Assembly (NCBI GenBank): GCA_000965745.1
Contig: CP009479.1
Span: forward strand, 1,280,001-1,344,000
Origin: an uncultured archaeon
GTDB taxonomy: Archaea; Thermoplasmatota; Thermoplasmata; Thermoplasmatales; Thermoplasmataceae
DNA length: 64,000 nucleotides
Reading direction: 5' to 3'
The notes under the pieces are model-generated. The model saw only the letters and a program-made list of their open reading frames with translations, made no database searches and had not been told where the DNA came from. Shown piece by piece: positions 1 through 64,000 of the stretch (positions are counted from its first letter, which is position 1; the number at the start of each line of letters is the position of its first letter). A program made the translations under genes and the position numbers.

Positions 1-174
1 TCCGGTTTACTGCTGGCTGCGGTATACATGTTCCGGATAGGTGAATCGGGGACTGGTGATTCAGCACTGATGTTGAAAAGTGCCGAAATTTTTGCGAGGC
101 GCCATTTCAGGCCGGATGACCCCGAGCTTGAGAATCTCATAATGTTGTCAGGATTGTTTGACTGGATGAGGTGA
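1..174 (+). CDS. 3' end of an unknown gene entering the window
   Basis: Open frame from base 1 (SGLLLAAVYMF...GLFDWMR) to TGA at 172-174. Confidence 0.45.
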   Translation, partial: SGLLLAAVYMFRIGESGTGDSALMLKSAEIFARRHFRPDDPELENLIMLSGLFDWMR

Positions 175-197
175 CCCGCCTCAACAGTGTTCACATA

Positions 198-581
198 TTA
201 TCGGAGCCTCAGATTCAGGTATGGCTCCAGGGACATCAGCAGCTTGTTCCCGGCCTTGTTTATGTGCTCCTGCATGGTGGACTTCGAAACTCCATGGATC
301 GTTGCAGCCATTCTGATGGTTGAGTTTCTGACAGAACACATGCACCCCATCATTACAGTGAGCCTCCCTCCATGGAGATTCCTGTGGGTCAGGCTGCTGT
401 GAAGCTCATCTGCAAGCTGTCTTATCTTTTCTTCCGCCCGGGAAAGAACATGATCGCGGCCGTATATTTCAAGATAGCCGACTAGCGAACTGCACCACCT
501 GTAAATTCTCAATTCCGGAAACATCGAGGACAGTTCTGCAAACGGAAGCCTGTTCGAAAGTCTCATCTCAAGTTCGTACAT
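198..581 (-). pseudogene. Bat/HTH_10-like transcription regulator, probably internally deleted
   Basis: C-terminal 'GVSKSTMQEHINKAGNKL' resembles HTH_10. At 127 aa it is much shorter than usual and the first HTH helix appears to be missing. Confidence 0.55.
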
Positions 582-604
582 GGTTGAACCGTTCTAGAAC
601 GGTA

Positions 605-1006
605 TCAAGTATTTCTCCAAGGAGCCGCAAGAAAGCCTCTTGAGTGAGCGGAGGGGAGGAATTGCGGCAAGATTAGATGTTGAGTAACAACATCAATACC
701 GTGTACAACACCCTTAAGGTAAATCTTCTCCCCGATGAGAAACAGACAGATGCACTCATTGACACTTTCGTGAAATTCAACGAAGCGTGCAATTTTGTGG
801 CCCGTCTTGCATTCGAGAGAAAGCTGTACAATATGATTCAAGGGCCTTGTCATGGTAAGACTCAATACGGTGAGAGGGAGGTGAAAGTTCCAATAACAAC
901 AGGAAAATACAGGTAACTGCCTCTTGACTATTGTAGCGGGTGCTATTTTTGATCAGTCTTTGATTCCCCAGCGACAAGCCCCATCCCTAAGGGTGGGGTA
1001 GTTGAC
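605..1006 (+). mobile_element. tnpB: Internally deleted IS200/IS605 (tnpB) element
   Basis: TnpB-like N-terminus 'YNTLKVNLLPDEKQTDALIDTFVKFNEACNFVA' from 701. Typical right end ACAAGCCCCATCCCTAAGGGTGGGGTAGTTGAC ends at 1006. Left boundary approximate. Confidence 0.75.
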
Positions 1007-1057
1007 ACAACCTATATCAGGCTGATTGGATTCTGTGATATATAATCCATAAAGGAA

Positions 1058-1669
1058 GTGCGCCGATTGGAACAAAACCTGTACCTCAAGGGGGAAGAGA
1101 AATTCGGCCGGTTGACATCCGGGCTTTATTCAAAGTTTTCAGGGGTATCCTCAAACATGGCGTACGGACTGATTAGGACGACCATAGTAAATGCCAACCC
1201 CTCGGCACTGCTGGATGTCGGTTGCGGCCCGGGCGATATTCTCGCCAGGGTGGCACTGGAAAACAGCGAAATGAAGCTCTATGGAACAGATCCTTCGCCC
1301 CATATGGTGGAAATAGCAAACAGGAGGATATCCAGGTCTGGAATGAATAACCGTGTGTCAGTGAGGCTGGGAAGCAGTAGAAACCTTCCCTTCGACAGGA
1401 AGTTTGACATGATCATCTCTTCTTTTTCATTCCATCACTGGAAGGGTCAGAAAGAAAGTCTTGAACTTCTTCTGGCAGCGCTTAACCCTTCCGGGAAGCT
1501 TGCCATGTTCGAATTGAACTCACGAAGCTTTCCGGGGAGGTTCCCGTTCGTAAAAAGTCATGCCATGTCAAAGGAATATGCCATGAGCTTCAACTTCCCT
1601 GGTTACGTTTCCAGGGTGGAATTTTCGGACAATTTCAAAATCATCTCCCTTGTTATAGAAAAGCGCTGA
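1058..1669 (+). CDS. Class I SAM-dependent methyltransferase
   Basis: Motif I 'LLDVGCGPG', 'FDMIISSFSFHHW'. Confidence 0.9.
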   Translation: MRRLEQNLYLKGEEKFGRLTSGLYSKFSGVSSNMAYGLIRTTIVNANPSALLDVGCGPGDILARVALENSEMKLYGTDPSPHMVEIANRRISRSGMNNRVSVRLGSSRNLPFDRKFDMIISSFSFHHWKGQKESLELLLAALNPSGKLAMFELNSRSFPGRFPFVKSHAMSKEYAMSFNFPGYVSRVEFSDNFKIISLVIEKR

Positions 1670-1960
1670 TCACGGATCAAACTGTTTTTGCGCTCTTTTA
1701 AACGGGAAAATGTGATTTCTAGCAATATTTTTAGAGCAAACAGTCGCGTTTTCTTTAGGTATATTGCCGCTTCGCACACATATTTCACACTGAGGATAAA
1801 GCCGGTTAGACAAATGACGAAACATCTACAGGAAAAGTATAAATATTATTTCGTAAGGGAGCTTTAAGTATATCAACCTGCCACACTATCTCACAGATGC
1901 TCTAAAAATAACTATTATTTGAATATTATCATACTCGTCATATATCGAATTCCCAACTCC

Positions 1961-1973
1961 TAAACTTTAAATA
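1961..1973 (+). promoter_or_regulatory. TATA box of the cox operon (probably leaderless)
   Basis: TTTAAATA at 1966-1973, about 24 nt before ATG 1997, with no SD. Confidence 0.55.
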
Positions 1974-1996
1974 TTGTTATCAAGTACAGACTTTCG

Positions 1997-4453
1997 ATGG
2001 ACATTCATGGAAGTGGATCTGGATATTCCAACCCCAGTGAAGCAAGGCCTGAGTCCTGGGTAAGAGACTGGCTGTTTACAACAGACCATAAGAAAATAGG
2101 AATATGGTACTTTGCCACAGCATTTTTCTTCTTTCTGCTTGCAGGCTCAATAGCTCTTATGATCAGGACTCAGCTCATCCTGCCAAACATGCATTTTCTG
2201 GATGCGGCCCAGTACAGTGAGGCCTTCAGCCTCCATGGTTTCACGATGATGTTATTCTTCCTGACTCCATGGAACTTTGCGTTTGGCAACTATTTTGTTC
2301 CGCTTCAGGTTGGAACCAAAAGGCTTGCTTTTCCGAAGCTGGAGTCTCTCGCATACTGGCTGTATCTGCTGGGAGGCATTCTCCTTTTCACTGGACTGTA
2401 CTACCCGGGAGGAGCTTTGAATCTTGGCTGGACACTGTACGCGCCGTTGAATCAAGACGTATTCTTCCCGAATGTAGGTGACACAATTGCACTGTTTGCC
2501 CTGATGATGGAGCTCGTAAGCCTGATCATTGCGGCCCTGAACTTCATAGTTACAATAGTTGGAAGAAGGGCCAAAGGAATGAGGATGGTAGAGGTGCCCC
2601 TGTTCACATGGGCCATACTGTTTGTTAGTGTGCTTCTATGGTTCTCGGCACCCGAGCTTCTGGGGCTTGACACTACGCTTATTCTTGATCGTGTATTCCA
2701 TTTCAGCACTCTGCTCTCTCCAGCAGGAGGGGCTCTGCTGTGGGAACTTGAATGGTGGTATTTCGGCCATCCCGAAGTTTACGTACTGGTCTTACCTGCT
2801 GCGGGTGCGATAGCTGATATGACCAGTACTTTTGCCAAACGGCCTGTATGGGGCAAGAAGATGGTGATAGGAGCCTTCGGGTTTGTGCTCTTCATGAGCA
2901 TACTTGTCTTCTTCCATCACATGTTTATGACCGGCATCCTCATGCCAATGCTTCAGAACGCTTCCGTCTGGACCGAGACCATCTCGATACCGGTGGGAGT
3001 TATCTGGCTGGCCATAGTGGGAACAGTTGTGGGAGGCAAGATCAACGCCAAGAACCCCGCCATGCTATTCATAATCGGGGCAGGAATCAATGTCCTTGTC
3101 GGAGGAACTTCGGGGGAGCTCCTGTCAGCCATTGGAATGGACGTCGGGGTTCACGGGACATTCTTCGTAGTTGGCCACTTCCACTATTTTGTTGTTGGCC
3201 TTGGAGTATTTGGGCTCATTGCAGCAACCTACTACTGGTTCCCAAAGATGACAGGGTTCATGCTGAACAGAAAACTGGGGGTGATTCATTTCATCATATC
3301 CTATATCGGCATCAACCTGCTTTACGGCCCGATGTTCTTCCTTTACAACATGCCCAGAAGGTGGGCATTATACCCGCCCGGGCTTGGATTTACGACACCA
3401 AACTTCATGGCCTCAATTGGAGCCTACATATTCGGAGGGGCACAGGTTATACTCCTGGTGAATATGATCTACACCCTTTACAGACAGGGGCCAAAAGCCC
3501 CGGACAACCCATGGGGCGGATACCAGCCGGAGTGGCTCACCACATCCCCGCCACCAGAACACAACTTTGACGGCCTGATGAACGTAAAGCACACAAAGGA
3601 AGCCATCAAGATTACGTTCGAGCCTCTGAAGAAGATCTACAAGCCTGAACTCTCACCATATCCACTGATTATCTCCGTGGGCGCGTTCATATTCTTCACG
3701 GGAGTTGCACTCTACGTGATGTATTATCCGCCGATAGTCTGGATGGTTGGAGCTGCCATAGTGGCATACGGATTCATAGGCTGGATGTACCAGTCTGCCA
3801 GGCTTAGAGACTACCTTGGCGAAGATGTGCATGAGAGGAACATGAAAGGGTTCTCAGGAATAAATCTGACAGACTTCGGAATGTTCGGGTTTATAACAGG
3901 ATTTGTCCTGTTCTTCAGTTCCTTCCTGGGAACAGGCGTATTCGGCTACCTGCAGACAAAGGCGTTCTCCATACTGGGCGCTTTCCCGTTTTCGAACGAC
4001 CCGCCACTTGCCTTGGGTTCAATAATGCCTCACTATCAGATGGCGGCTGCCACTATCCTGGCAATCGTTTCGACGGTGGGATTGGGAGTTGCCTATGAAG
4101 GAGCAAAGTTGAGAAAATACACGGCAATAAATTCGGGCCTCGGGGCAGCTGCTGTGATGATCATAGCTGTTGTTGTGATGTATCTTTCCAGTTTTGCCAT
4201 AATGGGAACGGACGGATACGGCTTCGCAGCAGCGCACAACAGCATGCTTCTGTCAACGTTCTATGACAACTTCATACCTCTGACCGCATTCTTTGTGGCT
4301 TCGGCAGCAGTTGCCATTTACATGATGATGAACGCTCTGAGGAAGAAGATCACGATGACTCCGAGAATAACGAGCATGAGGGCATTGCTGATCTTCAACA
4401 CCTTCACAACAGCATTTGCAGTGATCGCGTACATTGTAGTTGGGGCGCTATAA
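1997..4453 (+). CDS. coxA: Heme-copper oxidase subunit I fused to a divergent subunit III-like domain (SoxM/CoxAC-like)
   Basis: TDHKKIG, LHG, WYFGHPEVY, HHMF, GHFHY, MPRR, then DNPW..EW..SPPP.HNF and extra TM helices. Confidence 0.93.
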   Translation: MDIHGSGSGYSNPSEARPESWVRDWLFTTDHKKIGIWYFATAFFFFLLAGSIALMIRTQLILPNMHFLDAAQYSEAFSLHGFTMMLFFLTPWNFAFGNYFVPLQVGTKRLAFPKLESLAYWLYLLGGILLFTGLYYPGGALNLGWTLYAPLNQDVFFPNVGDTIALFALMMELVSLIIAALNFIVTIVGRRAKGMRMVEVPLFTWAILFVSVLLWFSAPELLGLDTTLILDRVFHFSTLLSPAGGALLWELEWWYFGHPEVYVLVLPAAGAIADMTSTFAKRPVWGKKMVIGAFGFVLFMSILVFFHHMFMTGILMPMLQNASVWTETISIPVGVIWLAIVGTVVGGKINAKNPAMLFIIGAGINVLVGGTSGELLSAIGMDVGVHGTFFVVGHFHYFVVGLGVFGLIAATYYWFPKMTGFMLNRKLGVIHFIISYIGINLLYGPMFFLYNMPRRWALYPPGLGFTTPNFMASIGAYIFGGAQVILLVNMIYTLYRQGPKAPDNPWGGYQPEWLTTSPPPEHNFDGLMNVKHTKEAIKITFEPLKKIYKPELSPYPLIISVGAFIFFTGVALYVMYYPPIVWMVGAAIVAYGFIGWMYQSARLRDYLGEDVHERNMKGFSGINLTDFGMFGFITGFVLFFSSFLGTGVFGYLQTKAFSILGAFPFSNDPPLALGSIMPHYQMAAATILAIVSTVGLGVAYEGAKLRKYTAINSGLGAAAVMIIAVVVMYLSSFAIMGTDGYGFAAAHNSMLLSTFYDNFIPLTAFFVASAAVAIYMMMNALRKKITMTPRITSMRALLIFNTFTTAFAVIAYIVVGAL

Positions 4454-4464
4454 GGAGGTGATCT

Positions 4465-4734
4465 TTGATAATGGAAAATAATGAAAATATGAAAAAGAAA
4501 ATGGAAACTCCGGTGAAGGAACCAACTACGCCGAAACCGGAGGAAAAATACTTCGAAGAGGAGGAGGAATATGAGGAGGCAAAGGAGCCTGTTGACGATC
4601 CTTACATCGAGGACGCCGGCACGACAAAAGGAGGCCCTTACTTCGCCTTCTTTGCAGCATTGATAGTCATGTCGCTGATGCTCGCTGTATGGCTCTTCTC
4701 AGCCCTGTACTTCGGGAGGTGGAACCTGATATGA
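4465..4734 (+). CDS. Small single-TM protein with acidic N-terminus (possible accessory oxidase subunit)
   Basis: GGAGGTGA SD, poly-Glu stretch, C-terminal TM, ATGA overlap with the next gene. Confidence 0.65.
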   Translation: MIMENNENMKKKMETPVKEPTTPKPEEKYFEEEEEYEEAKEPVDDPYIEDAGTTKGGPYFAFFAALIVMSLMLAVWLFSALYFGRWNLI

Positions 4735-5420
4735 ATACGAAAAGGGCAGCAATGATCGCTGGTGGGCTGTTTCTAGCAGTCTTTCTGGCGGCAGCTGATT
4801 TCACGATTGCGGTTCACCAGCCCACATGGCAGGACGTAGTCCCGGTGCAGCCGCAGCTTCAGCCACATTATCTCCCATGGTCCAACAACACTACCATGGG
4901 GACTGATAACGGGACAATAGCTATTCATATGAGTGCAGACCCTGGAACGCAGCCATACAACTTCAACGGCACATCCTGGGGGCGCCTGAACTACTATCTG
5001 CCTGCGCATGTGAACATCTGGCTCACTTTCACCAATAACATGAACATCTCGCACAGCGACCACCTGTTCAGGGCTCCTTCGTCCTGGAACGGACAGGAGC
5101 GCATACCGCAGGTTGCTGACCCCGGAGCGGCCGGATGGACTCAGATAGGTCCGGCAATTGGTTCGCTGCTGCCGACAACAGCTCAGTACAACAATGAAAC
5201 CGGACTGATTTCCAACACATCAGGGTACAATTCCCATTCAAATACAGTCTTCATCCCCGGGGAAAACCTGACCTCCGGGCTCTACCTGTTCATATGCGGA
5301 GTCCCGGGGCATGGTGAGGACGGGATGTATGCCTATGTCCACGTGAGCAACTCCATACAGAACCCTTACTATGTTGTTATCAACAAGGGCCTGACCTCGG
5401 GCCAGCTAGGAGGAAGATAG
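4731..5420 (+). CDS. soxE: Sulfocyanin/rusticyanin-like blue copper protein, membrane anchored
   Basis: Type-1 Cu motif 'CGVPGHGEDGM' (C-x4-H-x4-M), upstream His in 'ISHS', N-terminal anchor, SD GGAGGTG before ATG 4731. Confidence 0.88.
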   Translation: MNTKRAAMIAGGLFLAVFLAAADFTIAVHQPTWQDVVPVQPQLQPHYLPWSNNTTMGTDNGTIAIHMSADPGTQPYNFNGTSWGRLNYYLPAHVNIWLTFTNNMNISHSDHLFRAPSSWNGQERIPQVADPGAAGWTQIGPAIGSLLPTTAQYNNETGLISNTSGYNSHSNTVFIPGENLTSGLYLFICGVPGHGEDGMYAYVHVSNSIQNPYYVVINKGLTSGQLGGR

Positions 5421-5421
5421 G

Positions 5422-6351
5422 ATGGATGTAATAAGTATAGTTAACACGGTATTTGGATACAACCCGTCGTCCTTCACGAGGTCAAACTTCTGGTTTGACT
5501 TCATGAGGTACCTCATAATCGGGTTTGTAGTATCCGTAGGATTCGCCATATGGTTCTACATTGTGCACAGGAACGCGGCAAGAAGAAAGGAGGATCCAAA
5601 GGATGCAGTGAAGCCGGGCAGGATACCTTCGCCAAATGCAAGGACATACAAGAAAGTCTGGCTTGTATTCATCCTGCTGGTAATGCTGATGTTCTACAGC
5701 CTTATCGTTGCGTCTCTCCCGAATGATGCAAATGTCAGGACTCCGCCCGCATCCGTGCAGTCGCAGTACCAGCACAGCCTTAACGTATATGTCTACGGCC
5801 AGCAGTGGCAGTGGCAGTACTACATTCCGAAGTACCACCTGTGGTACCTCTACCAGACGAACCTTCCGGCCAACACGATAATCTACTTCCATGTCACGAG
5901 CCGGGACGTCATGCATGACTTTGCCGTCCCGGCTTTCAAGATAAAGGTGGATGCATTCCCGAGCCATTGGAATACAGTCTGGACAGAGGTGTCCACCCCG
6001 GGAACCTATATGGCCGAATGCATGGAATACTGCGGAATAGCTCATTATCTGATGAGATCGCCGCTGACAGTGATGACTTACGGAAACTTCACAACATGGG
6101 CACAGAACCATGCAGGCCAGAAACTGATCGGAGCCTACGGGCCATACGTTCAGGAGTCTGGCCTTCAGCCGCACACACTTCAGCACAACAACCAGGCACT
6201 TGCAAACCAGACAGCGGGCCTCCTTGGTTCGAAGAATGTAAACAGCCAGAGCAACAACACGTTCAGCGTACTTACAAAGAACCTGAACAAAGACACGCAT
6301 ACGGTAATGAGGCACATAATGGAGGACGGGTCCAGGCTATTCGAACTCTAA
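5422..6351 (+). CDS. coxB: Cytochrome c oxidase subunit II (CuA)
   Basis: Two TM helices, 'GQQWQWQY', 'SRDVMHDF', CuA 'CMEYCGIAHYLM'. Confidence 0.93.
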   Translation: MDVISIVNTVFGYNPSSFTRSNFWFDFMRYLIIGFVVSVGFAIWFYIVHRNAARRKEDPKDAVKPGRIPSPNARTYKKVWLVFILLVMLMFYSLIVASLPNDANVRTPPASVQSQYQHSLNVYVYGQQWQWQYYIPKYHLWYLYQTNLPANTIIYFHVTSRDVMHDFAVPAFKIKVDAFPSHWNTVWTEVSTPGTYMAECMEYCGIAHYLMRSPLTVMTYGNFTTWAQNHAGQKLIGAYGPYVQESGLQPHTLQHNNQALANQTAGLLGSKNVNSQSNNTFSVLTKNLNKDTHTVMRHIMEDGSRLFEL

Positions 6352-6388
6352 AATGACCGTCTCAGAAATTAACTATTTTTATTTTTTT

Positions 6389-7690
6389 GGTTCTTCCTAG
6401 TTTTGTGTGGGCTCATGGATAAAGCTCCAGATTTCCGCATTTGAAATATATTGCTGTCTTGAGATGGCCTCTGTTCCTGAATCCATACGCCATCTTCTCT
6501 ATCAGCGCGATCTTTGAATTGATTCCCTCTGCCTTTGCGTTTGTTATCCTGTGGATGAAATAGTTCAGTATCTTGTCGATGTGCATTCGCATCATCTTCG
6601 CCACCTTCTTCATTGCATCAATCGAGGAGTGCACGATCCAGGAGTGCCATCTCTTCCAGTAATCCATTGCATCCTCCATTGAGGGGAGATTCCACAGGTT
6701 CCTTATGTTCTCCTTCATGGAGTACGCCTTGCCCGTCCTTAGATCTGAATTCCTTAGCTCATTGTACCGCTCCCTGTACCTTTCGGGAAGGCGATCGCCG
6801 GAATAGAGCCATATGTACCTTGATCCTTTGAGGTCCATGATACCCTTCTTCACCAGTTCACGATTCTCCTCCTTCCTCACCGCATCAACCGCTTCATTCA
6901 CATGGCGCATGACATGAAACCTGTCGAAGACGATCTTTGAATGAGCCTGTGGTACATGCTCAAGCGTGGATGATATGTACGGATCCCACATGTCCATTGA
7001 TACCGCATCTATGCGAGATAATTCATCATCACTCATCGTTTTGTAATACTCATCGAGTGATGATTTCCTCCTGTCCATGGAGATGAACTCAACACCGCTG
7101 TTCTCCATGTCCATCACCAGCGTGATGTACTTGTGCCCCTTCCTGTACGATTTGTCATCAACGCCTATGATCCTTGGCCTTGATGTTTTCCTTGACAGTC
7201 CTCTCTTAACCGCATGATCGATGATGTTCCATGCCCGGCTCCAGGAAATGTCCATTACCCGGGTGAAATTCTCAACATCCATGTTCTGGAGCATCCTTAT
7301 GGATCTTGATTCGAATCTGAGAGTGAACCTTGATCTCTTCTCGGAGAGGGGCATGACCGCCTCTCTTATGCCATGCTCCGGACACTGTATCCTTGGTGAT
7401 CTGGCATGAATGAATGTCTTGAACCCTATGCTGTCAAGATCCCTCCAGACCCTTTCCCTCAGATGATCGTAGACCATGCACTCCCTCCTGCACTCGGGAC
7501 ATGGGAGCTTAGCTCCCCTGTCGTGTGCTATGAAGACTTCAACAACCTTGTCATTTGAATCAAGTGAAACACTCTCAACCCTCCAGGGGTTCTTGAGCCC
7601 TAAGAGCTCGGAGTACAACTGTTCAGCATCCTGCATGGCAAATATAATGAAAAGAAGGATAAAAATACCCACACATTTCTAGGATGAACC
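6389..7690 (-). mobile_element. Complete ISL3-family insertion sequence
   Basis: 23-bp imperfect terminal IRs (GGTTCTTCCTAGTTTTGTGTGGG / GGTTCATCCTAGAAATGTGTGGG). 8-bp TSD ATTTTTTT at 6381-6388 and 7691-7698. Confidence 0.92.
6413..7636 (-). CDS. ISL3-family transposase
   Basis: Zn finger CPEC...CPEH, 'IGVDD', 'SMDMW', 'FDRFH', 'TNAKAEGINSKI', 'AYGFRN'. Confidence 0.93.
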   Translation of the reverse strand: MQDAEQLYSELLGLKNPWRVESVSLDSNDKVVEVFIAHDRGAKLPCPECRRECMVYDHLRERVWRDLDSIGFKTFIHARSPRIQCPEHGIREAVMPLSEKRSRFTLRFESRSIRMLQNMDVENFTRVMDISWSRAWNIIDHAVKRGLSRKTSRPRIIGVDDKSYRKGHKYITLVMDMENSGVEFISMDRRKSSLDEYYKTMSDDELSRIDAVSMDMWDPYISSTLEHVPQAHSKIVFDRFHVMRHVNEAVDAVRKEENRELVKKGIMDLKGSRYIWLYSGDRLPERYRERYNELRNSDLRTGKAYSMKENIRNLWNLPSMEDAMDYWKRWHSWIVHSSIDAMKKVAKMMRMHIDKILNYFIHRITNAKAEGINSKIALIEKMAYGFRNRGHLKTAIYFKCGNLELYP

Positions 7691-7703
7691 ATTTTTTTGA
7701 AAG

Positions 7704-9455
7704 GTGATAAGAATCTTCAGTGAACAGCCCAACAGCAGAAGCTACCCGATGCGAAGCAACGCTTCAGGGAAACAGGGACTGAAATTTGTAGCCGTCGGCA
7801 TACTGTTCTCACTCGCGCTCATGTCATACTGGTACTTTGTCCAGGACGGCGTGGCGTTCATGCAGCCAGGAAAGGTTGAAAGGCTGATGATTCTCTTCTA
7901 CATTATTTTGTCATCTTCTATTTTCATGGTCGTCCACGGCTTGAGAAAATTCTACCGCCAATATATTGAAGAAACGGCTGAAGTCCAGAAAATCGTCAGG
8001 TTTCTCACAGTATTGTACAGCATATTCTATCTCTATTTCTCCGGGATCGTAGCGTGGCAGCCGAAAATTGACTTCACAAGAGTATACGGGGTCACACACG
8101 CAACTATTATCGGCTTCCCGGCGTCCGGTTCATTCGGCCAATATCCCTCTGTAAACATTTTCGCCCCTCCATCCTGGCATCTGGGGGCGGAGGTGCTTCC
8201 CCTTGATCTCATTCTGATGTCGGTGATTATTCCCATGGTGGCGCTCAATTTCGGGATAATCCTGACAACACTGCGCAGGCACAGGCGCATGAGCAACGCA
8301 CCACTAAACAGCACAGGTGTCGCCGCAACCATATTCACTTCGTGTCCCACCTGCGCGGTGAGTGCGATAGCTTTTGGTGTCAGTGGCATAGGGGCCGCCT
8401 CATGGTATGCAACGCTCGCGTCATACCAGTACCTCTTTGTGGCCATAGTTGTCCCCCTGCTTCTGGCTCTGCCCTTCATCAATGAACCAGCATTGAAAGG
8501 TGTATGTAAAATGACTAGTTTAAGTGATAAAGGTGTTAAAAGACCGTTTCTGTCACCTGGTTATGAAGATAAGAAAATCAGGAGCGGCGTTTCAGCAAAG
8601 GATTATATCAGCCTGATGAAGCCGGGTATATCATTCCTGCTCATAGTGGAGGCTGTATCATCCTATCTAATAGCAGATTCTCTTGCAGTGGGGATTGTGA
8701 CCCTGCTGTCGCTGATAGCTGCGGGCTTCCTCTCTTCTGGAGGGTCAGCTGCCATCAATAACTTTCTGGAGAAAGACAGGGATTCCCGGATGGAAAGAAC
8801 ATCTCGGAGGCCGGTCGCATCAGAAAGGATCTCACCAGGGAAGGCTCTGGTATTCGGCATTCTGTCCATATCATTTTCCCTGGCTATTTCCGCGATATTG
8901 ATCAACCTGTTTACAGCAGTTATGATCTCCTTTGGGGCAATCTCATACATATTCCTCTACACTCTGTTTCTCAAACCCAGGACCGAGATGAACATCGTAA
9001 TTGGAGGGATAGCGGGAGTCTTTCCAGCCCTGGCGGGTTGGTCAGCGGCAACAGGGTCTATCGGACCACTCGCATTTCTCATAGGGGCAATAGTTTTTCT
9101 CTGGACTCCACCACACTTCTGGGGGCTCGCGACAAAATACAGGGATGACTACAGGCTTGCAGGTTATCCTATGCTCCCAGTGAGCAGGGACATAAAAGGA
9201 ACCGTGAGGGCAATAACAATCTGGTCTGTTCCGATGCTTGTTGCGCCATTTGTTCCACTGATAATTCCCCAGATAGGCACTCTTGGCATTATGTATTATG
9301 GGGCTGCAGCAGTGGTTACAGCCATATTTGTCAAGATCGATGTGGACATGCTCAGGGAGCCGACGGAGAAGAACGCTTTCAGGGCGTTTACCTTTTCCAT
9401 ACCGTACCTGTTTGTGATACTCCTGGCAATGATCGCGGGAACAATCACACTTTAG
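7704..9455 (+). CDS. ctaB: Heme o synthase (protoheme IX farnesyltransferase) with an N-terminal ~270-aa membrane domain carrying CPTC
   Basis: 'NNFLEKDRDSRMERTSRRP', 'YTLFLKP', 'NIVIGGIAG', 'LWTPPHFW', 'YRDDY'. Exact start uncertain. Confidence 0.9.
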   Translation: MIRIFSEQPNSRSYPMRSNASGKQGLKFVAVGILFSLALMSYWYFVQDGVAFMQPGKVERLMILFYIILSSSIFMVVHGLRKFYRQYIEETAEVQKIVRFLTVLYSIFYLYFSGIVAWQPKIDFTRVYGVTHATIIGFPASGSFGQYPSVNIFAPPSWHLGAEVLPLDLILMSVIIPMVALNFGIILTTLRRHRRMSNAPLNSTGVAATIFTSCPTCAVSAIAFGVSGIGAASWYATLASYQYLFVAIVVPLLLALPFINEPALKGVCKMTSLSDKGVKRPFLSPGYEDKKIRSGVSAKDYISLMKPGISFLLIVEAVSSYLIADSLAVGIVTLLSLIAAGFLSSGGSAAINNFLEKDRDSRMERTSRRPVASERISPGKALVFGILSISFSLAISAILINLFTAVMISFGAISYIFLYTLFLKPRTEMNIVIGGIAGVFPALAGWSAATGSIGPLAFLIGAIVFLWTPPHFWGLATKYRDDYRLAGYPMLPVSRDIKGTVRAITIWSVPMLVAPFVPLIIPQIGTLGIMYYGAAAVVTAIFVKIDVDMLREPTEKNAFRAFTFSIPYLFVILLAMIAGTITL

Positions 9456-9464
9456 TGATCTGAA

Positions 9465-10250
9465 ATGTTAGTGTATTCACTTTCCATTGCAGAAGCAATA
9501 TTCGCGGGCTCCATCATAGTCATAGGAGGGATGGTTGAGGGAACCGGAAAAGGCCTCTCTCTGGGTACAAAATGGCCTTATACCAGGAACATGCCGGGGC
9601 TTGCACTGAAGCTGGATTCAGAGGTCTGGCACAGAGTCGTTGCCACTATTCTGGGATTGAATGCGGTGGCAATACTGATACTTGGAAGGGGGGAACTTGA
9701 GATAGTGGGATTTCTCCTTGTTGCAGCTACGGCCCTCCTTGGGCTTGGGACCCTGTACACACAGGCAGGAAAAGCCCCGTCACTTATTCAGGGGACTCAT
9801 GACATTCTTGCTTACCTGACCCTGTTGACATATCTCCTGCTTGCTGTAAGCGACCCTGTCAACTTCGGCTCATTCCTCCTGCATGCCATCCCGCTTCATT
9901 CATTCCTTCTGGTCGCATTCATGGGGGGTGTAACTGCAGGCCAGAGAGGTTTTGGAAAAGCAATAGGGCAGTTTGTGGTTCCGAAGACATTTGCACAATG
10001 GGCATGGGTTGTTCATATGCTTTCTGTCCTGATCTTTATCCTGACGCTGGCGTATTTCTTCCCGAACTATGACGTGGCCTTTATCCTGACACTTGTCCAG
10101 ATGGGGGTTGGTCTTTTTTCATACCAGTCGGTCAACAAAAACCCAAAGAGGCCTGGAATGCTCATACCGACACATCAGCTTTTCTCTGTGCTGATAGTGG
10201 TATCTATATTCTTCGGCTTGTCTATAAACGTACCATTTCTTATGAAATAA
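9465..10250 (+). CDS. ctaA: Heme a synthase (CtaA/Cox15), cysteine-less type
   Basis: 'GGMVEGTGKGLSLGTKWP', 'EVWHR', further TM His residues, directly downstream of ctaB. Confidence 0.75.
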   Translation: MLVYSLSIAEAIFAGSIIVIGGMVEGTGKGLSLGTKWPYTRNMPGLALKLDSEVWHRVVATILGLNAVAILILGRGELEIVGFLLVAATALLGLGTLYTQAGKAPSLIQGTHDILAYLTLLTYLLLAVSDPVNFGSFLLHAIPLHSFLLVAFMGGVTAGQRGFGKAIGQFVVPKTFAQWAWVVHMLSVLIFILTLAYFFPNYDVAFILTLVQMGVGLFSYQSVNKNPKRPGMLIPTHQLFSVLIVVSIFFGLSINVPFLMK

Positions 10251-10341
10251 ATCAATCTTTAATTAATATTAATTTACCTAAATTATATCTTCCTGTTTTT
10301 ACCTTCATCTTCTCCCTTTTTGGGAAATAGTTAAGTAAATT

Positions 10342-10539
10342 ATGGCCATGGTTAGGTATATGAATAAACTGATGGTGGTCGCAGGTTTCGCGCTTATCGC
10401 CTTTGGGGTATTCTACATGCCATTCTCCAGATTTGCAGCCTGGGACCTTTACCTGGAGGCCGCCGCCTCTATGATCTTTATAGCAGGCGCACTTTTTTTC
10501 GAGAAAGATGAAGACTTCATAGATGAGGATGAAGAGTAA
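10342..10539 (+). CDS. Small two-TM hypothetical protein
   Basis: 65-aa ORF with two hydrophobic segments and an acidic tail. Confidence 0.55.
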   Translation: MAMVRYMNKLMVVAGFALIAFGVFYMPFSRFAAWDLYLEAAASMIFIAGALFFEKDEDFIDEDEE

Positions 10540-10735
10540 TCCCGGATGGGGCAAAATGCAAGACGTTACATTATCTTTTAATACTATTACATAGATGAAA
10601 ATTTTAAAAGTGATGCTACAATTACGACATAAAATATTGGGTTTGCAACTGAGCAACCCACAGGAAAGTAGATAAGCTCAGATATGGTATAATCCAATAT
10701 GTTCAACGGGCATCGAGCCCTATGGAGACTTTAGA

Positions 10736-12217
10736 ATGGCCGCAAGAAACATCCTGGCAGGAGGAATATCATCTTTCTTCATACTCCTGTATATGGTGGT
10801 AGTGCTTAACGTCGGTTATGTCTACATCGATCAGTTTGCACGCCAGGAAGTCATCATGGCATTCATCGTTGCCATGGCTCTCCCTGTACTTGCAATGATC
10901 CCGTCCAGAAGGCTTGGGAAGGCTCAATTTTACCTGGAGCTTGTAGTGCTCCTGTACACATACGGAATGGCAATGCTGGCGATACAGAAGCCCGTTCTTC
11001 TGTTCATCGCATTGGTCCCGTTTATAATCAACCTGCTTCTCTTCCAGTCAAGGTTTCTCACGACGGGCAGGCAGAAGTACAAAGCGGTCACATTTGTTGC
11101 ACTCCTCGTTTTTATGTACTTCGTATCAAGCGTTATCAAGGTTGAAATTCCCGGTGTCAGGGGATACGAATTTGCCATTGCCCTTTATGACGACAACATC
11201 TCGCCACAGGGAATACAGTTCATAATGACAGGGGCCATAACCCTTTTCACAAAGCTGTTTGTAATCGATCTGAGTGTCGGGGATTTTCTCCTTTTCATCA
11301 CCATATCTGCAATTCTCACTGAAAACTACAGCATGATATTCACTTATCTGAAGAGCAGGAACAAGGGAATGGTGAACACCACGCTTTCAGGCGCGGTGAC
11401 TGCACTCAGCTGCCAGTGTGAAAGCCTTGCCGCGGCCTTTCCAACAGTGATAGTGCTCCTCCTGTCCGTGATAATAGTGCCACTCATGGTTGAAACTGTC
11501 GGCAGCATCATACTTACGTCATTCCTTCTCTCGAGGCTGTATCTTAGAGGGAGAGGCTGGGGATTCGTACACCGCGTGGAAGAATGGTCAAGGGGAAACG
11601 GATTTCTCAAGGTGATGATCCTCCCTTACCTTGTCGTGCCGCTGTTCGAGACGTTTGGGATCTTCCTGGGTTTTCTGAACATATTCATGTTCTTTGCCGG
11701 AATAAATTTCCTGATGTTCTTCACAGGTATTTCAATCCCGGTTGTAATCAAAAGAGTTGTGGGGTTCAGGGGATTCAGCAGCCGTCTGCCCCTGATAGGC
11801 CTTACCGCTCTTTCCGCTTTTCTAATGTACGTATGGTTCTTGCCTTCTCTGACCCTTGTTGCATACACTTCTCCCGCCTATTTTGCAGTGATGAACCTCT
11901 CCGCTGTCGCCTCTGGATTTCTTTCGGGTGTTGCATATGCATCCACCCGCAGCCATGAAAACAGGAGGCTTCTGCTCGAGTTCATCACGATGATGGAGAG
12001 CATGTTTGCAATAATTGTGTTCTATATTTCTGTGGTAGGCAGGTATACAATATGGCCCGAGTTCGGCCTTCTCCAGGCCACCGAATTTGCAATTGCAATG
12101 TTTGGAGTGACTCTCCCATTCATGTGGATGAGCACCCACATGACCCTATCGGATTATGCTGTTGATGATACTCCCACGAAGGTTAGAAGTGGAAGAAACG
12201 ACGCCGTAAAGGCCTGA
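10736..12217 (+). CDS. Polytopic membrane protein with SCQC motif
   Basis: 493-aa ORF, many TM segments, 'TALSCQCES'. Confidence 0.8.
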   Translation: MAARNILAGGISSFFILLYMVVVLNVGYVYIDQFARQEVIMAFIVAMALPVLAMIPSRRLGKAQFYLELVVLLYTYGMAMLAIQKPVLLFIALVPFIINLLLFQSRFLTTGRQKYKAVTFVALLVFMYFVSSVIKVEIPGVRGYEFAIALYDDNISPQGIQFIMTGAITLFTKLFVIDLSVGDFLLFITISAILTENYSMIFTYLKSRNKGMVNTTLSGAVTALSCQCESLAAAFPTVIVLLLSVIIVPLMVETVGSIILTSFLLSRLYLRGRGWGFVHRVEEWSRGNGFLKVMILPYLVVPLFETFGIFLGFLNIFMFFAGINFLMFFTGISIPVVIKRVVGFRGFSSRLPLIGLTALSAFLMYVWFLPSLTLVAYTSPAYFAVMNLSAVASGFLSGVAYASTRSHENRRLLLEFITMMESMFAIIVFYISVVGRYTIWPEFGLLQATEFAIAMFGVTLPFMWMSTHMTLSDYAVDDTPTKVRSGRNDAVKA

Positions 12218-12233
12218 CATTGGTGGCAGGCTT

Positions 12234-12893
12234 TTATGTCGGGCCCATAAGGTATGAGATTATATTGACATACCATGGTACAATGGGGAGCGCCATAAGC
12301 AACAGGCTGAGATGAATCGACATGGAAATGTAAACACTTTTCCTCAGGTAATATACAACTCCGTAGATCAACCCGATCGACATCATCGAGAATATGAAGA
12401 TAACGGACAGGAATACGTTCGGCCACGTCCCCTGGTAGAAAAGTTCGTAATATGCATACCAGATCCCGAAAAGGATGCCCTGTATTATTACCGCTTTCTC
12501 CCTGCTGAGCGCGTTCCCCAAATATTCTATCAGTACAAACCTGAAATTCACTTCTTCAAGCAGCACAGGGGCATAGAGTGCAAAAAGGACCTGCTCCCTG
12601 CCGAAGCCGTAGAAGGCATACAGAAAGAACCAGAATGAAATTGTGCCTACGAGCACGAGAAAGTCAGTGGAAATGAACGCTCTTCTAGCTGACTCTGCCA
12701 ATCTGTGGTCGAGAAGTATCATGGCTGATAGAACTGCTGGCATACCTATCAAGTAGAGCAAGTACGTGTCGTAGCTGACAACAATGGTGAACAGGTAGTA
12801 TATCGCAAATATTATGGCCTCAAGGAATATGAACAGGACCGGCCCAATGTTTCTAGATCCCGCCGTCTCACGTGCATTTTCAAATGATACCAT
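12234..12893 (-). CDS. CPBP (Abi/Rce1) intramembrane glutamic protease
   Basis: 'LLEEVNFR' EExxxR motif and distal 'SIHL'. Confidence 0.8.
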   Translation of the reverse strand: MVSFENARETAGSRNIGPVLFIFLEAIIFAIYYLFTIVVSYDTYLLYLIGMPAVLSAMILLDHRLAESARRAFISTDFLVLVGTISFWFFLYAFYGFGREQVLFALYAPVLLEEVNFRFVLIEYLGNALSREKAVIIQGILFGIWYAYYELFYQGTWPNVFLSVIFIFSMMSIGLIYGVVYYLRKSVYISMSIHLSLLLMALPIVPWYVNIISYLMGPT

Positions 12894-12916
12894 CCTATTC
12901 CGGCCTCCCCTTTGAT

Positions 12917-14989
12917 TCAGTCCTTTGGATTTGCATCACCCCTATTCCTGTCCTTTCTGATTTCAGTGACATAATCCCTGACATCATAGAAGTAGATGTT
13001 ATCGTACGGGCATGCCTGGAGGCATGACCCGGACCCCACGCATTTTGAGCTCTTGAAGTACCCCTGTTTTATGAACTGTGAAGCAAGGTCGCCCAGACCA
13101 ACCTCACAGTTCGTCACACAATCCTTAGTGGGGCATGTGACGCATGTCTGTGGACTCCTGACCTTGAGCTTGAACAGCCCTATCCTGCTGAAGAAACCCA
13201 CGAACGTGCCCGTGGAACACCACCCATAACGCCTGCACGGGCTCATTCCGACGAAGGGGATGGAAACGAAGAATATGTACCAGAGGAAGTTCCATATGAA
13301 CAGGGTGTAAAAAACAGTGGTGTCAATGCCGTATATGGTCAATCCTGAAGTGCCAGTAACAGAATAATATGAAATAACAGAGAACAGTATCGCAATGATC
13401 CATGAATTGTATGCTACCGTGAGCACAGAATCCTTGTACCTGCTTCCAATGTGTTTCCTGCTGAACTTGGACTCATAATTGTACGATATCATGCTCTGCC
13501 CGAGAGTGCCCCCGTACATCACTGCAGAAGGGCACAATGTGCTGCAGTAGCTTCTCCTCCCGAAAAGGAGCGCCAGGACCGCGAATATCACGTAGCTGAA
13601 TACTATGCCTATGGCAAATGCGGGATAGAAGGCCCCAAGCTCACCAACATTGGGCCAGAACGGAAGAGCGTATGCCGACTTCCCGAAAAGAGAGGTCCAC
13701 CATTCGCTCTGGAACCACACAGTCCATATCCAGAAGGCAGACAGTGCGAGGGCGAGATTCCAGCGTTTCCCTTTCCATTGGGTGCTGCGCATCCTGAAGA
13801 CAACCAGAAAACTCATTTCCAGACCCATTATGGTCCAGAACCAGGGGCTGTCAGTAACTATTCCTATCAGGTATAGTGAGTCCAGAACCGATGATGCAGG
13901 GTTGAAAGCTGATACGCCGGAAAGCATATTTGAGAAAGCCGTGAAGTCAGTCATGCCGCCGCCGAAATTTATCGCAGGGACAATGGAGTACGGTGTACCG
14001 GCATTTTGAACCATTAAGGCTGCGGAAATGAACCACTCGGAAACAAACGATGCCAGTAAAACGGTAAAAAGGAAAAGCGGGTTCCTGATCCACCCGGTTC
14101 TTGACTTTTTATGGACGTCTGCCTCAACAGGCCTGATTACGCTGTTGAAGTAGACCCCCATCGTGACGGACATCCCTCCTGCATAGAACAGCCAAGCGAT
14201 AAGGAAAGGACTCCGGAACACAGTACCAAAGAAAATTCCGAATGACATGAATGCGAAGGAAATGAACAGCCATCTCAACTGGTTCTTATCTTCCGGCTTC
14301 ATCGTGTTCCTGCTGTGTGAGATGCGCTCGAAAAGAAGTACCATGAACAGAATCATCGCTGCTGTAGTCAGCAAAGTCCCCATTCGCAAAAACCCATAAT
14401 TTCCGAGGATAGTCGGCGAGAACAGAGCCATGCTGAGAAGGGAAAGCAGAATATACAGATGAAGCCCCCTGGCTTTTGTTAACAGGAGCACAATTACCAT
14501 TTCGGCGGACATTGGGGCAACAAACAGGTATGAGTTCACGCCAGCACTGAACATGTAGAGGATGTATGATGCCCCCCCTAAAACACCAGGAAGTGCTGAA
14601 ATTCCTCCAGAACCAAATCCGAGTGAATAAGCGAGTACTCCAAGCGAGACTTCATTCCAGACAATCATCCCCACGATGAGCCTTGTCACGGAAGCCGTCA
14701 GCCCGGTAAACGGCCTTCCAATGGCGAAATAGATGAGGTAAAGGATTGTGCCCCCCATTATGAACATGACGTAAACCATTGCAAGGAACAGATTTGCAAA
14801 GGAGGGGCCCATGTCAACGTAGAAGGATATGGCGTTGAACATGCTAGCCATCATTGTCAGGACAATAAACACAATGGCACCATGTTTAAGCGTAAAATCA
14901 TACCGGTTCCTGAGTATGAGCAGCAGCAGGTAAGTTAGGACTATCGGCATCCCGGCTTCTATCAGAAGTATAAGCCCAAGGTATCGCAA
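12917..14989 (-). CDS. Large polytopic membrane protein with C-terminal 4Fe-4S domain (NapH/CcoG/FoxG-like)
   Basis: 'GRRSYCSTLCP', 'CRRYGWCS', 'CVTCPTKDCVTNC', 'CVGSGSCLQACP'. Confidence 0.82.
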   Translation of the reverse strand: MRYLGLILLIEAGMPIVLTYLLLLILRNRYDFTLKHGAIVFIVLTMMASMFNAISFYVDMGPSFANLFLAMVYVMFIMGGTILYLIYFAIGRPFTGLTASVTRLIVGMIVWNEVSLGVLAYSLGFGSGGISALPGVLGGASYILYMFSAGVNSYLFVAPMSAEMVIVLLLTKARGLHLYILLSLLSMALFSPTILGNYGFLRMGTLLTTAAMILFMVLLFERISHSRNTMKPEDKNQLRWLFISFAFMSFGIFFGTVFRSPFLIAWLFYAGGMSVTMGVYFNSVIRPVEADVHKKSRTGWIRNPLFLFTVLLASFVSEWFISAALMVQNAGTPYSIVPAINFGGGMTDFTAFSNMLSGVSAFNPASSVLDSLYLIGIVTDSPWFWTIMGLEMSFLVVFRMRSTQWKGKRWNLALALSAFWIWTVWFQSEWWTSLFGKSAYALPFWPNVGELGAFYPAFAIGIVFSYVIFAVLALLFGRRSYCSTLCPSAVMYGGTLGQSMISYNYESKFSRKHIGSRYKDSVLTVAYNSWIIAILFSVISYYSVTGTSGLTIYGIDTTVFYTLFIWNFLWYIFFVSIPFVGMSPCRRYGWCSTGTFVGFFSRIGLFKLKVRSPQTCVTCPTKDCVTNCEVGLGDLASQFIKQGYFKSSKCVGSGSCLQACPYDNIYFYDVRDYVTEIRKDRNRGDANPKD

Positions 14990-15270
14990 TACAGATCACA
15001 CGATTCCCGAATTTAGTATTAAAATATAACTATTACCGATACAGTTCAAAATATCTAGGTGGCACTCAGGTTTTCGTATTCTAAAGGCATGTTTTTGGAA
15101 TGAGTTCAGTATATAACCAGTCATAGGCTGCTGCCAGGTTAAATTACAATATATGATAGTATTATAACTTAACTGTTATTATAAAATAAGCAAATCCTCA
15201 TAGAATAATGTTAAATATCTATCATGATTTTTGGAAACATAACACATAATAACATAATAAACTGATTGAA

Positions 15271-15729
15271 ATGCTTAAACGGAGAGAATGGGACAGGACC
15301 GTTATAAAGGTAATCTTTGTCATGGTCAGGGTACTTCTTCTCGTTGCAATAGTTATCGAGATCTATTTCACGGGGCAGCTCCTTTATCAGAAGATACCTG
15401 AGGGGGCTTCAGCAGTGACCCAGGATCTGGCAAACCTTGTGTCTGGAAGCCTGCTCGCACTCGCCATCATGGACATCTATCTTTCCGTTGGGGTCTATTC
15501 AAGGGGCGACATAAAGAACCTGGTGTACATCATCGACGCTGCGGTCTTCTTCGTGGTAAGGGACATCGTCATTCAACTTTTCAACGGTGAAAGCATTCCT
15601 CAGTATAACGTATACATTTACAGGGTGGGAATTCTCGGGGCAGTGGTTCTCGCACTGGTTGCAGCACGATTTGTGGCAATCCTGTCTTCTGAAAAGGCAA
15701 TGCAGGTTAACAGGGATGAACTTTCGTAG
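15271..15729 (+). CDS. PsiE-like (phosphate-starvation-inducible) membrane protein
   Basis: Four TM segments, 'YIIDAAVFFVVRDIV'. Confidence 0.65.
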   Translation: MLKRREWDRTVIKVIFVMVRVLLLVAIVIEIYFTGQLLYQKIPEGASAVTQDLANLVSGSLLALAIMDIYLSVGVYSRGDIKNLVYIIDAAVFFVVRDIVIQLFNGESIPQYNVYIYRVGILGAVVLALVAARFVAILSSEKAMQVNRDELS

Positions 15730-15748
15730 CTTACCTTCAGCATCGTTC

Positions 15749-16537
15749 TCATCTCCAGTGTCCCTTTCCAATAAAAAAAGCTATGACAAAAACAACGACA
15801 CCGGATATTACCACCAAGGGTCCTGCCGGAACGCCTGAAAAGTATGAAATAACGACTCCAATCACCGCGCTGAACCCGCCGAAAAATGCACTGAAAAGGG
15901 CATAATTCCTCAGATTTCTGCTTATGTTCCTCGCAGCAGCCGCAGGCACTATTACGACCGCTCCCACGAGAATAGTCCCAACCTCCTTTATGCCGATTGC
16001 CACAACCGTCGCTACAAGGATAAGGTAGATGAGATTTATTCTCTCCACTTTCACACCCATCGAGAGGGCCATTTCCTTTGAAATCATGGACATGGCCATA
16101 TCTCTGTAGATCAACCTGGTTACGAGCACGGTGAAAAATGCTATAACGCCTGTAATGGCAGTATCCAGGGGTGTAATCGTACTGATATCACCGAAAAGGG
16201 CATGCAGAAGCTCCGTCTCAGGGGTTATCAGCAGTCCCACCGCGAGTGCCAGGACGAACAGCACGCCTATGATGGTTTCAATAGGAAGGACTGTGGACTT
16301 TTGGAGGTACCAGGTAGCAATCATAACTGCTACAAGAAAGCTGAATGCTCCAATAAACGGGTTGAAATTCAGAAGCAGGCCTATGGCAAGACCAGGGAGG
16401 GCAACATGCGACAGGGCATCTCCAACGAGGGCCATTCTTTTTGAGATCATGATGGATCCAAGGTACCCTGCGGTAGGGCCTACGAAAATACCGACGATGA
16501 TAGGCAGAAGCAATGCGTATTGCAAGGTGTCAGTCAC
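15749..16537 (-). CDS. znuB: Zn/Mn ABC transporter permease
   Basis: 'MALVGDALSHVALPG', 'LFGDI', 'PAAAA'. Confidence 0.9.
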   Translation of the reverse strand: MTDTLQYALLLPIIVGIFVGPTAGYLGSIMISKRMALVGDALSHVALPGLAIGLLLNFNPFIGAFSFLVAVMIATWYLQKSTVLPIETIIGVLFVLALAVGLLITPETELLHALFGDISTITPLDTAITGVIAFFTVLVTRLIYRDMAMSMISKEMALSMGVKVERINLIYLILVATVVAIGIKEVGTILVGAVVIVPAAAARNISRNLRNYALFSAFFGGFSAVIGVVISYFSGVPAGPLVVISGVVVFVIAFFIGKGHWR

Positions 16538-17228
16538 CCTCCCCCTCTGATATACCCGCCATAAGCTTTATGAGATCATGATGGGGGATTGTTCTGGTTT
16601 TCCCAAAATAAAACTGCTTCCGGTTAATGGCAAGCAGGAAGTCTGAATAATGGGAAATCACATGAAGATTGTGAGAGATGAGGAGAATTGTGGTCCCGTG
16701 CCTTTCCTTCATGGCAAGTATTCTTTCATAAATCGGCTCTTCGGCACCTATGTCTACTAGTGATGTCGGCTCATCAAATAGAAGAATGTCAGGGTTATCT
16801 GCGATTGCCCAGCCAAGCAGAACTCTCTGAAGCTCACCTCCTGATAGCTCAGAAAGGCTCTCCTTTAACATCCCCTGATTGAGCCCGACAGATTCCATGC
16901 ACTCTTTGTGATCTGATATGCTCTTCAGACCCAGAAACTCTTCGACCGATACAGGCAGGTCTGTGGAAACAAGTGTCTGCGGAACGTATCCGATCCTCGC
17001 CCGCCCTGACCATTCGACCGTTCCAGTGTAAGGTATCAAGTTCATGAGAACTCTGAATAGCGTTGTTTTTCCCGCTCCGTTTGGGCCCACAATGGCTAGT
17101 GTTGTGCCTCTTTCAACGCTAAAGTTAATGTCTTCCAGAATTGGTCTTCCTCTCTCTTCAACGTAAAGGTTTGAAACTCTAAGGATCAACCCCCCACTTC
17201 TGTACTCCCTTTCACTCACAATGATCAC
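16530..17228 (-). CDS. znuC: Zn/Mn ABC transporter ATPase
   Basis: GPNGAGKT, IGYVPQ, LSGGELQR, LLFDEP. Confidence 0.9.
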   Translation of the reverse strand: MIIVSEREYRSGGLILRVSNLYVEERGRPILEDINFSVERGTTLAIVGPNGAGKTTLFRVLMNLIPYTGTVEWSGRARIGYVPQTLVSTDLPVSVEEFLGLKSISDHKECMESVGLNQGMLKESLSELSGGELQRVLLGWAIADNPDILLFDEPTSLVDIGAEEPIYERILAMKERHGTTILLISHNLHVISHYSDFLLAINRKQFYFGKTRTIPHHDLIKLMAGISEGEGD

Positions 17229-17422
17229 TATTCATATCCAGAGAGAATTTTTGCCCTTGTCGGGGACGCCTCAGGCCATAAATCAGTCCCTGCAATTCTT
17301 TTTCGGTTATTATCGACAGGGTCAAGATAACAATGATGCCGAACTATTGAGAGACCATTATGCCAAGGGTCCTGCATTTCAGGGAAGGAAAATGTTTAAC
17401 AGAACCACAACGATAATCGCAA

Positions 17423-17929
17423 GTGCGGAAAGAAAGTTTAGAGGAAGCGCAGGGATATTTTACTACAACAGTTGCACTAGTAACATCGCAGAAAGGCTCT
17501 GACATAAACGTGATGTCGGCAGAGTGGTCGCTCAGAGTGTCGTTGGAACCTTTCCTTATGTCTGTGTTTGTAGGCTATGAAAGGGCTACTTATGACAAGA
17601 TAAGTGATTCAGGGGAATTCGGCCTGAGTTATTGCTCAGACGAACAGGCACACCTTGCACACATCGCGGGCAATTTTTCCTTCAGGGAGCACGACAAGTT
17701 CAAGCTGGCGGACTTCCGGACATTCCAGTCCAGGCACATCAGGCCTCCTCTTATCGACGGCGCAATTTCTAAGTTTGAGTGCGAAGTCATAGATGAATTC
17801 AAGGTAGGGGACCACGCAGCTTTCATTGGCAAGGTAAGGGCAGCTTATTTCGACGAAGCCAGGAAGCCTCTTGTTTTCCACAATGGTAAATTCTGGAAAT
17901 CCGGGGCAAGGATTCCCAAGGGAAGCTGA
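17423..17929 (+). CDS. Flavin reductase family protein
   Basis: 'SLEPFL', 'ECEV...VGDH..FIGKV', 'PLVF'. Confidence 0.85.
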   Translation: MRKESLEEAQGYFTTTVALVTSQKGSDINVMSAEWSLRVSLEPFLMSVFVGYERATYDKISDSGEFGLSYCSDEQAHLAHIAGNFSFREHDKFKLADFRTFQSRHIRPPLIDGAISKFECEVIDEFKVGDHAAFIGKVRAAYFDEARKPLVFHNGKFWKSGARIPKGS

Positions 17930-17966
17930 CCCCAGTCATATTTTCTGCAATTCACACAATAATTAT

Positions 17967-17986
17967 CCATACCCTTAGAGGTATGG
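17967..17986. promoter_or_regulatory. Palindromic candidate operator upstream of flavodoxin
   Basis: CCATACC-CTTAGA-GGTATGG, perfect 7-bp arms. Confidence 0.5.
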
Positions 17987-18033
17987 CGCCTGACTTTAAT
18001 CACCTCATGGAAGTACAAAGGTGAGGTGGAAAG

Positions 18034-18558
18034 ATGAAAGTTATTGTTGTTTACGACTCGATGTACGGTAATACGAGAAAGATTGCCGAATCAATCTCGA
18101 GTGCGTTTGATGGAACAGAGTGTATAAAAACGCTTCATGTTGAAAAGGCAACACCAGAGGATCTGAAAGGCTTTAGTCTCATTATCATTGGCTCTCCGAC
18201 CCATGGTGGGAGGCCAACGCCAGCTGTACATAAATTCATGGATAACCTGCCGGGCGCAGTCAAGAACGATGTCCATTTCGCATCCTTTGACACCAGATTC
18301 TCGGTTAAGGAACAGGGAGCTGGACTCAGATTCCTAATGAGATTGATCGGATACGCTGCAGAGAAAATTGACAGGAAAATGTCAGAAAAGGGGTACAAAC
18401 CAGTGGTAAAGCCTGAAGCGTTTATAGTTGTTGATAAGGAAGGCCCTCTCAGGGAAGGAGAGGAAGAAAGAGCCAGAAACTGGGGAAAAATAATAGAGGG
18501 TAAGATTGCACTACACAAAGGGGAAAATGTGACGGAACAGACACCACTCCATGGGTAG
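18034..18558 (+). CDS. Flavodoxin family protein
   Basis: 'VYDSMYGNTRKIA', 'IIGSPTHGG', 'FDTR'. Confidence 0.9.
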   Translation: MKVIVVYDSMYGNTRKIAESISSAFDGTECIKTLHVEKATPEDLKGFSLIIIGSPTHGGRPTPAVHKFMDNLPGAVKNDVHFASFDTRFSVKEQGAGLRFLMRLIGYAAEKIDRKMSEKGYKPVVKPEAFIVVDKEGPLREGEEERARNWGKIIEGKIALHKGENVTEQTPLHG

Positions 18559-18680
18559 GTTGCCAACCCGTTTAAGGAGAAACATTTTTCACCGTCGATT
18601 TATAGAAAAAATCTGCCATGCCACCGGATACGGGACTTTTGGAAAAAAGAGAAGGGTCAATGAACACCGAAATCTGATTA

Positions 18681-18696
18681 ATGGGGCTGACCGGGT
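18681..18696. repeat. Distal att site (copy of the tRNA 3' end)
   Basis: Identical to 27298-27313. Confidence 0.88.
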
Positions 18697-18732
18697 ACGT
18701 CATTCAGGGTTCATTCCCGGAGGTGATGCCTG

Positions 18733-18891
18733 TTGCAGCCTGATCTGCACAACGTTAATCACATTTTTGAAGAAGGGTACAGAAGAGGGTTCAGGAAATC
18801 CGACCTGAACGAGCTCATTGAAGAATACCGGCTTGAGTACAGGGATGAGCCAAAAACTCTGCTGCAACTTCTTCTGGGGGTGGTATCCTGA
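18733..18891 (+). CDS. Small hypothetical element protein (52 aa)
   Basis: GGAGGTGA SD then TTG; MQPDLHNVNHIFEEGYRRGF...LLLGVVS. Confidence 0.55.
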   Translation: MQPDLHNVNHIFEEGYRRGFRKSDLNELIEEYRLEYRDEPKTLLQLLLGVVS

Positions 18892-19151
18892 TCATAAGGG
18901 ATTTCAACGATCAGGTTGCATACCACAGAGAAAGGGCCTTAACAGCCGTCTCCAATGACTTCAGGAACGCGACTAGCGAGTTGTGGACCTACATCAAGCT
19001 GAGCGGGAAGGCTACCCACGAGGAGCTGATGTATGTCACCACTGAAGAGAAGTCTCAGGAATATCTGAAAAAGGTGGTGAAATCATACCAGGGCTCCTGG
19101 CCTATTTACAATTCTAACGTGAAGGGCTTGATCCAGGAGGTGCGTGGATGA
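18888..19151 (+). CDS. Hypothetical element protein (87 aa, apparent CTG start)
   Basis: GGGGGTGG SD, overlaps the upstream stop, and its TGA overlaps the ATG of the helicase fragment. Confidence 0.5.
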   Translation: MIIRDFNDQVAYHRERALTAVSNDFRNATSELWTYIKLSGKATHEELMYVTTEEKSQEYLKKVVKSYQGSWPIYNSNVKGLIQEVRG

Positions 19152-19562
19152 GCGATATCACAGGCAGTCTGCTACACAGGGGCTCCTCAATCACTCCGGT
19201 TGAGATCGAGCCGGGGAAAATAAAATTATCCGATCTCGAACAGAGGAACATTATAATTGGCCGGCCTGGCACAGGGAAGACCACAACCTTGAAGGAAATC
19301 ATCGGGGAGTTCCTGAACAGGGGGAACTCACCATCCGAGCTTCTTTACCTCACATACAGCAGGGCAATGGCCTCAGACGCGAGAGAGAAAATCGGGCTGA
19401 AAAGGCACCAGGCAGGGACCATACATTCTATTTTTTCCATAAAGCTGGGCTGGAGGCACTCAAAGAACCCGAACAAATCCGCGTTTCTTTCTGACAAAGA
19501 TATGAGCGATTTCGCAGAGGAATACGGGATCAGGAAAAAATTCAAGGCAAGGCCCAGGGAAG
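19148..19562 (+). pseudogene. Truncated UvrD/REP superfamily I helicase
   Basis: 'IIGRPGTGKTT', 'LTYSRAMA', 'GTIHS'. Runs into intron-derived sequence at about 19563. Confidence 0.8.
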
Positions 19563-19845
19563 AGCACGGAAACACTCATCAAGGAGCTCAACGTCCTCGT
19601 AAGAAGATGGACAGACTACTTTAATCATGCGACAAGGCAGTACGAGAGCCTCCAAAACTTTGTCCGCTGGAAGGTCTCAAAATTTTACTGCGACTTGCAC
19701 AAGATTCCACGAGTCTCTAAAAGAAAGGAGTACGTAGGTATTGCGGCTACCTCCGGTTTAATAAGAATGGCAAGTAGGAGATCCTATCCATACACCGCAT
19801 GGTGAAGCACACCGGAAAGGCGTATTCGGAAAAATCGACCGTACG

Positions 19846-21798
19846 GTTTGGCACGCCGAGGAATACATATAATCAACCAATGTAAGTTTGGTACTGGAAA
19901 TTGCTGGTTTATCCAGTTAGCTACCAACGCAGTTAGTGGGGTGATCTACTGGCTGAAGTTGTTGGGATGCGAACCTGCAAGCCGTAGCGAGAGCGAACAC
20001 GATGTAGCACCGAGAGGTGTAGGAGGGAAGGCCGAAGATGTCGAACCGGCCTGAAGGCTATCATCGCATGGGAAGAGAACCAGAGGGCCATGCGGCTTCC
20101 CCGGTGTTTCAGTGGCGGCGGGCAGCGAAGGCCATGTGGGATAACTCGGGAGAACACACGGCGTCCTACCGTATTCATGGGGAGAGAATAGAGAGCTCTA
20201 ATGCGAGCCAATATTCGGGATACGAGCAGGTAGCCGGACCTATAACCCAAAAGGGAAATGGAGGCAATGCGCCGTGTGTAGTCGGAGTGGTTCATAGTAC
20301 TTATGACAGTGGGGACAGCATAACCTCACCAGAGGGAAGGGACCATACTCGGAACACGATCGTTCACAACCCGGGAGAGACCCATTCCCGAAAGGGTAGG
20401 AGGTCATAGCATGCTCGAAGGGTTGCAGGACGGTCTCTACCGGAGGGCTAAGGAAAACAAGGATGCTAGATTCAACACGCTCCATGACAAGATATACAGA
20501 ATGGACGTGCTGCAAGAGGCATGGAGACTGGTATGGGAAAACAGGGGATCGGAAGGTGTAGACAACCAGACGCTTGATGACATAAGAGAAGAAGGGATAG
20601 AACAACTGCTTGAACAGATACAGCATGAACTCAAAACAGGCACCTACAGGGCATCATGTGTCAGGAGGGTATTCATCCCGAAATCAAGCGGAAAACTCAG
20701 GCCGCTCGGTATACCAACAGTCAAGGATCGCATAGTGCAGCAGGCAGTTAAGTTGATCATTGAGCCCATATTCGAAGCAGATTTCTTGGAATTCAGCTAC
20801 GGATACAGGCCAAACAGATCGGCAAAAGACGCCTCTCTAGAAATATACAAGTGGCTCAACTACGGTCTCACCAACATAGTAGACGTCGATATAGAAGGCT
20901 TCTTCGACCACATAGATCATGAGCTTCTCCTCAAATTCGTGAAGGAAAGGGTCACGGACGGATACATACTTTCACTCATAAAACAGTGGCTCAAGGCGGG
21001 CATAGTATACGGAAAATCTGTGACAAATCCAACGGAAGGCACGCCTCAGGGGGTGTCATTTCTCCGTTGATTGCAAACACATATCTCAACAAGCTTGACC
21101 ACGCATGGGCTGAGATGAACATGGACAGCAATACAGGGCACAATGCGCACCTGATCAGATACGCGGATGATATTCTGGTGTTGACAGACGATGCACGCTC
21201 CTTCACCTTCAGTGGAAAGAATCACGCAAGGAACGTCATGAAGATCCTCTGGATGCTCGTAGGGAAGCTGAAGCTCAAATTGAGTGAAAGCAAATCCCGT
21301 ATAACAACCGCAGAGGAAGGTTTTGATTTCCTTGGGTTCCACTTCCTCAGGAGGTACTGGGAGAGATACGGAAAATGTGTATCCAGATTCTTCCCGTCGA
21401 AGAAATCTGAACTTAATTACAAGGCAAAGGTGAGTGAGATCACATCAAGACGACACGCGCACACAAAGAGCGAGGATGACGTAATCAGGGAATTGGACCA
21501 GCTCACAATAGGCTGGACAAACTACTATAACCACAGCCATGCATCGGAAACGTACGCAAAGCTCTGGAATTTCCTCTGCTGGAGACTAACGCAGTTCATC
21601 AGGTACAGGCACAAGCGCCGTAGCCTCGCTGTGGATTACGTCAGGCTGCGATCCTATGGCCTCATGCCCCCATACGGAAGAATAAGGCATAATTATACCG
21701 TGTGCCCACGGTGAAGTTCCCCGGATAGCCGGATTCGGGAAAACTGACAGTCCGGTTAGAGGCGGAAGGGTCAGGAGAAATCCTGATCTTTACCCCAC
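19846..21798 (+). mobile_element. Inner group II intron (IIB-like) encoding an RT/maturase
   Basis: D3-like GGAGTGGTTCATAGTAC...GAAGGGACCATACT at about 20285-20349, D5 AGCCGGAT...GTCCGGTT at 21727-21757, D6 ending ACCCCAC at 21798. 5' boundary uncertain (19846-19851). Confidence 0.82.
20411..21714 (+). pseudogene. ltrA: Group II intron reverse transcriptase/maturase with a one-base frameshift, no endonuclease domain
   Basis: 'RPLGIPTVKDR', 'SYGYRP', 'VDIEGFFD', TPQG|GVISP split at G5 21049-21053, 'RYADD', 'FDFLGF', 'GWTNYY'. Confidence 0.9.
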
Positions 21799-21883
21799 GG
21801 GAACTGGAAATGGAGTCAGAGGATAACCGCAATGACTGGTTGTCATGGTATTGTTAGGAAACTCTGTGACCACTGCACTTGCT

Positions 21884-23327
21884 CTATACTCGACTGACCG
21901 CACACATAACTGACCTATTACGGTTGTAACCCCATATGAAACCCAACGTTGTTGTGTCACTTCCGCCATATAGTGACCCAGTGTCAGAACGAGGCTGAAA
22001 TTGGCCTCCTGTAGACATCCAAATAGTTACAGTGTATGTAAACGACTCGTATGTTGACTGGCTTGGTTGGAAGTTGAATTGATCCGAACTTGATTGCATT
22101 CCGAAAATATAAGCGTTCTTAAAAGTCGGGATAAAGCCCCACTTAAGGTAAGTGGATCCAATCAAATTGTAACCATATCCAGTAGCGGAGGTCCACTGAC
22201 CTGCATCTTGATTGAATATCCAAGAGTTATAATAGATCGTATCCACAGACCCTGCACTTACGACACCAAACGGGCTTATCAAAGGTACGTCGTAATAGGT
22301 TGCCACCGCAGAAATAGCTGCCCAAACAAGATCTGCAACTATCAGGGAGAGGGCACTCGAATTACCATGCTCCTGCATATCAACATTTGTCACATGAATC
22401 TTTAGCCCTTGTGGTTTGTTGCTTGGATTGTTTCCTAAAGTGTCCCCCGTCCATTTGTAAGCTTGGTTTATTTGGTTTACTCCGAAGGATGTTTGTATAG
22501 GCTGTATCGTAGTAGCTGCTTCTAAAGCAAAATTATTGTCTTCCCACTCATAATCCGAAGGTACTCTTGCGCTAAGCATAAACTTCGCTATCAGGTTCCC
22601 AGAGCTGTCGTATATCGGAGTTTTGCCAGTAGTAAACTTGTATTGACCAATTGTAGGATCAATAGTATAGGTCGCATTTCCCGGAATTTTGATGGGCGCA
22701 AAAACAAGTGTGATGTAATTTGCACCACTTGCCATAATAACGGACCCGGCAACAAAATTTGACTCCGCCCCGAGCCACGATAGAAACAACCCATTAGACC
22801 CGATCATGTAACTACCATGTGATATAGCGTAAGTTTTGCTTTGGTGTTTTCCGTTGAAATCAAATTGACCAGAGCTATTAAACCTCTTGACTGCAATAGT
22901 ATTTGAAGCAGGCATCTTTATATGTTCTACGACAATAAATGTGCTATTATGTGGTTCCTTGTTTGTTATTATAAGACTCTGCTCTAAGTCTGCCATGGTG
23001 ACAGAGTTCACTGTTCCGATCTTTGCAGTGGAGTAATTAGCACTTCTATAGATGTAGGTATGACCCTTCGGACCTTTTATTTGGGGATGCCCCAAGTTCA
23101 TGGGTAGCAAATGTTTTCCTCCGGCGACCATCTGATATACGGACCAAGATTGCTTGACATGCGATGTTCCTAGGCTAAATGAATTTTGGGACGATGTAAA
23201 CGTTAGAGTCGCAGGACCTTCTGGATAGCCGTGCGTGGTGGCATCAACGGCTAAAAATGTCAACCCACCTGTCACCATAATTACGGGCACAGCTAATGCA
23301 AGAAATTTTTTTTGTGTTCCCTATCAT
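21884..23327 (-). CDS. Secreted Ser/Thr/Asn-rich protein of unknown function; signal peptide frameshifted in an A8 run
   Basis: 468-aa ORF from 23290. ATG 23327 joins it (MIGNTKKFLALAVPVIM...) if A8 were A7. Confidence 0.65.
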
Positions 23328-23433
23328 TTCTTTCAATACACCACGCAATAACTTTATAGAAATCTTTTTCTATACCATCACTTAGTATTAAAACTCTCCA
23401 CAAAACTTAACTTCGATAGTTTATTAACTTGAT

Positions 23434-24042
23434 TTGGGTACGTTTATGCGTGCAAAAAGAAAGAATAGCGTGAAAATATTGATAGCTATAATTCTTGCCG
23501 TTGCGGTGATAGCCCTATCAAATATTATAACGGCGCCACCAAACCTGCACCCCTCGAAAGTTTCCATATCTACTCCTTTGAATCAAGTGAATGTCTCCAA
23601 ATATAGTATATTCATGGATCCCATGGGCAGTAATACTACCTTTCAGATTGGTGGGCCTCATGCTTCCTCTAGTTATATTGCTTGGATAAATGGCCCTACA
23701 AATTACGTAGGGTCAGGAAATAATTTTGGTGTGCAAGTCTATTTGATGCAAACCTCACAAAATGTTACATCCTTATTCACAGGCAGCTCAATAAATGTTA
23801 TCCATGCAAGGTATATTCCTAATCGAGGCAATACGGTAACTTCCTATTCCGAAACTGCATACCCTGGTAGTGTGGGAGATTCCGGCATAACGATCTCCTT
23901 TAACGATCTAAGCAACGTTAACACCACGTCAACAGCAACTGTTAATATAACATTAGTTGAAGAGTCGATAATTGGCCCCTTTCATATATGGGGGCAGCAA
24001 AAGAATATTTCTTTGTCTTTAGAATTCAATATGACAAGGTAG
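23434..24042 (+). CDS. Membrane-anchored extracellular hypothetical protein
   Basis: Basic N-terminus plus TM helix, beta-rich domain with N-x-S/T sequons. Confidence 0.7.
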   Translation: MGTFMRAKRKNSVKILIAIILAVAVIALSNIITAPPNLHPSKVSISTPLNQVNVSKYSIFMDPMGSNTTFQIGGPHASSSYIAWINGPTNYVGSGNNFGVQVYLMQTSQNVTSLFTGSSINVIHARYIPNRGNTVTSYSETAYPGSVGDSGITISFNDLSNVNTTSTATVNITLVEESIIGPFHIWGQQKNISLSLEFNMTR

Positions 24043-24071
24043 GGATAACATTACTTGCAAATACCCACCTT

Positions 24072-24635
24072 AAGGTCTTTTTATCTTCTCCGGGCTCTTC
24101 ACGCTTCTCATGCCCCGGATCTGAAACGATGAATGTTGCATCCTGTGCCGGTCCTCGCTTCACCTAGATGCCCTTTGCTTCCAACTGCCTCTGGAGCTCG
24201 TTCCATATGACACGATCCTTTCCCGTTTCCGATAATCTCTCCCTGAAGTACAATATTGTGCGTGCATCCGGCTTCTCAGTGGTAAAATCAAGGAAATTCA
24301 TGAAAGATATTCTGTCGTGAATCTCCTTCTCGGCCTTTTCGTCAGTGAGGTTGTACAGGTTCTGCAGATACAGCACCTTGACCATTGTTATGATGGGAAT
24401 ATTCGGCCTTACTCCATTCTCTGTTTCATTGTGATACAGATCCTTGAGGAGTGGAGGGAATCTGGACCAGTCAATTGATTCCTTGGCGAATTCCAGGTGA
24501 TCATTGGCAAATATTGCTTGTACTTCCCCCTTAGAGCTGTGTAATGAGGGTCACTCATACAGTAACATGGCTGATTCATGAATAAAGATGACTGTTACTG
24601 GACCTGTTAATCTTGGGATGTTTTTGGAAATTCTC
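24072..24635 (-). pseudogene. Truncated IS5-family element
   Basis: 'VLYLQNLYNLTD...HDRISFMNFL...PDARTILYFRERL', in-frame stop, then 'QDATFI'. IR-like end GAGAATTTCCAAAAAC at 24635. Confidence 0.75.
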
Positions 24636-24882
24636 ACGAGTCTCAAGCCATAGCAGACTTACAATTTTTCGTTGCGAGATGTTATCCATATTTTTGACAA
24701 TGCCCCCTTTAAAACAATGTTACCTACAGAGCAGCAGTCAAGGCAAGCCTGAAAGGGTTATCCCAGCCAGTTTCAACTACTCTTTACTTTTTCTTCATTA
24801 ACATTTTAGATGGATAGTTACGGTTTGAACTGTATTTGACTGAAACTCTAACGTTATTGATATGCCCGCACTAAACTAATGA

Positions 24883-26347
24883 CCTGACTTTCTCCTATCT
24901 TTTATACACTAGGTTCCTGATCTCCTCCTGTTTCTTTGACAGTTCAACATTTGCACCCCACTCCATGCCGGATTCAGAATCTTTCAGCTCAACCCTGTAC
25001 CCATGGCTAAGGATGTCAAGTGCATCCGATCCGGAGATTCCTGTCTTTTCTATCCTGTACTGCAGTGTCGCAAGGATGGCGTACGAGAGATAGCAGATCT
25101 TTATGTGCGCATTCACGTGGGAGAGCATCCAGAACCTCACTGGCCTTAGGGACAGTATGCCCTTCATCTGTTTGAACGCCCTCTCCACCACATTCTTGGC
25201 ATAGTATTTTTTCACAACATCCGCATCTTCCATGCCTGTGTTGTGATATATGAGCGAATATCCCAACAGGGACGCGATTTCCTCATCCTCAGAGTGATCG
25301 TAATAATGCTCCCTCCTGATGGATTCAAGATACGGATTGTACACAACAATGAGTTTTCCGGACAGGAAGTCCATGGATTGCGTATAGACATGCGTGTTTC
25401 GCAGCTCGATGCGATTTCCCTTCCTGTATACCCTGCTTTTGTCGATCTTGAGCAGAATGTCCCTGAAACTCTTATTCTTCACGACGCCGCATATTATCTT
25501 CATGCGAAGCTCAAGTGCATCATCTATATTCTTCCGGGAATAGAAGCCACGGTCCAGGATGACTGCTGAATAGCCCTTCTCCTTCAGCAGTGAGATCATC
25601 TCCCTGTACATTCGTTTTCCGGAGATATTTCCTCCGTGCGTGCGGTGGAAGAGCGGAAAACCATGATCCTCTGTGACAGCAAGGGCGATCTGCACCAGCT
25701 TCTTCACCTTCTCCTCCTTGCCCCTGCGTGCCTTGCCTTCAATGCTGTCACCTTCGAAATATGTGTCTGTTACATCGATTATGACTGCATTCCTGTCATC
25801 AATGGACGAGAAGATTCCTGACAGTGATTCCTCCATCCTGGAGAAATCCATCTCATTCAGGGTGTCCAGGGAATCGTAAAGCCTTGCTGTACTTGTGGCT
25901 TTGATGCCAAGGATATCAAGCATGTCCGTGTATGAGAGCCACTCCTCCATCCTGTTGATCGACGGACGATCAAGAAGCTGCGAATACACAAGGATCAGGA
26001 TCTCACTGTCGAGACTGGTGATTCCCAGATCAGAGGCGATCCTGTGGATTATTTCAATGTCAAGATGCTTCCGGACTGCCTGTACCTGTACGGAAGAGGA
26101 CATGATCCTCCTGACCACCTCTCCCTCAACGTCCTTGCCTATGTACCTGATGACCTTCTGCCTGGTTCTGCCATTCTCCCACACAGATTCCACCTCGGCA
26201 AGATATGTCCCTGAAGGCTTCTTGATCTTCCGTATGAAGGACATGATGTATAAGATATACATCATGCAGTTATTAAAGCTATCTACAATAAAGCAGTGAA
26301 TAACAAGGTCACAAAGCATGATGTATAAAATGGGTCAAAAACTTAGG
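24883..26347 (-). mobile_element. Complete IS1634-family insertion sequence
   Basis: Ends CCTGACTTT / CCTAAGTTT and 6-bp TSD TAATGA at 24877-24882 and 26348-26353. Confidence 0.85.
24895..26244 (-). CDS. IS1634-family transposase
   Basis: 'MSFIRKIKK..GTYLAEVES', 'IDVTDTYFEG', 'ILDRGF', 'VERAFKQMK..L.LRP', 'VNAHIKICYL'. Confidence 0.88.
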   Translation of the reverse strand: MSFIRKIKKPSGTYLAEVESVWENGRTRQKVIRYIGKDVEGEVVRRIMSSSVQVQAVRKHLDIEIIHRIASDLGITSLDSEILILVYSQLLDRPSINRMEEWLSYTDMLDILGIKATSTARLYDSLDTLNEMDFSRMEESLSGIFSSIDDRNAVIIDVTDTYFEGDSIEGKARRGKEEKVKKLVQIALAVTEDHGFPLFHRTHGGNISGKRMYREMISLLKEKGYSAVILDRGFYSRKNIDDALELRMKIICGVVKNKSFRDILLKIDKSRVYRKGNRIELRNTHVYTQSMDFLSGKLIVVYNPYLESIRREHYYDHSEDEEIASLLGYSLIYHNTGMEDADVVKKYYAKNVVERAFKQMKGILSLRPVRFWMLSHVNAHIKICYLSYAILATLQYRIEKTGISGSDALDILSHGYRVELKDSESGMEWGANVELSKKQEEIRNLVYKR

Positions 26348-26466
26348 TAATGAGACCTCATAGTATCAAGTTATTCCGATAACGAACACGAACAAGGTCG
26401 AGAACCGGTTGCCCAAGAGACAACAGGGCAGCGAGAAGAGTAGCTTCACTGACGAGGCACATCGAC

Positions 26467-27339
26467 GTGCTGAATCCAAAACAGGGAGAGGTCAACACAT
26501 ACTTCCAGAAGAGGATAAGAGACACATCACTTTCAAAGACCACGATCATAGCTGAAGTGAATGATCTCAGACTGTTCTGGAATGGATACCTTGAGCTAGG
26601 AATAAAGCTCCTTCCGTTAAAGACACCTCCAGAGAAGGACGTATGGATACCAACTGACCAGGAGGTTATCAGGATAATGAAGGCAGCGGAGCATTCAAGC
26701 GCTGACAAGGGAATAGCGCTCAGGAATTCACTGATCACCAGGATGTTCTTCCTCGGCTGCATGAGAGTTGGGGAAATGATGAGGATCCGCTTAAACGACG
26801 TAGATTTTGAGTTGGGCGGTGTCAATATCAGGTCAGAAAAGGGTGAAGCTGATCGTTTTGTCGGTTTCCATCCGGACATCTTGAAAGACCTGAAAACTTA
26901 ATTGAATGTTTACAGACCCCGCACTACATTCACTCAGCTCTGGATCGCGACGAAAAAGGGAAAAACCCAGAGTTCTGTGGAGCCTATCACCTACGCTGGG
27001 CTTCGGAAGCTATCCAAGGTCATGGGGCTTTCCGCAGGCGTGACCCAATTCCATTGGCATGCTGCGAGGCACTGGGGCGCAACAGCCTATCTATATGGGC
27101 GTCTGGGAGTACCACCGTTGGGAATCAGATCGGTTCAAAAACTTCTCGGTCATGTGTCATTAAAGACGACTCAGAGGTATACTCACGTCACAGACAGGGA
27201 CGTTGCAAAAGAGGTGATATCCGCGCAAAGAAAATTATTTCGCGGGCATGAAAAAAATGAGGGATTAAGGGGCGTGAAAGCCCCTATACCGAACCCTATG
27301 GGGCTGACCGGGTTTGAACCGATGACCACCTGGTTATGA
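26467..27339 (+). pseudogene. int: Tyrosine recombinase/integrase with one in-frame TAA (26899-26901)
   Basis: 'GCMRVGE', 'SEKG', 'HAARH', 'LLGH', 'TQRYTH' in the same frame across the stop. The C-terminus runs through att into the antisense tRNA. Confidence 0.88.
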
Positions 27340-27372
27340 GCCAGGCGCTCTACCTAGCTGAGCTACAGCCCC
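27299..27372 (-). tRNA. tRNA with CAU anticodon, probably tRNA-Ile2 (agmatidine-modified)
   Basis: Cloverleaf GGGGCTG...CCTGG CTCATAA CCAGG...CAGCCCCA. Ile versus elongator Met is inferred from the sequence and from pairing with tRNA-Asn. Confidence 0.85.
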
Positions 27373-27374
27373 AG

Positions 27375-27447
27375 CGCCGCTGGTCGGATTCGAACCGACG
27401 ACCGCTCGGTTAACAGCCGAGTGCTCTACCAGCTAAGCTACAACGGC
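27375..27447 (-). tRNA. tRNA-Asn(GUU)
   Basis: GCCGTTG...CTCGG CTGTTAA CCGAG...GTTCGAATC...CAGCGGCG. Confidence 0.95.
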
Positions 27448-27476
27448 AATGTAACACGGAAAGGTCTCAAAACTCT

Positions 27477-28541
<1,065 letters not shown>

Positions 28542-28556
28542 TTACCGGTAAAAATG

Positions 28557-29060
28557 TCAGATCCCACTGACAAGCTCGATTTTGTATCCCTTGATCTGGA
28601 GTATGTTTGAGCGCTTTACAATTCCTCTAAGCAGAGTTTGTGAAATGGACAGCTTTTCGGCAACATCTCCAACAAACACCCCCTTCTCGGCGCCCATCAT
28701 CTCCTTGATCTGGCCTTCGTAGTCCACAAGCTGCTCTTCCTTGAGTGTCGTAGCATATATGATATCTGCCAGGTCGCTCATGGATCCGATTAAGTTGATC
28801 TGGACACTAGTGTAGTATGTGTGATAAGCCTTTTCGGGACCTTTTTCTCCTGTCATCCACTGACTCTCTATGAGCTTTATCTTGTCCAGGTACAGAAGGG
28901 CCCTCTTGCCTTCCACTCCGTATTTTTCCTCAATCTTTGGCATAGTGACCCAATTTGTGGAAAGATCTAGCATAAGTCTCCTCTTAACATCAGTATCGGC
29001 CGCATGAAAAATTGAGACAAGCTCTCCAACGTCATTAACTACTTTTATACGGCTTACCAT
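28557..29060 (-). CDS. Archaeal winged-helix (ArsR-like) regulator
   Basis: 'LIESQW...PEKAYHTYY' conserved-looking archaeal HTH protein; ATG 29060. Confidence 0.65.
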   Translation of the reverse strand: MVSRIKVVNDVGELVSIFHAADTDVKRRLMLDLSTNWVTMPKIEEKYGVEGKRALLYLDKIKLIESQWMTGEKGPEKAYHTYYTSVQINLIGSMSDLADIIYATTLKEEQLVDYEGQIKEMMGAEKGVFVGDVAEKLSISQTLLRGIVKRSNILQIKGYKIELVSGI

Positions 29061-29606
29061 TCTAACGATATTAAAAGATGAAATATAATTATTTCCAACG
29101 TTAGAGATATTTTTGCTTCTCACGTTCCGCGCTAGCTTGTAGCTAGGCAGAGACAACATTATTGATCCTAACTGATCAAGTCTTCTTTCAGGACCAGCCC
29201 CTGACTACTCCTTGAACTTTACCTTAGGCGTCTGAACAGGTTGGACCAGAAAACTCTGAACATATTTTCCCCGACATAGGGGCTTATGCAGCAAAAATTG
29301 CCGGGAATAAAATCTCAGACATTCTGGTGAATATTGCTACAAGAACGATCGGCATAAAGACAGCAAGGCTTAGGACAATGTCCTTTATCAATCCACCAAT
29401 GTCTTTCTTGCAGGCTACTTTTGGCACTCGATTTCCTCATTGATAATATTCTGTCTTAAACCACATTTTCTTGAATATAACTTTGTACCGATACGCAACA
29501 GAAGCCTTCATTCTCATCAGTGAATACAGCTTTCACCTGCGCTTAAGGAATCTTGCTATGCGGAATCACAACATGTTGACTGGATACTGTGACGTCAATC
29601 TTACAC

Positions 29607-30104
29607 TTACTCGGGCTCATCTTTCTGCATTATCTTAAAAATGCTGTCCAAGACATCTTTCCTGCTTATGACTCCGACAATCTTCCCGTCGTCGACCACA
29701 GGCATCCTGTTTATCCTGTATTTGGAGAGGTAATGGAGCGCCACTTCTATGTTGTCATCTGATTTTACAGTTATGACCTTCTTCCACATGACATCCTTCA
29801 CGGGCGTTTCCCCTATCTTTTTCGCCTCAGCCTCAAATTTGCCGGCGTCGCTTCCGGTTGGTTCATAGAGGAACACTGCATCAAAGAGGGAGAGGTGGAG
29901 GGGGAGCCCAGAAGAAGCAAAATTTTCCTTGATTTTACTGATTATGTCCCTCTCTGTAACGAAGCCTGTCAGGTTGTTGTCCCGGTCAACTACCGGAGCT
30001 CCGGATACTGAATTGGACAGAAGGACTTTGGTCGCTTCCTGTAGTGTCATATCCTCACTGAGAACTATCACATCAGTACTCATGAAATCCTGAACAAGAG
30101 CCAT
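29607..30104 (-). CDS. CBS domain protein
   Basis: 'VSGAPVVD', 'RMPVVDDGKIVGVISRKD'. Confidence 0.9.
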   Translation of the reverse strand: MALVQDFMSTDVIVLSEDMTLQEATKVLLSNSVSGAPVVDRDNNLTGFVTERDIISKIKENFASSGLPLHLSLFDAVFLYEPTGSDAGKFEAEAKKIGETPVKDVMWKKVITVKSDDNIEVALHYLSKYRINRMPVVDDGKIVGVISRKDVLDSIFKIMQKDEPE

Positions 30105-30113
30105 GTTAAACCC

Positions 30114-30500
30114 TTACTTCTTTCTTCTCTTCACGTCGTAGAGGAACATTTTGTCATATTCCACGGAAACCTTGATCTTCTTTGCCTTCAGGATTTTGGC
30201 CATCCTTTCTGTTATGTCCTTGATATCCTCGGACATCAGTCCCCTGTAGATGATCATTTCCCTGTTCCCGAGGGGAAAAACCATCCTGAATTTGGCCCCT
30301 TCCTTTGTATAGCCAATTGGCTTCTTGTTCTTCCCAATCTCTTCCTTGTTCAATTCGAGGTAAAGGGAATCATACTGAGCCTCCTCCTGGTTCTGCTTAG
30401 TTTCTTTTGTTATTGCATCCCACATATCAGGGAATGCTTTATCGAGGTTTTTCCACTCGAAACCTTCATCAAAATATATATGGCCACTCCAGTTTTTCAC
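30114..30500 (-). CDS. Hypothetical protein
   Basis: 128-aa ORF co-oriented with the CBS gene. Confidence 0.7.
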   Translation of the reverse strand: MKNWSGHIYFDEGFEWKNLDKAFPDMWDAITKETKQNQEEAQYDSLYLELNKEEIGKNKKPIGYTKEGAKFRMVFPLGNREMIIYRGLMSEDIKDITERMAKILKAKKIKVSVEYDKMFLYDVKRRKK

Positions 30501-30661
30501 AACATTTCATATTAAAATCATTATTTAATCTTGCCCTCTCCACATAGGACCTTAAAGGCATGCTTAATTGACACCACATGTCATGGTGTTCGTTGCAAGC
30601 GCTCTGTCATGAGATGACGGCGAAACCATTAAAAGTCTGATGATTATAATCTGTGCACAAT

Positions 30662-30734
30662 AGCTCCGTGGTGTAGTGGCCAAGCATTACGGGCTCTGGA
30701 CCCGTCGACGGCAGTTCGAATCTGCCCGGAGCTA
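30662..30734 (+). tRNA. tRNA-Gln(CUG)
   Basis: AGCTCCG...ACGGG CTCTGGA CCCGT...GTTCGAATC...CGGAGCTA. Confidence 0.95.
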
Positions 30735-30852
30735 TCTCACAGAATACATTGAAAGACAGCATGCAGGTGCATTCAACACCTCAACATTGTTTCGCAGTTG
30801 TCGCTCCCCGATTAAGGAAAATAATATACTTATCGGACATTTACCAGTTCTT

Positions 30853-31338
30853 ATGAGCATGCCGGACCGAGAGGAAGAGGACTACACCTCAGACTACTGC
30901 GAAATCACAGACTCAACAATTCCAAGATCACACATTTTCTTCAGGTATGATGCTGAAATGAAGCTCGCTCTTGCATCTCTGGGACTTGCCGTATCCCAGG
31001 GGGAAAGAATCCAAGCTACAAGGGAAATTCTCGACATGCTGGACACGCTCTACAACAACATGATCGACCCGGACTCAGCCCTTCCGGACAGGCAGAGAAA
31101 AAATCTCAACCACGCAGACAGCGTTTGGCTCGACCTGAAAGAGAAACTCAGCCAGGGCAGTTCAAGGACAGCACACCTGTTTGCAGCCCATTCTCATATG
31201 CAACTTGCCTTGTCATACCTTATCGGACTTAAGAATGAAAAGGAGTTCTCGGAGCACATCAGCGATTATCTTATCAAGTACCTTGGAAAACTGAGTGTAT
31301 TCACTTACAGGGAAGCGATTGGGCACGTTATGCTTTGA
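30853..31338 (+). CDS. Hypothetical helical protein, distant PduO/EutT-like fold
   Basis: C-terminal 'AHLFAAH...YLGKLSVFTY' echoes the 'YLNRLSD.lF' motif. Confidence 0.5.
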   Translation: MSMPDREEEDYTSDYCEITDSTIPRSHIFFRYDAEMKLALASLGLAVSQGERIQATREILDMLDTLYNNMIDPDSALPDRQRKNLNHADSVWLDLKEKLSQGSSRTAHLFAAHSHMQLALSYLIGLKNEKEFSEHISDYLIKYLGKLSVFTYREAIGHVML

Positions 31339-32164
31339 GCATTTCGTCGAGATATTTTGAGTAGGTCATTGGCTCCTTGACCCACCTGTTCAGCTGTGAG
31401 GTCTCTCTGTAGTAATCAAGGAGAAGCATTTTTACCCTTTCAGCAGAAATTATTCCAGTACCGTCTATACCTTCTACCGCTTTCTTGATTCCTCCGGGCC
31501 TGTTCTTTATTGCAAATGGTTTCTTTCCTCTCTTTTCCCTTATCATGTTCACCATGTCCGCAAAGCTGATCTTCTCAAATGAATTCAGGTAAACTGCACC
31601 GTTTATGCTCCCTGAGTTTTCAATCACTTTGACAAAGTCGTCTATGTAAACTGGAGCAAGGCTCTTGCCAAACGGAAGCTTGATCTTCTCATTGGAAAGT
31701 TTTACAAGCATATCTGTGAGTGGGTCTCCCCTGCCATAAACGATGGATGTTCTTACATTAAGGTGGTTCTTGTACAAGTCTACATTGTCTTCGGCTATTC
31801 TTCTTGTCCTGAAGTATTCAAAGGAACCGTAATGAACATTTATGGCAGAGATGAAAATCAGCCTCTGATCTGTATCGTTCTTTTTCATGGCGTTTACGAC
31901 GTTCTTTGTTCCGGTTACTGTGACATCATAATGCTTCTGCTCCTTCTCATCCCAGACACCTGAGGCGTTGACTACCATGTCATAGTCCTTCACTGCAGAA
32001 GCCACTTTTTCCTCGTCCAGGATATCTCCTTCATACCATTTGAATCCAGATTTCTCAAGTTCTCCAGACTTATGCCTGGAATAGTATGCCACTTCGTCGG
32101 CATTGACGAGCTTGACAATATTGCTTCCAATGTATCCGGAACCACCAAAGACGATAACTTTCAT
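31328..32164 (-). CDS. NAD-dependent epimerase/dehydratase (atypical SDR)
   Basis: 'VFGGSGYIG' Rossmann motif. Confidence 0.85.
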   Translation of the reverse strand: MKVIVFGGSGYIGSNIVKLVNADEVAYYSRHKSGELEKSGFKWYEGDILDEEKVASAVKDYDMVVNASGVWDEKEQKHYDVTVTGTKNVVNAMKKNDTDQRLIFISAINVHYGSFEYFRTRRIAEDNVDLYKNHLNVRTSIVYGRGDPLTDMLVKLSNEKIKLPFGKSLAPVYIDDFVKVIENSGSINGAVYLNSFEKISFADMVNMIREKRGKKPFAIKNRPGGIKKAVEGIDGTGIISAERVKMLLLDYYRETSQLNRWVKEPMTYSKYLDEMLKA

Positions 32165-32284
32165 CTTATGGTTAATCTGCCTAGTTTATTTAAAAAATGG
32201 TATCTGCTTTAATCCAAAATAAGGCTTAAGGTGTGATATTCATATTCATTCCAGAATTTTAATAAGATCAATTCCCATTGAACC

Positions 32285-33553
32285 ATGGTTTTTATGAAGC
32301 ACGAGGGAAAAAAAGTTTACATGGTGTCGGGAGGGGTTACCAAATTTGCTAAATCCACGCCTGACATGGACTTCAGGCTGAGGGTCAAGAAAGCTTTTGA
32401 CTACGCAATGAAGGACGCAGGCATGAAGCTGACCGACATAGATGGTTCGGTAGCATCGTATTTCTCGGACCATTTCCAGAGGCAGCTTATGTCGGGAATC
32501 ATGGCACAGGATTATCTGGGCCTAACACCAAAGCCAAGCAAGAGAGTCGAAGGCGGAGGCGCGACAGGAGGTTTGGCATTCCAGGCCGGGTTTGAGGAAA
32601 TTGCATCGGGCAGGATGGACACTTGTGCGGTTTATGGTTTTGAGACCATGTCCCACGTAAACACCTGGAAGGGGAATGAATTCATCGCCTTGGCGAGTGA
32701 TACAAATTTCGACTATCCCGTTGGTGGATTTTACACAGGATATTACGCAATGATGGCGGTCAGGCATATGCACGAATTTGGGACAACGCCTGAACAGCTC
32801 GCAAAGGTATCAATCAAGAATCACGGAAACGCCATCAATAATCCATATTCGCAGAGCCCAATGAAACTCACTGTGGAAGATGTCAGGAATTCCCCGATGG
32901 TGTCTTACCCACTGACAAGGCTTGATGTCTGTGCAATGTCGGACGGTGCAGCGGTGTCAATTCTCGCTTCGGAAGAGAAAGCTTTCGAGCTTTCAGACCA
33001 CCCTGTCCTCGTAAAGAGCATAGGGACAGGGACTGATACAATGAGGCTGGCAGACAGGCCATTCGGAAAAGTTCCTCTATTGCATAATGAGACGGAGGCT
33101 GACTATGCAAAGCTCCAGTACCCGGGAATACATTCGTTCAGGGCTGGAAGGAGTGCCGCAAAAGAAGCATACGAGGCTGCAGGCATAACCGATCCACTTA
33201 ACGAGCTGGACATCGTGGAGCTTCACGACGCATACACTTCATCAGAAGTGCAGACTTACGAAGACCTCGGACTGTGCAAGTACGGTGAAGGCGGACAGTT
33301 CGTAGAGGAAGGGAAAGCCGATCTTAACGGAAAAGTCGCGGTAAATCCGTCGGGAGGTCTTCTCGCCTGCGGGCACCCGGTTGGAGCAACGGGAATAATG
33401 CAGTCAGTTTTCATGTTCTGGCAGCTTCAGCACAGCATAAAGAAACATTTTGGAAACGACAAGCTCCAGGTGCCGAATGCAAAAAGGGGACTGATACACA
33501 GCCATGCCGGAACCGGTACATATGTTACAGCATCGATAATGGAGGCGGTATAA
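32285..33553 (+). CDS. SCP2-type thiolase-domain protein
   Basis: 'SDGAA', 'ELHDAY', 'VNPSGGL..GHPVGATG'. Confidence 0.88.
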   Translation: MVFMKHEGKKVYMVSGGVTKFAKSTPDMDFRLRVKKAFDYAMKDAGMKLTDIDGSVASYFSDHFQRQLMSGIMAQDYLGLTPKPSKRVEGGGATGGLAFQAGFEEIASGRMDTCAVYGFETMSHVNTWKGNEFIALASDTNFDYPVGGFYTGYYAMMAVRHMHEFGTTPEQLAKVSIKNHGNAINNPYSQSPMKLTVEDVRNSPMVSYPLTRLDVCAMSDGAAVSILASEEKAFELSDHPVLVKSIGTGTDTMRLADRPFGKVPLLHNETEADYAKLQYPGIHSFRAGRSAAKEAYEAAGITDPLNELDIVELHDAYTSSEVQTYEDLGLCKYGEGGQFVEEGKADLNGKVAVNPSGGLLACGHPVGATGIMQSVFMFWQLQHSIKKHFGNDKLQVPNAKRGLIHSHAGTGTYVTASIMEAV

Positions 33554-34051
33554 ATGGTGTTAAACCCGGACGCTAAAATTCCTGAAACACAGGATGGAAC
33601 AGAAGTGTACAACGTAGATCCGCTGATAGTCAAGTCAAGCTATTCCATCGACTATATACACAGCTATGCCCAGGATTCTGAATTCTTCAGGGCCCTTGGC
33701 AGGAAAAAGCTACTTGGAAGCAAGTGCAAGGAATGCGGGTACAAATATGCAACCCCGAGAGGTCATTGCATGATGTGCGGTGCAGAGACAGAATGGGTCG
33801 AAATTCCCAATGAAGGAAAGGTCCACTCATACACTACGTGTTACTTCGGAAGTGAAGCATTCCTGCCTGAGACTCCGTTTAACCTGGTCATGGTTGAGTT
33901 TGAGGGTTTTGACTCACTGTTTCTTGCAAGGCTTATCGGAGCGGACCAGGAAGACCTTTACGTCGGAATGCCAATAAGGGCAAGGTTCAAGAGAAACCTG
34001 AAGTTCAGCCCGACGGATGTATATTTTGTGCCGATAGTGGACAAGAAGTAA
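33554..34051 (+). CDS. DUF35 Zn-ribbon/OB-fold protein (thiolase partner)
   Basis: CKEC...CMMC followed by 'GKVHSYT'. Confidence 0.88.
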   Translation: MVLNPDAKIPETQDGTEVYNVDPLIVKSSYSIDYIHSYAQDSEFFRALGRKKLLGSKCKECGYKYATPRGHCMMCGAETEWVEIPNEGKVHSYTTCYFGSEAFLPETPFNLVMVEFEGFDSLFLARLIGADQEDLYVGMPIRARFKRNLKFSPTDVYFVPIVDKK

Positions 34052-34127
34052 GACTCATCCCCGGCACCACTTTCTTTTTTCTTTTCCGACCGCAAAAAAA
34101 TCTATAGATCGAATAGGATACGGTTCT

Positions 34128-35726
34128 GTGTCTCAGTTCTCAAACGAAAATGATGACGTTTTCCTGATCAAACTCCAGAGGATGATTGACAGGGGAGCAC
34201 TTATTTCAAGGTACAGCAGGACATCAAACCCTGACATTCGGGACCTTTACAGGAAGGAATTCGAAAAGGACGAATCCCGGGGTGCAGACTTCTACAAGCG
34301 CGTATTCCTGGAATACGGAGACGAATCAGTCGCAGAACTTGTTACAGCACAGGTCGGGCTTCAGAACGTCACGAACATTGCAACCAAAGTTCTCGAGGAG
34401 GGGAGGATCGGCCTGTCCTTCATCGAAAAATCTTCCAGGTACGTCAGGTACGACAAGAAGGCAAACGGAAGATACCTGTTCGCAAGCGCTGAAAAAATAG
34501 GGTTGAACAGGTCTCTAGCCGAACTTTATGAAGATCACTGCAACGCTCTTTTTGAGACATATTCAGATTTTTACAACCTTATAAGAGAAGAAATCCGCGA
34601 GGAATACCCCATTGGGAAATTCGCGTTCAAGGACTCCTCCGATGGAAAACAAAAGCCATTTGGCGAACTTAAGGAGGAATCAGACCTCAAGATTGCGGAG
34701 AAATCATATGAGAGCTCTGTAAGGGCCAAGGCTCTTGACGAGATAAGGTTCCTGCTTCCGGCCTCAACACTCACGAATATGGGAATATCCGGAAACGGCA
34801 GAGCCTTCATCTCCCTGCTCCAGAGGCTACATCACTACGGACTGCCTGAAACTGTTAAACTATCGGATTCACTCTTCAGGGAACTTGAAGGGGAATTCCC
34901 GGAGATCATTGATGCATCATTCTCAAAACATGGCCAGGAAATGCTCGATTACCTGGCTCGAAAGGACGCTGCCTCAAGGGCCGAATTAGACGGTGGTTCC
35001 TCACTTCCGCTGGTAAAACTAGTGTCACACGACGAAGAGCTGTCCGCTATAAACAGGATACTATCCCTTTCAGGCTTCAGTGAAACCGGCGACCTTCCCG
35101 GAGCAATGGAAAAGATCGAATCCATGCCTGTTGGGGAAAAAATATCCCTGATACACCAGCTCGGGAACGTACGTGAAAACAGGAGGCACAAACCCGGGCG
35201 TGCGTTCGAGTCCACATCATACACATTCCAGGTCACAACAAACTACGGAGCCTTCAGGGATTTTCAGCGCCACCGGTTTATCTCAGTAATAAGGGGCGAT
35301 CTGTCAACCAAATACGGCTACGACATCCCTGAATTGATTTACATGCACCCGGACATGAGCGAGAGATACGTGAATATGATGGAACTCACCAAGAAAGTCT
35401 ACAAGGGTATATACAATAAGGACGGACCCAGGATGGCGCAGTATATTGTCCCCTACGCCTACAGGTACCCTGTTGCAGCGACGATGAACTTCAGGGAACT
35501 CACGTATTTCATAGAACTCAGGTCAACACCCCAGGCTCATGAGGACCTGAGAAGGATTGCCGTATCCATGTATAACGAGGTCAAGAAGGTGCACCCGGAC
35601 CTTGTTCAGGTCATAAAATTTCTTGACAGCACGACCTACCCCCTGGGGCGTGTCGCTGCCGAGTCGCGCAAAGAGGAGAGGATAAGGAACCTGGATGAAA
35701 ACATGGGAGGCCGTAACCCGAACTGA
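34128..35726 (+). CDS. thyX: FAD-dependent thymidylate synthase, tandem-domain form
   Basis: 'YGDESVAEL', 'EKSSRY', 'QRHR', 'ELRS..QAH'. Confidence 0.88.
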   Translation: MSQFSNENDDVFLIKLQRMIDRGALISRYSRTSNPDIRDLYRKEFEKDESRGADFYKRVFLEYGDESVAELVTAQVGLQNVTNIATKVLEEGRIGLSFIEKSSRYVRYDKKANGRYLFASAEKIGLNRSLAELYEDHCNALFETYSDFYNLIREEIREEYPIGKFAFKDSSDGKQKPFGELKEESDLKIAEKSYESSVRAKALDEIRFLLPASTLTNMGISGNGRAFISLLQRLHHYGLPETVKLSDSLFRELEGEFPEIIDASFSKHGQEMLDYLARKDAASRAELDGGSSLPLVKLVSHDEELSAINRILSLSGFSETGDLPGAMEKIESMPVGEKISLIHQLGNVRENRRHKPGRAFESTSYTFQVTTNYGAFRDFQRHRFISVIRGDLSTKYGYDIPELIYMHPDMSERYVNMMELTKKVYKGIYNKDGPRMAQYIVPYAYRYPVAATMNFRELTYFIELRSTPQAHEDLRRIAVSMYNEVKKVHPDLVQVIKFLDSTTYPLGRVAAESRKEERIRNLDENMGGRNPN

Positions 35727-35868
35727 GGTTGCGGAATAACCCATGGGAGCAGTTAGCACAGATACCTTAAAATATGCGCATTTTAAGACAGTTTCATGGG
35801 ACAGGTTGTCTTAACAAAGTTTATATTGAAGAACATATTTATCCGCCTACTAAAAGGTGAATGATTAA

Positions 35869-37482
35869 ATGTTATCGGGACAGATGCCAATTTTAGTTCT
35901 TAGGGAAGGCACTTCGAGAGAGCAGGGAAGAAGTGCCCAGAAAAACAACATAGAAGCTGCGAAAGCCATTGCTGATGCAATTAGGACTACACTTGGCCCA
36001 AACGGTATGGACAAGATGCTTGTTGACTCCATCGGGGATATCATTATCTCAAACGATGGGGCAACCATCCTGAAGGAAATGGATGTTGATCATCCTACGG
36101 CCAAGATGATAGTTGAAGTTGCCAAATCACAGGACACCGCTGTGGGAGACGGAACCACTTCCGCTGTCATACTGGCGGGCGAGTTGCTGAAACAGGCTGA
36201 ATCACTTCTGGAGCAGGGAGTTCATTCAACAGTCATAGCGAATGGATACTACATGGCGCTAGCAGAAGCAAAGAAAGTGCTTGACTCCGCATCAATCAAG
36301 GCCAGCGACGACAAAACCCTGAAGAAGATTGCACTTACGGCACTTTCGGGCAAGAACACCGGTGTGTCAAGCGACTTCCTCGCAGAAATAGTGGTTCAGG
36401 CAATCAACGCGGTTGCTGAAAAAGTGGATGGGAAAGTAGTGGTTGACACTGCAAACATCAAGGTTGACAAGAAAAACGGCGGCAGCGCTTCTGACACATC
36501 CCTCATCAACGGCCTTATTGTTGACAAGGAGAAAGTGCACTCCAAGATGCCATCAATAGTCAACGACGCAAAGATCGCTCTGGTCGATTCCGCACTGGAA
36601 ATAAAGAAGACCGAAATCGAAGCAAAAGTGCAGATATCCGACCCCACAAAGATACAGGATTTCCTGGCACAGGAGTCCGGAACATTCAAGAAAATGGTCG
36701 AAAAAGTCAAGTCTTCCGGCGCCACCGTTGTACTCTGCCAGAAGGGCATTGACGACATAGCACAGCACTACCTTGCCAAGGAAGGCATATATGCGGTCAG
36801 AAGGGTGAAGAAGAGCGACATGGAGAAGCTTGCGAAAGCCACAGGTGCCAAACTCATAACAAACCTCGACGATCTTTTATCAAGCAGCCTGGGAAAAGCC
36901 GAGAGAGTAGAGGAGAAGAAGATCGGCGATGACAGGATGACCTTCATTACCGGATGCGCAAACCCAAAAGCTGTCAACATACTGATAAGGGGAGGAACAG
37001 AGCATGTTGTTTCTGAAATTGAAAGGGCAATCCACGACGCAATCAGGGTAGTCGGATTGGTCAAGGAAGATGGAAGATACCTGCCAGGCGGCGGAGCCAT
37101 CGATGCCGAACTTGCAATGAAGATCAGGTCTTTCTCCAACTCAGTCGGTGGAAGGGAACAGCTCGCGGTCGAAGCTTTCGCAAAGGCGCTTGAAGTTATA
37201 CCAAGAACTCTTGCGGAAAATGCAGGGCTTGACCCAATAAACACGCTCATCGAGCTTAAGGCTCAACATGAGAAAGGAAACAGCACATACGGTGTAAACT
37301 TCGAGGAGAGCACTGTTTCCGACATGGCAAAGCTTGGTGTCTTCGATCCTCTGAGTGTAAAGCGACACGCTCTTGGAAGCGCTGTCGAAGTCTCTGCTAT
37401 GATCCTGAGGATAGATGACGTCATAGCAAGCAGGAAGAGCGGAGGGGCAGGCGCACCTGGCGGCGGAATGCCGGGAATGTAA
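35869..37482 (+). CDS. thsA: Thermosome alpha subunit
   Basis: 'GMDKML', 'NDGATIL', 'GDGTTS', GGM tail. Confidence 0.95.
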
Positions 37483-37543
37483 GCTCTATATTTTATTATA
37501 CACCAATTTTTTATTTCATATCCTGATGCAGTTCTGAACTTTT

Positions 37544-38518
37544 ATGGATCTGCAGTTTAACATTTCCAGGAAATCCTCTGAAGAGGACGAGAGAAGGGAT
37601 TTTGACTTCATAGTTATTGGTGCTGGGGCAGCAGGGCTTTCCGCGGCGGTTTATGCAGTAAGGTCAGGTCTCAGTGCAGTTGTATTGGACAAACAGGTTG
37701 CCGGGGGCCTCACTGCCGAATCGCCGCTTGTTGAGAACTATCTTGGCTTCAAGGCTATAAAGGGGACAGATCTCGCAAGGGAGTTCATCAACCATGCATC
37801 GGAATATGTCCAGATCAGGGAAAACGCAGAAGTAAACAGCATCAGGAAAGAAGGCGATCTTGTCAAGATATACGCTTCGGACGGGGAATACACAGCAAAG
37901 GCAGTTGCTATCACTACGGGAACCTCACACAAGAAACTCGGGATTCCCGGTGAAGAAGAGTACTTCGGAAAGGGGCTTTCGTACTGTTCCACATGTGATG
38001 GATATCTCTTCAAGGGAAAGGATGTTGTAGTCATAGGCGGCGGCAATTCGGGAGCAATCGCCACGATATCCATGTCAGAATACACGAACAGGATATCAAT
38101 AATAGAGTTCATGCCCAGGTATATGTGCGAGAAGGCTTACGTGCGGACAATAGAAAACAAGGAGATTCCATACATATTGAACTCCCAGGTCACTGAAGTG
38201 GTTGGAGATGGCAAGAAGGTTACTGAAGTTAAGTACAAGAACAGGGAATCAGGCGAAATGAATGAAATAAAGACAGATGGCGTATTCATTTACGTAGGTC
38301 TTGTGCCGCAAACATCTCTCCTCAAGGGGTCCGGGGTGGAACTTTCAGAGAAAGGGTACATTGTCATTGACGACAAGGGCAGAACGAACATAGAAGGGAT
38401 TTACGCAGCAGGAGACGTGACCCAGGGAACACTGGCACAGATTGCGACCGCTGTGGGTGACGGATGCAAGGTTGCCCTGACAGCATATTCCGATCTTGTA
38501 AAGTCCGGAAGGCGCTAA
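37544..38518 (+). CDS. trxB: Thioredoxin reductase-like flavoprotein
   Basis: GAGAAG, 'SYCSTCDG', 'AAGDV'. Confidence 0.9.
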   Translation: MDLQFNISRKSSEEDERRDFDFIVIGAGAAGLSAAVYAVRSGLSAVVLDKQVAGGLTAESPLVENYLGFKAIKGTDLAREFINHASEYVQIRENAEVNSIRKEGDLVKIYASDGEYTAKAVAITTGTSHKKLGIPGEEEYFGKGLSYCSTCDGYLFKGKDVVVIGGGNSGAIATISMSEYTNRISIIEFMPRYMCEKAYVRTIENKEIPYILNSQVTEVVGDGKKVTEVKYKNRESGEMNEIKTDGVFIYVGLVPQTSLLKGSGVELSEKGYIVIDDKGRTNIEGIYAAGDVTQGTLAQIATAVGDGCKVALTAYSDLVKSGRR

Positions 38519-38636
38519 ACTTTCAAAGCTATTTTTCGACAAAATGGTGAATAATTCCCATTCCCACCCATAATTTCAGTTCATATATAATTGGACAGGT
38601 TTATTAATTTTCAATATATGCCGATTCGGTGGTTCA

Positions 38637-39743
38637 TTGAATCTTTACGAATATATGGGTAAGTCCATATTCAAACAGTACGGCTTGCCTGTTCCGGAAA
38701 GTTACCTTGTCGAGAAAGAAAGTGATGTAAAGAGTTTTACCAGGCCTGTGGTTGTGAAGTCTCAGATTCTACTTGGCGGAAGGGGCAAATCAGGAGGAAT
38801 AAAATTTGCCAAGAGCGAAAAGGAACTCACGCAGGGGGTCAAGGAACTTCTGGGCTCGAAGATAAGGGGACTCACAGTCACGAAAGTGCTTGTCGAGGAG
38901 ATGCTCAACATAGGCAAGGAATATTATGTGAGTATTGCCCTTAACAGAACCGACAGGGCACCCGTCCTTATTGCAACATCAGCCGGCGGGGTAGAGATAG
39001 AATCGGTCCCCGAGGATAAGATTTTCAAGAGGACTATTGATCCGCTTCTCGGCTATTCCGATTTCATTGGAAGAGAAGCAACTCAGTTCATGGGCCTGTC
39101 CCCGGAAATCGGAAAGCAGTTCAGGGGTATATTGAAGGGGCTCTATGAAATCTTTGTGAAAGAGGACTGTGAACTTGTTGAGATAAACCCGCTGGTCGAA
39201 ACAAAAGAAGGAAGGCTTATGGCCGCAGATTCCAAGGTTATAATGGACTCAGACTCCATGTTCAGGCATCCTGATATAGATATCACCGATCCTGAAAAGA
39301 CGCCTCTCGAACTCGAAGCGCAGGGAAGGGGCTACTCTTTCGTGGAGCTTCAGGGAGACATTGGAGTCATAGCCAACGGAGCAGGCCTCACAATGGCGAC
39401 CCTTGACGGCCTGACACTTCACAACGGAAAACCAAGGAATTTCCTGGACCTTGGAGGAACCGACAGTGTTGACATAGTGGTCAATGCTTTCGAGATGGTC
39501 ATGAAAGCAGATCCGAAAGCAATTCTCGTGAATATATTCGGTGGTGTTACAAAATGTGATACCGTTGCCAACGGAATTGTGGCAGCTAAGGAGAGACTAT
39601 CCATCCAGAAGCCTATTGTAGTGAGGCTCAGTGGAGTACACGAGGACGAGGGAAGAAGGATTCTTTCCGACAATGGAATTGAATCATACCCGGGAATGAT
39701 GCAGGCAATTGAGAGCGTTGTCAAGAAAGTGGGAGGTAACTAA
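38637..39743 (+). CDS. sucC: Succinyl-CoA synthetase beta subunit
   Basis: 'NLYEY', 'GGRGKSGG', 'EINPL', 'NGAGL', 'NFLDLGG'. Confidence 0.95.
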   Translation: MNLYEYMGKSIFKQYGLPVPESYLVEKESDVKSFTRPVVVKSQILLGGRGKSGGIKFAKSEKELTQGVKELLGSKIRGLTVTKVLVEEMLNIGKEYYVSIALNRTDRAPVLIATSAGGVEIESVPEDKIFKRTIDPLLGYSDFIGREATQFMGLSPEIGKQFRGILKGLYEIFVKEDCELVEINPLVETKEGRLMAADSKVIMDSDSMFRHPDIDITDPEKTPLELEAQGRGYSFVELQGDIGVIANGAGLTMATLDGLTLHNGKPRNFLDLGGTDSVDIVVNAFEMVMKADPKAILVNIFGGVTKCDTVANGIVAAKERLSIQKPIVVRLSGVHEDEGRRILSDNGIESYPGMMQAIESVVKKVGGN

Positions 39744-39744
39744 C

Positions 39745-40602
39745 ATGTCAGTTATAGTTGATAAGGACACCAGGGTAATTGTGCAGGGAATCACAGGGCA
39801 TCAGGGCTCATTCCATGCAGGTGAGATGCTGAAATTCGGCACAAACATTGTTGCGGGAGTATCTCCGGGAAAAGGCGGCCAGAAGTTCCAGGACAAAGTG
39901 CCTATATACAATTCCATAAGGGAGACACTTCACCTTGAGCCAAATGCCACGATGATTTCAGTGCCTGCACCTCTAGTGAAGGACGCAGCTTTCGAAGCCA
40001 TGGACGCAGGACTGAAGGTCGTGTACATACTCACGGAACATGTTCCTTTCCACGACTCTATGCTTATCGTGCACCACGCAAGGAGGAAAGGCGCAACCGT
40101 TATAGGGCCAAACGGACCCGGTGTGACTGTCCCCGGAGTGTGCAAGATGGGCATAATGCCAAACCAGATATTCAGGGACGGTGACGTTGCTGTGGCCTCA
40201 AGGAGTGGAACACTCACATACGAGATAGTCGAAGCCATCACCAACAGCGGAATGGGTGAGAGCGCGGTCATTGGCCTGGGGGGAGACCCAGTGGTAGGGC
40301 TGACTTTCATTGACGTTCTTGACATGTTTGAGGCAGACGAGAAGACCAAGAAGATTGTCCTCGTTGGTGAGATTGGCGGAAACAACGAGGAGATAGCTGC
40401 AGAATACATCAAGCACAATATCTCAAAGCCTGTGGTTGCCTACATAACTGGAAGAAGCGCCCCCCCTGGAAAGAGGATGGGGCACGCCGGAGCAATCATA
40501 GAGCGGGGAGTAGGAACCGCTGACTCCAAGATAAAGGCATTCAATGCCGCAGGAGTCAAGGTAGCCGACTATCCGCAGGATGTTCCAAAACTTCTGAGGT
40601 GA
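39745..40602 (+). CDS. sucD: Succinyl-CoA synthetase alpha subunit
   Basis: 'VQGITG', 'SRSGTLTYE', 'RMGHAGAI'. Confidence 0.95.
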   Translation: MSVIVDKDTRVIVQGITGHQGSFHAGEMLKFGTNIVAGVSPGKGGQKFQDKVPIYNSIRETLHLEPNATMISVPAPLVKDAAFEAMDAGLKVVYILTEHVPFHDSMLIVHHARRKGATVIGPNGPGVTVPGVCKMGIMPNQIFRDGDVAVASRSGTLTYEIVEAITNSGMGESAVIGLGGDPVVGLTFIDVLDMFEADEKTKKIVLVGEIGGNNEEIAAEYIKHNISKPVVAYITGRSAPPGKRMGHAGAIIERGVGTADSKIKAFNAAGVKVADYPQDVPKLLR

Positions 40603-40607
40603 GCGCA

Positions 40608-41519
40608 ATGAAAAGGGATATTATCTCAGTACTCGACATGGAAAATGAACTGGATGAGATCATCGATCTCTCCATGAAATTGAAAAGGAACAGATACGAG
40701 TCATACGATCATGCCAGGAACAGAGTACTTGGGATGATATTCGAGAAGCCTAGCACCAGGACACGTGTGTCTCTGGAAACCGCAATGGCTCAGCTCGGCG
40801 GACATGCAATATACCTCAATCCGAACGACATGCAGATGGGGCGTGGCGAAACCGTAGCAGATACTGCCAGAGTCCTGTCCGGCTTCGTGGATGTAATCTC
40901 CTACCGGGCTTTCAGCCACAGCAATGTGGTTGAGCTTGCCCAGAACGCGTCAGTGCCTGTCATAAATGCTCTCGACGACCTTGAACATCCTGTTCAGATC
41001 GTTGCAGATTTCATGACACTCAAGGAAAAGAAAGGCCGCCTCGGTGGACTTAAGCTGGCATATCTCGGTGATGGTAACAACGTCGCAAACTCTCTTCTTC
41101 TGGGGGGCGCCATAACAGGGATGGACGTTTATGTCGGATGCCCCAGGGGATATGAGCCTAACAAGGAAATACTGGAAAAGGCAAAGCAAAGGGCCAGGTC
41201 GACCGGATCGAGCATAGTGGTTACACAGGACCCTGTCGAAGCAGTCAAAGATGCGGATGCCGTTTACACTGATGTCTGGGCATCAATGGGCGATGAGTCA
41301 GTCAGGGAAAAGAAGGAAAAGGACCTCAAGAACTTTCAGGTCAACTCTGAAATTGTCTCCCATGCGAAGAAGGACTACACTTTCCTGCACTGCCTGCCTG
41401 CCCACAGGGGCCTTGAAGTGACGGGGGACGTGATAGACGGAGTCAACAGTGCAGTCTTCCAGGAAGCTGAGAACAGGCTTCACACAGAAAAGGCTTTGAT
41501 TTACAGGCTTCTGGAGTAA
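40608..41519 (+). CDS. argF: Ornithine carbamoyltransferase
   Basis: 'STRTR', 'HPVQ', 'SMG', 'HCLP'. Confidence 0.95.
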   Translation: MKRDIISVLDMENELDEIIDLSMKLKRNRYESYDHARNRVLGMIFEKPSTRTRVSLETAMAQLGGHAIYLNPNDMQMGRGETVADTARVLSGFVDVISYRAFSHSNVVELAQNASVPVINALDDLEHPVQIVADFMTLKEKKGRLGGLKLAYLGDGNNVANSLLLGGAITGMDVYVGCPRGYEPNKEILEKAKQRARSTGSSIVVTQDPVEAVKDADAVYTDVWASMGDESVREKKEKDLKNFQVNSEIVSHAKKDYTFLHCLPAHRGLEVTGDVIDGVNSAVFQEAENRLHTEKALIYRLLE

Positions 41520-41637
41520 TCTGGATTTAATACTCCATTTTTATTTTCCTGAAATTTTGACAGGCAGATTTCCGGGTTTATCCTAAAACACATATAAATC
41601 TCAAGAAGATTTTAATATGTGTAAGATATAGAACTTT

Positions 41638-41961
41638 ATGCCTGCTCCCTCAAAGCTGAGAAAGAGGAATGATATAAACAGTGTAATTTCCCAGATAAGA
41701 AAAGAAAATGAGCTGAAAGACATTCCGAATGTTCTTGTTCCTCTGTGGCAGCTTAAAATAAGGGAAAGATTCGGGATAAATCTCGACAGGGAAATCGCGG
41801 AGTACGTTGTACTTGCCGCTCATGAAAGAGGGACATGGAAAAAGCAGAGAGCTATCAGGAAAATAGAAAAGATACTGGTGGGCAGAGGAGAAACAAGTGA
41901 AAGCTCATCGAAAATAGCAAATGAAATTGTCCAGCTGGCAGTTGGGCAGAACACACAGTGA
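41638..41961 (+). CDS. Hypothetical basic protein
   Basis: 107-aa ORF with upstream TATA-like element. Confidence 0.65.
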   Translation: MPAPSKLRKRNDINSVISQIRKENELKDIPNVLVPLWQLKIRERFGINLDREIAEYVVLAAHERGTWKKQRAIRKIEKILVGRGETSESSSKIANEIVQLAVGQNTQ

Positions 41962-41973
41962 TAGAGACCCACC

Positions 41974-42570
41974 TTGAAAGGCAAGAAGCAACTCGAAATA
42001 TACCTTGAAGGGCTCGAAAAGAAAACCCGGTACATCAATTTTCTGGAGCAATATCCTACAGATTCTTCCTCCGCTTCATATGTCCTTAATGTTGCCTACA
42101 ATGACGGAAACATAGGGGGCAGAAATATTCTAGACCTCGGGACGGGCAACGGAATATTTGCCTGTGGTGCGAGAGCTTTGGGGGCTGCAAGTGTTGTGGG
42201 CATGGATGTTGACGAGGAGCAGATAGCAGTAGCAATACGAAACTGCGGTTCTGACGGTGTAGATTTTGTTGCAGCATCTGTGGAATCTGCGGCCGGTTCC
42301 TATGACACAGTCATAATGAATGCCCCCTTCGGATCAGTGAATGCCCATGCTGACCTTCCGTTTCTCGAGAAAGCTGTAGAGCTTGGAGAGTTTATTTACT
42401 CTATTCACAACATAAAATCCCGTGATTTTGTTCGGAATTTCTACATGGGAAAGGGTGAGATTTTCAGGGAGGAGATCTTGGACATAACGGTTGGAAGACT
42501 TTATAAGCACCACAGGAAGGACAGGGCAACTATCAGGTCCGTTTTCTTTTCAGTCAGGGTAGAACACTGA
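41974..42570 (+). CDS. METTL5-family RNA methyltransferase
   Basis: 'LEQYPT', 'DLGTGNG', 'MNAPFG'. Confidence 0.88.
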   Translation: MKGKKQLEIYLEGLEKKTRYINFLEQYPTDSSSASYVLNVAYNDGNIGGRNILDLGTGNGIFACGARALGAASVVGMDVDEEQIAVAIRNCGSDGVDFVAASVESAAGSYDTVIMNAPFGSVNAHADLPFLEKAVELGEFIYSIHNIKSRDFVRNFYMGKGEIFREEILDITVGRLYKHHRKDRATIRSVFFSVRVEH

Positions 42571-42620
42571 ATAATGCGCGAAACAATAATTAATGCAGAG
42601 CCAATCACACCTTAAATAAT

Positions 42621-42693
42621 GGCCGGGGTGGGGTAGTGGATATCCTTGGGGACTGTGGATCCCCGGACCCGGGTTCAATTCCCGGTCCCGGCC
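42621..42693 (+). tRNA. tRNA-His(GUG) with encoded G-1
   Basis: G-GCCGGGG...GGGGA CTGTGGA TCCCC...TCCCGGCC. Confidence 0.95.
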
Positions 42694-42855
42694 CTCTCCT
42701 TCACACCAGGCAGGCTTCCCGGCCTTTCTTTGGGGCAAATGCAAATTGTCAAGCAACACTGGCATCTCCCGCCAAATTCATCTGGATTTCGGTTTTTGAT
42801 TCAGTTGCAGGGGACGCATAACATATAATTATGTAAGAGATAAGGGGAAGTAACA

Positions 42856-44325
42856 ATGAACGCAGAAGATATACTGGGCTACGCAAGAAGGACCGGCATG
42901 TTCTGGTCTGCGGCAGAAATATACGGCGGCTCAGCCGGCATTTACGATTACGGCCACACAGGAGCTACACTCAAGCGCAATTTTGAGTCTCTCTGGCTTT
43001 CATACTTTGTTGAAAGAAACCAGAATTACTTTCTCATAGACGGTTCCACACTGCTTCCGGAAAAACCGCTGATAGCCTCCGGGCACGCAGAGAGGTTCAA
43101 CGACATCCTGATAGGATGCAAAAAATGCAAGTCGTACTATCGGGCGGACATGCTACTTTCGGAACTTGGCATTGAAATACACGAAGGAGCAGCCCCGTCT
43201 GAGGTCGACGAGACAGTCAGGTCAAACAGCCTGAGGTGCCCCAAGTGCAACGGGGAATTCGGGCCGTCCAGGGCCTTCAACATGATGATCGACGTTTCAC
43301 TGGGACCAGAGAAGTCGGACAGAGGATACCTGAGGCCGGAGACCGCCCAGTCGGCATTCCTGAACTTCTATCGCGAGTTCAACTCTCTCAGGCAGAAGCT
43401 CCCCCTTGGACTGGCTATTATCGGGAGAGCATACAGGAATGAGATCTCACCAAGGCAGGGCCTTTACAGGCTCAGGGAGTTGATACAGGCAGAGCTGCAG
43501 ATTTTCTTCGATGAGAAGAACTGGGAACCTGACATCAGCGATTATGCAGGGGATGAGATGAGTGTCGTAACTTACCCGAAGGGTCAGCAGGAGAGGGTTA
43601 AGGCCAAAGACCTCCTTGAACTTGGGTACCCTGGTTTCTATGTATACCACATGGCGCTGATTCACAGGTTCTATGTTGATGTGCTCGGTATTCCGGAGGA
43701 GAAATTCAGGTTCTACGAGAAGGGCGGCGATGACAAGGCCTTTTACAACAAGGTCCACATGGATATAGAGCTTGATATTCAGAGCTGGGGCGGCTTCAAG
43801 GAAGTTGGCGGCCTGCATTACAGGGGAGACTATGATCTGTCATCCCATTCCAGGGGATCCAGCAAGAGTTTCAAGGTCAAGTCAGGAGGGAGAGAATTCT
43901 ATCCTAACGTACTCGAGCTCAGCTTTGGGGTTGACAGGAACATCTGGGCACAGATCGACATCCTCTACAGCAATGAGGGCCGGCAGGTCCTGTCCCTCAA
44001 GCCCTATATGGCACCTTATGCCGCAGCAGTGTTCCCCCTTCAGCACGACGAGGCAATAGAAAAGGAAGCTGAAAGCATTTTTTCAGGCATTTCCGGAAAA
44101 TTCAGGTCATTCATGGACTTCTCCGGCTCAATCGGTAAGCGTTATGCCAGAATGGACGAAATCGGCACCCCGTTCTGCATCACAGTTGACTATGAAACCG
44201 TAGACAACAGCTCTGACAACTATGGTACCGTGACAGTACGGTCAAGGGACAGCAGGGAGCAGAAAAGGGTAAGGGTATCAGATCTTGAGAGGTTTCTGTC
44301 AGATGCACTCAAGCCTGAATTCTGA
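42856..44325 (+). CDS. glyS: Glycyl-tRNA synthetase (alpha2 type)
   Basis: 'EIYGG', 'YLRPETAQ', 'RNEISPRQG', 'SFGVDR', 'DEIGTPFCITVD'. Confidence 0.95.
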   Translation: MNAEDILGYARRTGMFWSAAEIYGGSAGIYDYGHTGATLKRNFESLWLSYFVERNQNYFLIDGSTLLPEKPLIASGHAERFNDILIGCKKCKSYYRADMLLSELGIEIHEGAAPSEVDETVRSNSLRCPKCNGEFGPSRAFNMMIDVSLGPEKSDRGYLRPETAQSAFLNFYREFNSLRQKLPLGLAIIGRAYRNEISPRQGLYRLRELIQAELQIFFDEKNWEPDISDYAGDEMSVVTYPKGQQERVKAKDLLELGYPGFYVYHMALIHRFYVDVLGIPEEKFRFYEKGGDDKAFYNKVHMDIELDIQSWGGFKEVGGLHYRGDYDLSSHSRGSSKSFKVKSGGREFYPNVLELSFGVDRNIWAQIDILYSNEGRQVLSLKPYMAPYAAAVFPLQHDEAIEKEAESIFSGISGKFRSFMDFSGSIGKRYARMDEIGTPFCITVDYETVDNSSDNYGTVTVRSRDSREQKRVRVSDLERFLSDALKPEF

Positions 44326-44373
44326 TGCCATTATGCCGTCTCTGCAGACTTTCTCAAAGATTGCGGGGGCGCA

Positions 44374-44885
44374 TCAGATTATTCTCACCATAACGAGAAA
44401 GCAATAATAACTGCCGTTTACTTTCATCTCATCCCTTAAGTGCCCTGCCTTCTCGAAGCCGCTTCCTGTAGAGATGCATGGCAGGAGCCTGTGCTTTGCA
44501 TACTGTAAGGATCACCTTATGCGCTCCCTGTTATCAGAAATGACTGAAAGCGCCTTGTCTAGCAGGCCATGGCCTACTCCAGTTCCAAGAATGCATGGCG
44601 TTACAAAGAAGCTGAAAATTTCCGCCACATGGCCAGCTCTTGCCCTGTTCCTGAAACTTTATCCAATCATACCGACAAGCCTGTCCCGCCGGTCAGCCGC
44701 AAAAAAAGAAGTCTGCTCATCCTTTCCTTCCAGAAATCCTCTTCGCGGTCAGTCCCACTGTCTCTGGCTGAAAGAAACGCAAGAAGATCACTACGCATCG
44801 CTTCGAGGCGCAGCTTCCTGTAACCTGCCCATTTCGAAAGTGGCATCCGCATTATCTCGAAGTCTCTGTTGACGCGTTCCAACAC
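44374..44885 (-). pseudogene. GNAT acetyltransferase pseudogene
   Basis: 'YRKLRLEAM..D..AF', then after frameshifts and stops 'LVGMIG', 'GTGVGHGLL', 'GFEKAG'. Confidence 0.7.
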
Positions 44886-44923
44886 TGCCCTTTACGGCAT
44901 GAAGCGGATTAATACATCCCCTC

Positions 44924-45310
44924 TTACGCTGAGACTGTGGAAGCTACAATAAGCGCAAGGATTGTTCCATAAACGACAGTTGCAAGGTAAATCCCAATGA
45001 ATGTGTATGAAACGTATCTTTTCATCCTCCTGCTCACGCCCATGTCGTACACGATCCCTTTCACTCCGTTAAGTGCGTGGTAGGTTATGATCCAGACAAA
45101 CACGAGGAAGAAGGCAAGCCACCAGGGATTGCTCAGATTCCTGACAATCGAGTCAAACAGTTCAATGGGAGAACCACCGTTTATGTGGGCGACATAGAGG
45201 TGCACCGCCATGAAGAACACCAGAAACATTCCGCTTGATGCCTGGAGAAACCATTTTACCGTTGTGAAGCGGTCTCTCGTCCCATAGCTCCTCTTGCGCG
45301 CATCTTCCAT
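44924..45310 (-). CDS. sdhD: Succinate dehydrogenase membrane anchor
   Basis: 'WFLQASSG', 'YHALNGVK...D'. Confidence 0.88.
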   Translation of the reverse strand: MEDARKRSYGTRDRFTTVKWFLQASSGMFLVFFMAVHLYVAHINGGSPIELFDSIVRNLSNPWWLAFFLVFVWIITYHALNGVKGIVYDMGVSRRMKRYVSYTFIGIYLATVVYGTILALIVASTVSA

Positions 45311-45717
45311 TACAAACCACTTCCCGACAGAACGGCCTGCCAAGCATAGTAGAGAAACAGGAGCATAAGCGCCATTGCACCTGCTTCGAGCACGAAGAAC
45401 AGAGCTTTGTGGTGTGCCAGGCCGAGGCCCATTTCATTGAGCATTAGCCTTACGCCGTTTGCCCCATGGTAAAATATGACGACAGTGAGCAGCACATCCA
45501 TAACAATGAATATCCCGTACGGTCCATAGGCTGCCGCTCTTACAACGGCATCGAATGTTGCCTGCCCTCTGAGAAGATTTGAGAGCACAGCATAATGGAG
45601 ATAGAGGTAGAAAACTATCACAACACCGGAAAATCTGTGCATGCTGTAAGCGAAAAAGCCGAGCCCTTTTCGGTCGAAACGGAACCAGCTTATAATACTC
45701 GCCTTGTGTTCAGTCAT
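45310..45717 (-). CDS. sdhC: Succinate dehydrogenase cytochrome b subunit
   Basis: 'HRFSG', 'YHGANGVR'. Confidence 0.88.
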   Translation of the reverse strand: MTEHKASIISWFRFDRKGLGFFAYSMHRFSGVVIVFYLYLHYAVLSNLLRGQATFDAVVRAAAYGPYGIFIVMDVLLTVVIFYHGANGVRLMLNEMGLGLAHHKALFFVLEAGAMALMLLFLYYAWQAVLSGSGL

Positions 45718-46448
45718 TTCCGCCTCCCCCTGATAAGCCCTGAGATCTCATGCTTGAAGACCTGCCATCTCAGTTTCTGTATTGCGGATGACGGATCCAC
45801 ACCCTTAGGGCAAACTTCGGAACATTCTCCGGCATAATGGCACCTGGAAGTGCCCTCTTCCGTGCCAATTGCCTCAAGCCTGTATTTTCCACCTTCGTCC
45901 CTGCTGTCGAGGTTGTACCTGAGAACTGCAGTCAGAGATGCCGGGCCAAGATAATCCTCGTCAGTTCCGACTATGGGGCAGGCTGCCATGCAGAGCCCGC
46001 ATTTGATGCACATGGAATATTGTTCATACTTCTGAAACTGTTCAGGGGTCTGCAGCAACTCTGAGCTGTAATCGCCATAGTCTTCCCTTATTATGTAAGG
46101 GAGACCTTTCCTGTACTTGTCAAAAAACGAATCCAGATCAACGACAAGATCCTTTATCACGTCAAAGTGCCTGATTGGCTCAACCCTGATCTTGTCGGTC
46201 TTAAGGCTAGAAGCAATGGTGGAGCAGGCCATTTTCGGTTTTCCATTCACCTCAACGGCACAGCTTCCACATATCTCCATCGTGCATGAGTACCTCATCG
46301 ACAGGGTCTGATCCAGGTTCTCTTTGATATAAAGAAGCCCTTCAAACACAGTTGAGATCCTGTCCTTTGGCACGCTGTAATCTGAGTAGCTAACCTTTCC
46401 ATGATCATCCTTCCTCTTGATGGTGAACTCATACTCATTCCCGCTCAT
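45714..46448 (-). CDS. sdhB: Succinate dehydrogenase Fe-S subunit
   Basis: 'SCTMEICGSC', 'CIKCGLCMAACP', 'CHYAGECSEVCP'. Confidence 0.95.
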   Translation of the reverse strand: MSGNEYEFTIKRKDDHGKVSYSDYSVPKDRISTVFEGLLYIKENLDQTLSMRYSCTMEICGSCAVEVNGKPKMACSTIASSLKTDKIRVEPIRHFDVIKDLVVDLDSFFDKYRKGLPYIIREDYGDYSSELLQTPEQFQKYEQYSMCIKCGLCMAACPIVGTDEDYLGPASLTAVLRYNLDSRDEGGKYRLEAIGTEEGTSRCHYAGECSEVCPKGVDPSSAIQKLRWQVFKHEISGLIRGRRK

Positions 46449-46457
46449 AGCATCATC

Positions 46458-48161
46458 TCAGTACACTCTCTCGGCCGGCTGCCACTTCGTGATCCTTACC
46501 GGGGAATATTCAAGCCTTGGCCCATCACGGGTGTAGGTTGCTATTGTATGCTTCAGGAAATTATCGTCATCCCTTTTGGGAAAGTCCTTCCTGTAATGCG
46601 CACCCCGGCTTTCTTTCCTCTCAAAAGCACCCTTTGCCACAATCTCCGCCAGATCAAGCATGTAACCAACTTCAAGGGCCCACTGAAGTTCTGTATTGAA
46701 AACATTTGATTTATCCTGGATGCTGATCCTGCTATAACGTTCCTTGAGCTCATAGATCGTCTTTATTGCTGATTCCAGCTTCTCTCCCGTCTTAAAAACT
46801 CCCACATTAACGTCCATTGTATGCCCGAGATCGGATCTTATTGCGGCCACATTTTCTCCTCCATCTCTGCGCATAATGTCTTCCCAGAGCCTTTTTTCCT
46901 CTTCTCTAATCTTGTCGTGGTTCAGATCGGGAATTCCGTGCGAAGAGGCAAATTCTGCTGCTTTCTTCCCCGCTACATTCCCCAGGGCGAGACATTCATT
47001 TGTGGAGTTGGAACCAAGGCGATTGGCACCATGTATGCTTATGGAGGCATTCTCTCCGGCCCCGAATACCCCGGGAACCACTGTCTCTGTGCCTATACCG
47101 ACACTCACGCCTCCCATGGTATAGTGTGTTGCGGGCCTGACAGGAATCGGTCCTTCGGCAGCGTCTATGTTGTTGAATTTCCTCGCTATATCTGTGATCA
47201 TGGGCAGCCTTTCTTCGAGCTTATCTGCAATATGGGTCAGGTCAAGGTTTATGTACTCTATATTCCCGTATCCTCCCCTGACTCCCCTGCCAGCTTCGAT
47301 TTCCCACATCATGGCCCTTGAAACTATGTCTCTCGGCGCCTCTTCGAGCTTTGTAGGGGCATAATGCTCCATGAACCTCTTCCCTTCGGAATTCCTCAAG
47401 TAGCCTCCTTCGGCTCTCGCAGCTTCAGTAATAAGGATGCCGGAAGGGACCAGGCCTGTCGGGTGAAACTGCACAAATTCCATGTCCTTGAGTGGGATTC
47501 CCGCCCTGTAGGCTATTGCATCCCCATCACCAGTTGTTGAATGGGCGCAAGTGCTGAACCGGTACATGCGCCCTCCTCCACCAGCTGCAAGAATAAGCGA
47601 TTTAGACTGAAAGATGGTATATTCTCCGGTTCTTAGATTTATTGTGGTCATGGCGTTGAACCTGTTGCTGTCCACCGAGATTGATGTTGCAAAATATTCG
47701 TTATAGAAGTGAATCCTGTCATACATCAGGCATCTGCTGTAAAGCGTTTGCATAACATGAAAACCGGTTTTGTCCGCGGCAAAGACAGCCCTGGGAAAGC
47801 TGAGTCCTCCAAAATCCCGCTGTGATATCCGGCCATCTTCGGCCCTGCTCCACGGGCATCCCCAGTGGTCGGTAGTGTATATCTGTTCAGGGACGAGCTT
47901 TACAAACTCCTCGACAGCATCCTGATCAGCCAGGTAGTCACTGCCTTTGATCGTGTCATAGGAATGAAGATCAAAATTGTCCTCAGGGTCGAGGACAGCA
48001 CTTGTACCGCCTTCTGCAGCAACCGAATGCGACCTCAGTGGATACAGTTTTGACACAAGCCCAACAGTGATTTCTCCGTTTGACTCAACGGCTGCAATTG
48101 CAGCTCTTAGGCCTGCAAGTCCTCCACCCATTATAATTACGTCTTCTCTGATAATCTCCAA
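46458..48161 (-). CDS. sdhA: Succinate dehydrogenase flavoprotein
   Basis: 'RSHSVAAEGG', 'QFHPTG', 'HGANRLGSNS'. Confidence 0.95.
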   Translation of the reverse strand: MEIIREDVIIMGGGLAGLRAAIAAVESNGEITVGLVSKLYPLRSHSVAAEGGTSAVLDPEDNFDLHSYDTIKGSDYLADQDAVEEFVKLVPEQIYTTDHWGCPWSRAEDGRISQRDFGGLSFPRAVFAADKTGFHVMQTLYSRCLMYDRIHFYNEYFATSISVDSNRFNAMTTINLRTGEYTIFQSKSLILAAGGGGRMYRFSTCAHSTTGDGDAIAYRAGIPLKDMEFVQFHPTGLVPSGILITEAARAEGGYLRNSEGKRFMEHYAPTKLEEAPRDIVSRAMMWEIEAGRGVRGGYGNIEYINLDLTHIADKLEERLPMITDIARKFNNIDAAEGPIPVRPATHYTMGGVSVGIGTETVVPGVFGAGENASISIHGANRLGSNSTNECLALGNVAGKKAAEFASSHGIPDLNHDKIREEEKRLWEDIMRRDGGENVAAIRSDLGHTMDVNVGVFKTGEKLESAIKTIYELKERYSRISIQDKSNVFNTELQWALEVGYMLDLAEIVAKGAFERKESRGAHYRKDFPKRDDDNFLKHTIATYTRDGPRLEYSPVRITKWQPAERVY

Positions 48162-48351
48162 AACGATTACCTTTAAATTTATCGACTTAGTACATATAAA
48201 CGGGTAGCCGTAACCCTAATAGATTTTCTAGTTGCTAATATATAATAAATTGATTGAAAATGGTTATTCACGCATGCAAAACCATTTTCCTGAAGGGTAA
48301 AATGAAAAAAAAATCATGCCTGAACAGCTGCATTTCCAGCATTAATCATTT

Positions 48352-49824
48352 CTAAGCCTCGGGGCTCCTGATTCCGAGAAGATCTGCTATACGGTTTCCA
48401 TAATCCCTGTCTGCTTTGTGGAAGTATTCGAGCTGCCTCTCTACAATGTTTTTCTCGACAACCTTCAGGTCATTGGCAATGTTCTCCGCCAGGATGGACT
48501 TCTGCTCTTCAGACATGATCCTGTAGAGGTTTCCTGCCTGTACAAAGTCGTCATCCTCAGAGTGGTTTGTGTAAGGGACAGAATCTGCATTTCCCTCAAC
48601 TCTGTACTCCTTTTTTCTGGCATAGCGTGAGGCTACCGGACCGTTGAACGAATTGGGCTCGTAGTTAACCCTTCCTTCTGAGTTATCGTCCACCCTCATG
48701 TAGCCGTCCCTGTAGTAATTCTCAGCATTCGAGAGGTGCGGGCTGTTCACCGGAATGGAGGTGTAGTTTACTCCCAGCCTGTACCTGTGTGTATCGGCAT
48801 AGGAAAATGTTCTTGCCTGCAGCATCTTGTCTGGGGAAAACTCTACTCCTGGAACTACATTTCCCGGAGAGAAGGCTGCCTGCTCAACTTCAGCAAAGTA
48901 GTTCTTGGGGTTCCTGTCGAGAACCATTTTTCCAATTTCATGAAGCGGGTAATCCGTATGGGGCCAGACCTTCGTGACGTCGAAGGGGTTGAACCTGTAA
49001 GTCCAGGCATCATCATAGGGCATTATCTGCACATAAACTGTCCATGTGGGGCACTCTCCCCTTTCTATAGCATCGTAAAGATCCAGGGTATGGAAATCCG
49101 GGGTTTCCCCTGCAAGTTTTGCGGCCCGGTCCACTGGCATGTTCTTTATGCCCTGGTCAGTCTTGAAATGATATTTAACCCAAACGGCTTCATCTTTTTC
49201 ATTCACCCACTTGAACGTGTGGCCGCTGTATCCGTTCATATTCCTGTAACTGTACGGTATTCCTCTGTCCGAGTACAGTATTGTCACCTGGTGCATGCTT
49301 TCAGGGGAATGTGAAAAGAAGTCCCACACCATGTTTGGATTCTTGGCGTTCGTGGTGGGGTCCCTCTTCTGTGAGTGTATAAAATCAGGAAATTTAATTC
49401 CATCCCTGATGAAAAACACAGGAGTGTTGTTCATTACGAGATCATAGTTCCCCTCCTCCGTGTACATCTTGACCGCGAATCCTCTCGGGTCCCTCACGGT
49501 ATCAGCGGATCCCCTTTCTCCTGCAACAGTTGAAAATCTGACAAAGAGGGGAGTCTTCTTTCCCTTTCCATGCAGGAACTTGGCCCTTGTGTACCTGGAC
49601 ACATCGGAAGTAGTCTCGAAATAACCGAACGCTCCTGCACCCTTCGCATGCACTACCCTCTCGGGGATGCGTTCCCTGTCAAAATGGGCCAGTTTCTCAA
49701 TCAGGTATACATCTTCGAGAAGGGTCGGGCCGTCAGAACCGGCTGTCACGGAATTCTGGTTATCCCCAACAGGGATCCCGTGCTGTGATGTAAGCTGGTC
49801 ATCGCTCTTCCTGTCATCACTCAT
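48352..49824 (-). CDS. katA: Monofunctional heme catalase (small subunit)
   Basis: '[15 protein letters not shown]', 'RTFSYADTH'. Confidence 0.95.
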
Positions 49825-49959
49825 AAAATCACGCAATATGAACTAGCAAAGCCGTGTATAAATACATTTTTAAAACTCCCGCAGCAGTATTCAAATTGCA
49901 TTCTAATGGTGCTTACATCCATGGTTTGGATTAATATGTGCCATCCGCCTGTCAAAAAC

Positions 49960-50391
49960 ATGACCGGCAACGTTGATTTTGAGGGAACATGGGAGCTCAT
50001 TTCTTTCCGCAACGAAGGAGAAGACGGATCAGTCAACTACCCTTTCGGCAAGAATCCGAGGGGAATGATCTGGTATGACAGAAACGGGTACATGGGCGTA
50101 AACATCATGCCTGAAGAAAGGTTGAAATTCGAGTCGGGCGACATGTTTGTGGCCACGGAAAGGGAACTCAGGGACGCCATCAGGTATATTGCTTACTCTG
50201 GAAAATTTGAGGTGAAGGAAAATAAAGTGATACACAAGATCGAAGTTGCATTGTTCCCGAACTGGGTCGGACGTGATCAGGAGAGATTCTACAAGATAGA
50301 CGGCAACAGGCTTACTCTCACAACAAAGCCAATGAAATTCGAAGGAAAACAGGTAATCTCACGTCTGGTGTGGGAACATACAGGTCAATAA
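49960..50391 (+). CDS. Lipocalin-like domain protein
   Basis: 'GTWELIS', 'YIAYSG', 'FPNWVG.DQER'. Confidence 0.8.
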   Translation: MTGNVDFEGTWELISFRNEGEDGSVNYPFGKNPRGMIWYDRNGYMGVNIMPEERLKFESGDMFVATERELRDAIRYIAYSGKFEVKENKVIHKIEVALFPNWVGRDQERFYKIDGNRLTLTTKPMKFEGKQVISRLVWEHTGQ

Positions 50392-50403
50392 AAGTTAGGT
50401 CGC

Positions 50404-51369
50404 TCAAGATACCTTGAGCGCTTTCCAGTCGTTCTTTGCAGGAGGTTTTCCCCTCTTTTTCTGGATGTAATTATAGGCAGACAGTGCTGCGGTAGCACCC
50501 TGTCCTGCTGAGATGACCGCCTGTTTGTATGGAACGTCAGTCACGTCCCCTGCTGCAAATATTCCGTCCACAGAAGTCCTGCAGTGGTTGTCCACGATTA
50601 TCTCTCCCTGCTTGTTCAGATCGACCAGCTCCTTGACAAAACCGGTTTTCGTTATGTAGCCGTTCTCAACAAATATACCTGAAACTTCCACTGTCCCTTC
50701 CTCGGAGGACCCATTCATGACCTTGATGGAATTGGCCGAAAAGTCGCCTTCAATAGATGACACCTTCGTGCCGTTCATGAAGGATACTTTTCCGCTTCTC
50801 TTGAGCGCTTCAATCATTTCTTCGTCTCCGAATGGTTTCTTTGAAGACTGAACAATATAGACATGCTCAGTTATTCCCGAAAGATAGTTTGCAGCTTCTA
50901 TGGCCTGGTCCCCATTTCCGACTACTGCGACTTTCGTTCCCTTGAAAAGTGGTCCATCGCAGACAGCACAATATGAGACACCTCTTCCCTTGAACTGCTC
51001 TTCTCCCGGAACGTTCAGGTCTCTAGGCGTCTTTCCGAAAGCCAGTATGAGTGCCTCAGATGAGTATGAAGCAAAAGGTGTCGTGAGTTGAAAACCTGGG
51101 CCCTCATTCTTCTCAACTCCGGTAACCTCATCGTAGGCAAATTCAACACCGTATTTCGTGACCTGTTCCTGAAATTTGTTCATCAGTTCAAAACCGCCAA
51201 TCTGTTCGTATCCTGGATAGTTCTGAATATCATTCGTTAGAAGTGCCTGCCCGCCTATGTCTTTTGTAATGACAAGGGTCCTCAATCCCTGCCTTCCCGT
51301 ATAGAGGGCTGCGGTAAGGCCCGCGGAGGCCCCGCCTATTATTATCACGTCGTATTTTTTCGATTCCAT
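50404..51369 (-). CDS. trxB: Thioredoxin reductase (second copy)
   Basis: '[10 protein letters not shown]', 'FAAGDV'. Confidence 0.9.
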
Positions 51370-51397
51370 ATGCTGACCGTTATTGCCCTAGCCGGAC

Positions 51398-51826
51398 TCA
51401 GTTCAGGTGCGGCTGAATCTTTGACTCAATGTACTGCTTCGGTGCTGCACCAAGAAGTCCGTCTACTACTTTTCCATCTTTGAACACGAGAAGCGTGGGG
51501 ATGCTCCTTATCTGGAACGCTCCAGCAACAGACGGGTTCTCATCAACATTCAGCCTGCCGAATGTCATCTTTCCGGCATACTCCTTAGCGAGTTCATCTA
51601 TTATCGGTGAAACCATTCTGCAAGGTCCGCACCATTCAGCCCAGAAGTCAACGAGCATAACACTGTTCTTTCCAATCTCCTGGCTGAAATTGGAATCGGT
51701 CAGCTCTATAGGCTTCGTCGGATAGGACTCTACTTCTATTTTATCATCTCTGTTCTGATCATTCATTTTCATCATTTCCTCCATTTTTCTTTGTCTTATT
51801 GCTTCAATTTCTTTATCTGTATCCAT
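51398..51826 (-). CDS. trxA: Thioredoxin
   Basis: WCGPC. Confidence 0.95.
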   Translation of the reverse strand: MDTDKEIEAIRQRKMEEMMKMNDQNRDDKIEVESYPTKPIELTDSNFSQEIGKNSVMLVDFWAEWCGPCRMVSPIIDELAKEYAGKMTFGRLNVDENPSVAGAFQIRSIPTLLVFKDGKVVDGLLGAAPKQYIESKIQPHLN

Positions 51827-51837
51827 ACGGTTATCTC

Positions 51838-52233
51838 CTACTCAATCATCGATTTTATAGTTTGTTGAAGCTCGACCTCAACCGATCCCGCGAGTTCGTC
51901 AAGACCATCGAGGCCCGTGAGCTTTATTGCCTCAGTCGGCTTGAGCAGGGAGACTTTTGTTGAATCATTTTCTCTGTATATGGATATTTTGCATGGAAGT
52001 ACAAGACCTACGTCTTTATGGGTTTGTATGGCGTTTCCTGCATGCTTCGGATTGCAGACGTCGAGTATGAGGTATGGCTCAATTGTCTGATCATTCTTCT
52101 CTTTTAGGATTTTCTGGACGTCAATTCTGCTGAGAATGCCATAACCCTTTTCCTTCAGGCTTTCCTGGAGCATTTCAGCAACTTCCTCAACACCATTGTC
52201 CGTTGTTATCGTGTAGTCTATGTTTCCACCCAA
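51838..52233 (-). CDS. DUF302 family protein
   Basis: 'ILDVCNP', 'LPCKI'; SD GAGGTG before TTG 52233. Confidence 0.85.
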   Translation of the reverse strand: MGGNIDYTITTDNGVEEVAEMLQESLKEKGYGILSRIDVQKILKEKNDQTIEPYLILDVCNPKHAGNAIQTHKDVGLVLPCKISIYRENDSTKVSLLKPTEAIKLTGLDGLDELAGSVEVELQQTIKSMIE

Positions 52234-52339
52234 TTTGCCCACCTCGGGCAATCCAGAATACTCACTTAGAATAAAAATCTCACGGTATTGCAAATATCAC
52301 ACAATACTTATATTGGACTTTGTAATTTTAGAACGGGAA

Positions 52340-52753
52340 ATGTCCGATATCAACCTGCTGAAAAAGGAAGGTTCTTCCTGCACTGAGCTGCTTGAATGTT
52401 TCTATGACCTTAGTGCAAACGAATGTGAAGCATTCTACAAAATTGCTGCAATGGAGAAGGTGACACTGGACGAACTCTCGTCAATCATAGCAAGAGACCG
52501 AAGCACGACACATCGGCTCTTGCAGAAGCTTGTTGGGCTCGGCCTGTGCTACAAGGAGAAAATGACACTGGAAAGGGGCGGATATATTCACGTCTACAGG
52601 GCTCCAAGTACTTCAAGAGTTAAAAAACAGCTTGAAAAAAGGATTACGGAATACATGGAGGATTTGAACATACTGGCGTCCAGGATAGAAGACGACCTGG
52701 AAGTAAGAATAAACAGCCACAAGAAAATCTCCAATACGAGGTCAGAACAGTAA
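52340..52753 (+). CDS. TrmB-like HTH regulator, Cys-rich
   Basis: 'LLECFYDLS', 'RDRSTTHRLLQKL', 'RGGYIHVY'. Confidence 0.8.
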   Translation: MSDINLLKKEGSSCTELLECFYDLSANECEAFYKIAAMEKVTLDELSSIIARDRSTTHRLLQKLVGLGLCYKEKMTLERGGYIHVYRAPSTSRVKKQLEKRITEYMEDLNILASRIEDDLEVRINSHKKISNTRSEQ

Positions 52754-52845
52754 ATTCAGGAATAGTCGATGAAAAACTGGCTTACCCGGCTTGCAAGTGT
52801 TCGCACAAGCCGGACTGCCAAATCCGGGTAGAAGTGGATTGGTAT

Positions 52846-53061
52846 TTATTTTGGAACAATTCTTACTACGTTGCTGCCCCTTATCACAACAGTGCCTAAC
52901 TTTCTTGTCAGGCTTTCATTGCTTTCCTCAACATCTTCAAGGACCATGTTCATGTATTCGTCATAGCCTGAAAGGACTCCTTCCAGTACCCTGTTATCTT
53001 TTAGCAACAATGCAACTCTCTTGTTCAAACTTTCTTCCAGCATTTTCATAGGCATGATCAA
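52846..53061 (-). CDS. Sm-like (LSm/SmAP) RNA-binding protein
   Basis: 'GYDEYMNMVL', 'VIRGSNV'. Confidence 0.92.
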   Translation of the reverse strand: MIMPMKMLEESLNKRVALLLKDNRVLEGVLSGYDEYMNMVLEDVEESNESLTRKLGTVVIRGSNVVRIVPK

Positions 53062-53073
53062 TTCTTGTTCACC

Positions 53074-53238
53074 TCAGTTATATTCGTCGTCATCCAGTCC
53101 TTCTTCTCGGCTCATAATGACCTGAATAAGTCCCCTCAGAACTTCCTTCACGTCATCAAGCTCCCTTCGCATTACGGTGAGCTCATTATTGAGCTTTTCA
53201 ACATCCTTTAGTTTATTCGTATTATTATTACCTTTCAT
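53074..53238 (-). CDS. Small coiled-coil hypothetical protein
   Basis: Lies between csl4 and the Sm gene with a GGTGA SD. Confidence 0.55.
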   Translation of the reverse strand: MKGNNNTNKLKDVEKLNNELTVMRRELDDVKEVLRGLIQVIMSREEGLDDDEYN

Positions 53239-53836
53239 CAACATCACCAAATTCTTGCACATTTCCATAGTCGTCGGCGAACTTTCTGGACTCATTCCTC
53301 TCGCAGTTCTCGCAATAGAGGGCATTGTTCTTCTCAACTAGGGGCTTTCTGCAGCGGCTGCAGAGGGATTTTACTGCCCCGAAATGCTTACCTGAAACGG
53401 TGACTTCGTAAAACGGAGAAACTCTGCTGAAACGGCCCCTTATTATGTCTCCCACTTTAAACTGTGGAATTCCGCCGCTTTCTCCTCTTCTACCTCTCTG
53501 ACCCATGCTCTTCAGATTGGCGTCGACAATATACTCCTTCAGGACATTGTCTTTGCCGCATATTGCCCCAACTCTTACCGTATCATGCCTGCCATCAATC
53601 TTTATGACCTGGCCATACGCAATATCGCCTGTTCTTGGCATCACTCTTTTCTTGGTGGGTTCCACTGAGATAACAAGATTTTTTTCATCTCTCTTTATAC
53701 GTCCACCTGCAAGGGAAATAACCCTTCCCTGATCATCAATTGTAAACCTTCCCGGGACGTACTCTTCTGTAGTTGAAAGAACATCGCCTGGGAGAGCCCA
53801 ATCCTTAGAATTTTGCTGCTCGTTACTTGTAACCAT
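53228..53836 (-). CDS. csl4: Exosome RNA-binding subunit Csl4
   Basis: 'LPGD...EEYVPG', S1 domain, Zn ribbon CSRC...CENC..ESRK. Confidence 0.9.
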   Translation of the reverse strand: MVTSNEQQNSKDWALPGDVLSTTEEYVPGRFTIDDQGRVISLAGGRIKRDEKNLVISVEPTKKRVMPRTGDIAYGQVIKIDGRHDTVRVGAICGKDNVLKEYIVDANLKSMGQRGRRGESGGIPQFKVGDIIRGRFSRVSPFYEVTVSGKHFGAVKSLCSRCRKPLVEKNNALYCENCERNESRKFADDYGNVQEFGDVDER

Positions 53837-54005
53837 CGAATTCCCTTCAAAAGCTATTTAGAATGTATTAACGGATATTATTTAACTCTTGTTGCGTGTG
53901 TAGCCCGGGCAATATCCGCAGGATTCCAATGAAGTTCCGTTCCCATAGAGTCAATGGATGGGTTGTATGGTAAACAATAATACCACTACTCAAATTCACC
54001 ACTGA

Positions 54006-55580
54006 ATGATCAAGGATGAAGCCTTCTTCGGTTTTGCCAGAACGGGAGAGCTTAATGGCTTTCAATACCCTGGAATAATGAGATCCGGAAAGGGAGGGCA
54101 AATTGTAGCAACAGGAACTGAAATTGAAGTTCTGGGAGAGAAGATACAAAGGAGGATATTCTACCCCGACGCAATAGAATCTTCTGGTTCAGACCGTTTT
54201 CTGACTCTTGAGAATTTGGTATTGATTCCCAATGGGATCGAACTTCTCCAGAGGCCTGCAAAGCTTATTGAAAGAATTCACCAGGTGCGGAAGAGCTTGG
54301 GATTTGGCAAACTGATTTATGTTCAGGGAATTTCTGACCCTTACCTGATTCCGGCCCTCGTATATGCAGGCGTACAGCTTTTCGATGATTCATACCCGGT
54401 AGCAGAAGGGCTGGAAGGCATCAAGTACACAATGTTTGGAAAATCCAAGAGCGATCAAAACACGGTGGAAGAAAACACTTCATTCATCGAAGCGGAATCT
54501 GCCCTCCTAAGAAAGTCGATAGAAAACGGGACTCTCCGGGAGATCGTTGAGAAATTTGCATTTTCAAGCAAAGCACTTGAAATAATGAGAATTCTGGACC
54601 GCTACTATTATGCAGAGATGGAGGCGGTTTATCCTGTGAGAACACCGTACATCAAGGCAAACGGTATTGAAGCACTTGAACGCCCCGATCTGAAGAGGTA
54701 CAGGGAGAAACTGTCATCGGAATTCAAAAAACCTGATGATGTAAGAATTGCACTCATTATGCCATGTTCGGCAAGAAAACCCTATTCAACCTCAAAATCA
54801 CACCAGGCGATTCTATCTAGAATTTCCGACTTCAGGAGGTATATTCATGAAATAATCGTCACCTCTCCCGTAGGGGTTGTTCCAAGGGAGCTGGAAGACT
54901 CCTACCCTGCGCGTTTCTACGACATCCCCGTTATTGGGATGTGGTATGAAGAGGAGAAGAAGATGATGTCTGATCTCCTTTTGCAATACTTCAAGAGAAA
55001 CACCTATGACAAGGTGATAGCATTCATACCGGAAGACCTTAACTTCATTATACCATCACTTCCTGCAGGTTCTGAAGTAATATCCGGTGGCGCTTCAGTA
55101 ACAGGCAATTTGAGTAAACTGAAGTCTGCCTTGAAAGAATCAGTCTCCCTGTACGGAAAGGAGAAGCCGTCTGACCGGAGGCTCGAAACATACAGATCTA
55201 TAGCCGCGTTCCAGTTTGGAAACTGGATCAGGGATTATCTATCTGGCGCCAAGATAATCAACAGCTACAACCAGGATATGTTGACCCTCAAGGGCAACAT
55301 CCTTCTTGTATACAACAGGGAGCTTGGAAAATTCACTATAAACAAACGATCCGCTGAGTTCTTCCTGGAACAGGGAAGGTACCTGGTGGAGATTGACAAC
55401 TTCAAGCCCACAGCAAACGTGTACGCTGTTGGCGTGCTTGACTGCACAAGTGATGTAAGGCCGGAAGATGAGGTCGTGCTTACCCACAAAGGTGAAATAA
55501 AGGGAGTGGGGATCGCCAAGATGCCTCCTGATGCGATGAAACAGCTTAAAAAGGGGACTGCTGTCAAGGTCAGGAACTAG
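54006..55580 (+). CDS. arcS: Archaeosine synthase subunit alpha
   Basis: 'PCSARKPYSTSKSH', 'TSPVGVVPRELE..YP', C-terminal PUA domain. Confidence 0.9.
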   Translation: MIKDEAFFGFARTGELNGFQYPGIMRSGKGGQIVATGTEIEVLGEKIQRRIFYPDAIESSGSDRFLTLENLVLIPNGIELLQRPAKLIERIHQVRKSLGFGKLIYVQGISDPYLIPALVYAGVQLFDDSYPVAEGLEGIKYTMFGKSKSDQNTVEENTSFIEAESALLRKSIENGTLREIVEKFAFSSKALEIMRILDRYYYAEMEAVYPVRTPYIKANGIEALERPDLKRYREKLSSEFKKPDDVRIALIMPCSARKPYSTSKSHQAILSRISDFRRYIHEIIVTSPVGVVPRELEDSYPARFYDIPVIGMWYEEEKKMMSDLLLQYFKRNTYDKVIAFIPEDLNFIIPSLPAGSEVISGGASVTGNLSKLKSALKESVSLYGKEKPSDRRLETYRSIAAFQFGNWIRDYLSGAKIINSYNQDMLTLKGNILLVYNRELGKFTINKRSAEFFLEQGRYLVEIDNFKPTANVYAVGVLDCTSDVRPEDEVVLTHKGEIKGVGIAKMPPDAMKQLKKGTAVKVRN

Positions 55581-55658
55581 TTCTCACCGCGCTTCAAGGT
55601 GTTATTTCGCACAAAACAAGGAGAAAAGTATTTTATACTTTTATTAACTCGATCGTTG

Positions 55659-58598
55659 TTGGCGCCCAAATCTATTGCTCTTCTTGTGGTTGGGGTAATC
55701 ATAATCTCGACACTGTTCAGTGTGTTCCAGGTCACTTACCCAACGGGAAACCCGGTATTGTCGCCAATTCAACCTAAACAATACCAGCTTTTCAAATACC
55801 AGTTTACAGACAAGAACCTTCTTGGAAATTCCTCGACAAGTTTCGTTCCAACTGGCAACGGAACCATAACCATTGAAGGGTATGTGCATTCCAGCAATGG
55901 CTCATCAAACACTCCAATATCAGATGCCTATCTCTACGCAGCAGTATTTCCTGCGGAGTCTGATTATTATACGAATTCAAATGGTTTTTACCAGATCACG
56001 GTGATAAAGTATGGCCATGGAACCTTTGCTTTCCAGGTTCCCGGTTTCAACCCGAAATTATTCAAACTCGATCTGTACGGGTCGAGCGTGTACTGGCTCA
56101 ATATTTCGTTAAATCCAGCCCAGAAGTATAATATCAGCGGAACTACAGTTGATCAGGGTGGCCATCTAGTTCCTAACGCTAAACTGACCTTTTCAGATTT
56201 TGTCCAGACGTTTACAGTCGAATCTTCCAAGGCAGGCGGTTATTCACTGTCGCTTTATAATGGAACATACATTATATCAGTAACCAAGCCGGGATTTGCA
56301 AATCAGCCCAAGCCGTACATGCTTGTTGTGAATGGCATCGGAAATTCAAATTTCAAGTTGACGCTGAAGTCTCTGTCAACTCCAAGTTATTATGTCAGCG
56401 GATATGTGCACAACGTAAAGGGCGCACTAATCAAAGGTGCTTCAGTAACATCATCGCTGATAAATAGCACGTCGCAGACCAATTCATCGGGTTATTATGT
56501 CATAGAAGTTCCATTCGGTTCCAACACGATAATAGCATTCGCCAACGGATACGGGTATAATTACACCCAGGTGTACGTGAGGGCAAACCTGACGGACATT
56601 AATCTCACTCTCACCAACAATAACCCGTTTGGAAACTCTGGCCCGAACAGCATAAATGGCACGGGAACTTCCGGGCTGCCGCCCGGCGCTGTGAAGAACA
56701 TAACGGGGGCCCTGGGAAACAAGACATCCAGTGTCAATTACGGGAATAACAGCTCCGGCAGCAATGGAAATTCCGGAGGCTCAAATGGCGGGTCAGGATC
56801 AGGAATCATCCTTCAGGGTAACGTGACGAACAGCAACAATTCCGCACCGGTCGCGGATACCTACCTGTATTTCTATGTAAACGTGAACGGGACGTATTAT
56901 TATGAAGGTGTTATGACAAACAGCACCGGCTATTATTCGATTGTTGTGGCATACAAAGGCCACTACAACTTCTACGTGTACTCCCCACTTTATGAGAATT
57001 ATTCATTTGGAACGTGGATAAATGGCACTTCACAAAAGGATTTCAACCTTACGCCATTGCCTGGCACCACCTACAAGGTCAGCGGTGAGGTTGTGAATAA
57101 TCTGGACGGAGTGGGCATACCTGCCAAGGTGACGGTATATGCATTCGGCTCTCTCAGCCCCATGATGCAGGCCGGAGCCAACGGCACAGGCAATTATGCC
57201 TTATATCTCATTAAGGGCAACTACTCCATGAAAGCATCTTCGTATGGGTTCTCATCATCATGGAACAACTCATCCATGCAACCTCTTTCAGTTAATCTCC
57301 TGAAAGATTTCAGCCTTAACCCCGTTTCCACACTGGGATCCAGTACTTCACTGTGGAACCAGTCAGGGTCAACGGGCATGCCCGGAGTATCATCCTCCAA
57401 CGTCTCATCCCAGCTAAGCAATTCCAGTGGTGGCAACAGCCTTGCAACTGGTGTGAAGGCAGTTACTCTTACCATGCACATGGTAAATGCGACTGACAAT
57501 TCCTCCCTTGTAAATATGCAATATGAGCTTTTCATCAAGCTGAACTCTGTCGTCTACAAATACAACGGCAATACGAACCAGACTGGCAACTCAACTATAC
57601 TCCTGGGGTATGGCGGCAATTACTCGCTGTTGGTTGAGACCTTCTACTACTATGGCAAGACCGTATCTATCAACATGACCAAGAATACCAGCACAGTGAT
57701 GTACCTTCACCCAAGGGCGGTACACACATTGAATGCAACTCTTGTAAACGCATATAACCTTACGGGTGGAATTAATGTAACAGTCCCTGTCACTTACCTT
57801 AACATAACTAACTACAAACAGAGTTTATATAGGACTTCCACGAAAGAGATAACAGGTGTTGGAACGGTGTTTGACTACTCGCTGCCAAAGGGTAACTATT
57901 CGTTTGCCTACAACAACGTGAACTATGTAACCCATAGCTTCTCTGCAAACATAAGCAACGCCCCTAACAGTACAATACAGCACATAAAGCCATATCTGGT
58001 AATAGTGAATTCAAATTCATCGGCAGCCTTCACTTACAGCTTAATCCCGGCCAGACAGAATGCTGTTGCTGTATCGCCAAATTCAAGTTATCAGGAGTTC
58101 TATGCGGGTCAGGCAAATCTGCAGTATTCATTCAGCGCATATCTTGGAAACAATCTGGTCGCCGGCAAGATCTTCACTCTTTCTGCGGCTAAGCCTGTAA
58201 GCAACCTTTATCTGAACATAACCGGCGGCTCCAGAAATGAAACGCAGAATTACTGGAGTGTCTACCCCGTACAGAATTCATCAGTCAAGGTTACCACATC
58301 ATATGATTATCAGAACACGCAGAATGTGTACATCTATGCGCTGGCAGTCAACTACACCCTGGGGAGCGGACTGGTGCTGGAGATCAACGGCGCAGTGCAG
58401 AACAATATAATCAGGAATGGAAACGGAGTATCATTCTCCACATATTATGCATACAAAGGCGGAGTGATGAATACCAGCTTCCAGTCTTCATACGGGATCT
58501 CATCCGCTCCAACATACCAGGAACTGGAGTTTTCGGCTATGACCGTTTACTATTACACTCCAGTTTTTGCTTATGCAACATCATCAGGAGGAAACTGA
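55659..58598 (+). CDS. Large surface glycoprotein with carboxypeptidase-regulatory-like beta-sandwich repeats
   Basis: N-terminal TM, repeated 'I/VxGxV...TNSxGYY' modules, many N-x-S/T sequons. Start approximate. Confidence 0.85.
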   Translation: MAPKSIALLVVGVIIISTLFSVFQVTYPTGNPVLSPIQPKQYQLFKYQFTDKNLLGNSSTSFVPTGNGTITIEGYVHSSNGSSNTPISDAYLYAAVFPAESDYYTNSNGFYQITVIKYGHGTFAFQVPGFNPKLFKLDLYGSSVYWLNISLNPAQKYNISGTTVDQGGHLVPNAKLTFSDFVQTFTVESSKAGGYSLSLYNGTYIISVTKPGFANQPKPYMLVVNGIGNSNFKLTLKSLSTPSYYVSGYVHNVKGALIKGASVTSSLINSTSQTNSSGYYVIEVPFGSNTIIAFANGYGYNYTQVYVRANLTDINLTLTNNNPFGNSGPNSINGTGTSGLPPGAVKNITGALGNKTSSVNYGNNSSGSNGNSGGSNGGSGSGIILQGNVTNSNNSAPVADTYLYFYVNVNGTYYYEGVMTNSTGYYSIVVAYKGHYNFYVYSPLYENYSFGTWINGTSQKDFNLTPLPGTTYKVSGEVVNNLDGVGIPAKVTVYAFGSLSPMMQAGANGTGNYALYLIKGNYSMKASSYGFSSSWNNSSMQPLSVNLLKDFSLNPVSTLGSSTSLWNQSGSTGMPGVSSSNVSSQLSNSSGGNSLATGVKAVTLTMHMVNATDNSSLVNMQYELFIKLNSVVYKYNGNTNQTGNSTILLGYGGNYSLLVETFYYYGKTVSINMTKNTSTVMYLHPRAVHTLNATLVNAYNLTGGINVTVPVTYLNITNYKQSLYRTSTKEITGVGTVFDYSLPKGNYSFAYNNVNYVTHSFSANISNAPNSTIQHIKPYLVIVNSNSSAAFTYSLIPARQNAVAVSPNSSYQEFYAGQANLQYSFSAYLGNNLVAGKIFTLSAAKPVSNLYLNITGGSRNETQNYWSVYPVQNSSVKVTTSYDYQNTQNVYIYALAVNYTLGSGLVLEINGAVQNNIIRNGNGVSFSTYYAYKGGVMNTSFQSSYGISSAPTYQELEFSAMTVYYYTPVFAYATSSGGN

Positions 58599-58599
58599 C

Positions 58600-59172
58600 G
58601 TGGCACTTTTCGGTTCAGGTAAAGAAAAAGACGTAGTCAAGAAAGTTAGGAAGAAAAAAAAGGGGAAAGAATTGGCATCGAGCGTCAAGACTGTCATTGA
58701 GATAAAGACAGTCGGTGACATACCACCAATAGTTGAGGCAAGGCAGGCTGTCAGCGAAGGTGAGCTCAACCAGGCTGCCATCAACGGTTTCCGCACCATG
58801 AAGAAGGATTACATCAGATATTTCAGGGTTGATCCGATTGCAGGCGGCAGCAACCGTGATTTTATCATCAAAACACTCACGTCAATGGGCGTGGACGTCA
58901 GCGAGAGGGCCTTTGTCGACAATCTGGCAATAACAGAAGCCCTGGATGGTGACGAAGAAGCTGAGGAGAACGTGAAGGCCAAGTACAATGCCCTTCGCAA
59001 GCTGACAAGATTCTATCTTGATTATTATGAGAAGGCAAGATTTTCGCATGATCTTCACGGGGACGGGGATGATATTGTAGACAGGATGATTGAAGTGTAC
59101 AACTACATGGACATCATGTACCTGTATTTCCCTGAAGCAAATATGAAGAGGGAAATGGGGAATGGTACTTAG
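58600..59172 (+). CDS. Hypothetical protein
   Basis: GGAGG SD then GTG, in the operon. Confidence 0.7.
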   Translation: MALFGSGKEKDVVKKVRKKKKGKELASSVKTVIEIKTVGDIPPIVEARQAVSEGELNQAAINGFRTMKKDYIRYFRVDPIAGGSNRDFIIKTLTSMGVDVSERAFVDNLAITEALDGDEEAEENVKAKYNALRKLTRFYLDYYEKARFSHDLHGDGDDIVDRMIEVYNYMDIMYLYFPEANMKREMGNGT

Positions 59173-59665
59173 TATTCTCGGGGGACTTCAAGGAGTTTTT
59201 TCTACGTTTATCTCAAATATAGAGTCTTACCCACTCATACTGATGAGATTTCTCGTTCCCGTACTACTTCTTCTGATTGCAACAATGGCTGTGCAGAGGG
59301 TCTCAAAGAAGGAAAAAATAGACTCAACTCCGACAGTGGAGCAGAAGAGAGAACAGTTTGTGGTGCCGGACGACTTTTTCAACAAAGAAGTAGGCTACAT
59401 AACGAATGATGAGTACGAGCATTACCTTCGCCCAATGGAAAATGAATTCAGGAGAATGAAGGAAACGTTCGACCAGTTCAAGGTTCTGGACAAGCTTTAC
59501 AAAAAATATGATGCCAGGACAAGATCAGCCTCGAGAAGGAGAAGAAAAAGGGCACTGGAAATGCGAAGAGAAGTTTTTGACCAGATCCTGGAGCTTTATA
59601 ACTATCTCAGGCAGGTCAGGCTCTCAATTGTTGAGTATGATGAATTTGAAGAGGTGAAGGAATAA
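59162..59665 (+). CDS. Hypothetical membrane-anchored protein
   Basis: N-terminal TM followed by a charged helical domain. Confidence 0.7.
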   Translation: MVLSILGGLQGVFSTFISNIESYPLILMRFLVPVLLLLIATMAVQRVSKKEKIDSTPTVEQKREQFVVPDDFFNKEVGYITNDEYEHYLRPMENEFRRMKETFDQFKVLDKLYKKYDARTRSASRRRRKRALEMRREVFDQILELYNYLRQVRLSIVEYDEFEEVKE

Positions 59666-60633
59666 TGACAGAATTATCTGAAAATAATCTTCTGGAGCTG
59701 AGAAACAACGTTCTCTCAGTCCAGAAGTCAATAGGGCAGAAGGTCATCGGAGCGGAAAGGATAGTCAGGTTCATGTTCATTGCTCTGATGAGCGAAAATC
59801 ATGTCCTTCTTGAGGGCGTTCCGGGACTTGCCAAGACCATGCTCGCAAGCGAGTTCTCGAAGCATCTTGGTATGGAATTCAAGAGGATCCAGTTCACTCC
59901 GGATATGCTTCCGTCGGACGTGACTGGAAGTATTGTGTTCAACCTGGAAACAAGGAAAATGGAATTCAGGCAGGGGCCCATATTCGCCAATGTCCTGCTG
60001 GCAGATGAAATAAACAGGACGCCACCTAAGGTGCACTCTGCCCTTCTCGAGGCTATGGAGGAGAAGCAGGTCTCTGTCGGTGGAAACAGCCAGAAAGTAC
60101 CTGAGCCGTTCCTCGTTATCGCAACGCAGAACCCGATAGAGCAGGAAGGCACATTCCCGCTGGCGGAAGCGCTGATGGACAGGTTCCTTTTCAGATACAT
60201 ACTGACTTACCCGACAAGACAGGAAGAGATGGAAATCCTGAGATCCACATCAACATACAGCGAGCCACCGGGCAGCATACTCGGCCCTGAGCTTGTCATG
60301 CGCCTGAGGGAGGAAGTTTCTGAAGTCTACGCTTCCGAGGAGATAATGAACTATATTGTGGATATAACCAGGAAGACGAGGGAGCATGACATGGTCTACA
60401 TAGGTGCAAGCCCAAGAACAACTGCGAAGTTCCTCAAAGCTGCCAAAGCAAATGCCCTGATAAACGGCCGCAATTATGTGATTCCGGAGGATGTAATCTA
60501 CATCTGCACCGAGATACTGAACCACAGGATAATCATGAAGCCGGAGGCCATGATAGAGAACGGAGCGGATGTGATCTCATCAGTCAGGAAGATAATAAGA
60601 AGGATAGTATCGGAAGTTGAACCTCCACAATGA
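59665..60633 (+). CDS. moxR: MoxR family AAA+ ATPase
   Basis: 'LEGVPGLAKT', 'RIQFTPDMLPSD', 'DEINR', 'ATQNPIEQEGTFPL'. Confidence 0.95.
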   Translation: MTELSENNLLELRNNVLSVQKSIGQKVIGAERIVRFMFIALMSENHVLLEGVPGLAKTMLASEFSKHLGMEFKRIQFTPDMLPSDVTGSIVFNLETRKMEFRQGPIFANVLLADEINRTPPKVHSALLEAMEEKQVSVGGNSQKVPEPFLVIATQNPIEQEGTFPLAEALMDRFLFRYILTYPTRQEEMEILRSTSTYSEPPGSILGPELVMRLREEVSEVYASEEIMNYIVDITRKTREHDMVYIGASPRTTAKFLKAAKANALINGRNYVIPEDVIYICTEILNHRIIMKPEAMIENGADVISSVRKIIRRIVSEVEPPQ

Positions 60634-61937
60634 TAAGGAAAACTGGCTGGCTGCTGCTCTCAGTTACATCTTACGGGGTCCTTGAATCCATCCTGCTCGG
60701 GTACAGTTACTACATAATCTTCTCGATGATCATATTCTTCATCGTGGCATCAGATATACTGATATTCAATCTATCAGACGTCAAAGACCTTCATCTTGTT
60801 GATGTCGAGAGGACGATTGACAACACCAGTGCCAGGAAGTGGCAGGAGAGGGAAATCCGCCTGAAATTCACCAACACCTCGAGGAAAACAATATTTTTCC
60901 ACTATTATGACACACTTTCGGACGTATTCAGGGCAAGAGACGATTTTGAAGGCGCCATCGGGCTTACCAGGGGCCAGTCTGTGGAAAAGGTTTATTACCT
61001 GTCGTCAACAGCGATTGGCAAGTATAATGTAGGTCCGGTTAAGCTCTATGTGGAGGACCCAATGAAACTCTGCCTCGGGGTCCGTGCTGCGAGGAAAATA
61101 ACAGAACTTAAGGTTTCTCCTGCTACAAGTGAAATACATACTCAGAGGAGTGAAAGGCTCAGCAACTTTGTCTTCACCCAGGGTATGCATTTTTCAAAGA
61201 AGGTGGGACAGGGTTACGACTTCTATGGACTCAGAAATTACGATCAGTCCGATGATTTTCGGTATATAGCATGGAGCAGGTACGGCCTGATCAACGGTGA
61301 AGACCTTTACATAAAGCAGATGGAGGAAGAGAGGCAGATAGATGTCATGTTCGTCCTTGACTACAGCATAAATGTTAATCAGGGAACTCCTGACAGGCGC
61401 ATGTACGACACCGTCATAACCACTGTGATAAATGCAGCCTACGCTATCCTCAAGAACAGGGACGGCGTAGGATTCAGCATAGATTCATCCATGCATGACT
61501 TCTTCATAAAGCCATCGAAGAGTGAGGCGTCCATAAGGCAGTTTGAAAAAACGGTGGCTGACATAAGGCCAATGGGGCAATTTTACCTCGGCCCTGTACT
61601 TGACAAGATAAAGAAGAGTCTGAAAAAGAACGCACTTGTGCTGATCATATCCCCATTCTCTTATTCAAACGAGCTTTCAAGTGCAATAGACTTCAAAACA
61701 GGAAAGAGGCTTTTCCTATTCCTGCTGGATCCTTACGACTTTGTTGAAATGCGCGATGACGATGTATACAGGAAGCTTATCACGAGCACTGAAGCCAAGC
61801 ACTGGAGATACCTGAAGGGAATTGCAGCCTTCCTGAACAGCGTGGGAATCAAAACATCAATCTCCAGGAGGAAGGACCTCTATGTCCGCCTCATGACGGA
61901 ATACAGCTACGGTAAGATGACTAATGAGGGTGCGTGA
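60630..61937 (+). CDS. DUF58 domain protein
   Basis: 'GYDFYGLRNY...DDFRYIAW', 'VLDYS'. Confidence 0.88.
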   Translation: MIRKTGWLLLSVTSYGVLESILLGYSYYIIFSMIIFFIVASDILIFNLSDVKDLHLVDVERTIDNTSARKWQEREIRLKFTNTSRKTIFFHYYDTLSDVFRARDDFEGAIGLTRGQSVEKVYYLSSTAIGKYNVGPVKLYVEDPMKLCLGVRAARKITELKVSPATSEIHTQRSERLSNFVFTQGMHFSKKVGQGYDFYGLRNYDQSDDFRYIAWSRYGLINGEDLYIKQMEEERQIDVMFVLDYSINVNQGTPDRRMYDTVITTVINAAYAILKNRDGVGFSIDSSMHDFFIKPSKSEASIRQFEKTVADIRPMGQFYLGPVLDKIKKSLKKNALVLIISPFSYSNELSSAIDFKTGKRLFLFLLDPYDFVEMRDDDVYRKLITSTEAKHWRYLKGIAAFLNSVGIKTSISRRKDLYVRLMTEYSYGKMTNEGA

Positions 61938-62773
61938 TGGCAAGAGATATCCTGACAAGACTGGTAATAAATTTCGTAATAATGATTCCTGCACTTTCCA
62001 TCTTGGTCTACGTTCTTCCATACTCAGCGACTGAATTCAACTACGCCATGGTGCTGATCCTGGTTTCTATCCCGTTCATAAAATTTCTGACGCCATCCCC
62101 TTACAAGGGTGCAGTATACCCTCTTTCCGCGATCATATTCCTTCTGCTGGTTCTGGTGACTCTTCTCACCAACTTCACCACTGTATTTTCCGGGACATAC
62201 GCGCAATTCATATCACTCCCGCTGCACATTTCCACCTTTGTTTCAGCGATTGTGGCATTGAGCATGATCCTGGTGGCTGAGGGCATCCTTTCAGACAGGA
62301 TCTACAGAACTGTAGCACTTCTCATGCTTTCACTGGGAGGGCTTCTGGACCAACTGGCAATAGTGACAAACATGGTTGCCAACGGAACCTCGTATTTTGT
62401 GGCATATGAATTCATAAACGGCGAAGAAGTTTATTCCCTGTACACTCTTGTTGTGTACGGATATCAGCTGGTACTCCCGCTGGCCAACCTCAAGATTCCC
62501 ATCGGCACATTCCTGCTGGGTACGTTCGTCGTGTCGATCATAGGAATTCTCACAGCACTCTATATCCGCGGAACAAAAGACAGTCCGGAGACGCTGAACA
62601 GGTTCGGTTATCCTGTGTTCATGGGAAGCATAGTCGGTGCTGCGGCATTCCTCATAATACGCGAGGTGACAAAATATGGGATTCAACTCTCTGTAGTATC
62701 AATCTCGATCGTCGTAACCTTGTTCCTCGTAGGATACACCTCAAGACGAACCAGGAGACTCTTGAAGGATTAG
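61934..62773 (+). CDS. Polytopic membrane hypothetical protein
   Basis: 279 aa, multiple TM segments, last gene of the operon. Confidence 0.75.
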   Translation: MMARDILTRLVINFVIMIPALSILVYVLPYSATEFNYAMVLILVSIPFIKFLTPSPYKGAVYPLSAIIFLLLVLVTLLTNFTTVFSGTYAQFISLPLHISTFVSAIVALSMILVAEGILSDRIYRTVALLMLSLGGLLDQLAIVTNMVANGTSYFVAYEFINGEEVYSLYTLVVYGYQLVLPLANLKIPIGTFLLGTFVVSIIGILTALYIRGTKDSPETLNRFGYPVFMGSIVGAAAFLIIREVTKYGIQLSVVSISIVVTLFLVGYTSRRTRRLLKD

Positions 62774-62923
62774 TGTGCCCCATGTCCGGGCAATCCTGCA
62801 CGCATTCACGGACAGGATAAGGTGTACAGCTTTCACCCGTCAGGTTTAAGCATCCCGGGGTGGACGCCCCGCGGAATAATGAATAGAGCCAAAGATTAAT
62901 ACATCTCATGTATCCAACAAGGG

Positions 62924-64000
62924 ATGACTTCCACTTTAATCGAAAATGCCATGATTGTTACCCAGAACTCGCTCAGGGAGATTATAAGAGGAAACATCCT
63001 GATTGAAAACGACAGGATTTCTTATATCGGAAATGAAAAGAAAGAGGCGGACACGGTCTTATCCGGGAAAAACAAGATTGCCATGCCCGGCATGATCAAT
63101 ACCCACTCTCATGCGGCAATGGGGCATTTCAAGGGTCTTCTTGACGACATGAGCCTTGAGGGATTTCTTGAGAAGACTTTCAAGCTCGACTCAGAAAGAT
63201 CGGAGGAAGGCATCTACAACTCTTCCAGATTGAGTATGCTAGAAATGGTTGACTCAGGCATAACTTCCTTTGTGGATCTCTACTACTCGGAAGACATGGT
63301 GGCAAATGCCGCCAGGGAGATTGGAATAAGATCGTTCCTTTCATGGGTTACTCTTGATGAAGAATTCACCACCCAGAAGGGAAGCCCGATAAAGAACGCT
63401 GAGAATTTCATAAATTCAAACAAGAATGATCCACTCATCACACCGTCTATTGGGGTGCAGGGGATATACGTCTCATCAGATGAGAACTACAGGAAGGCTC
63501 TTGACGTATCAGACAGGCATGGCACGATACTCCACACGCATCTTGCGGAGACCAGAAAAGAGGTGTACGATTTCGTAAAGAAAAGTGGTGGAAAACGGCC
63601 CATAGAACACCTTTCTGAAATAGGCATGCTTAACGAGAGATTGCTCGCTGCCCACTGTGTTTGGGCCACTCTCAGGGAAGTGAAACTTCTCGCAAAAGGG
63701 AAGGCTAAAGTATCGTGGAATGCAGTGAGCAATTCCAAGCTTGGCGTGGGGGGAATCGCACCCGTACCAGAAATGCTCGAAAACGGTTTAACTGTGACAT
63801 TGGGCACAGACAGCAACGGCAGCAACAACTCGCTTAACCCGTTCGAAAGCATGAAGTATGCAGCACTTTCTGTCAAGAACGAAAGGTGGGACGCTTCGAA
63901 AATAACTGCCCAGACCGTACTCGATATGGCAACAATAAACGGTGCGATGGCACTTGGCAGGGGAGACCTGGGTTCAATAGAGACAGGAAAGAAAGCTGAC
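62924..64000 (+). CDS. Amidohydrolase (MTA/SAH deaminase-like), cut by the window end
   Basis: MTSTLIENA...'MPGMINTHSH', 'HTHLAET', 'AAHCVW', 'LGTDSNGSNN'. Not in the ORF track because no stop falls in the window. Confidence 0.88.
   Translation, partial: MTSTLIENAMIVTQNSLREIIRGNILIENDRISYIGNEKKEADTVLSGKNKIAMPGMINTHSHAAMGHFKGLLDDMSLEGFLEKTFKLDSERSEEGIYNSSRLSMLEMVDSGITSFVDLYYSEDMVANAAREIGIRSFLSWVTLDEEFTTQKGSPIKNAENFINSNKNDPLITPSIGVQGIYVSSDENYRKALDVSDRHGTILHTHLAETRKEVYDFVKKSGGKRPIEHLSEIGMLNERLLAAHCVWATLREVKLLAKGKAKVSWNAVSNSKLGVGGIAPVPEMLENGLTVTLGTDSNGSNNSLNPFESMKYAALSVKNERWDASKITAQTVLDMATINGAMALGRGDLGSIETGKKAD

Follow-up and report, generated by a model that had tools for sequence, protein, structure and literature searches.

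Gene content and organization of the cluster

The window analyzed here, a 64,000-nucleotide stretch of DNA, contains at positions 1997-14989 what is, judged from its genes, a set for an oxygen-respiring terminal oxidase supplied by a blue copper protein, together with predicted haem-making genes and, probably, copper-loading genes (Table 1). Its core is predicted to be a cupredoxin-fed A-type oxidase, made up of a subunit I+III fusion, an 89-aa protein, sulfocyanin and a CuA subunit II; the remainder is assigned to haem O synthase, a Cys-less CtaA and three accessory membrane proteins. Every gene named in a preliminary description of the locus was recovered in place, the one omission of that inventory being an ISL3-family insertion sequence. 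Also borne out were its remarks that no cytochrome c is recognizable, CxxCH being absent from all listed cluster proteins, and that the same holds for Sco and CtaG genes: neither PF02630 (Sco) nor PF09678 (Caa3_CtaG), nor indeed PF02628 (CtaA), has an above-cut-off match anywhere in the 2.23-Mb genome.

Table 1. Coordinates and properties of the features in the oxidase cluster
Feature	Positions	Strand	Remarks
Haem-copper oxidase subunit I with subunit-III-like membrane tail	1997..4453	+	818 aa, no Cys
89-aa acidic protein, single C-terminal TM helix	4465..4734	+	Candidate small oxidase subunit
Membrane-anchored sulfocyanin, type-1 copper	4689..5420	+	Likely start 4731
CoxII, oxidase subunit II with CuA centre	5422..6351	+	80-aa Q/N/S-rich C-terminal tail
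ISL3-family insertion sequence	6388..7691	-	1304 bp; transposase 6413-7672; PF01610, PF14690, PF13542
CtaB-fusion N-terminal membrane domain	7704..8573	+	Invariant SCPTC motif
Haem O synthase (CtaB/CyoE) domain	8574..9455	+	TIGR01473 277 bits (cut-off 210); PF01040 E 3e-51
Cys-less haem A synthase, CtaA/COX15 fold	9465..10250	+	261 aa
493-aa polytopic membrane protein	10736..12217	+	Invariant N...CQCE motif; candidate Cu(I) chaperone or insertase
CPBP (Rce1-like) intramembrane protease homologue	12234..12893	-	PF02517 42.5 bits (cut-off 22.4)
Membrane polyferredoxin	12917..14989	-	690 aa; FoxJ-like N-domain (~1-300), TM helices, NapH/CcoG-type C-domain

The 818-aa protein matches PF00115 (COX1; E 1.8e-106, residues 33-478) and scores 465 bits against TIGR02891, under the equivalog cut-off; its C-terminal third spans the membrane and resembles subunit III in length, and Pfam COX3 was not detected in the fusion. 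Same-genus copies are 85-93% identical and the next nearest relatives about 40%. The 89-aa protein, which has no family match in Pfam or NCBIfam, is conserved in the genus only (54-70% identity), and an ORF occupies the equivalent position in Ferroplasma and Acidiplasma (PMC12524180). Sulfocyanin is recognized by PF06525 (SoxE; E 1.1e-18) and TIGR03094 (E 1.4e-22), bears the ligand loop CGVPGHGEDGM, corresponding to a C-x4-H-x4-M site, and is 26-29% identical to the sulfocyanins of Ferroplasmaceae and Picrophilus, while CoxII (PF00116, E 1.7e-15; TIGR02866, E 1.2e-34) carries the full CuA motif CMEYCGIAHYLM. These first four genes are tightly coupled, with a Shine-Dalgarno sequence preceding every start and an ATGA overlap at 4731-4734 that combines the stop of the 89-aa gene with the sulfocyanin ATG.

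The ctaB gene encodes a 583-aa fusion protein (7704-9455) in which haem O synthase occupies residues 299-583. The fusion was found in this genus only (P0002, L013), and its N-terminal domain has no family match in Pfam or NCBIfam. The Cys-less CtaA has four invariant His residues, one of them within EVWHR, and its motif GGxVEGxGxGLSLGTxWPY is the CtaA motif GGxVRxTGxGLxCPDWPLC minus Cys; structural comparison in the Atlas gave TM values of 0.77-0.79 against PF02628 clusters. It was seen solely beside I+III-fusion oxidases, and its Acidiplasma counterpart has been annotated as COX15 (PMC12524180).

The ISL3 element is bounded by 24-nt inverted repeats (6388-6411 and 7668-7691) and is one of four copies in the genome, three of them identical. 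Its insertion is recent; two same-genus genomes (L135 and L013) lack it at the corresponding site. The element lies between coxII and the ctaB fusion, having inserted some 20 bp ahead of the fusion's start, and may cut ctaB and ctaA off from the oxidase promoter. The stretch as a whole is a variable segment, the syntenic site of another genome of the genus (G001) being without the cluster.

Accessory membrane proteins and their distribution

The only two Cys residues of the 493-aa protein lie within SCQCE, and the invariant residues of its family are N197, C226, Q227, C228 and E229. Among 1.84 billion proteins, the family accounts for no more than 68 representative clusters. The AF2 model of the protein reaches a pLDDT of 85; neither the 493-family nor the polyferredoxin models match any solved structure in the PDB, so that fold lends no support to function. 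Two paralogues are encoded elsewhere in the genome, and for paralogue 3, as in Thermoplasma, the gene immediately upstream of the 493 gene encodes an atypical CuA-like (CxxxC) cupredoxin. The C-domain of the polyferredoxin contains CX3CP and two 4Fe-4S motifs and matches TIGR02163 (NapH-like) below cut-off (E 3e-9, residues 466-666), and its N-domain has invariant Met and Glu residues. Conserved His pairs and CxxCH are absent from the accessory proteins. The second oxidase cluster of the genome has its own polyferredoxin (60% identical) and its own CPBP, a paralogue with 34% identity that closes the operon; CPBP is conserved at the ends of B-type oxidase operons in Thermoplasmatales.

The flanking membrane genes accompany oxidase and cupredoxin genes across Thermoplasmatales, a conserved linkage whose absence would have told against the preliminary description. 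The order polyferredoxin / coxII-coxI-cupredoxin-ctaB-493-CPBP is repeated in dozens of loci of that order, including Oxyplasma meridianum, and in Ferroplasmaceae and Picrophilus the 493, polyferredoxin and CtaA genes adjoin the sulfocyanin oxidase. The polyferredoxin was found in 67 of the 69 sampled genomes positive for a haem-copper oxidase and in none of the families lacking one, counts that are not phylogenetically independent. Thermoplasma retains the 493-polyferredoxin pair without a haem-copper oxidase, and the module is therefore not oxidase-specific.

Remote homology to the Sulfolobales fox genes

Profile comparisons indicate that the membrane proteins of the cluster are distant relatives of the unexplained fox genes of iron-oxidizing Sulfolobales. 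The 493 family aligns with the N-terminal half of FoxF (residues 8-352; hhalign 97%, E 8.6e-11), and FoxE (DUF1404) weakly matches the C-terminal third of the 493-aa protein. The N-domain of the CtaB fusion, locally like the 493 family near the Cys motif, tentatively resembles the C-terminal half of FoxF (residues 370-566; hhalign probability 39%, E 3e-4). The polyferredoxin N-domain HMM matches FoxJ with E values of 1e-21 to 4.5e-26, and the two have the motifs MMxTM, NEVxM and PMMxEM in common; full-length polyferredoxin orthologues adjoin fox genes in Acidianus, and in A. copahuensis and G056 they follow foxF and an AAA ATPase gene. The suggestion of a fox-like module thus has partial support from homology, to FoxF and FoxJ. 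For FoxC and FoxD, the proposed Fe(II) oxidant, tblastn found no homologue in the genome, and FoxG proper has only the Fe-S part in common with the polyferredoxin (E 5e-8).

Interpretation of the cluster

We favor, with a probability of roughly 0.6, the reading that the cluster forms a complete set of operons, sufficient in itself, for a cupredoxin-dependent A-type (SoxM/Ferroplasma-type) oxidase of ordinary aerobic respiration, equipped with an accessory copper-biogenesis module. By analogy with the established SoxM and Ferroplasma models, electrons would pass from quinol through one of two Rieske/cytochrome b complexes, whose operons both lie outside the cluster, to the type-1 copper of the membrane-anchored sulfocyanin, then to CuA of subunit II and on to the haems and CuB of the I+III fusion, where O2 would be reduced. 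The CtaB domain would supply haem O and the Cys-less CtaA haem A, the family assignments of both being firm. The three other membrane proteins would constitute a lineage-specific accessory module that accompanies cupredoxin-type copper proteins in acidophilic archaea and may replace the absent Sco, CtaG and PCuAC functions. Since they always lie near cupredoxin-type genes, we infer that they serve copper-centre biogenesis. In the polyferredoxin, reduction of Cu(II) would fall to the cytoplasmic NapH/CcoG-type Fe-S domain and the handling of Cu(I) to the Met/Glu-rich, FoxJ-like helices; in the outer half of the membrane, Cu(I) would be bound by the Cys pairs of the 493-aa CQCE protein and of the CtaB-fused CPTC domain, which would deliver it to the CuB, CuA and type-1 sites; and processing or maturation of one exported subunit would be the task of the CPBP protease homologue. 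The invariant CQCE and the Met/Glu motifs shared with FoxJ are hints of metal handling rather than of electron wiring, and the fusion of one Cys-motif domain to a biogenesis enzyme, CtaB, also speaks for an assembly role. Of the dedicated assembly system proposed in the preliminary description, the haem genes are therefore present, and the copper assembly genes probably so.

That description had taken the locus for an iron-oxidation island, noting beforehand that the full cluster in a non-iron-oxidizing member of the Thermoplasmatales would speak against it. On such a reading, which we consider unlikely, surface sulfocyanin would take electrons directly from Fe(II) and pass them to an aa3-type oxidase, as in Ferroplasma; the core genes (I+III fusion, subunit II and sulfocyanin) are indeed those of the Fe(II)-oxidizing F. 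acidiphilum complex (PMC13741234, PMC10654088), the sulfocyanin loop is rusticyanin-like, the lineage is acidophilic and the segment is variable in the genus, like the respiratory islands of Ferroplasma, Picrophilus and Cuniculiplasma (PMC5473848). However, Picrophilus, which does not oxidize Fe(II) (PMC12524180), has the ctaB, coxII, sulfocyanin, coxI+III, CtaA-like, polyferredoxin and 493-like genes together (G022, taken as Picrophilus on a 100% identical named protein), and because relatives unable to oxidize iron have the same kit, it is no marker of iron oxidation. Accessory genes are also found beside B-type oxidases of organotrophs; in Oxyplasma meridianum (L017), for example, which is unable to use Fe(II) or pyrite for growth (PMC11349054), polyferredoxin, 493-like and CPBP genes surround the oxidase. 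In Acidiplasma, Fe(II) does not induce the cluster, whose expression is higher with sulfur than with Fe(II) (PMC12524180). The proteins encoded here have no close relatives and are only 26-39% identical to those of Ferroplasma, so that orthology cannot transfer function; the failure to find FoxC/FoxD homologues and the two Rieske/cytochrome b operons, an ordinary organotrophic electron supply, count further against the idea. No component of the cluster is specific to Fe(II) oxidation.

Two other readings concern the accessory proteins. NapH-type proteins can be electron-transfer subunits too, and the polyferredoxin, with its NapH-family similarity in the C-domain, might with the 493-aa protein form a redox subunit rather than an assembly factor, a NapH/NosR-like membrane Fe-S protein that carries electrons between extracytoplasmic cupredoxins and either the quinone pool or carriers of the cytoplasm, and so offers the copper carriers another source of electrons or takes electrons from them in an "uphill" direction. 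Its constant proximity to cupredoxin-type genes even where there is no oxidase, as in Thermoplasma and near a Rieske/cytochrome b operon, fits this proposal, yet we hold it improbable: in the TM helices neither His of the haem or quinone type nor other redox ligands are conserved, the conserved residues being Met, Glu and Cys pairs; a Cys-motif domain is fused to haem O synthase; the quinol:cupredoxin role is already filled by the Rieske/cytochrome b complex; and each oxidase has its own copy, as with dedicated assembly factors. There is, finally, a slim chance of a thiol-disulfide relay of DsbD/CcdA- or Sco/TlpA-like logic, in which the cytoplasmic Fe-S domain would reduce membrane Cys pairs (polyferredoxin CX3CP, 493 CQC, CtaB-fusion CPTC) and so keep the ligand cysteines of CuA and type-1 centres reduced in an oxidizing, Fe(III)-rich acid medium, copper itself arriving by another route. 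All three proteins have invariant Cys pairs in or beside TM helices, the targets (CuA, sulfocyanin and the atypical CxxxC cupredoxin) all have Cys ligands, and no Sco or TlpA-like gene scores above cut-off; but such a relay leaves the invariant Met/Glu motifs of the FoxJ-like domain unexplained and CuB, which has no Cys ligand, still in need of an insertion factor, and no DsbD or CcdA similarity was detected with Pfam or NCBIfam.

Comparison with known systems

To Sco, PCuAC, Cox11 and Bacillus CtaG the accessory proteins are alike by proposed function only, the delivery of Cu(I) to CuA/CuB at the outer face through proposed Cys (or Met/His) ligands, and they have no sequence or detectable fold relation to these bacterial factors. 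CcoG, NapH and NosR-NosH polyferredoxins are likewise polytopic, have a basic, presumably cytoplasmic domain that bears CX3CP and two 4Fe-4S motifs, and serve an extracytoplasmic copper enzyme, as the polyferredoxin here would; CcoG is a cupric reductase in cbb3 assembly. The polyferredoxin described here differs from that family in its score (36.8 bits against a cut-off of 213), in having CRRYGWC in place of the second CX3CP and in an extra 450-aa N-terminal region bearing the Met/Glu motifs, for which CcoG and NapH have no counterpart; FoxG has also been likened to CcoG (PMC5461723 Table S3).

The Sulfolobales fox cluster (foxA-J) likewise combines a haem-copper oxidase with unexplained membrane proteins, whereas here sulfocyanin would feed an A-type I+III fusion in place of FoxAB, and the FoxC/FoxD cytochrome b was not found. 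The domain layout differs as well: FoxF resembles the 493-aa protein plus the CtaB N-domain, and the polyferredoxin FoxJ plus a NapH-like domain. The SoxM supercomplex (SoxEFGHIM) of Sulfolobus acidocaldarius also comprises an I+III fusion, a CuA subunit II and sulfocyanin, but here the Rieske/cytochrome b genes lie elsewhere and sequence identity is low; we know of no accessory genes described for SoxM. Sulfocyanin there carries electrons between the Rieske/cytochrome b complex and the oxidase, in a non-iron-oxidizing aerobe (PMC12524180).

Among the closest known systems are the sulfocyanin-aa3 clusters of Ferroplasma acidiphilum, Acidiplasma and Picrophilus torridus (CyoE-coxB-soxE-coxAC ... 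hypothetical-Fd-COX15). The cluster described here differs from them in gene order, in the above divergence of its oxidase and sulfocyanin, in having no Rieske/cytochrome b genes inside, and in its added CPBP gene, unique fusion of a CPTC membrane domain to CtaB and interruption by an insertion sequence. Common to both are the I+III fusion, the small ORF, sulfocyanin, the CuA subunit II and haem O synthase (PMC12524180), as well as the Cys-less COX15/CtaA, the membrane polyferredoxin and a "hypothetical" 493-like protein (PMC12524180 Fig. 4), and both lie on a variable genomic segment (PMC5473848).

Results

Organization of the oxidase gene cluster

The genome under study is complete (2.23 Mb) and comes from a family-level group of Thermoplasmatales that has few close relatives. 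Every gene named in the preliminary description of the window's oxidase gene cluster (cluster A) is borne out by ORF listing and Pfam/NCBIfam scans. The COX1-domain protein spans the full PF00115 profile (positions 1-436 of 436, E 1.8e-106) and continues into a tail of about 300 aa with extra transmembrane (TM) helices; Pfam shows PF00115 alone in this presumed I+III fusion, and relatives of similar length carry PF00510. The CuA motif of CoxII and the type-1 copper loop of sulfocyanin (C-x4-H-x4-M) are intact, and the probable sulfocyanin start overlaps the stop codon of the preceding gene (ATGA). The CPBP protein scores 42.5 bits against PF02517 (cut-off 22.4) and contains LLEEVNFR, corresponding to the EExxxR motif. 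The absence of recognizable Sco, CtaG and cytochrome c genes also holds, because searches of the 2.23-Mb genome with PF02628, PF09678 and PF02630 gave nothing above cut-off and the motif check found no CxxCH in cluster A proteins.

Features of cluster A and its surroundings (window coordinates)
Feature	Position	Strand	Evidence
COX1-domain protein, 818 aa, long membrane tail (I+III fusion)	1997-4453	+	ORF listing, Pfam/NCBIfam scans
Single-TM protein, 89 aa	4465-4734	+	ORF listing, Pfam/NCBIfam scans
Sulfocyanin	4689-5420 (probable start 4731)	+	PF06525 match
CuA subunit II (CoxII)	5422-6351	+	CuA motif CMEYCGIAHYLM
ISL3 element, 1304 bp	6388-7691		24-nt inverted repeats
583-aa protein, C-terminal 285 residues heme O synthase (CtaB fusion)	7704-9455	+	Pfam/NCBIfam scans
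261-aa Cys-free membrane protein (CtaA-like)	9465-10250	+	ORF listing, family alignment
Antisense ORF, 134 aa	10252-10656	-	
493-aa membrane protein, sole cysteines in SCQCE	10736-12217	+	ORF listing
CPBP protease homolog	12234-12893	-	PF02517
690-aa NapH-like polyferredoxin	12917-14989	-	TIGR02163
Variable segment, ~17 kb	198-17228		Comparison with same-genus genome

The subunit set of the Ferroplasma-type sulfocyanin-oxidase complex (PMC12524180) is encoded together in cluster A, with 35-39% (I+III fusion) and 26-29% (sulfocyanin) identity to the F. acidiphilum proteins. Same-genus copies of the fusion are 85-93% identical, its next nearest relatives are about 40% identical, and none of these exceeds about 41%; by pairwise identity, the fusions of Desulfurococcales or Nitrososphaerales are as close to it as those of Ferroplasma. 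Among these nearest relatives (P0298) are proteins of 1034-1041 aa, one of which fuses a SoxE sulfocyanin domain to COX1, combining donor and oxidase in a single polypeptide.

The 134-aa antisense ORF in the 485-bp gap between the ctaA-like and 493-aa protein genes was treated as non-coding, given no family match in Pfam/NCBIfam scans and a similarity of only ~40% in same-genus genomes, where the adjoining genes are 79-87% identical. The region probably serves as a promoter of the 493-aa protein gene.

A candidate cysteine-free heme A synthase

The 261-aa protein, initially read as a Cys-less CtaA, was correctly recognized. It has eight TM helices, an E-x-x-H-R motif and four His residues invariant in an alignment of ten sequences (H56, in EVWHR, H112, H184 and H237), features expected of CtaA/COX15. 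A motif common to the ten members, GGxVEGxGxGLSLGTxWPY, parallels the CtaA motif GGxVRxTGxGLxCPDWPLC with its cysteines replaced, and the Atlas model (pLDDT 0.88) aligns at TM scores of 0.77-0.79 with clusters in which PF02628 makes up 97-100%. The PF02628 profile itself does not match the protein in either the Pfam scan or the genome search, the CtaA-like profile found no match among PDB sequences, and hhalign of the family against CtaA-CtaB fusions gave E 5e-4 with a probability of 31%. The gene, annotated as COX15 in Acidiplasma (PMC12524180), was found only beside I+III-fusion oxidases, and its product is the only heme A synthase candidate in the genome.

Insertion element and variable segment

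An ISL3 element, overlooked in the preliminary description, lies about 20 bp upstream of the start of the ctaB fusion and so cuts off ctaB and ctaA from the structural genes of the oxidase. A DDE_Tnp_ISL3 transposase, terminal inverted repeats and multiple copies assign it to the ISL3 family; the element is active, with four copies in the genome, three of them 100% identical. Its absence from the homologous site in two same-genus genomes indicates that the insertion is recent, and it may have left the sole heme A synthase candidate of the genome without its promoter.

Cluster A lies in a ~17-kb segment (HTH gene, methyltransferase, cluster A, PsiE-like gene and ABC-3 transporter) that varies within the genus, since it is missing between conserved flanks in the same-genus genome G001 (compared at locus L137); another, G003, lacks only its ABC genes. 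Genomic islands are also the reported location of the sulfocyanin respiratory clusters in Ferroplasma, Picrophilus and Cuniculiplasma (PMC5473848).

Second oxidase cluster and atypical cupredoxins

The genome encodes a second oxidase cluster, of B-type, some 71 kb further downstream, with the order polyferredoxin and, divergently, coxII-coxI-cupredoxin-ctaB-CPBP. Its polyferredoxin and CPBP protein are 60% and 34% identical, respectively, to the cluster A copies. The genome also contains two paralogs of the 493-aa protein and two Rieske/cytochrome b operons, one headed by a tandem atypical cupredoxin.

Members of this membrane-anchored cupredoxin family (HTFT ... C-x3-C-G ... M ... M) have no Pfam match. 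They are encoded at 1619507-1620184 and 686396-687484 in the genome under study and, in other loci, at L132:7069-7785 and about 7820-8540 of L044 and L064. In Thermoplasma the gene immediately precedes the 493-like and polyferredoxin genes, and in the genome under study it lies upstream of the third 493 paralog. The protein may be a c1-like acceptor of the bc complex.

Gene-order patterns across the order

Annotation with the window's proteins of 79 loci, retrieved with a polyferredoxin alignment, resolved three gene-order patterns. Most Thermoplasmatales, including I-plasma and the cultured Oxyplasma meridianum M1, present a polyferredoxin gene followed divergently by coxII-coxI(B-type)-cupredoxin-ctaB-493-like-CPBP; the authors describing O. 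meridianum list this gene run and report no growth on Fe(II) or pyrite (PMC11349054). Ferroplasmaceae and Picrophilus show the order ctaB-coxII-sulfocyanin-coxI+III ... 493-like, polyferredoxin, CtaA-like, the Picrophilus genome encoding the full sulfocyanin-oxidase set at a single locus (L131). This genome (G022) was recognized as Picrophilus by a protein 100% identical to a named P. oshimae/torridus entry. Thermoplasma, including T. volcanium (G130, likewise recognized by a 100% match), has the 493-like and polyferredoxin genes as a pair, preceded by an atypical CuA-like cupredoxin gene and close to a Rieske/cytochrome b operon; no COX1 was detected in the five Thermoplasma genomes examined (0/5).

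Among 121 genomes of the order, which are not phylogenetically independent counts, the polyferredoxin occurs in 67 of the 69 COX1-positive genomes and is missing from families without COX1, and five of the seven genomes with the polyferredoxin only are Thermoplasma. The polyferredoxin gene is intact in T. volcanium, whereas a stop codon divides it in two in a T. acidophilum-like genome (G134:C1:1298664-1300579), which may reflect decay after loss of the heme-copper oxidase.

Relationship of the accessory proteins to fox genes

For comparison with iron-oxidizing Sulfolobales, foxB-C-D-E-F of A. copahuensis were assigned by gene lengths from PMC5461723 Table S3, and the corresponding clusters were then located in M. 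yellowstonensis and in a third genome of the Sulfolobales. The 493-aa protein family (26 sequences) has invariant N197, C226, Q227, C228 and E229, and profile-profile comparison with hhalign aligns it to FoxF residues 8-352 (probability 97%, E 8.6e-11, 330 columns) with the SCxCE motifs of both superposed. Among the sequence searches, only this type of comparison reaches FoxF; a 493-profile HMM search of 1.84 billion proteins (E <= 0.001) did not. Independently, an Atlas structural search yielded a 613-aa Thermoproteota protein matching over residues 101-399, although with a TM score of only 0.39. The CPTC domain fused to CtaB can tentatively be related to the C-terminal half of FoxF, which carries CPMC (probability only 39%).

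The N-terminal domain HMM of the polyferredoxin matches FoxJ of three species at 70-84 bits, with MMxTM, NEVxM and PMMxEM motifs at corresponding positions. M. yellowstonensis FoxG matches only its Fe-S part (25 bits; E 5e-8, searched against a small database). Full-length orthologs, at 30-35% identity and separate from FoxG, also occur in Sulfolobales; in A. copahuensis and one further genome (G056) the ortholog comes immediately after foxF and an AAA ATPase gene. FoxE shows weak similarity (21-24 bits) to the 493 profile, within its C-terminal third; it belongs to DUF1404 in Pfam, and its reading as Caa3_CtaG was rejected. FoxC and FoxD of A. copahuensis, used as tblastn queries, have no match at E <= 0.01 in the whole genome.

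A polyferredoxin homolog beside a COX1 gene in M. yellowstonensis (locus L069) was considered as FoxG beside FoxA and set aside as a separate paralog, since some 127 kb separate it from the fox cluster. Roughly 2 kb upstream of this intact gene, a second polyferredoxin N-terminus continues in frame into a fragment of a Mutator-family transposase (L069:6725-7858), which looks like a duplication and insertion scar. In many Thermoplasmatales and in Sulfolobales archaeon HS-7, members of a second polyferredoxin subfamily (e.g. G001:C24:24764-27594; L082:9638-12292) form a pair with a separate FoxJ-like gene (about 300 aa); this subfamily is not present in the genome under study.

The polyferredoxin carries CSTLCP, CVTCPTKDCVTNC and CVGSGSCLQACP, that is, the CX3CP and two 4Fe-4S motifs of NapH/MauN/CcoG proteins; in place of the second CX3CP it has CRRYGWC, and its TIGR02163 match (E 3e-9 over 466-666) is far below cut-off. 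AF2 models of the polyferredoxin (pLDDT 74) and the 493-aa protein (pLDDT 85) gave only generic helical-bundle matches with Foldseek and VIA-align (best Z 8.7 and 8.2), and neither convincingly matches a solved fold; subunit-III chains align to polyferredoxin residues about 135-290 with Z 6.6-7.2, within helical-bundle noise.

Discussion

Iron oxidation

In acid-mine and bioleaching archaea, the presence of a sulfocyanin-oxidase cluster is widely taken as a genomic marker of iron oxidation, and the preliminary description proposed that cluster A is a fox-like iron-oxidation island. The iron-oxidation interpretation is not supported. The same gene set is present in Picrophilus, where it fails as a predictor of Fe(II) oxidation, P. 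torridus being a non-oxidizer (PMC12524180); the accessory module surrounds the B-type oxidase of O. meridianum; and FoxC/FoxD, the CbsA-like cytochrome b proposed as the Fe(II) oxidant of the fox cluster, were not found. Gene set and flanking genes thus occur in non-iron-oxidizing Thermoplasmatales, an outcome that the proposal itself had named as decisive against it. Direct oxidation of Fe(II) by sulfocyanin would agree with the Ferroplasma-type subunit set and is nonetheless unlikely given Picrophilus; expression of the Acidiplasma cluster is higher on sulfur than on Fe(II) (PMC12524180). That a non-iron-oxidizer has the same kit shows again that the cluster is an unreliable marker.

A candidate copper-biogenesis system

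The oxidase, sulfocyanin, CtaB, CtaA and CPBP proteins belong to their assigned families, and the accessory genes show conserved linkage with cupredoxin-type genes. By analogy with SoxM and Ferroplasma, electrons would pass from quinol through Rieske/cytochrome b, sulfocyanin and CuA to heme a/a3-CuB and O2. The assembly system originally ascribed to the cluster stands in a narrower sense, and the trio of 493-aa protein, polyferredoxin and CPBP protein would supply the copper. Such a role is suggested by the lack of known copper chaperones, by constant neighbor genes that encode copper proteins, and by conserved residues that are Cys pairs and Met/Glu clusters, not heme or quinone ligands. It is further favored by the predicted position of CQCE and CPTC in the outer half of the membrane, each motif coming after a basic loop, by the fusion of one Cys-motif domain to a biogenesis enzyme (CtaB), and by the fact that each oxidase has its own polyferredoxin and CPBP copy. 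The Fe-S domain of the polyferredoxin is basic and hence presumably cytoplasmic, as in CcoG. Structure adds no support to the copper model, since the AF2 models lack a convincing fold match.

We therefore put forward, tentatively and with a probability of roughly 0.4, that 493/FoxF-type CxC proteins, FoxJ-domain polyferredoxins and CPBP proteins constitute an unrecognized copper-center biogenesis system of acidophilic archaea (Thermoplasmatales, Sulfolobales and acid-soil Nitrososphaerales), which would take the place of Sco/PCuAC/Cox11/CtaG and load copper into CuA, CuB and blue-copper sites at about pH 1; foxE, foxF, foxJ and perhaps foxG would then be oxidase/cupredoxin assembly genes that take no part in electron transfer from Fe(II). 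The polyferredoxin could instead act in electron transfer, in the manner of NapH/NosR, as the NapH-like motifs of its Fe-S domain would allow; given that its conserved residues are not heme or quinone ligands, we regard this as improbable. A thiol-reducing relay could make use of the Cys pairs, leaves the Met/Glu clusters without a role, and appears less probable still. The conserved trio provides concrete candidates for the loading of copper into oxidases and cupredoxins in archaea without Sco, Cox11 and CtaG.

Comparison with known systems

Remote homology ties four unexplained fox genes to proteins of aerobic Thermoplasmatales, suggesting that the role of these genes lies in oxidase biogenesis rather than in iron chemistry. 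According to a recent review, Ferroplasma has no known fox homologs (PMC13741234), a view that appears to need revision for the accessory genes. The fox-like character first attributed to cluster A survives in a narrower sense, for its accessory proteins but not for iron oxidation: the cluster lacks detectable FoxC/FoxD, whereas homologs of FoxF and FoxJ are present. Cluster A represents a divergent form of the sulfocyanin-oxidase cluster already known from Thermoplasmatales, and what it newly contributes is a link by homology to FoxF and FoxJ of the Sulfolobales fox cluster, together with the case for an archaeal copper-biogenesis module.

What the first reader, a model, noticed from the sequence alone, without database searches (positions are those of the whole stretch)
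2312..5700. Oxidase keeps the A1 motif HPEVY but appears to lose both canonical proton channels
Seen by manual alignment to A-type consensus (Rhodobacter numbering). The D-channel loop 'GAPDMAFPRLNN' reads GTKRLAFPKLES (D132 to Arg at 2321, N139 to Glu at 2342). The K-channel helix 'IAVPTGVK' reads ISIPVGVI (T359 to Val at 2993, K362 to Ile at 3002). The subunit II K-entry 'LEIIW' reads YKKVW, the Mg ligand 'HDT' reads HGT, and 'VWxHH' reads VFFHH. All six His ligands and the cross-link Tyr remain. Inference: matching losses in two subunits suggest a rewired or non-pumping oxidase adapted to a large pH gradient and a high-potential donor.
Basis: partly seen in the sequence, partly recalled or inferred. 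Interest (0 to 1): 0.75.

Follow-up and report, generated by a model that had tools for sequence, protein, structure and literature searches.

The report
Oxidase with rewired proton entry
An acid-loving archaeon's respiratory oxidase lacks the two textbook proton-entry residues, but the same replacement pair is the norm in a large bacterial oxidase group and arose here independently, so it looks like a working alternative wiring, not a loss.

Summary
The gene at 1997-4453 encodes a fused subunit I+III heme-copper oxidase of a Thermoplasmataceae archaeon. It has Arg109 for D132, Glu116 for N139, Val333 for T359 and Ile336 for K362. Subunit II has Lys77 at the K-entry Glu. All metal ligands, the cross-link Tyr and the HPEVY Glu are kept.

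Most of the 'losses' are typical of the clade and already published. All archaeal fused I+III relatives lack K362 and the Mg-site Asp. Instead they carry a helix-VIII carboxylate, here Glu327.

The D-loop pair Arg/Glu is absent from 118 close homologues. It is, however, the consensus of a large bacterial clade, the '2TM Chloroflexi and Actinobacteria' COX1: Arg at 132 in 114 of 120, Glu at 139 in 113 of 120, and never an acid at 132. Trees and an AU test (p=0.0006) place the archaeal genus apart from that clade, so the pair arose twice.

The gene is under strong purifying selection (dN/dS 0.02-0.05). The pair mirrors the Rhodobacter D132N/N139D double mutant, which still pumps.

Best reading: a functional, sulfocyanin-fed oxidase with a relocated D-pathway carboxylate. 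Whether it pumps is untested. The acid-adaptation idea is not supported as stated.

The parts
1966..1973 (+). TATA-box-like TTTAAATA, 31 nt upstream of the start codon (candidate archaeal promoter, near-leaderless transcript)
   Evidence: Read directly from the sequence. Inference only.
1997..4453 (+). Fused heme-copper oxidase subunit I+III (818 aa, SoxM-like, A family)
   Evidence: Pfam COX1 E 1.8e-106. AF2 model with pLDDT 89.8. Best PDB match is 2yev_A, the caa3 I+III fusion, over 817 columns, TM 0.84/0.88. dN/dS 0.02-0.05 against two orthologues of the same genus.
2312..2347 (+). D-pathway entrance loop, residues 106-117. Includes K108, R109 (D132 position, nt 2321-2323), E116 (N139 position, nt 2342-2344) and S117.
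   Evidence: Ungapped HMMER alignment. D and N are 118/118 in close homologues. R 114/120 and E 113/120 in the bacterial 2TM clade. Identical in three species of the genus despite synonymous codon differences.
2510..2512 (+). E172 at the S197-equivalent position of helix IV (upper D pathway). Genus-specific acidic gain.
   Evidence: Helix register from N182 (= N207). The position is uncharged in 99% of 118 homologues.
2768..2782 (+). HPEVY motif: CuB ligand H258, D-pathway terminal Glu E260 and cross-link Tyr Y262
   Evidence: Invariant columns.
2975..3004 (+). Helix VIII K-pathway segment: E327 (353-equivalent carboxylate), V333 (T359 position) and I336 (K362 position)
   Evidence: The carboxylate sits at the 353- or the 360-equivalent, never both, in 94 of 95 K-less homologues. 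E 120/120 and I 106/120 in the bacterial clade.
3089..3091 (+). N365 in helix IX: a polar residue shared convergently with the bacterial Arg/Glu clade
   Evidence: N in 117/120 of the bacterial clade and in 2 of 118 other homologues.
3152..3160 (+). H386-G387-T388 in place of the Mg/Mn-site HDT motif
   Evidence: Gly here throughout the archaeal fused clade. Gly in 115/120 of the bacterial clade.
3644..4450 (+). Divergent subunit III-like domain (seven predicted helices)
   Evidence: No Pfam COX3 hit even at E<=5. Even so, the model aligns to the caa3 I+III chain over its whole length.
4465..4734 (+). Small single-TM protein (about 87 aa). Candidate extra oxidase subunit.
   Evidence: TM part conserved in the orthologous operon of L018. 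No family hit.
4731..5420 (+). Sulfocyanin (type-1 copper protein, SoxE). Its likely start ATG overlaps the stop of the small ORF (ATGA).
   Evidence: Pfam SoxE 1.1e-18 and TIGR03094. It carries an NFNGTS sulfocyanin motif and a Cys-His-Met copper site (motif as in PMC3750248). It is the only SoxE gene in the genome. Relatives P0010 and P0013 have a SoxE domain fused to COX1-3; P0011 and P0014 are of the same length and presumably the same.
5422..6351 (+). Subunit II with a complete CuA site (H165, C200, E202, C204, H208, M211). K77 (nt 5650-5652) sits at the K-entry Glu position.
   Evidence: TIGR02866 1.2e-34 and Pfam COX2. Alignment to 2yev_B. Motif positions. The C-terminal tail is conserved in L018.
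7704..9455 (+). Heme O synthase (CtaB, residues about 294-578) behind an unassigned 293-aa N-terminal region
   Evidence: TIGR01473 1.7e-82. This stretch is two separate ORFs in L018.
9465..10250 (+). CtaA-like membrane protein (candidate heme A synthase)
   Evidence: No Pfam or NCBIfam hit. ESM Atlas: nearest clusters are named 'cytochrome c oxidase assembly protein', with structural TM 0.79 to a COX15-CtaA cluster. A lead only.

Best explanation
This is the catalytic core operon of a working terminal oxidase of the SoxM/Ferroplasma type. It comprises a fused subunit I+III, a small membrane subunit, sulfocyanin and a CuA subunit II. Electrons probably pass sulfocyanin -> CuA -> low-spin heme -> heme a3/CuB (inferred from gene content).

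Proton input is wired in a non-textbook but recurrent way.

(a) The K pathway has no Lys or Thr and no subunit II Glu, as in all archaeal fused I+III oxidases. A helix-VIII Glu (E327), together with D274 and N365, is the candidate substitute.

(b) The D pathway still ends at the HPEVY Glu (E260) and keeps N98, N182, Y38 and S175. Its entrance carboxylate has moved from position 132 (now Arg109) one turn inward to position 139 (now Glu116). A further Glu sits at the 197-equivalent (E172).

The Arg/Glu pair is an alternative D-pathway entrance that evolved at least twice. It is functionally comparable to the engineered D132N/N139D enzyme, which keeps both activity and pumping.

Shown: the residues, their conservation, purifying selection, the convergence and the operon content. 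Inferred: that protons still enter through this pathway, that R109 and E116 interact, and the electron route. Not determined: the H+/e- stoichiometry.
For: Residue identities.

Functional constraint: dN/dS is 0.02-0.05 with saturated dS among three species of the genus. The motif is kept with different codons. All ligands are invariant.

D-pathway remnants N98, N182, Y38, S175 and E260.

The same signature (K/R131, R132, E139, I362, E353, H411-G412, N207, E286) is found in 120 bacterial COX1 sequences, with no acid at 132 in any of them. Natural Asn132/Glu139 and Gly132/Glu139 variants occur in that clade.

Convergence: the genus nests in a 99-supported archaeal clade both with and without the Ferroplasma-type branch. 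The AU test rejects union with the bacterial clade (delta lnL 62.8, p=0.0006). Further convergent positions are H66, M85, A218, E250 and N365.

Mutant precedent: N139D uncouples pumping, and D132N/N139D restores full pumping (PMC7196763).

K-less homologues carry a helix-VIII carboxylate. The SoxE-COX1-COX3 fusions seen in P0010 and P0013 tie sulfocyanin to this oxidase clade. Two Rieske-cytochrome b pairs elsewhere in the genome could feed sulfocyanin.
Against: There are no biochemical data for this enzyme or, as far as I could find, for any member of the bacterial Arg/Glu clade.

Arg, a positive charge at the channel mouth, is not the neutral Asn of the laboratory double mutant. S142 and S201 equivalents are Ala and Leu here, so the polar lining is thinner. 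A single acid at 139 or 207 uncouples pumping in model enzymes.

The geometry (R109-E116 distance, water chain) could not be examined, because model coordinates are not exposed by the tools.

Sequences in each clade are kin, so the counts overstate independent support. The AU group was defined after seeing the tree. All trees are 'quick' searches with long branches.
Confidence: 0.62

Rival explanations
1. Scalar-only oxidase. Both input pathways are functionally degraded. The enzyme reduces O2 with cytoplasmic protons reaching the site by an inefficient or different route and does not pump. This could be tolerable in an acidophile, where proton consumption alone helps pH homeostasis and the donor potential is high.
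For: D132, N139, S142, S201, K362, T359, S299 and the subunit II Glu are all replaced. N139D and N207D uncouple pumping in model enzymes (PMC7196763). The Mg-site Asp is lost, and three new acidic residues (D225, E252, E374) lie towards the outer side. A second, B-type oxidase with a standard Ser/Thr helix-VIII pattern exists in the genome.
Against: E260 and the HPEVY motif, which matter mainly for D-pathway delivery, are kept under strong purifying selection. N98, N182, Y38 and S175 are kept. The D132N/N139D precedent pumps. The same signature is the consensus of a large bacterial clade that is not confined to acidophiles. The acidophilic Ferroplasma-type sister keeps D132 and N139.
Confidence: 0.22
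2. The D-loop signature was acquired from the bacterial Arg/Glu clade by gene transfer or local recombination, not by convergence.
For: The query matches the bacterial clade at every signature position examined and at five further rare positions. The Ferroplasma sulfocyanin-oxidase cluster lies in a predicted genomic island (PMC5473848). An active IS element sits in the operon.
Against: The whole-gene AU test rejects a common clade (p=0.0006), even though the shared columns were left in the alignment. In the D-loop segment itself the query is closer to an archaeal Asp/Asn relative (P0008, 66%) than to the bacterial-type fragment (P0253, 51%). The query has no N-terminal two-helix extension and has a fused subunit III, as its archaeal relatives do.
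Confidence: 0.08
3. Neutral decay of a redundant oxidase (relaxed selection or an incipient pseudogene).
For: Very long stem branch (0.9-1.3 substitutions per site). One genome of the genus shows no match (G084). An IS element is inserted just downstream.
Against: The reading frame is intact, all ligands are kept, and dN/dS is 0.02-0.05 among three species with saturated synonymous sites. The changes cluster in one functional loop and repeat those of an independent clade.
Confidence: 0.03

Closest known systems
'2TM Chloroflexi & Actinobacteria' COX1 clade of A-family oxidases (Degli Esposti et al. 2021, PMC8239418 supplements). Here represented by P0278-P0397 from Chloroflexota, Acidimicrobiales, Streptosporangiaceae and Trebonia MAGs.
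   Same: It shares K/R131-R132, E139, I/V at 362, E at 353, H411-G412, N at the helix-IX position (query 365), D/E at 300 and an HPEVY Glu. It also keeps N207, Y33 and S200. In the paper it is described as K-channel 'modified' with the HPEVY motif.
   Different: It is bacterial. It has an N-terminal extension of about 110 residues (two extra helices), is about 640 aa long without a fused subunit III, and keeps T359. It is phylogenetically separate from the query. I found no mention of its Arg/Glu D loop in the open literature searched.
Thermoplasmatales COX1-3 of Ferroplasma/Picrophilus type, including the sulfocyanin-containing aa3 complex of Ferroplasma acidiphilum (Castelle et al. 2015, cited in PMC8239418)
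   Same: Same GTDB family. It has a fused I+III, is sulfocyanin-linked, has K362 replaced by a hydrophobic residue and the subunit II Glu replaced, and has an HG Mg motif and E at 353. It is the sister branch in my trees (SH-aLRT 84-92, with a long-branch warning).
   Different: It is only 37-39% identical. It keeps D132 and N139 but has Ile at N121, Glu at N207 and Arg at the S197 position, which is a different rewiring of the same channel. It keeps T359.
Sulfolobus acidocaldarius SoxM supercomplex (SoxM I+III fusion, SoxH, sulfocyanin SoxE, SoxF/G)
   Same: A fused I+III catalytic subunit, a CuA subunit II and sulfocyanin as the internal electron carrier.
   Different: SoxM keeps the K-pathway Lys according to the published table. 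Here the Rieske and cytochrome b genes are not in the operon but elsewhere in the genome.
Rhodobacter sphaeroides aa3 D132N/N139D double mutant
   Same: The entrance carboxylate is removed from 132 and a carboxylate is placed at 139. That enzyme regains full pumping, whereas N139D alone is uncoupled (PMC7196763).
   Different: It is engineered. It has Asn rather than Arg at 132, Asp rather than Glu at 139, and an intact K pathway and Mg site.
Thermus thermophilus caa3 oxidase, chain 2YEV_A
   Same: Best structural match to the AF2 model over the whole fused I+III chain.
   Different: It is an A2-type enzyme with canonical Asp and Lys and a fused cytochrome c on subunit II. Sequence identity is 31%.

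Membership tests
Heme-copper oxygen reductase superfamily | Six His ligands (two for the low-spin heme, one for the high-spin heme, three for CuB) and the cross-linked Tyr in helix VI | tested here: met
   H80, H396, H394, H258, H307, H308 and Y262 are invariant alignment columns. Pfam COX1 over its full length.
A family, A1 type (Pereira/Sousa definition, PMC3084760) | Glu at the end of the D channel in the helix-VI HPEV motif (P. denitrificans E278) | tested here: met
   E260 in HPEVY.
A family, A1 type (Pereira/Sousa definition, PMC3084760) | D-channel residues D124, N131, N113, N199, Y35, S134 and S193 (P. denitrificans numbering) | tested here: not met
   Definition. N113 (N98), N199 (N182) and Y35 (Y38) are kept. 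D124 is R109, N131 is E116, S134 is A119 and S193 is L176. That is 4 of 8 kept when the Glu is counted.
A family, A1 type (Pereira/Sousa definition, PMC3084760) | K-channel residues K354, T351, S291 and Y280 | tested here: not met
   I336, V333 and A273 replace three of them. Only Y262 is kept.
A family (phylogenetic sense) | Groups with A-family subunit I sequences, apart from B-type sequences | tested here: met
   Trees rooted on three or two B-type sequences place it inside the A-family clade. NCBIfam's best match is CtaD_CoxA, but below its cut-off.
Archaeal fused COX1-3 (SoxM-like) oxidases / 'Thermoplasmatales COX13' | Subunit I fused to subunit III, with no extra N-terminal helices | tested here: met
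   AF2 model with 12+7 helices. Foldseek match to 2yev_A over 817 columns. Helix I starts at residue 31.
Archaeal fused COX1-3 (SoxM-like) oxidases / 'Thermoplasmatales COX13' | K channel 'modified': Lys replaced and subunit II Glu replaced | tested here: met
   I336 and K77 of subunit II. The published table lists Leu and Phe for Ferroplasma and Picrophilus.
Archaeal fused COX1-3 (SoxM-like) oxidases / 'Thermoplasmatales COX13' | Canonical D-channel entrance (Asp132, Asn139), as in all other members sampled | tested here: not met
   118 of 118 relatives have Asp and Asn. The genus has Arg and Glu.
SoxM-type supercomplex | Sulfocyanin and a CuA subunit II encoded with the oxidase | tested here: met
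   SoxE and COX2 hits in the operon.
SoxM-type supercomplex | Rieske protein and cytochrome b as part of the complex | tested here: inconclusive
   They are not in the operon. Two Rieske-cytochrome b gene pairs lie elsewhere in the genome. Physical association cannot be tested here.
Bacterial '2TM Chloroflexi & Actinobacteria' COX1 clade | Signature residues R132, E139, E353, I/V362 and H411-G412 | tested here: met
   All are present in the query.
Bacterial '2TM Chloroflexi & Actinobacteria' COX1 clade | Two extra N-terminal transmembrane helices and common descent with the clade | tested here: not met
   There is no N-terminal extension. The AU test rejects a common clade.

The most novel reading that the evidence does not exclude
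Arg132/Glu139, together with Glu353 and a helix-IX Asn in a Lys362-less background, defines a so far undescribed, recurrent proton-input architecture of A-family oxidases. It evolved independently in bacteria and in one archaeal genus. In nature the entrance carboxylate sits at 132 or at 139 but essentially never at both. That would be the natural counterpart of the laboratory uncoupling and recoupling series, and a ready-made test of charge-balance models of pump gating.
Probability: 0.35. Interest if true: 0.7.

Novelty: new variant of a known kind. Interest (0 to 1): 0.55.

Why it matters
The D-pathway Asp and the K-pathway Lys are the two most cited functional residues of mitochondrial-type oxidases. 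Here a natural enzyme lacks both yet is clearly under selection. Its D-loop solution (Arg at the mouth, Glu in the Asn gate) turns out to be the rule in a large, uncharacterised bacterial clade, and it was reached twice.

Natural sequences thereby repeat the logic of the D132N/N139D recoupling experiment. They offer many enzymes in which to test how charge placement in the D pathway controls pumping, and whether an A-family oxidase can run on one input pathway.

For Thermoplasmataceae biology, the result separates two differently rewired sulfocyanin oxidases within one family.

Tried and rejected
(1) Alignment artefact: rejected, because the HMMER alignments are ungapped through both motifs.

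(2) 'Unique to this genus': this was my interim conclusion from the top-120 homologues and a word-indexed region search. An exhaustive phmmer search with the 47-residue D-loop segment overturned it. That search found the fragment P0253, and through it the bacterial clade.

(3) Common descent or transfer from that clade: disfavoured by the trees and the AU test.

(4) Long-branch attraction to the Ferroplasma-type branch as the reason for the archaeal placement: rejected. The placement holds with that branch removed.

(5) Pseudogene or relaxed selection: rejected by dN/dS.

(6) Measuring R109-E116-E172-E260 distances: not possible, because structure prediction returns no coordinates.

(8) Pfam COX3 and CtaA models miss the divergent subunit III domain and the CtaA-like gene. 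Structure-level evidence was used instead.

(9) Naming the organism: the genus could not be named. Only a Thermoplasmataceae MAG title was recovered for the 85% relative.

(10) Literature: I found no open-access description of the Arg/Glu loop. Subscription papers (Degli Esposti 2020 BBA; Castelle 2015; Hemp and Gennis 2008) could not be read.

Full report
WHAT IS THERE

Window 1997-6351 (+) holds a compact operon:
- an 818-aa heme-copper oxidase subunit I (Pfam COX1, E 1.8e-106) whose C-terminal 270 residues form a divergent subunit III;
- a small single-helix protein;
- a sulfocyanin;
- a CuA subunit II.

The AlphaFold model is confident (pLDDT 89.8). Its best solved match is the fused I+III chain of Thermus caa3 over the whole length (TM 0.84/0.88), although Pfam COX3 does not hit the tail.

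The likely sulfocyanin start overlaps the stop of the small ORF (ATGA), and a TATA-like box lies 31 nt upstream of the first gene. Downstream come an ISL3 transposase, heme O synthase and a CtaA-like gene.

The genome is a complete 2.23-Mb Thermoplasmataceae chromosome. The only named close relative is a Thermoplasmataceae MAG. The genome also encodes a B-type oxidase operon and two Rieske-cytochrome b pairs.

THE OBSERVATION

Gap-free HMMER alignments to solved oxidases confirm the equivalences:

| Query residue | Canonical position |
|---|---|
| R109 | D132 |
| E116 | N139 |
| V333 | T359 |
| I336 | K362 |
| G387 | Mg-site Asp |
| F305 | Trp of VWxHH |
| K77 of subunit II | K-entry Glu |

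All six His, the cross-link Tyr, the HPEVY Glu and the Arg pair above the hemes are invariant columns. By the published residue definition of A1-type channels (PMC3084760), the protein keeps 4 of 8 D-channel residues and 1 of 4 K-channel residues.

WHICH PARTS ARE ORDINARY FOR THE CLADE

In an alignment of the 118 best homologues, every archaeal fused I+III oxidase lacks K362 and the Mg-site Asp. Several close relatives also have Phe or Tyr for the Trp.

This is already in the literature. Degli Esposti et al. list Thermoplasmatales COX13 as 'K-channel: no, modified', with Leu for the Lys and Phe for the subunit II Glu in Ferroplasma and Picrophilus (PMC8239418 supplements). They also describe the same loss in acidophilic iron oxidisers (bioRxiv 10.1101/2020.03.01.968255).

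The K-less proteins are not without polar groups. Of 95 homologues without the Lys, 52 have Glu nine residues upstream (the 353-equivalent; here E327) and 42 have Asp or Glu at the 360-equivalent. None has both and one has neither. All 24 with the Lys have neither. These sequences are related, so this is a pattern, not a statistic.

WHAT IS SPECIAL, AND HOW THAT CHANGED DURING THE WORK

Asp132 and Asn139 are 118/118 in those homologues, and Asp or Glu with Asn in 75 further loci. Only the query and its genus (three species, 85-93% identical) have Arg and Glu.

Five of the 12 changes at highly conserved columns fall in this loop. A word-indexed search suggested the loop was unique.

An exhaustive phmmer search with the 47-residue loop segment then found a 295-aa fragment with the same K-R...E-S pattern. 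Its full-length relatives form a large bacterial clade: Chloroflexota, Acidimicrobiales, Streptosporangiaceae and Trebonia MAGs, about 640 aa, with an N-terminal extension. By taxa, the two extra helices and the HPEVY/K-less description, this corresponds to the published '2TM Chloroflexi & Actinobacteria' group.

Counts in 120 members:

| Position | Residues found |
|---|---|
| 131 | Lys or Arg in all |
| 132 | Arg 114, Gly 3, Asn 3; never an acid |
| 139 | Glu 113, Ser 7 |
| 362 | Ile 106, Val 12 |
| 353 | Glu 120 |
| Mg motif | His-Gly in 115 |
| N207, Y33 and the HPEVY Glu | kept |

The query matches all of these. It also shares five otherwise rare residues with that clade, notably Asn365 in helix IX (117/120 in the bacterial clade against 2/118 in the others).

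CONVERGENCE, NOT COMMON DESCENT

In IQ-TREE analyses (LG+C20 PMSF, quick search) the bacterial Arg/Glu clade is a separate, well-supported branch. The query genus is nested in a 99-supported clade of archaeal fused oxidases that all have Asp and Asn. This holds with or without the long Ferroplasma-type branch.

Forcing the genus and the bacterial clade together costs 62.8 log-likelihood units (AU p=0.0006), even though the shared columns were left in. Within the loop segment the query is closer to an archaeal Asp/Asn relative (66%) than to the bacterial-type fragment (51%).

Caveats: the tested group was defined after the tree was seen, and long branches are involved.

IS IT FUNCTIONAL?

Among the three species of the genus, dN/dS is 0.02-0.05 with saturated synonymous sites. 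The loop is kept with different codons. The stem branch is very long (about 1 substitution per site). This fits a burst of change followed by tight constraint.

Other genus-specific gains of charge at positions uncharged in at least 95% of relatives are all acidic. E172 sits at the 197-equivalent in the upper D pathway. D225, E252 and E374 lie towards the outer side, near the lost Mg site. Their role is unexplained.

MECHANISM

Established knowledge: D132 is the D-pathway entrance, and N121, N139 and N207 form its neck. N139D or N207D abolishes pumping while turnover continues. D132N nearly abolishes activity. D132N/N139D restores full pumping (PMC7196763).

The natural pattern found here says the same thing. 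The carboxylate is at 132 or at 139, and essentially never at both (the one exception is a fragment, P0235). The bacterial clade even contains natural Asn132/Glu139 enzymes.

I therefore read R109/E116 as a relocated entrance carboxylate, with an Arg partner, feeding the retained N98/N182/S175 neck and E260. I read E327/D274/N365 as the clade's substitute for the Lys pathway. That protons use these routes, and that R109 pairs with E116, are inferences. Coordinates of the model were not available to measure anything. Pumping stoichiometry is open.

Electron entry through sulfocyanin is supported by the operon. It is also supported by the relatives P0010 and P0013, in which a sulfocyanin domain is fused to COX1-3.

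The sister lineage in the same acidophilic family (Ferroplasma/Picrophilus type) keeps D132 and N139. It has instead Ile at N121, Glu at N207 and Arg at the 197-equivalent. The Arg/Glu solution dominates a bacterial clade whose named members are not all acidophiles. So extreme acidity alone does not explain the pair, and a non-pumping enzyme is possible but not indicated.

NOVELTY

The oxidase type, its K-pathway state and its sulfocyanin partner are known. I did not find the Arg132/Glu139 entrance, its dominance in the bacterial 2TM clade or its independent origin in an archaeal genus in the searchable literature. One supplement legend even states that no significant D-channel change was seen among the bacterial proteins analysed. 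Subscription papers could not be checked.

I class it as a new variant of a known kind, of moderate to good interest to oxidase specialists. Other first-stage notes of this scan flagged the same stretch. Their follow-ups were withheld.

Noticed in passing
window 6387-7690 (transposase ORF 6413-7672, minus strand): An ISL3-family insertion sequence sits between subunit II and the heme-synthesis genes. There are four copies at 99.6% identity or more in the genome, so it was recently active. It is absent from the syntenic site of the related MAG (L018).
   Followed up: partly
window 7704-9455: Heme O synthase is read as one 583-aa ORF together with an unassigned 293-aa N-terminal membrane region. 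In L018 the two parts are separate ORFs of 294 and 279 aa.
   Followed up: partly
window 9465-10250: This 261-aa membrane protein has no Pfam or NCBIfam hit. In the ESM Atlas it resembles 'cytochrome c oxidase assembly protein' clusters and has TM 0.79 to a COX15-CtaA cluster, so it is a candidate divergent heme A synthase. The Pfam CtaA model finds nothing in the genome, and its control run also misses Sulfolobus.
   Followed up: partly
loci L006-L015 (same family, Ferroplasma/Picrophilus-type COX1-3): This is a second, different rewiring of the D pathway. Asp132 and Asn139 are kept, but Asn121 is Ile, Asn207 is Glu and the 197-equivalent is Arg. Asn207-to-Asp is an uncoupling mutation in model enzymes.
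   Followed up: partly
proteins P0010-P0014 (nearest archaeal relatives, 1034-1041 aa): Triple fusions: an N-terminal sulfocyanin (SoxE) domain at about residues 77-181, followed by COX1 and a subunit III-like tail. Pfam confirmed this for P0010 and P0013 only. Their helix VIII has Asp at the 360-equivalent.
   Followed up: partly
proteins P0007-P0124 (alignment): In oxidases lacking Lys362 a carboxylate sits at the 353-equivalent (52) or the 360-equivalent (42), never at both, and only one has neither. None of the 24 Lys-containing sequences has either.
   Followed up: partly
proteins P0348, P0359, P0371; P0321, P0345, P0346; P0316 and six others; P0235: These are natural variants inside or near the bacterial clade: Asn132/Glu139 (the natural form of the laboratory double mutant), Gly132/Glu139 and Arg132/Ser139. 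One fragment has Asp at both 132 and 139.
   Followed up: no
protein P0130 (JGI metagenome, 639 aa, annotated I+III): An independent HPEVY oxidase on a long branch. It has Asn at 132, Val at 139, Val at 121, Ser at 207 and Gln at 362. This is another natural enzyme without either pivot residue.
   Followed up: no
window residues E172 (2510), D225 (2669), E252 (2750), E374 (3116) of the oxidase: All genus-specific gains of charge at positions uncharged in at least 95% of relatives are acidic. Three of them lie towards the outer side, near the lost Mg site. A conserved Arg/Lys at position 421 is lost. The role of these changes is unexplained.
   Followed up: no
L002 (G000:C1:1367134-1371456, about 25 kb beyond the window's end): A second terminal oxidase operon of B type: a 148-aa CuA subunit II, a 562-aa subunit I with HPIVY and a Ser/Thr helix-VIII pattern, a second blue copper protein and a second heme O synthase-like gene.
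   Followed up: partly
L101 and L102 (G000:C1 about 685 kb and 2148 kb): Two paralogous Rieske-cytochrome b gene pairs. One has an upstream protein with a weak cupredoxin-like hit. They are possible quinol-oxidising partners for the two oxidases.
   Followed up: partly

Follow-up and report, generated by a model that had tools for sequence, protein, structure and literature searches.

A relic nest of group II introns in a Thermoplasmatales genome, and a lineage of introns with guides probably aimed at the domain V end of other group II introns

Group II introns lodged within other group II introns have been described in several systems. The chloroplast psbF gene of Euglena gracilis carries a group II intron whose domain V is interrupted by a second group II intron (PMC8393795, citing Copertino and Hallick 1991), and for the nested introns of Methanosarcina acetivorans PMC4424553, citing Dai and Zimmerly (2003), describes repeated site-specific homing into group II introns, deletions by recombination and a perpetual homing site. 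In Thermosynechococcus elongatus, TeI3 introns (family F3) enter TeI4 introns (F1), the families having arisen by EBS divergence with one of them aimed at introns, and identical guests in diverged hosts were read there as independent insertions (PMC2882425). The Trichodesmium introns Tr.e.I7/I8 splice sequentially, inner one first, and their authors point out that insertion at a position on which host splicing depends should keep the guest in place (PMC4649490). Group IIC introns, in turn, target terminators and attC sites (PMC3753933, together with general knowledge). Surveys would miss nests of the kind reported below, because loci containing multiple introns are thrown out by one pipeline (PMC4028801), outer introns are invisible to a second (PMC8919778), and the Rfam model for domains V and VI, RF00029, leaves the inner domain V of our locus unlisted.

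The locus lies in what we call the window, the whole 64,000-nucleotide stretch analyzed (CP009479.1, positions 1,280,001 to 1,344,000; G000:C1:1280001-1344000) from the single-contig, 2.23-Mb genome of an uncultured archaeon of the Thermoplasmataceae. It contains an RT-encoding intron, B, nested in the remains of another, A. We regard it as highly probable that B comes from a Thermoplasmatales sub-lineage of IIB-type introns that lack an endonuclease and have guides aimed at the domain V end of other group II introns, where they have homed repeatedly, and that the copy in the window is a relic. The nest is housed in an 8.6-kb integrated element with a copy of a 16-bp repeat at either end (18681 and 27298); the left attachment repeat (18681..18696) is identical to the right one (27298..27313), which is located at the 3' end of a tRNA (27299-27372). 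Features named here and below are on the plus strand unless stated otherwise. Integrase and transposase remains stand beside the nest in the same element: the tyrosine integrase gene (26467-27339), with XerA-like matches, is interrupted by an in-frame stop codon (26899-26901), and an IS1634 transposase together with a short transposase-like fragment occupies 24164-26319 on the minus strand. Of two further ORFs, one of 468 aa (21884-23290, minus strand) has no NCBIfam or Pfam family and overlaps, on the opposite strand, the end of the long domain VI discussed below; the other, of 202 aa (23434-24042), has no NCBIfam family. In another genome of the same family (G006), locus L003 matches L100, an intron annotated in E-plasma, which confirms the archaeal, Thermoplasmatales origin of the host organism.

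The sequence-only reading of this DNA had placed a maturase X-domain tail, missed by the ORF track, at 19563-19805, followed by a domain V-like hairpin with AGG in place of the catalytic AGC, and both are borne out. The tail (19560..19805; GIIM, PF08388, 25.7 bits with the cut-off at 23) comprises the last 80 codons of a maturase, is uncovered by the ORF calls, and shows 60-62% identity to P0070/P0088, 55% to the same-genome sibling P0113 and 35% to the inner IEP. Next comes domain V of intron A, at 19817..19849 (HMM E = 5e-5, consistent with its fold) with the triad AGG at 19818-19820, and 46 of the 49 bases in 19802-19850 match L220. AGG as a lineage trait was ruled out, the closest relatives keeping AGC; as the change also breaks a pair, it is attributable to decay. 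All upstream parts of the intron are lost, including domains I to IV and the RT, and a UvrD-like helicase gene (5' fragment, 19148..19559; PF00580, E = 3e-8), broken at about 19559, is fused by deletion to the remnant, intron similarity starting from about 19560. Judged by these sequence features intron A is a relic in the window, and in L203-like copies the outer host is possibly functional.

Intron B extends over 19851..21798 (1948 nt, 5' GCACG, 3' AC), with boundaries drawn from EBS1/IBS1 covariation and the alignment columns of L132, in a family with lengths of 1867-1948 nt. An ORF-less member of the family, 702 nt long and with complete ends, is present at L005:1501-2202 (G015). The earlier claim of a near-complete second intron ending at 21798 holds: B possesses a domain I core (19883..20116; RF02005, 72.3 bits against 49), an RT/maturase ORF with a YADD motif and without an endonuclease domain (20411..21714; RVT_1 and GIIM, 434 aa), a domain V (21726..21758; HMM E = 3e-6, consistent with its fold) with the AGC intact at 21727-21729, and a linker with a short domain VI (21760..21798; short-D6 HMM E = 1e-12) with the bulged A at 21792. 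The RT ORF is frameshifted, being one base short in the G run at 21049-21053, a lesion absent from the earlier description of the locus; contigs bridging the locus have no indel there. The intact IEP of the relative P0002 passes TIGR04416 (397.9 against 300).

As had been noted, B lacks the canonical 5' GUGYG. It begins GCACG, most family members begin GCRSG and L132 begins GTGCG. The intact same-genome sibling and most relatives start with GCACG or GCGCG, in a relative from the Bathyarchaeota these columns read GTGCG, and B therefore starts at 19851, one base past domain V of A; on this alignment, GCACG is a lineage variant. An interim 5' end, TGGCA at 19849, was dropped. Two earlier suggestions, that GTTTG might be the inner 5' end and that about 10 nt were deleted at the 5' junction, are set aside by this intact, family-normal end, and any loss would be on the 3' side. 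A D5 HMM built from 80 other domains V, and short and long D6 HMMs built from other loci, detected across the locus two D5, one short D6 (that of B, the one significant match to this model in the region) and one weak long D6. The expectation of two D5 and two D6 hits is thus confirmed for both D5 by HMM and for one short D6, but the outer D5 scores only 22.4 bits with RF00029, below the cut-off of 40, and the long D6 is weak (E = 0.03).

That long-type domain VI (21799..21894) directly adjoins B: the D5/D6 linker is absent 3' of B, and the first base, 21799, is G, against the A predicted by the EBS3 of B. Its end matches that of a domain VI in L205 at 21 of 23 positions (E = 0.005) and also resembles L223, and a search for its relatives in 169 genomes returned only its own copy. 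The outer domain VI that had been claimed to end at 21894 is therefore present as a D6-like element with weak statistics but is probably not A's own, belonging rather to a third intron, C; likewise, the archaeal twintron at a D5/D6 junction stands as a nest, but the two-intron model of it is probably one intron short. In the three-intron version, which is the simplest account and which we give an even chance, A would have sat at the start of domain VI of C, B would have entered domain V of A, and recombination between the short domains VI of B and A, lying side by side, would have removed that of A. It requires a second insertion near a D5/D6 junction, domain VI of B carries no sign of a mosaic and no close relative of C was seen in the 169 genomes; in its favor, those relatives of A with a visible domain VI carry the short type, the short model has its single significant match in B, EBS3 is C in the relatives L001 and L220 of A, in agreement with G as base 21799, and L233 represents such a collapse between tandem domains. 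A small 3' deletion or an exchange of domain V is about as likely. With two introns only, 4-6 linker bases would have been lost 3' of B, or C would be the true host with its domain V replaced by that of A via recombination. Such a version needs fewer elements, accords with the decay throughout the locus and finds a parallel in L223, where a clade member is followed by a linker and a long domain VI; yet no relative of A with a long domain VI was observed and the rejoined D5 and D6 fold poorly, which puts it slightly short of an even chance.

To identify the guides, domain I of 16 family introns was aligned and every six-base helix was scanned against the 5' exon. Covariation across the 16 introns places EBS1 at 20042..20047 (CGAACC, the complement of the domain V end GGTTCG), the helix with exon positions -1 to -6 being 0.84 paired, against 0.35 +/- 0.05 with exons shuffled among introns (maximum 0.58 in 2000). 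In the window it forms six of six pairs, one of them G.U, with IBS1 (GGTTTG, 19845..19850), which consists of the last five bases of domain V plus one. Column 20109 is the best predictor of exon base +1, with which it pairs in 9/10 introns, and its U, the EBS3 (20109..20109), predicts an A as in the D5/D6 linker. With these two guides B therefore reads GGTTYG|A, a sequence that stands at the end of 79 of the 113 different D5 hairpins among the loci retrieved. The candidate EBS2 at 20016..20020 is uncertain, the best family helix (five pairs) being 0.54 paired, barely above shuffles, with 0.51 for the best six-pair shuffled helix. The proposed EBS1/EBS2 pairing to the D5-D6 linker is thereby upheld for EBS1, which pairs with the D5 end, and for EBS3, which predicts the linker A; EBS2 is a candidate. 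Because the heptamer GGTTYGA occurs 486 times in the genome of the window and EBS2 is weak, further specificity must come from the protein, from that weak EBS2 or from the upper part of the D5 hairpin, the last being a candidate by likeness to IIC introns.

The host D5 of L013 has CGTTCG at its end, and the guest there has EBS1 CGAACG, again with six of six pairs. Only two of the introns at D5 sites show an intact EBS1: L223 is a chimera, and the EBS1 of L015 was unusable owing to a deletion in domain I. The domain V of B itself ends GGTTAG, mismatching its own EBS1. Self-avoidance as a clade trait found no support, because the non-targeting relatives L020, L102 and L221 share this end, and in L223 and L224, which do belong to the clade, the end reads GGTTTG|A. 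The sibling L001, an intact intron of 1898 nt (G000:C1 712545-710648, minus strand) just upstream of an IS3-like transposase start codon, has EBS1 CCCCAA and EBS3 C.

The IEP of B contains only RVT_1 and GIIM and no En domain, which fits classes D, E, F and g1-g6; many of its distant matches are actinobacterial, and assignment to class g1 is a lead only. The six-base EBS1-IBS1 and the EBS3-IBS3 pairings are IIB features. B is not a group IIC intron, because its EBS1 has six bases, its triad is AGC and its domain V is of full length (33 nt), as opposed to the short EBS1, CGC triad and shortened domain V of that group. As in a twintron, an X tail and domain V lie upstream of B and a D6-like element downstream, and in relatives the host parts rejoin exactly.

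The clade of B comprises nine IEP rows (SH-aLRT 100), which amount to six distinct introns after near-identical copies are merged. Four of these six are at, or adjoin, a D5/D6 junction, against none of 16 out-of-clade relatives with an IEP and a visible flank, in a site survey that did not take in the flanks of P0001, the closest relative; the Fisher p of ~0.002, from a run with 17 out-of-clade relatives, is overstated because kin are not independent. The junction-sited introns are that of the window, P0005 (L015), the P0002/P0128 group (L013, L099, L202, L203, L207, L208) and P0135 (L223), for which only the 3' side is visible and the site is apparently one base upstream. Many copies were drawn from a few related samples, and survival bias toward harmless sites could inflate the share at domain V. 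The hosts differ: that of the window is a member of B's wider family, those of L013, L015 and L203 are from a distant lineage (73% to L188), a common one that 21 of the order's 169 genomes contain, and that of L223 is a long-D6 intron. L015 minus its guest gives a gap-free alignment with the empty host L189 (87%), L237 is an empty allele of the locus filled in L208, and no bases were gained or lost at insertions where an empty allele was comparable. The guests are 97-100% identical; the host domains VI and flanks differ, a contrast like the one taken for independent insertion in PMC2882425. Guide complementarity, exact boundaries, recurrence and insertion polymorphism are all directly observed, and relatives of B would land repeatedly past domain V because their guide bases match the conserved hairpin end.

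Targeting is not fixed in the clade, and the guide is retargetable, as follows from the two members off domain V: P0004 (L224) has EBS1 TGGATT, with a non-D5 target and a six of six match to its own site, and in P0003 (L014, L222) an unrelated gene start follows the intron. The out-of-clade relatives with nameable targets are all in IS elements. The sequence-only reading had proposed that the intron may target the most conserved ribozyme segment of other group II introns, a putative safe haven, and had named copies in unrelated targets as what would speak against it; the guide matching the D5 end, the recurrent sites and the locus seen both empty and filled sustain the proposal for four of the six, but the other two do lie elsewhere, one of them with a retargeted EBS1. 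A scan of 401 genomes for the 3' junction pattern gave one true match (L219 = L099), no more than the control; viral contigs gave no match, and in about 150 distant loci, most of them from bacteria, a crude test by regular expression recovered no insertion in D5.

Several loci have further layers. In L013 two domains VI stand in tandem 3' of the guest (2332-2455), and the host itself appears to interrupt the 3' strand of an L184-type domain V, its site being four bases upstream of that of the guest; elsewhere this host is found between unrelated flanks. L233 (2290-2440), L205 (4480-4575) and L239 are host-guest recombination chimeras, in which the host ORF and guest D5/D6 are followed by the host D6, and such nests may shuffle D5/D6 between lineages. 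In L223 (1-330) an L101-type intron lies in domain I of another intron, which interrupts an RT ORF, and the 522-aa protein called there is a chimera of two IEPs. In L237, L264, L013 and L203 the host D5 is a variant whose catalytic helix has changed in a compensatory manner (AGCGCAAT pairing with TTGCGTT); copies with and without a guest have it.

The concentration at domain V might also reflect insertion of low specificity followed by selection, with many GGTTYG|A sites entered and survivors persisting only in dispensable introns. The 486 heptamers, the weak EBS2 and the two clade members off D5 agree with such a course; nevertheless it seems improbable to us, given that the two copies in which a CGAACN guide can be seen both lie at D5, that harmless IS-element and intergenic sites abound and do harbor other members of the family, and that the L013 guide matches a rare host D5 variant. 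A single ancestral insertion, propagated through recombination or in the form of a composite twintron and not through repeated homing, is very improbable: most filled copies do share one L188/L189-like host type and recombined chimeras (L233, L205) exist, but the host lineage in the window differs from that in L013/L015, L223 has a long-D6 host, near-identical guests sit in diverged hosts, and the empty/filled pair at one locus largely refutes it. The chance that the nest is an assembly artefact is very small, for although misjoins are common at repeats and the runs that bridge the locus are possibly the source samples, 18000-23000 is spanned by single contigs from two runs with zero letter differences, and the D5/D6 junction recurs in unrelated samples.

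With repeated, guide-directed homing to the D5 end as the preferred reading, a mechanism may be sketched, in which both the splicing and the homing of B are predicted from sequence. By analogy with group IIB biology, the lariat RNP would reverse-splice into host intron DNA at D5+1, and the RT would copy the inserted RNA with a replication-fork primer. From its position, the insert would separate D5 from D6, and the host would splice after the guest leaves, as in the Trichodesmium twintron. As D5-D6 joining would await guest splicing, mobile copies of the host would leave guest-free and supply fresh empty targets. In the window, B would have entered domain V of intron A, subsequent deletions leaving a dead relic. 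It is conceivable, if rather unlikely, that an arms race between introns is being played out at the catalytic core, with host domains V escaping through compensatory changes in their helix, the guest EBS1 following, and the guest curbing the spread of other group II introns irrespective of class. This reading is based on two guide alleles (CGAACC and CGAACG) and few host alleles, the D5 end changing from GGTTCG to CGTTCG in empty and filled hosts.

A guide to the D5 end would make targets of most other group II introns, whatever their class (70% of sampled D5s), with new empty targets arising whenever a host intron moves, and would render its bearer a parasite of introns generally rather than of one gene or sister family. 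Such a system allows tests of ordered splicing with IBS1 in the host catalytic helix, of intron conflict and of D5 variation. The finding concerns the lineage, the window copy being a relic.

Our literature search, incomplete for the primary twintron papers, turned up no report of a lineage with guides matching the D5/D6 junction, and an earlier description is possible. The psbF twintron likewise has a group II intron in the D5 region of its host; it is, however, a single organellar case, whereas B represents an RT-encoding archaeal lineage that recurs just past domain V in several hosts and has a matching guide. With the Methanosarcina nests B shares an archaeal setting, repeated homing into introns, deletions by recombination and a perpetual homing site. 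The targets there are reportedly intron ORFs, to go by the title of Dai and Zimmerly (2003), whereas that of B is the ribozyme core common to intron classes. As in TeI3/TeI4, EBS divergence has yielded an intron-aimed family, and identical guests occur in diverged hosts; the TeI3 guests, though, are ORF-less and enter between two ATGs of a sister-family ORF, in contrast to an autonomous B that enters distant lineages at D5+1. Inner-first sequential splicing, demonstrated for Tr.e.I7/I8, a single case of insertion in domain I, is predicted for B from its sequence. Like group IIC introns, B has no endonuclease, a target class with many loci and a hairpin just upstream of the site, and is unlike them in its six-base EBS1, AGC triad and full-length domain V. 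Twintrons, homing into introns and one insertion in domain V were thus known, and a lineage aimed at the D5/D6 junction appears to be the new part.

Follow-up and report, generated by a model that had tools for sequence, protein, structure and literature searches.

In the 64-kb stretch of DNA analysed here (the window), an 8.6-kb integrative element, now decayed, occupies a tRNA-Met gene of a Thermoplasmata archaeon, and the integrase/tRNA junction marks its right end (attR). We consider it probable, with some reservation, that this element represents a Thermoplasmata-specific family whose att site falls within the final codons of the integrase gene, that selection in this family has maintained an overlap between the integrase stop and the start of the next gene rather than the tail peptide itself, and that the copy described here is a fossil of such an element.

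A decayed element in the tRNA-Met gene

An exact 16-bp direct repeat is present in the window at 18681-18696 (the attL core) and at 27298-27313 (the attR core). The right copy coincides with the 3' end of a tRNA-Met(CAT) gene, covering everything from the discriminator base through the first 3 nt of the T-loop, and this gene (27298-27373, minus strand; ARAGORN, Rfam tRNA 70.8 bits) is the integration target. It is followed in the host flank by a tRNA-Asn(GTT) gene (27374-27447, minus strand; ARAGORN), and an aTrm56-HD gene (Pfam) adjoins the tRNA pair. The same Met-Asn pair also adjoins related integrases in other genomes; in another community, all that remains of a related integrase beside tRNA-Met/tRNA-Asn is its final ~74 codons (L082 and L083, 4028-4361). 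A flavodoxin gene (18034-18558) forms the left flank of the element. Across the complete 2.23-Mb genome, the only matches of at least 15 nt to the tRNA-Met segment are the left repeat copy and a second tRNA-Met gene, the chance expectation for one given 16-mer on both strands of this genome being ~0.001. With flanking direct repeats that reproduce the tRNA 3' end and an integrase that adjoins the tRNA, the locus has the arrangement of a tRNA-targeting integrative element.

Past the attL core the element continues, as at other attP-type junctions, with a spacer, an SD and a small ORF of 52 aa (18733-18891, plus strand, TTG start; HMM built from homologues, E 5.6e-19), which is the first gene of the element. 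Its C-terminus is degenerate here, and it no longer shares the family's customary ATGA with the gene that follows. Intact relatives carry a 528-aa UvrD helicase directly after the small ORF. The window retains an N-terminal remnant of a UvrD-like SF1 helicase (19148-19624, plus strand; Pfam UvrD-helicase and AAA_19) and, in the helicase region, a group II intron (19883-21714, plus strand; Rfam group-II-D1D4-6 at 19883-20116) whose RT/maturase frame is broken, with RVT_1 and GIIM split over two ORFs. The AT-richer middle of the element holds two cargo ORFs without a Pfam family, one of 468 aa (21884-23290, minus strand) and one of 202 aa (23434-24042, plus strand). Further to the right lies an IS DDE transposase (24895-26319, minus strand; Pfam DDE_Tnp_1), from an IS that is present in one copy in its own genome and has possible ends at 24682 and 26350; its putative terminal inverted repeats, 17 nt long and imperfect, directly adjoin the integrase where its 5' end is cut short.

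The tyrosine integrase itself is a 5'-truncated pseudogene (26413-27339, plus strand). PF00589 (Phage_integrase) is matched on both halves of a frame that is split over two ORFs by an in-frame TAA at 26899-26901, which replaces Y145, a Tyr invariant across the 17 homologues aligned, and which a single base change accounts for. About 32 N-terminal codons are lost beside the IS: in a tblastn comparison with P0002 the match begins at P0002 residue 33 (~26413-26422), with the in-frame stop visible, and full-length relatives measure 316-345 aa. Recoding of the TAA was ruled out on the grounds of the invariant Tyr, the single base change and an own-genome paralogue that is intact under the standard code. 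Given the in-frame TAA and the lost 5' end, the protein as read is not made; the frame in the window is not an intact, translatable integrase gene, and because it is a pseudogene no switch is able to operate here. The window copy of the element is a fossil. All sequence facts stated in the preliminary description of this DNA held up, and neither the TAA nor the 5' loss had been part of it.

A clean attB or empty site was not obtained among same-genus and same-family relatives: these carry the tRNA-Met/tRNA-Asn pair without an adjoining integrase, in a flank not homologous to the left flank of the window, and no tRNA lies near their flavin-reductase-like gene. To judge from the loci compared, the tRNA-Met/tRNA-Asn site is occupied repeatedly, and its elements decay in place.

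In the alignment of 17 homologues R100, K125, H198, R201, H229 and Y238 are invariant, and the tyrosine recombinase catalytic set is thus present. All of these residues lie upstream of att, as had been claimed before, the core (frame M-G-L-T-G) corresponding to integrase residues 278-282 of 290, ~40 codons past the catalytic Tyr. Since the core is inside the frame and 3' of all catalytic residues, integration exchanges the extreme C-terminus only. AlphaFold2 models the catalytic domain of the window integrase confidently, with pLDDT <50 from residue 260.

The integrated and circular forms give the integrase two different ends. In the integrated form the frame reads through the core into the antisense tRNA, acquires the tRNA-encoded tail FEPMTTWL (27314-27339 with its stop, plus strand) and terminates eight codons past the core at TGA 27337-27339, a stop that overlaps the anticodon, within the antisense anticodon loop. 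Joining the two repeats to reconstruct the circle gives the end YVIQGSFPEVMPVAA followed by TGA, a 15-residue tail drawn from the P' arm at 18697-18743 (plus strand), where a 36-nt spacer has no stop in the integrase frame and contains the SD. This SD (GGAGGTGA, 18719-18726) is fully complementary to the 3' end of the 16S rRNA of its own genome and lies 6 nt upstream of the small-ORF TTG, while the circle-form integrase stop (18741-18743) ends 11 nt after the first base of that TTG. The read-through into the antisense tRNA, the alternative end in the circle and the SD spanned by the circle tail had all been proposed in the preliminary description, and each agrees with the reconstruction.

Integrase ends and att cores across the family

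A protein search together with scans of genomes and metagenomes gathered ~40 close relatives of the integrase, all from Thermoplasmata; a scan of IMG/VR yielded no close relative, with identity at most 32%. Nearly all integrases of the family end in antisense-tRNA translation, across the att core, at targets that comprise tRNA-Met, tRNA-Pro(TGG), tRNA-Pro(GGG), tRNA-Ile and one intron-bearing tRNA, and because almost all relatives do so, reading across the core is the rule of the family. The switch proposed earlier presupposed that homologous integrases do not stop before att, and this is what the ~40 relatives reveal, the sole exception being P0013; this candidate for an integrase that stops before att was rejected, being a copy integrated at tRNA-Pro whose frame is shifted by 1 nt. 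Tails in the integrated state range from 0 to about 60 aa and are set only by frame and tRNA.

The core extends over the tRNA discriminator base, the 3' acceptor strand, the 3' T-stem strand and the first T-loop bases, amounting to 14-22 bp. It measures 16 nt in the window, between attL and attR of L018 (Thermogymnomonas) and in L012, 16-22 nt at the remaining attP-type junctions and 14 nt at the junction in the window's own genome, and attL and attR of L050 share 20 nt, part of which is integrase-remnant sequence upstream of the tRNA end. L018 and L050 are the only integrated loci with both element ends recovered, most elements being longer than the flanks examined. Cores are short wherever both sides can be compared, so the 16 nt in the window represent a normal att site rather than a remnant; a longer, decayed att identity in the window was rejected, no similarity being found beyond the 16 nt and the family norm being 14-22 nt. 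Free and integrated counterparts can be paired among the relatives in three cases (L076 vs. L075, L185 vs. L184 and L010 vs. P0006).

Several loci illustrate how such elements are arranged. The genome that contains the window holds a second family member at about 696750-749465 (G000:C1; right end in L002), whose intact 324-aa integrase (748.5-749.5 kb), a paralogue of the one in the window, ends 49 nt inside antisense tRNA-Pro(TGG). The probable attL of this second member, 52.7 kb upstream, combines the core GGGGCTGCCCGAAT with a degenerate small ORF and the 3' remnant of an integrase; this tRNA-Pro element may be large or tandem. On one 556-kb MAG contig, two family integrases lie in tandem ~35 kb apart (L012 and L013), with an attP-like junction behind the upstream copy and tRNA-Pro behind the downstream one, which agrees with the tandem integration reported for archaeal integrases of the non-suicidal kind. 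In L050 (182-1957), a 1.7-kb remnant between attL and tRNA-Pro(GGG) keeps the small ORF and the last ~100 integrase codons, and a further integrase 3' remnant lies ahead of its attL. Finally, the P' arms of L010 and L180 are near-identical to those of L177-L179 over the 170 nt that lead up to the small ORF, and the cores of the two sets differ at two adjacent bases (GCTGATCGAAT vs. GCTGCCCGAAT) and match different tRNAs, which suggests one element type retargeted through core changes.

Free-form junctions and the conserved small ORF

Contigs in which the integrase and the core are followed by non-tRNA sequence were taken as free-form contigs, which represent free forms or tandem junctions, and for the window, L018 and L050 the attP junction was rebuilt from attL. 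At 11 distinct attP-type junctions, which are phylogenetically not wholly independent of one another, the integrase frame remains free of stops for 35-110 nt past the core and terminates 4-38 nt inside the small ORF, falling 4-17 nt after the first start-codon base except in L032 (38 nt). In the free form the integrase leads straight into the following gene, in line with the earlier claim that the circle form of the window element places it in tandem with the helicase operon. A second junction set was picked through the small-ORF profile, and so was unbiased by the position of the integrase stop; it gave the same outcome, the frame open as far as the small ORF being the one in which the core is read as in the cognate integrase. 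When stops were counted per frame at 8 junctions, the integrase frame had 0 stops in the spacer, and the other frames had at least one stop in 6/8 and 7/8. The integrase frame is likewise open in L032, L050 and L175-L185, which brings the total to ~11 spacers that resemble one another little or not at all.

Every attP-type or attL junction carries the conserved small ORF, whether the junction was picked through the integrase or through the small ORF. It is always the first gene after the core, starting 35-110 nt past it behind an SD, and encodes 45-57 aa with an LLEVLE-like motif at the C-terminus, where it overlaps the next gene (copies besides the one in the window lie at L010 3237-3386, L012 10875-11033, L076 3592-3729 and L080 693-842). 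Its profile matches 20 database clusters, all unnamed or "hypothetical," with no Pfam or PHROGs match above threshold and one sub-threshold MerR-DNA-binding match, a lead that makes the encoded protein a candidate regulator of excision or replication. The genes that follow the small ORF vary by element (UvrD-like helicase, MCM or prim-pol), and because these downstream genes differ, it is the integrase, attP and small ORF that form the conserved module.

One junction departs from the overlap rule: at the probable attL of the own-genome tRNA-Pro element (~696.75 kb), a degenerate junction, the integrase stop would lie 60 nt before the small ORF. We also observed T-rich TATA-like boxes (TTTTTAC, TTTTATTT) 35-55 nt before the small-ORF start in L012, L024, L080, L175, L010 and L177, which may be archaeal TATA boxes inside the tail-coding stretch of the integrase.

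The degron idea put forward in the preliminary description called for conservation of the attP-encoded tail, and a check across ~11 junctions found none. The tails measure 12-25 residues (about 50 in L032) and end in VAA, AGV, EVQ, CYP, AIL, AMV, APC, VFA, CPA and others, and the G/E/V/A-rich stretch that they have in common is the SD read in two different frames. Within one subgroup of three related junction sequences (L080, L175 and L176), a hand codon count of the L080 vs. L176 tails gave 8 non-synonymous and 2 synonymous changes, and the blocks that remain unchanged among the three are the T-rich TATA-like box and the SD region, which argues that DNA signals are conserved and not the peptide. 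AlphaFold2 gives the tail a pLDDT <50 in both tail forms (in the attP-type relative from residue 298), and the tail is predicted to be disordered in integrated-type and attP-type proteins alike.

The closest relative (63% identity) is represented by two loci, one of them integrated beside tRNA-Met and tRNA-Asn (L007) and the other an attP-like contig (L008) that keeps 42 nt of tRNA identity including the stop before continuing into unrelated sequence. Because the 42-nt identity includes the stop, the protein of the closest relative is identical in both contexts. No small ORF is present in L008 within 86 nt past the stop, where the contig ends; L008 may be the free form of this element or a tandem junction.

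Readings of the overlap and comparison with known systems

Across the family, the core sits within the last integrase codons, ~40 past the catalytic Tyr, in a segment predicted to be disordered; with the core in this position, the stop codon is always supplied by whatever follows it, which is the antisense tRNA in the integrated state and the far end of the element (the P' arm) in the circular state. In the reading that we favour, what selection would act on is the overlap between the integrase stop and the small-ORF start, rather than the tail peptide. The overlap of the integrase with the next gene looks selected, and we infer that it acts as translational or transcriptional coupling: in the circular form, integrase translation or read-through would probably be coupled to the small ORF, and integration would break this coupling and give the integrase an arbitrary tRNA-encoded end. 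The TATA-like boxes suggest that the small-ORF operon may have its own promoter, and coupling to the integrase may therefore be dispensable. A more specific version, which we regard as rather unlikely and put forward as a tentative idea, is that attP lies inside a translationally coupled junction of the integrase and the ~50-aa protein, such that the integration state would drive or block that protein and the replication genes; the ~50-aa protein would then be a candidate recombination-directionality or replication regulator.

It is also possible, if doubtful, that the arrangement is a neutral by-product of a compact element in which the core happens to lie beside the integrase end, with neither the tail nor the small-ORF overlap having a function. 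Such an origin would accommodate tails that are not conserved and are predicted to be disordered, integrated tails whose length of 0 to about 60 aa follows from frame and tRNA alone, and a frameshift variant (P0013) that has no tail at all. The two exceptions to the overlap rule (own genome at ~696.75 kb, and L008), together with the possible promoters in the spacers, keep the neutral reading alive, but it has to contend with ~11 dissimilar spacers of 35-110 nt in which the integrase frame is without exception open and the other frames are mostly closed by stops: at ~0.37 open per spacer the joint chance is of order 1e-5, a figure that overstates the independence of the junctions.

The integration-dependent switch proposed in the preliminary description was of a different kind, in which an ssrA-like tail on the circle form (...VAA) destabilises the integrase until integration replaces it. 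From what the sequences alone can tell, the C-terminus swap on which it was built is real by geometry; the degron part found no support, nor could such a switch work through the pseudogene in the window, and we consider this explanation improbable. It draws on the VAA end of the reconstructed window tail, on the small or hydrophobic residues that end most attP-type tails, and on a precedent in mycobacteriophage BPs, where C-terminal degradation signals are found on integrase and repressor (PMC4557955). However, only one of about 11 tails has an AA end, the hydrophobic bias follows from GGAGGTG plus spacer being read in frame, with two frames used, substitutions within the subgroup are mostly non-synonymous, and the closest relative carries the same tail in both contexts; with the attP-encoded tail not conserved, the degron idea is unsupported. 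An ARAGORN scan of the window returned no tmRNA, and archaea are not known to have a tmRNA/ClpXP system. That the 16-bp repeat is a chance match, with the borders of the element elsewhere or no element present, is highly improbable: the failure to find an empty site in relatives would agree with it, but the repeat begins right at the tRNA 3' end, like those of related elements, is the sole such match in the genome (the second tRNA-Met gene aside), and is followed by the SD and small ORF conserved in the family.

Among known systems, the closest precedent is phage Mx8. A passage in one paper (PMC6070905, citing Tojo 1996 and Magrini 1999) describes that in Mx8 (and Mx9) attP lies inside the tyrosine integrase coding sequence and that integration, which turns intP into intX, gives the gene a new 3' end. 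In the family described here, attL/attR reconstruction and the paired relatives likewise place attP in the integrase coding sequence, with a new integrase 3' end gained upon integration and the catalytic residues kept together. The Mx8 primary papers reportedly describe the exchange of a long C-terminal segment, with changes in activity; the family, by contrast, exchanges only 8-25 poorly conserved and probably disordered residues. Further differences from Mx8 are that the family is archaeal and that its integrase stop lies inside a conserved downstream ORF.

The "suicidal" integrases of SSV1, pTN3 and pT26-2 have att in the ORF, target the 3' part of a tRNA, and are split and inactivated on integration (PMC7253208, PMC8371274). 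The family resembles this type in having att inside the integrase ORF, a tRNA 3' target and att-encoded residues that are translated tRNA, but differs in having the core 40 codons past the catalytic Tyr and in keeping its catalytic domain undivided. In the window, with the core at residues 278-282 of 290 and the catalytic residues upstream, integration does not partition the catalytic core, and this contrast with SSV1, already drawn for the window in the preliminary description, holds family-wide, the extreme C-terminus alone being exchanged. In mycobacteriophage BPs, attP lies in the repressor gene, and an ssrA-like C-terminal degradation tag on the free form has been tested (PMC4557955). As in BPs, attP lies within a reading frame and integration alters the C-terminus of a protein; unlike in BPs, the frame crossed by att is that of the integrase instead of the repressor, and sequence comparison of the ~11 junctions, which differ from one another, finds no conserved free-form C-terminal degron.

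SNJ2-type haloarchaeal integrases use a 14-bp core at the tRNA 3' end and have an integrase-att distance that is conserved within subgroups, with att located 48 bp downstream of the integrase stop in subgroup I (PMC5861418). The family shares with these and other non-suicidal integrases (type II, pNOB8-like) a tRNA 3'-end core of similar length and an integrase that adjoins att; unlike in SNJ2-type subgroup I, its integrase stop lies beyond the core. Passages of a review of archaeal tyrosine recombinases describe att inside the integrase gene for the "suicidal" class only (PMC8371274). Judged against these systems, the family is an intermediate, with a core that lies in the reading frame yet beyond the catalytic domain, and its geometry is Mx8-like and archaeal, with the addition of an integrase stop that regularly falls inside the next gene of the circular form.

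For annotation, these results mean that the C-termini of the family integrases, and possibly of others, are partly translated tRNA genes and should not be taken for domains. In the window the element survives as a dead remnant, whose consequence for the host is limited to an occupied tRNA site. If the overlap is functional, it would provide Thermoplasmata elements with a simple way to sense integration, and the conserved, unnamed small protein would be a likely regulator of integration or replication. Should the coupling reading be true, the family would represent an archaeal integration-dependent switch that works through gene coupling and not through the tail peptide.
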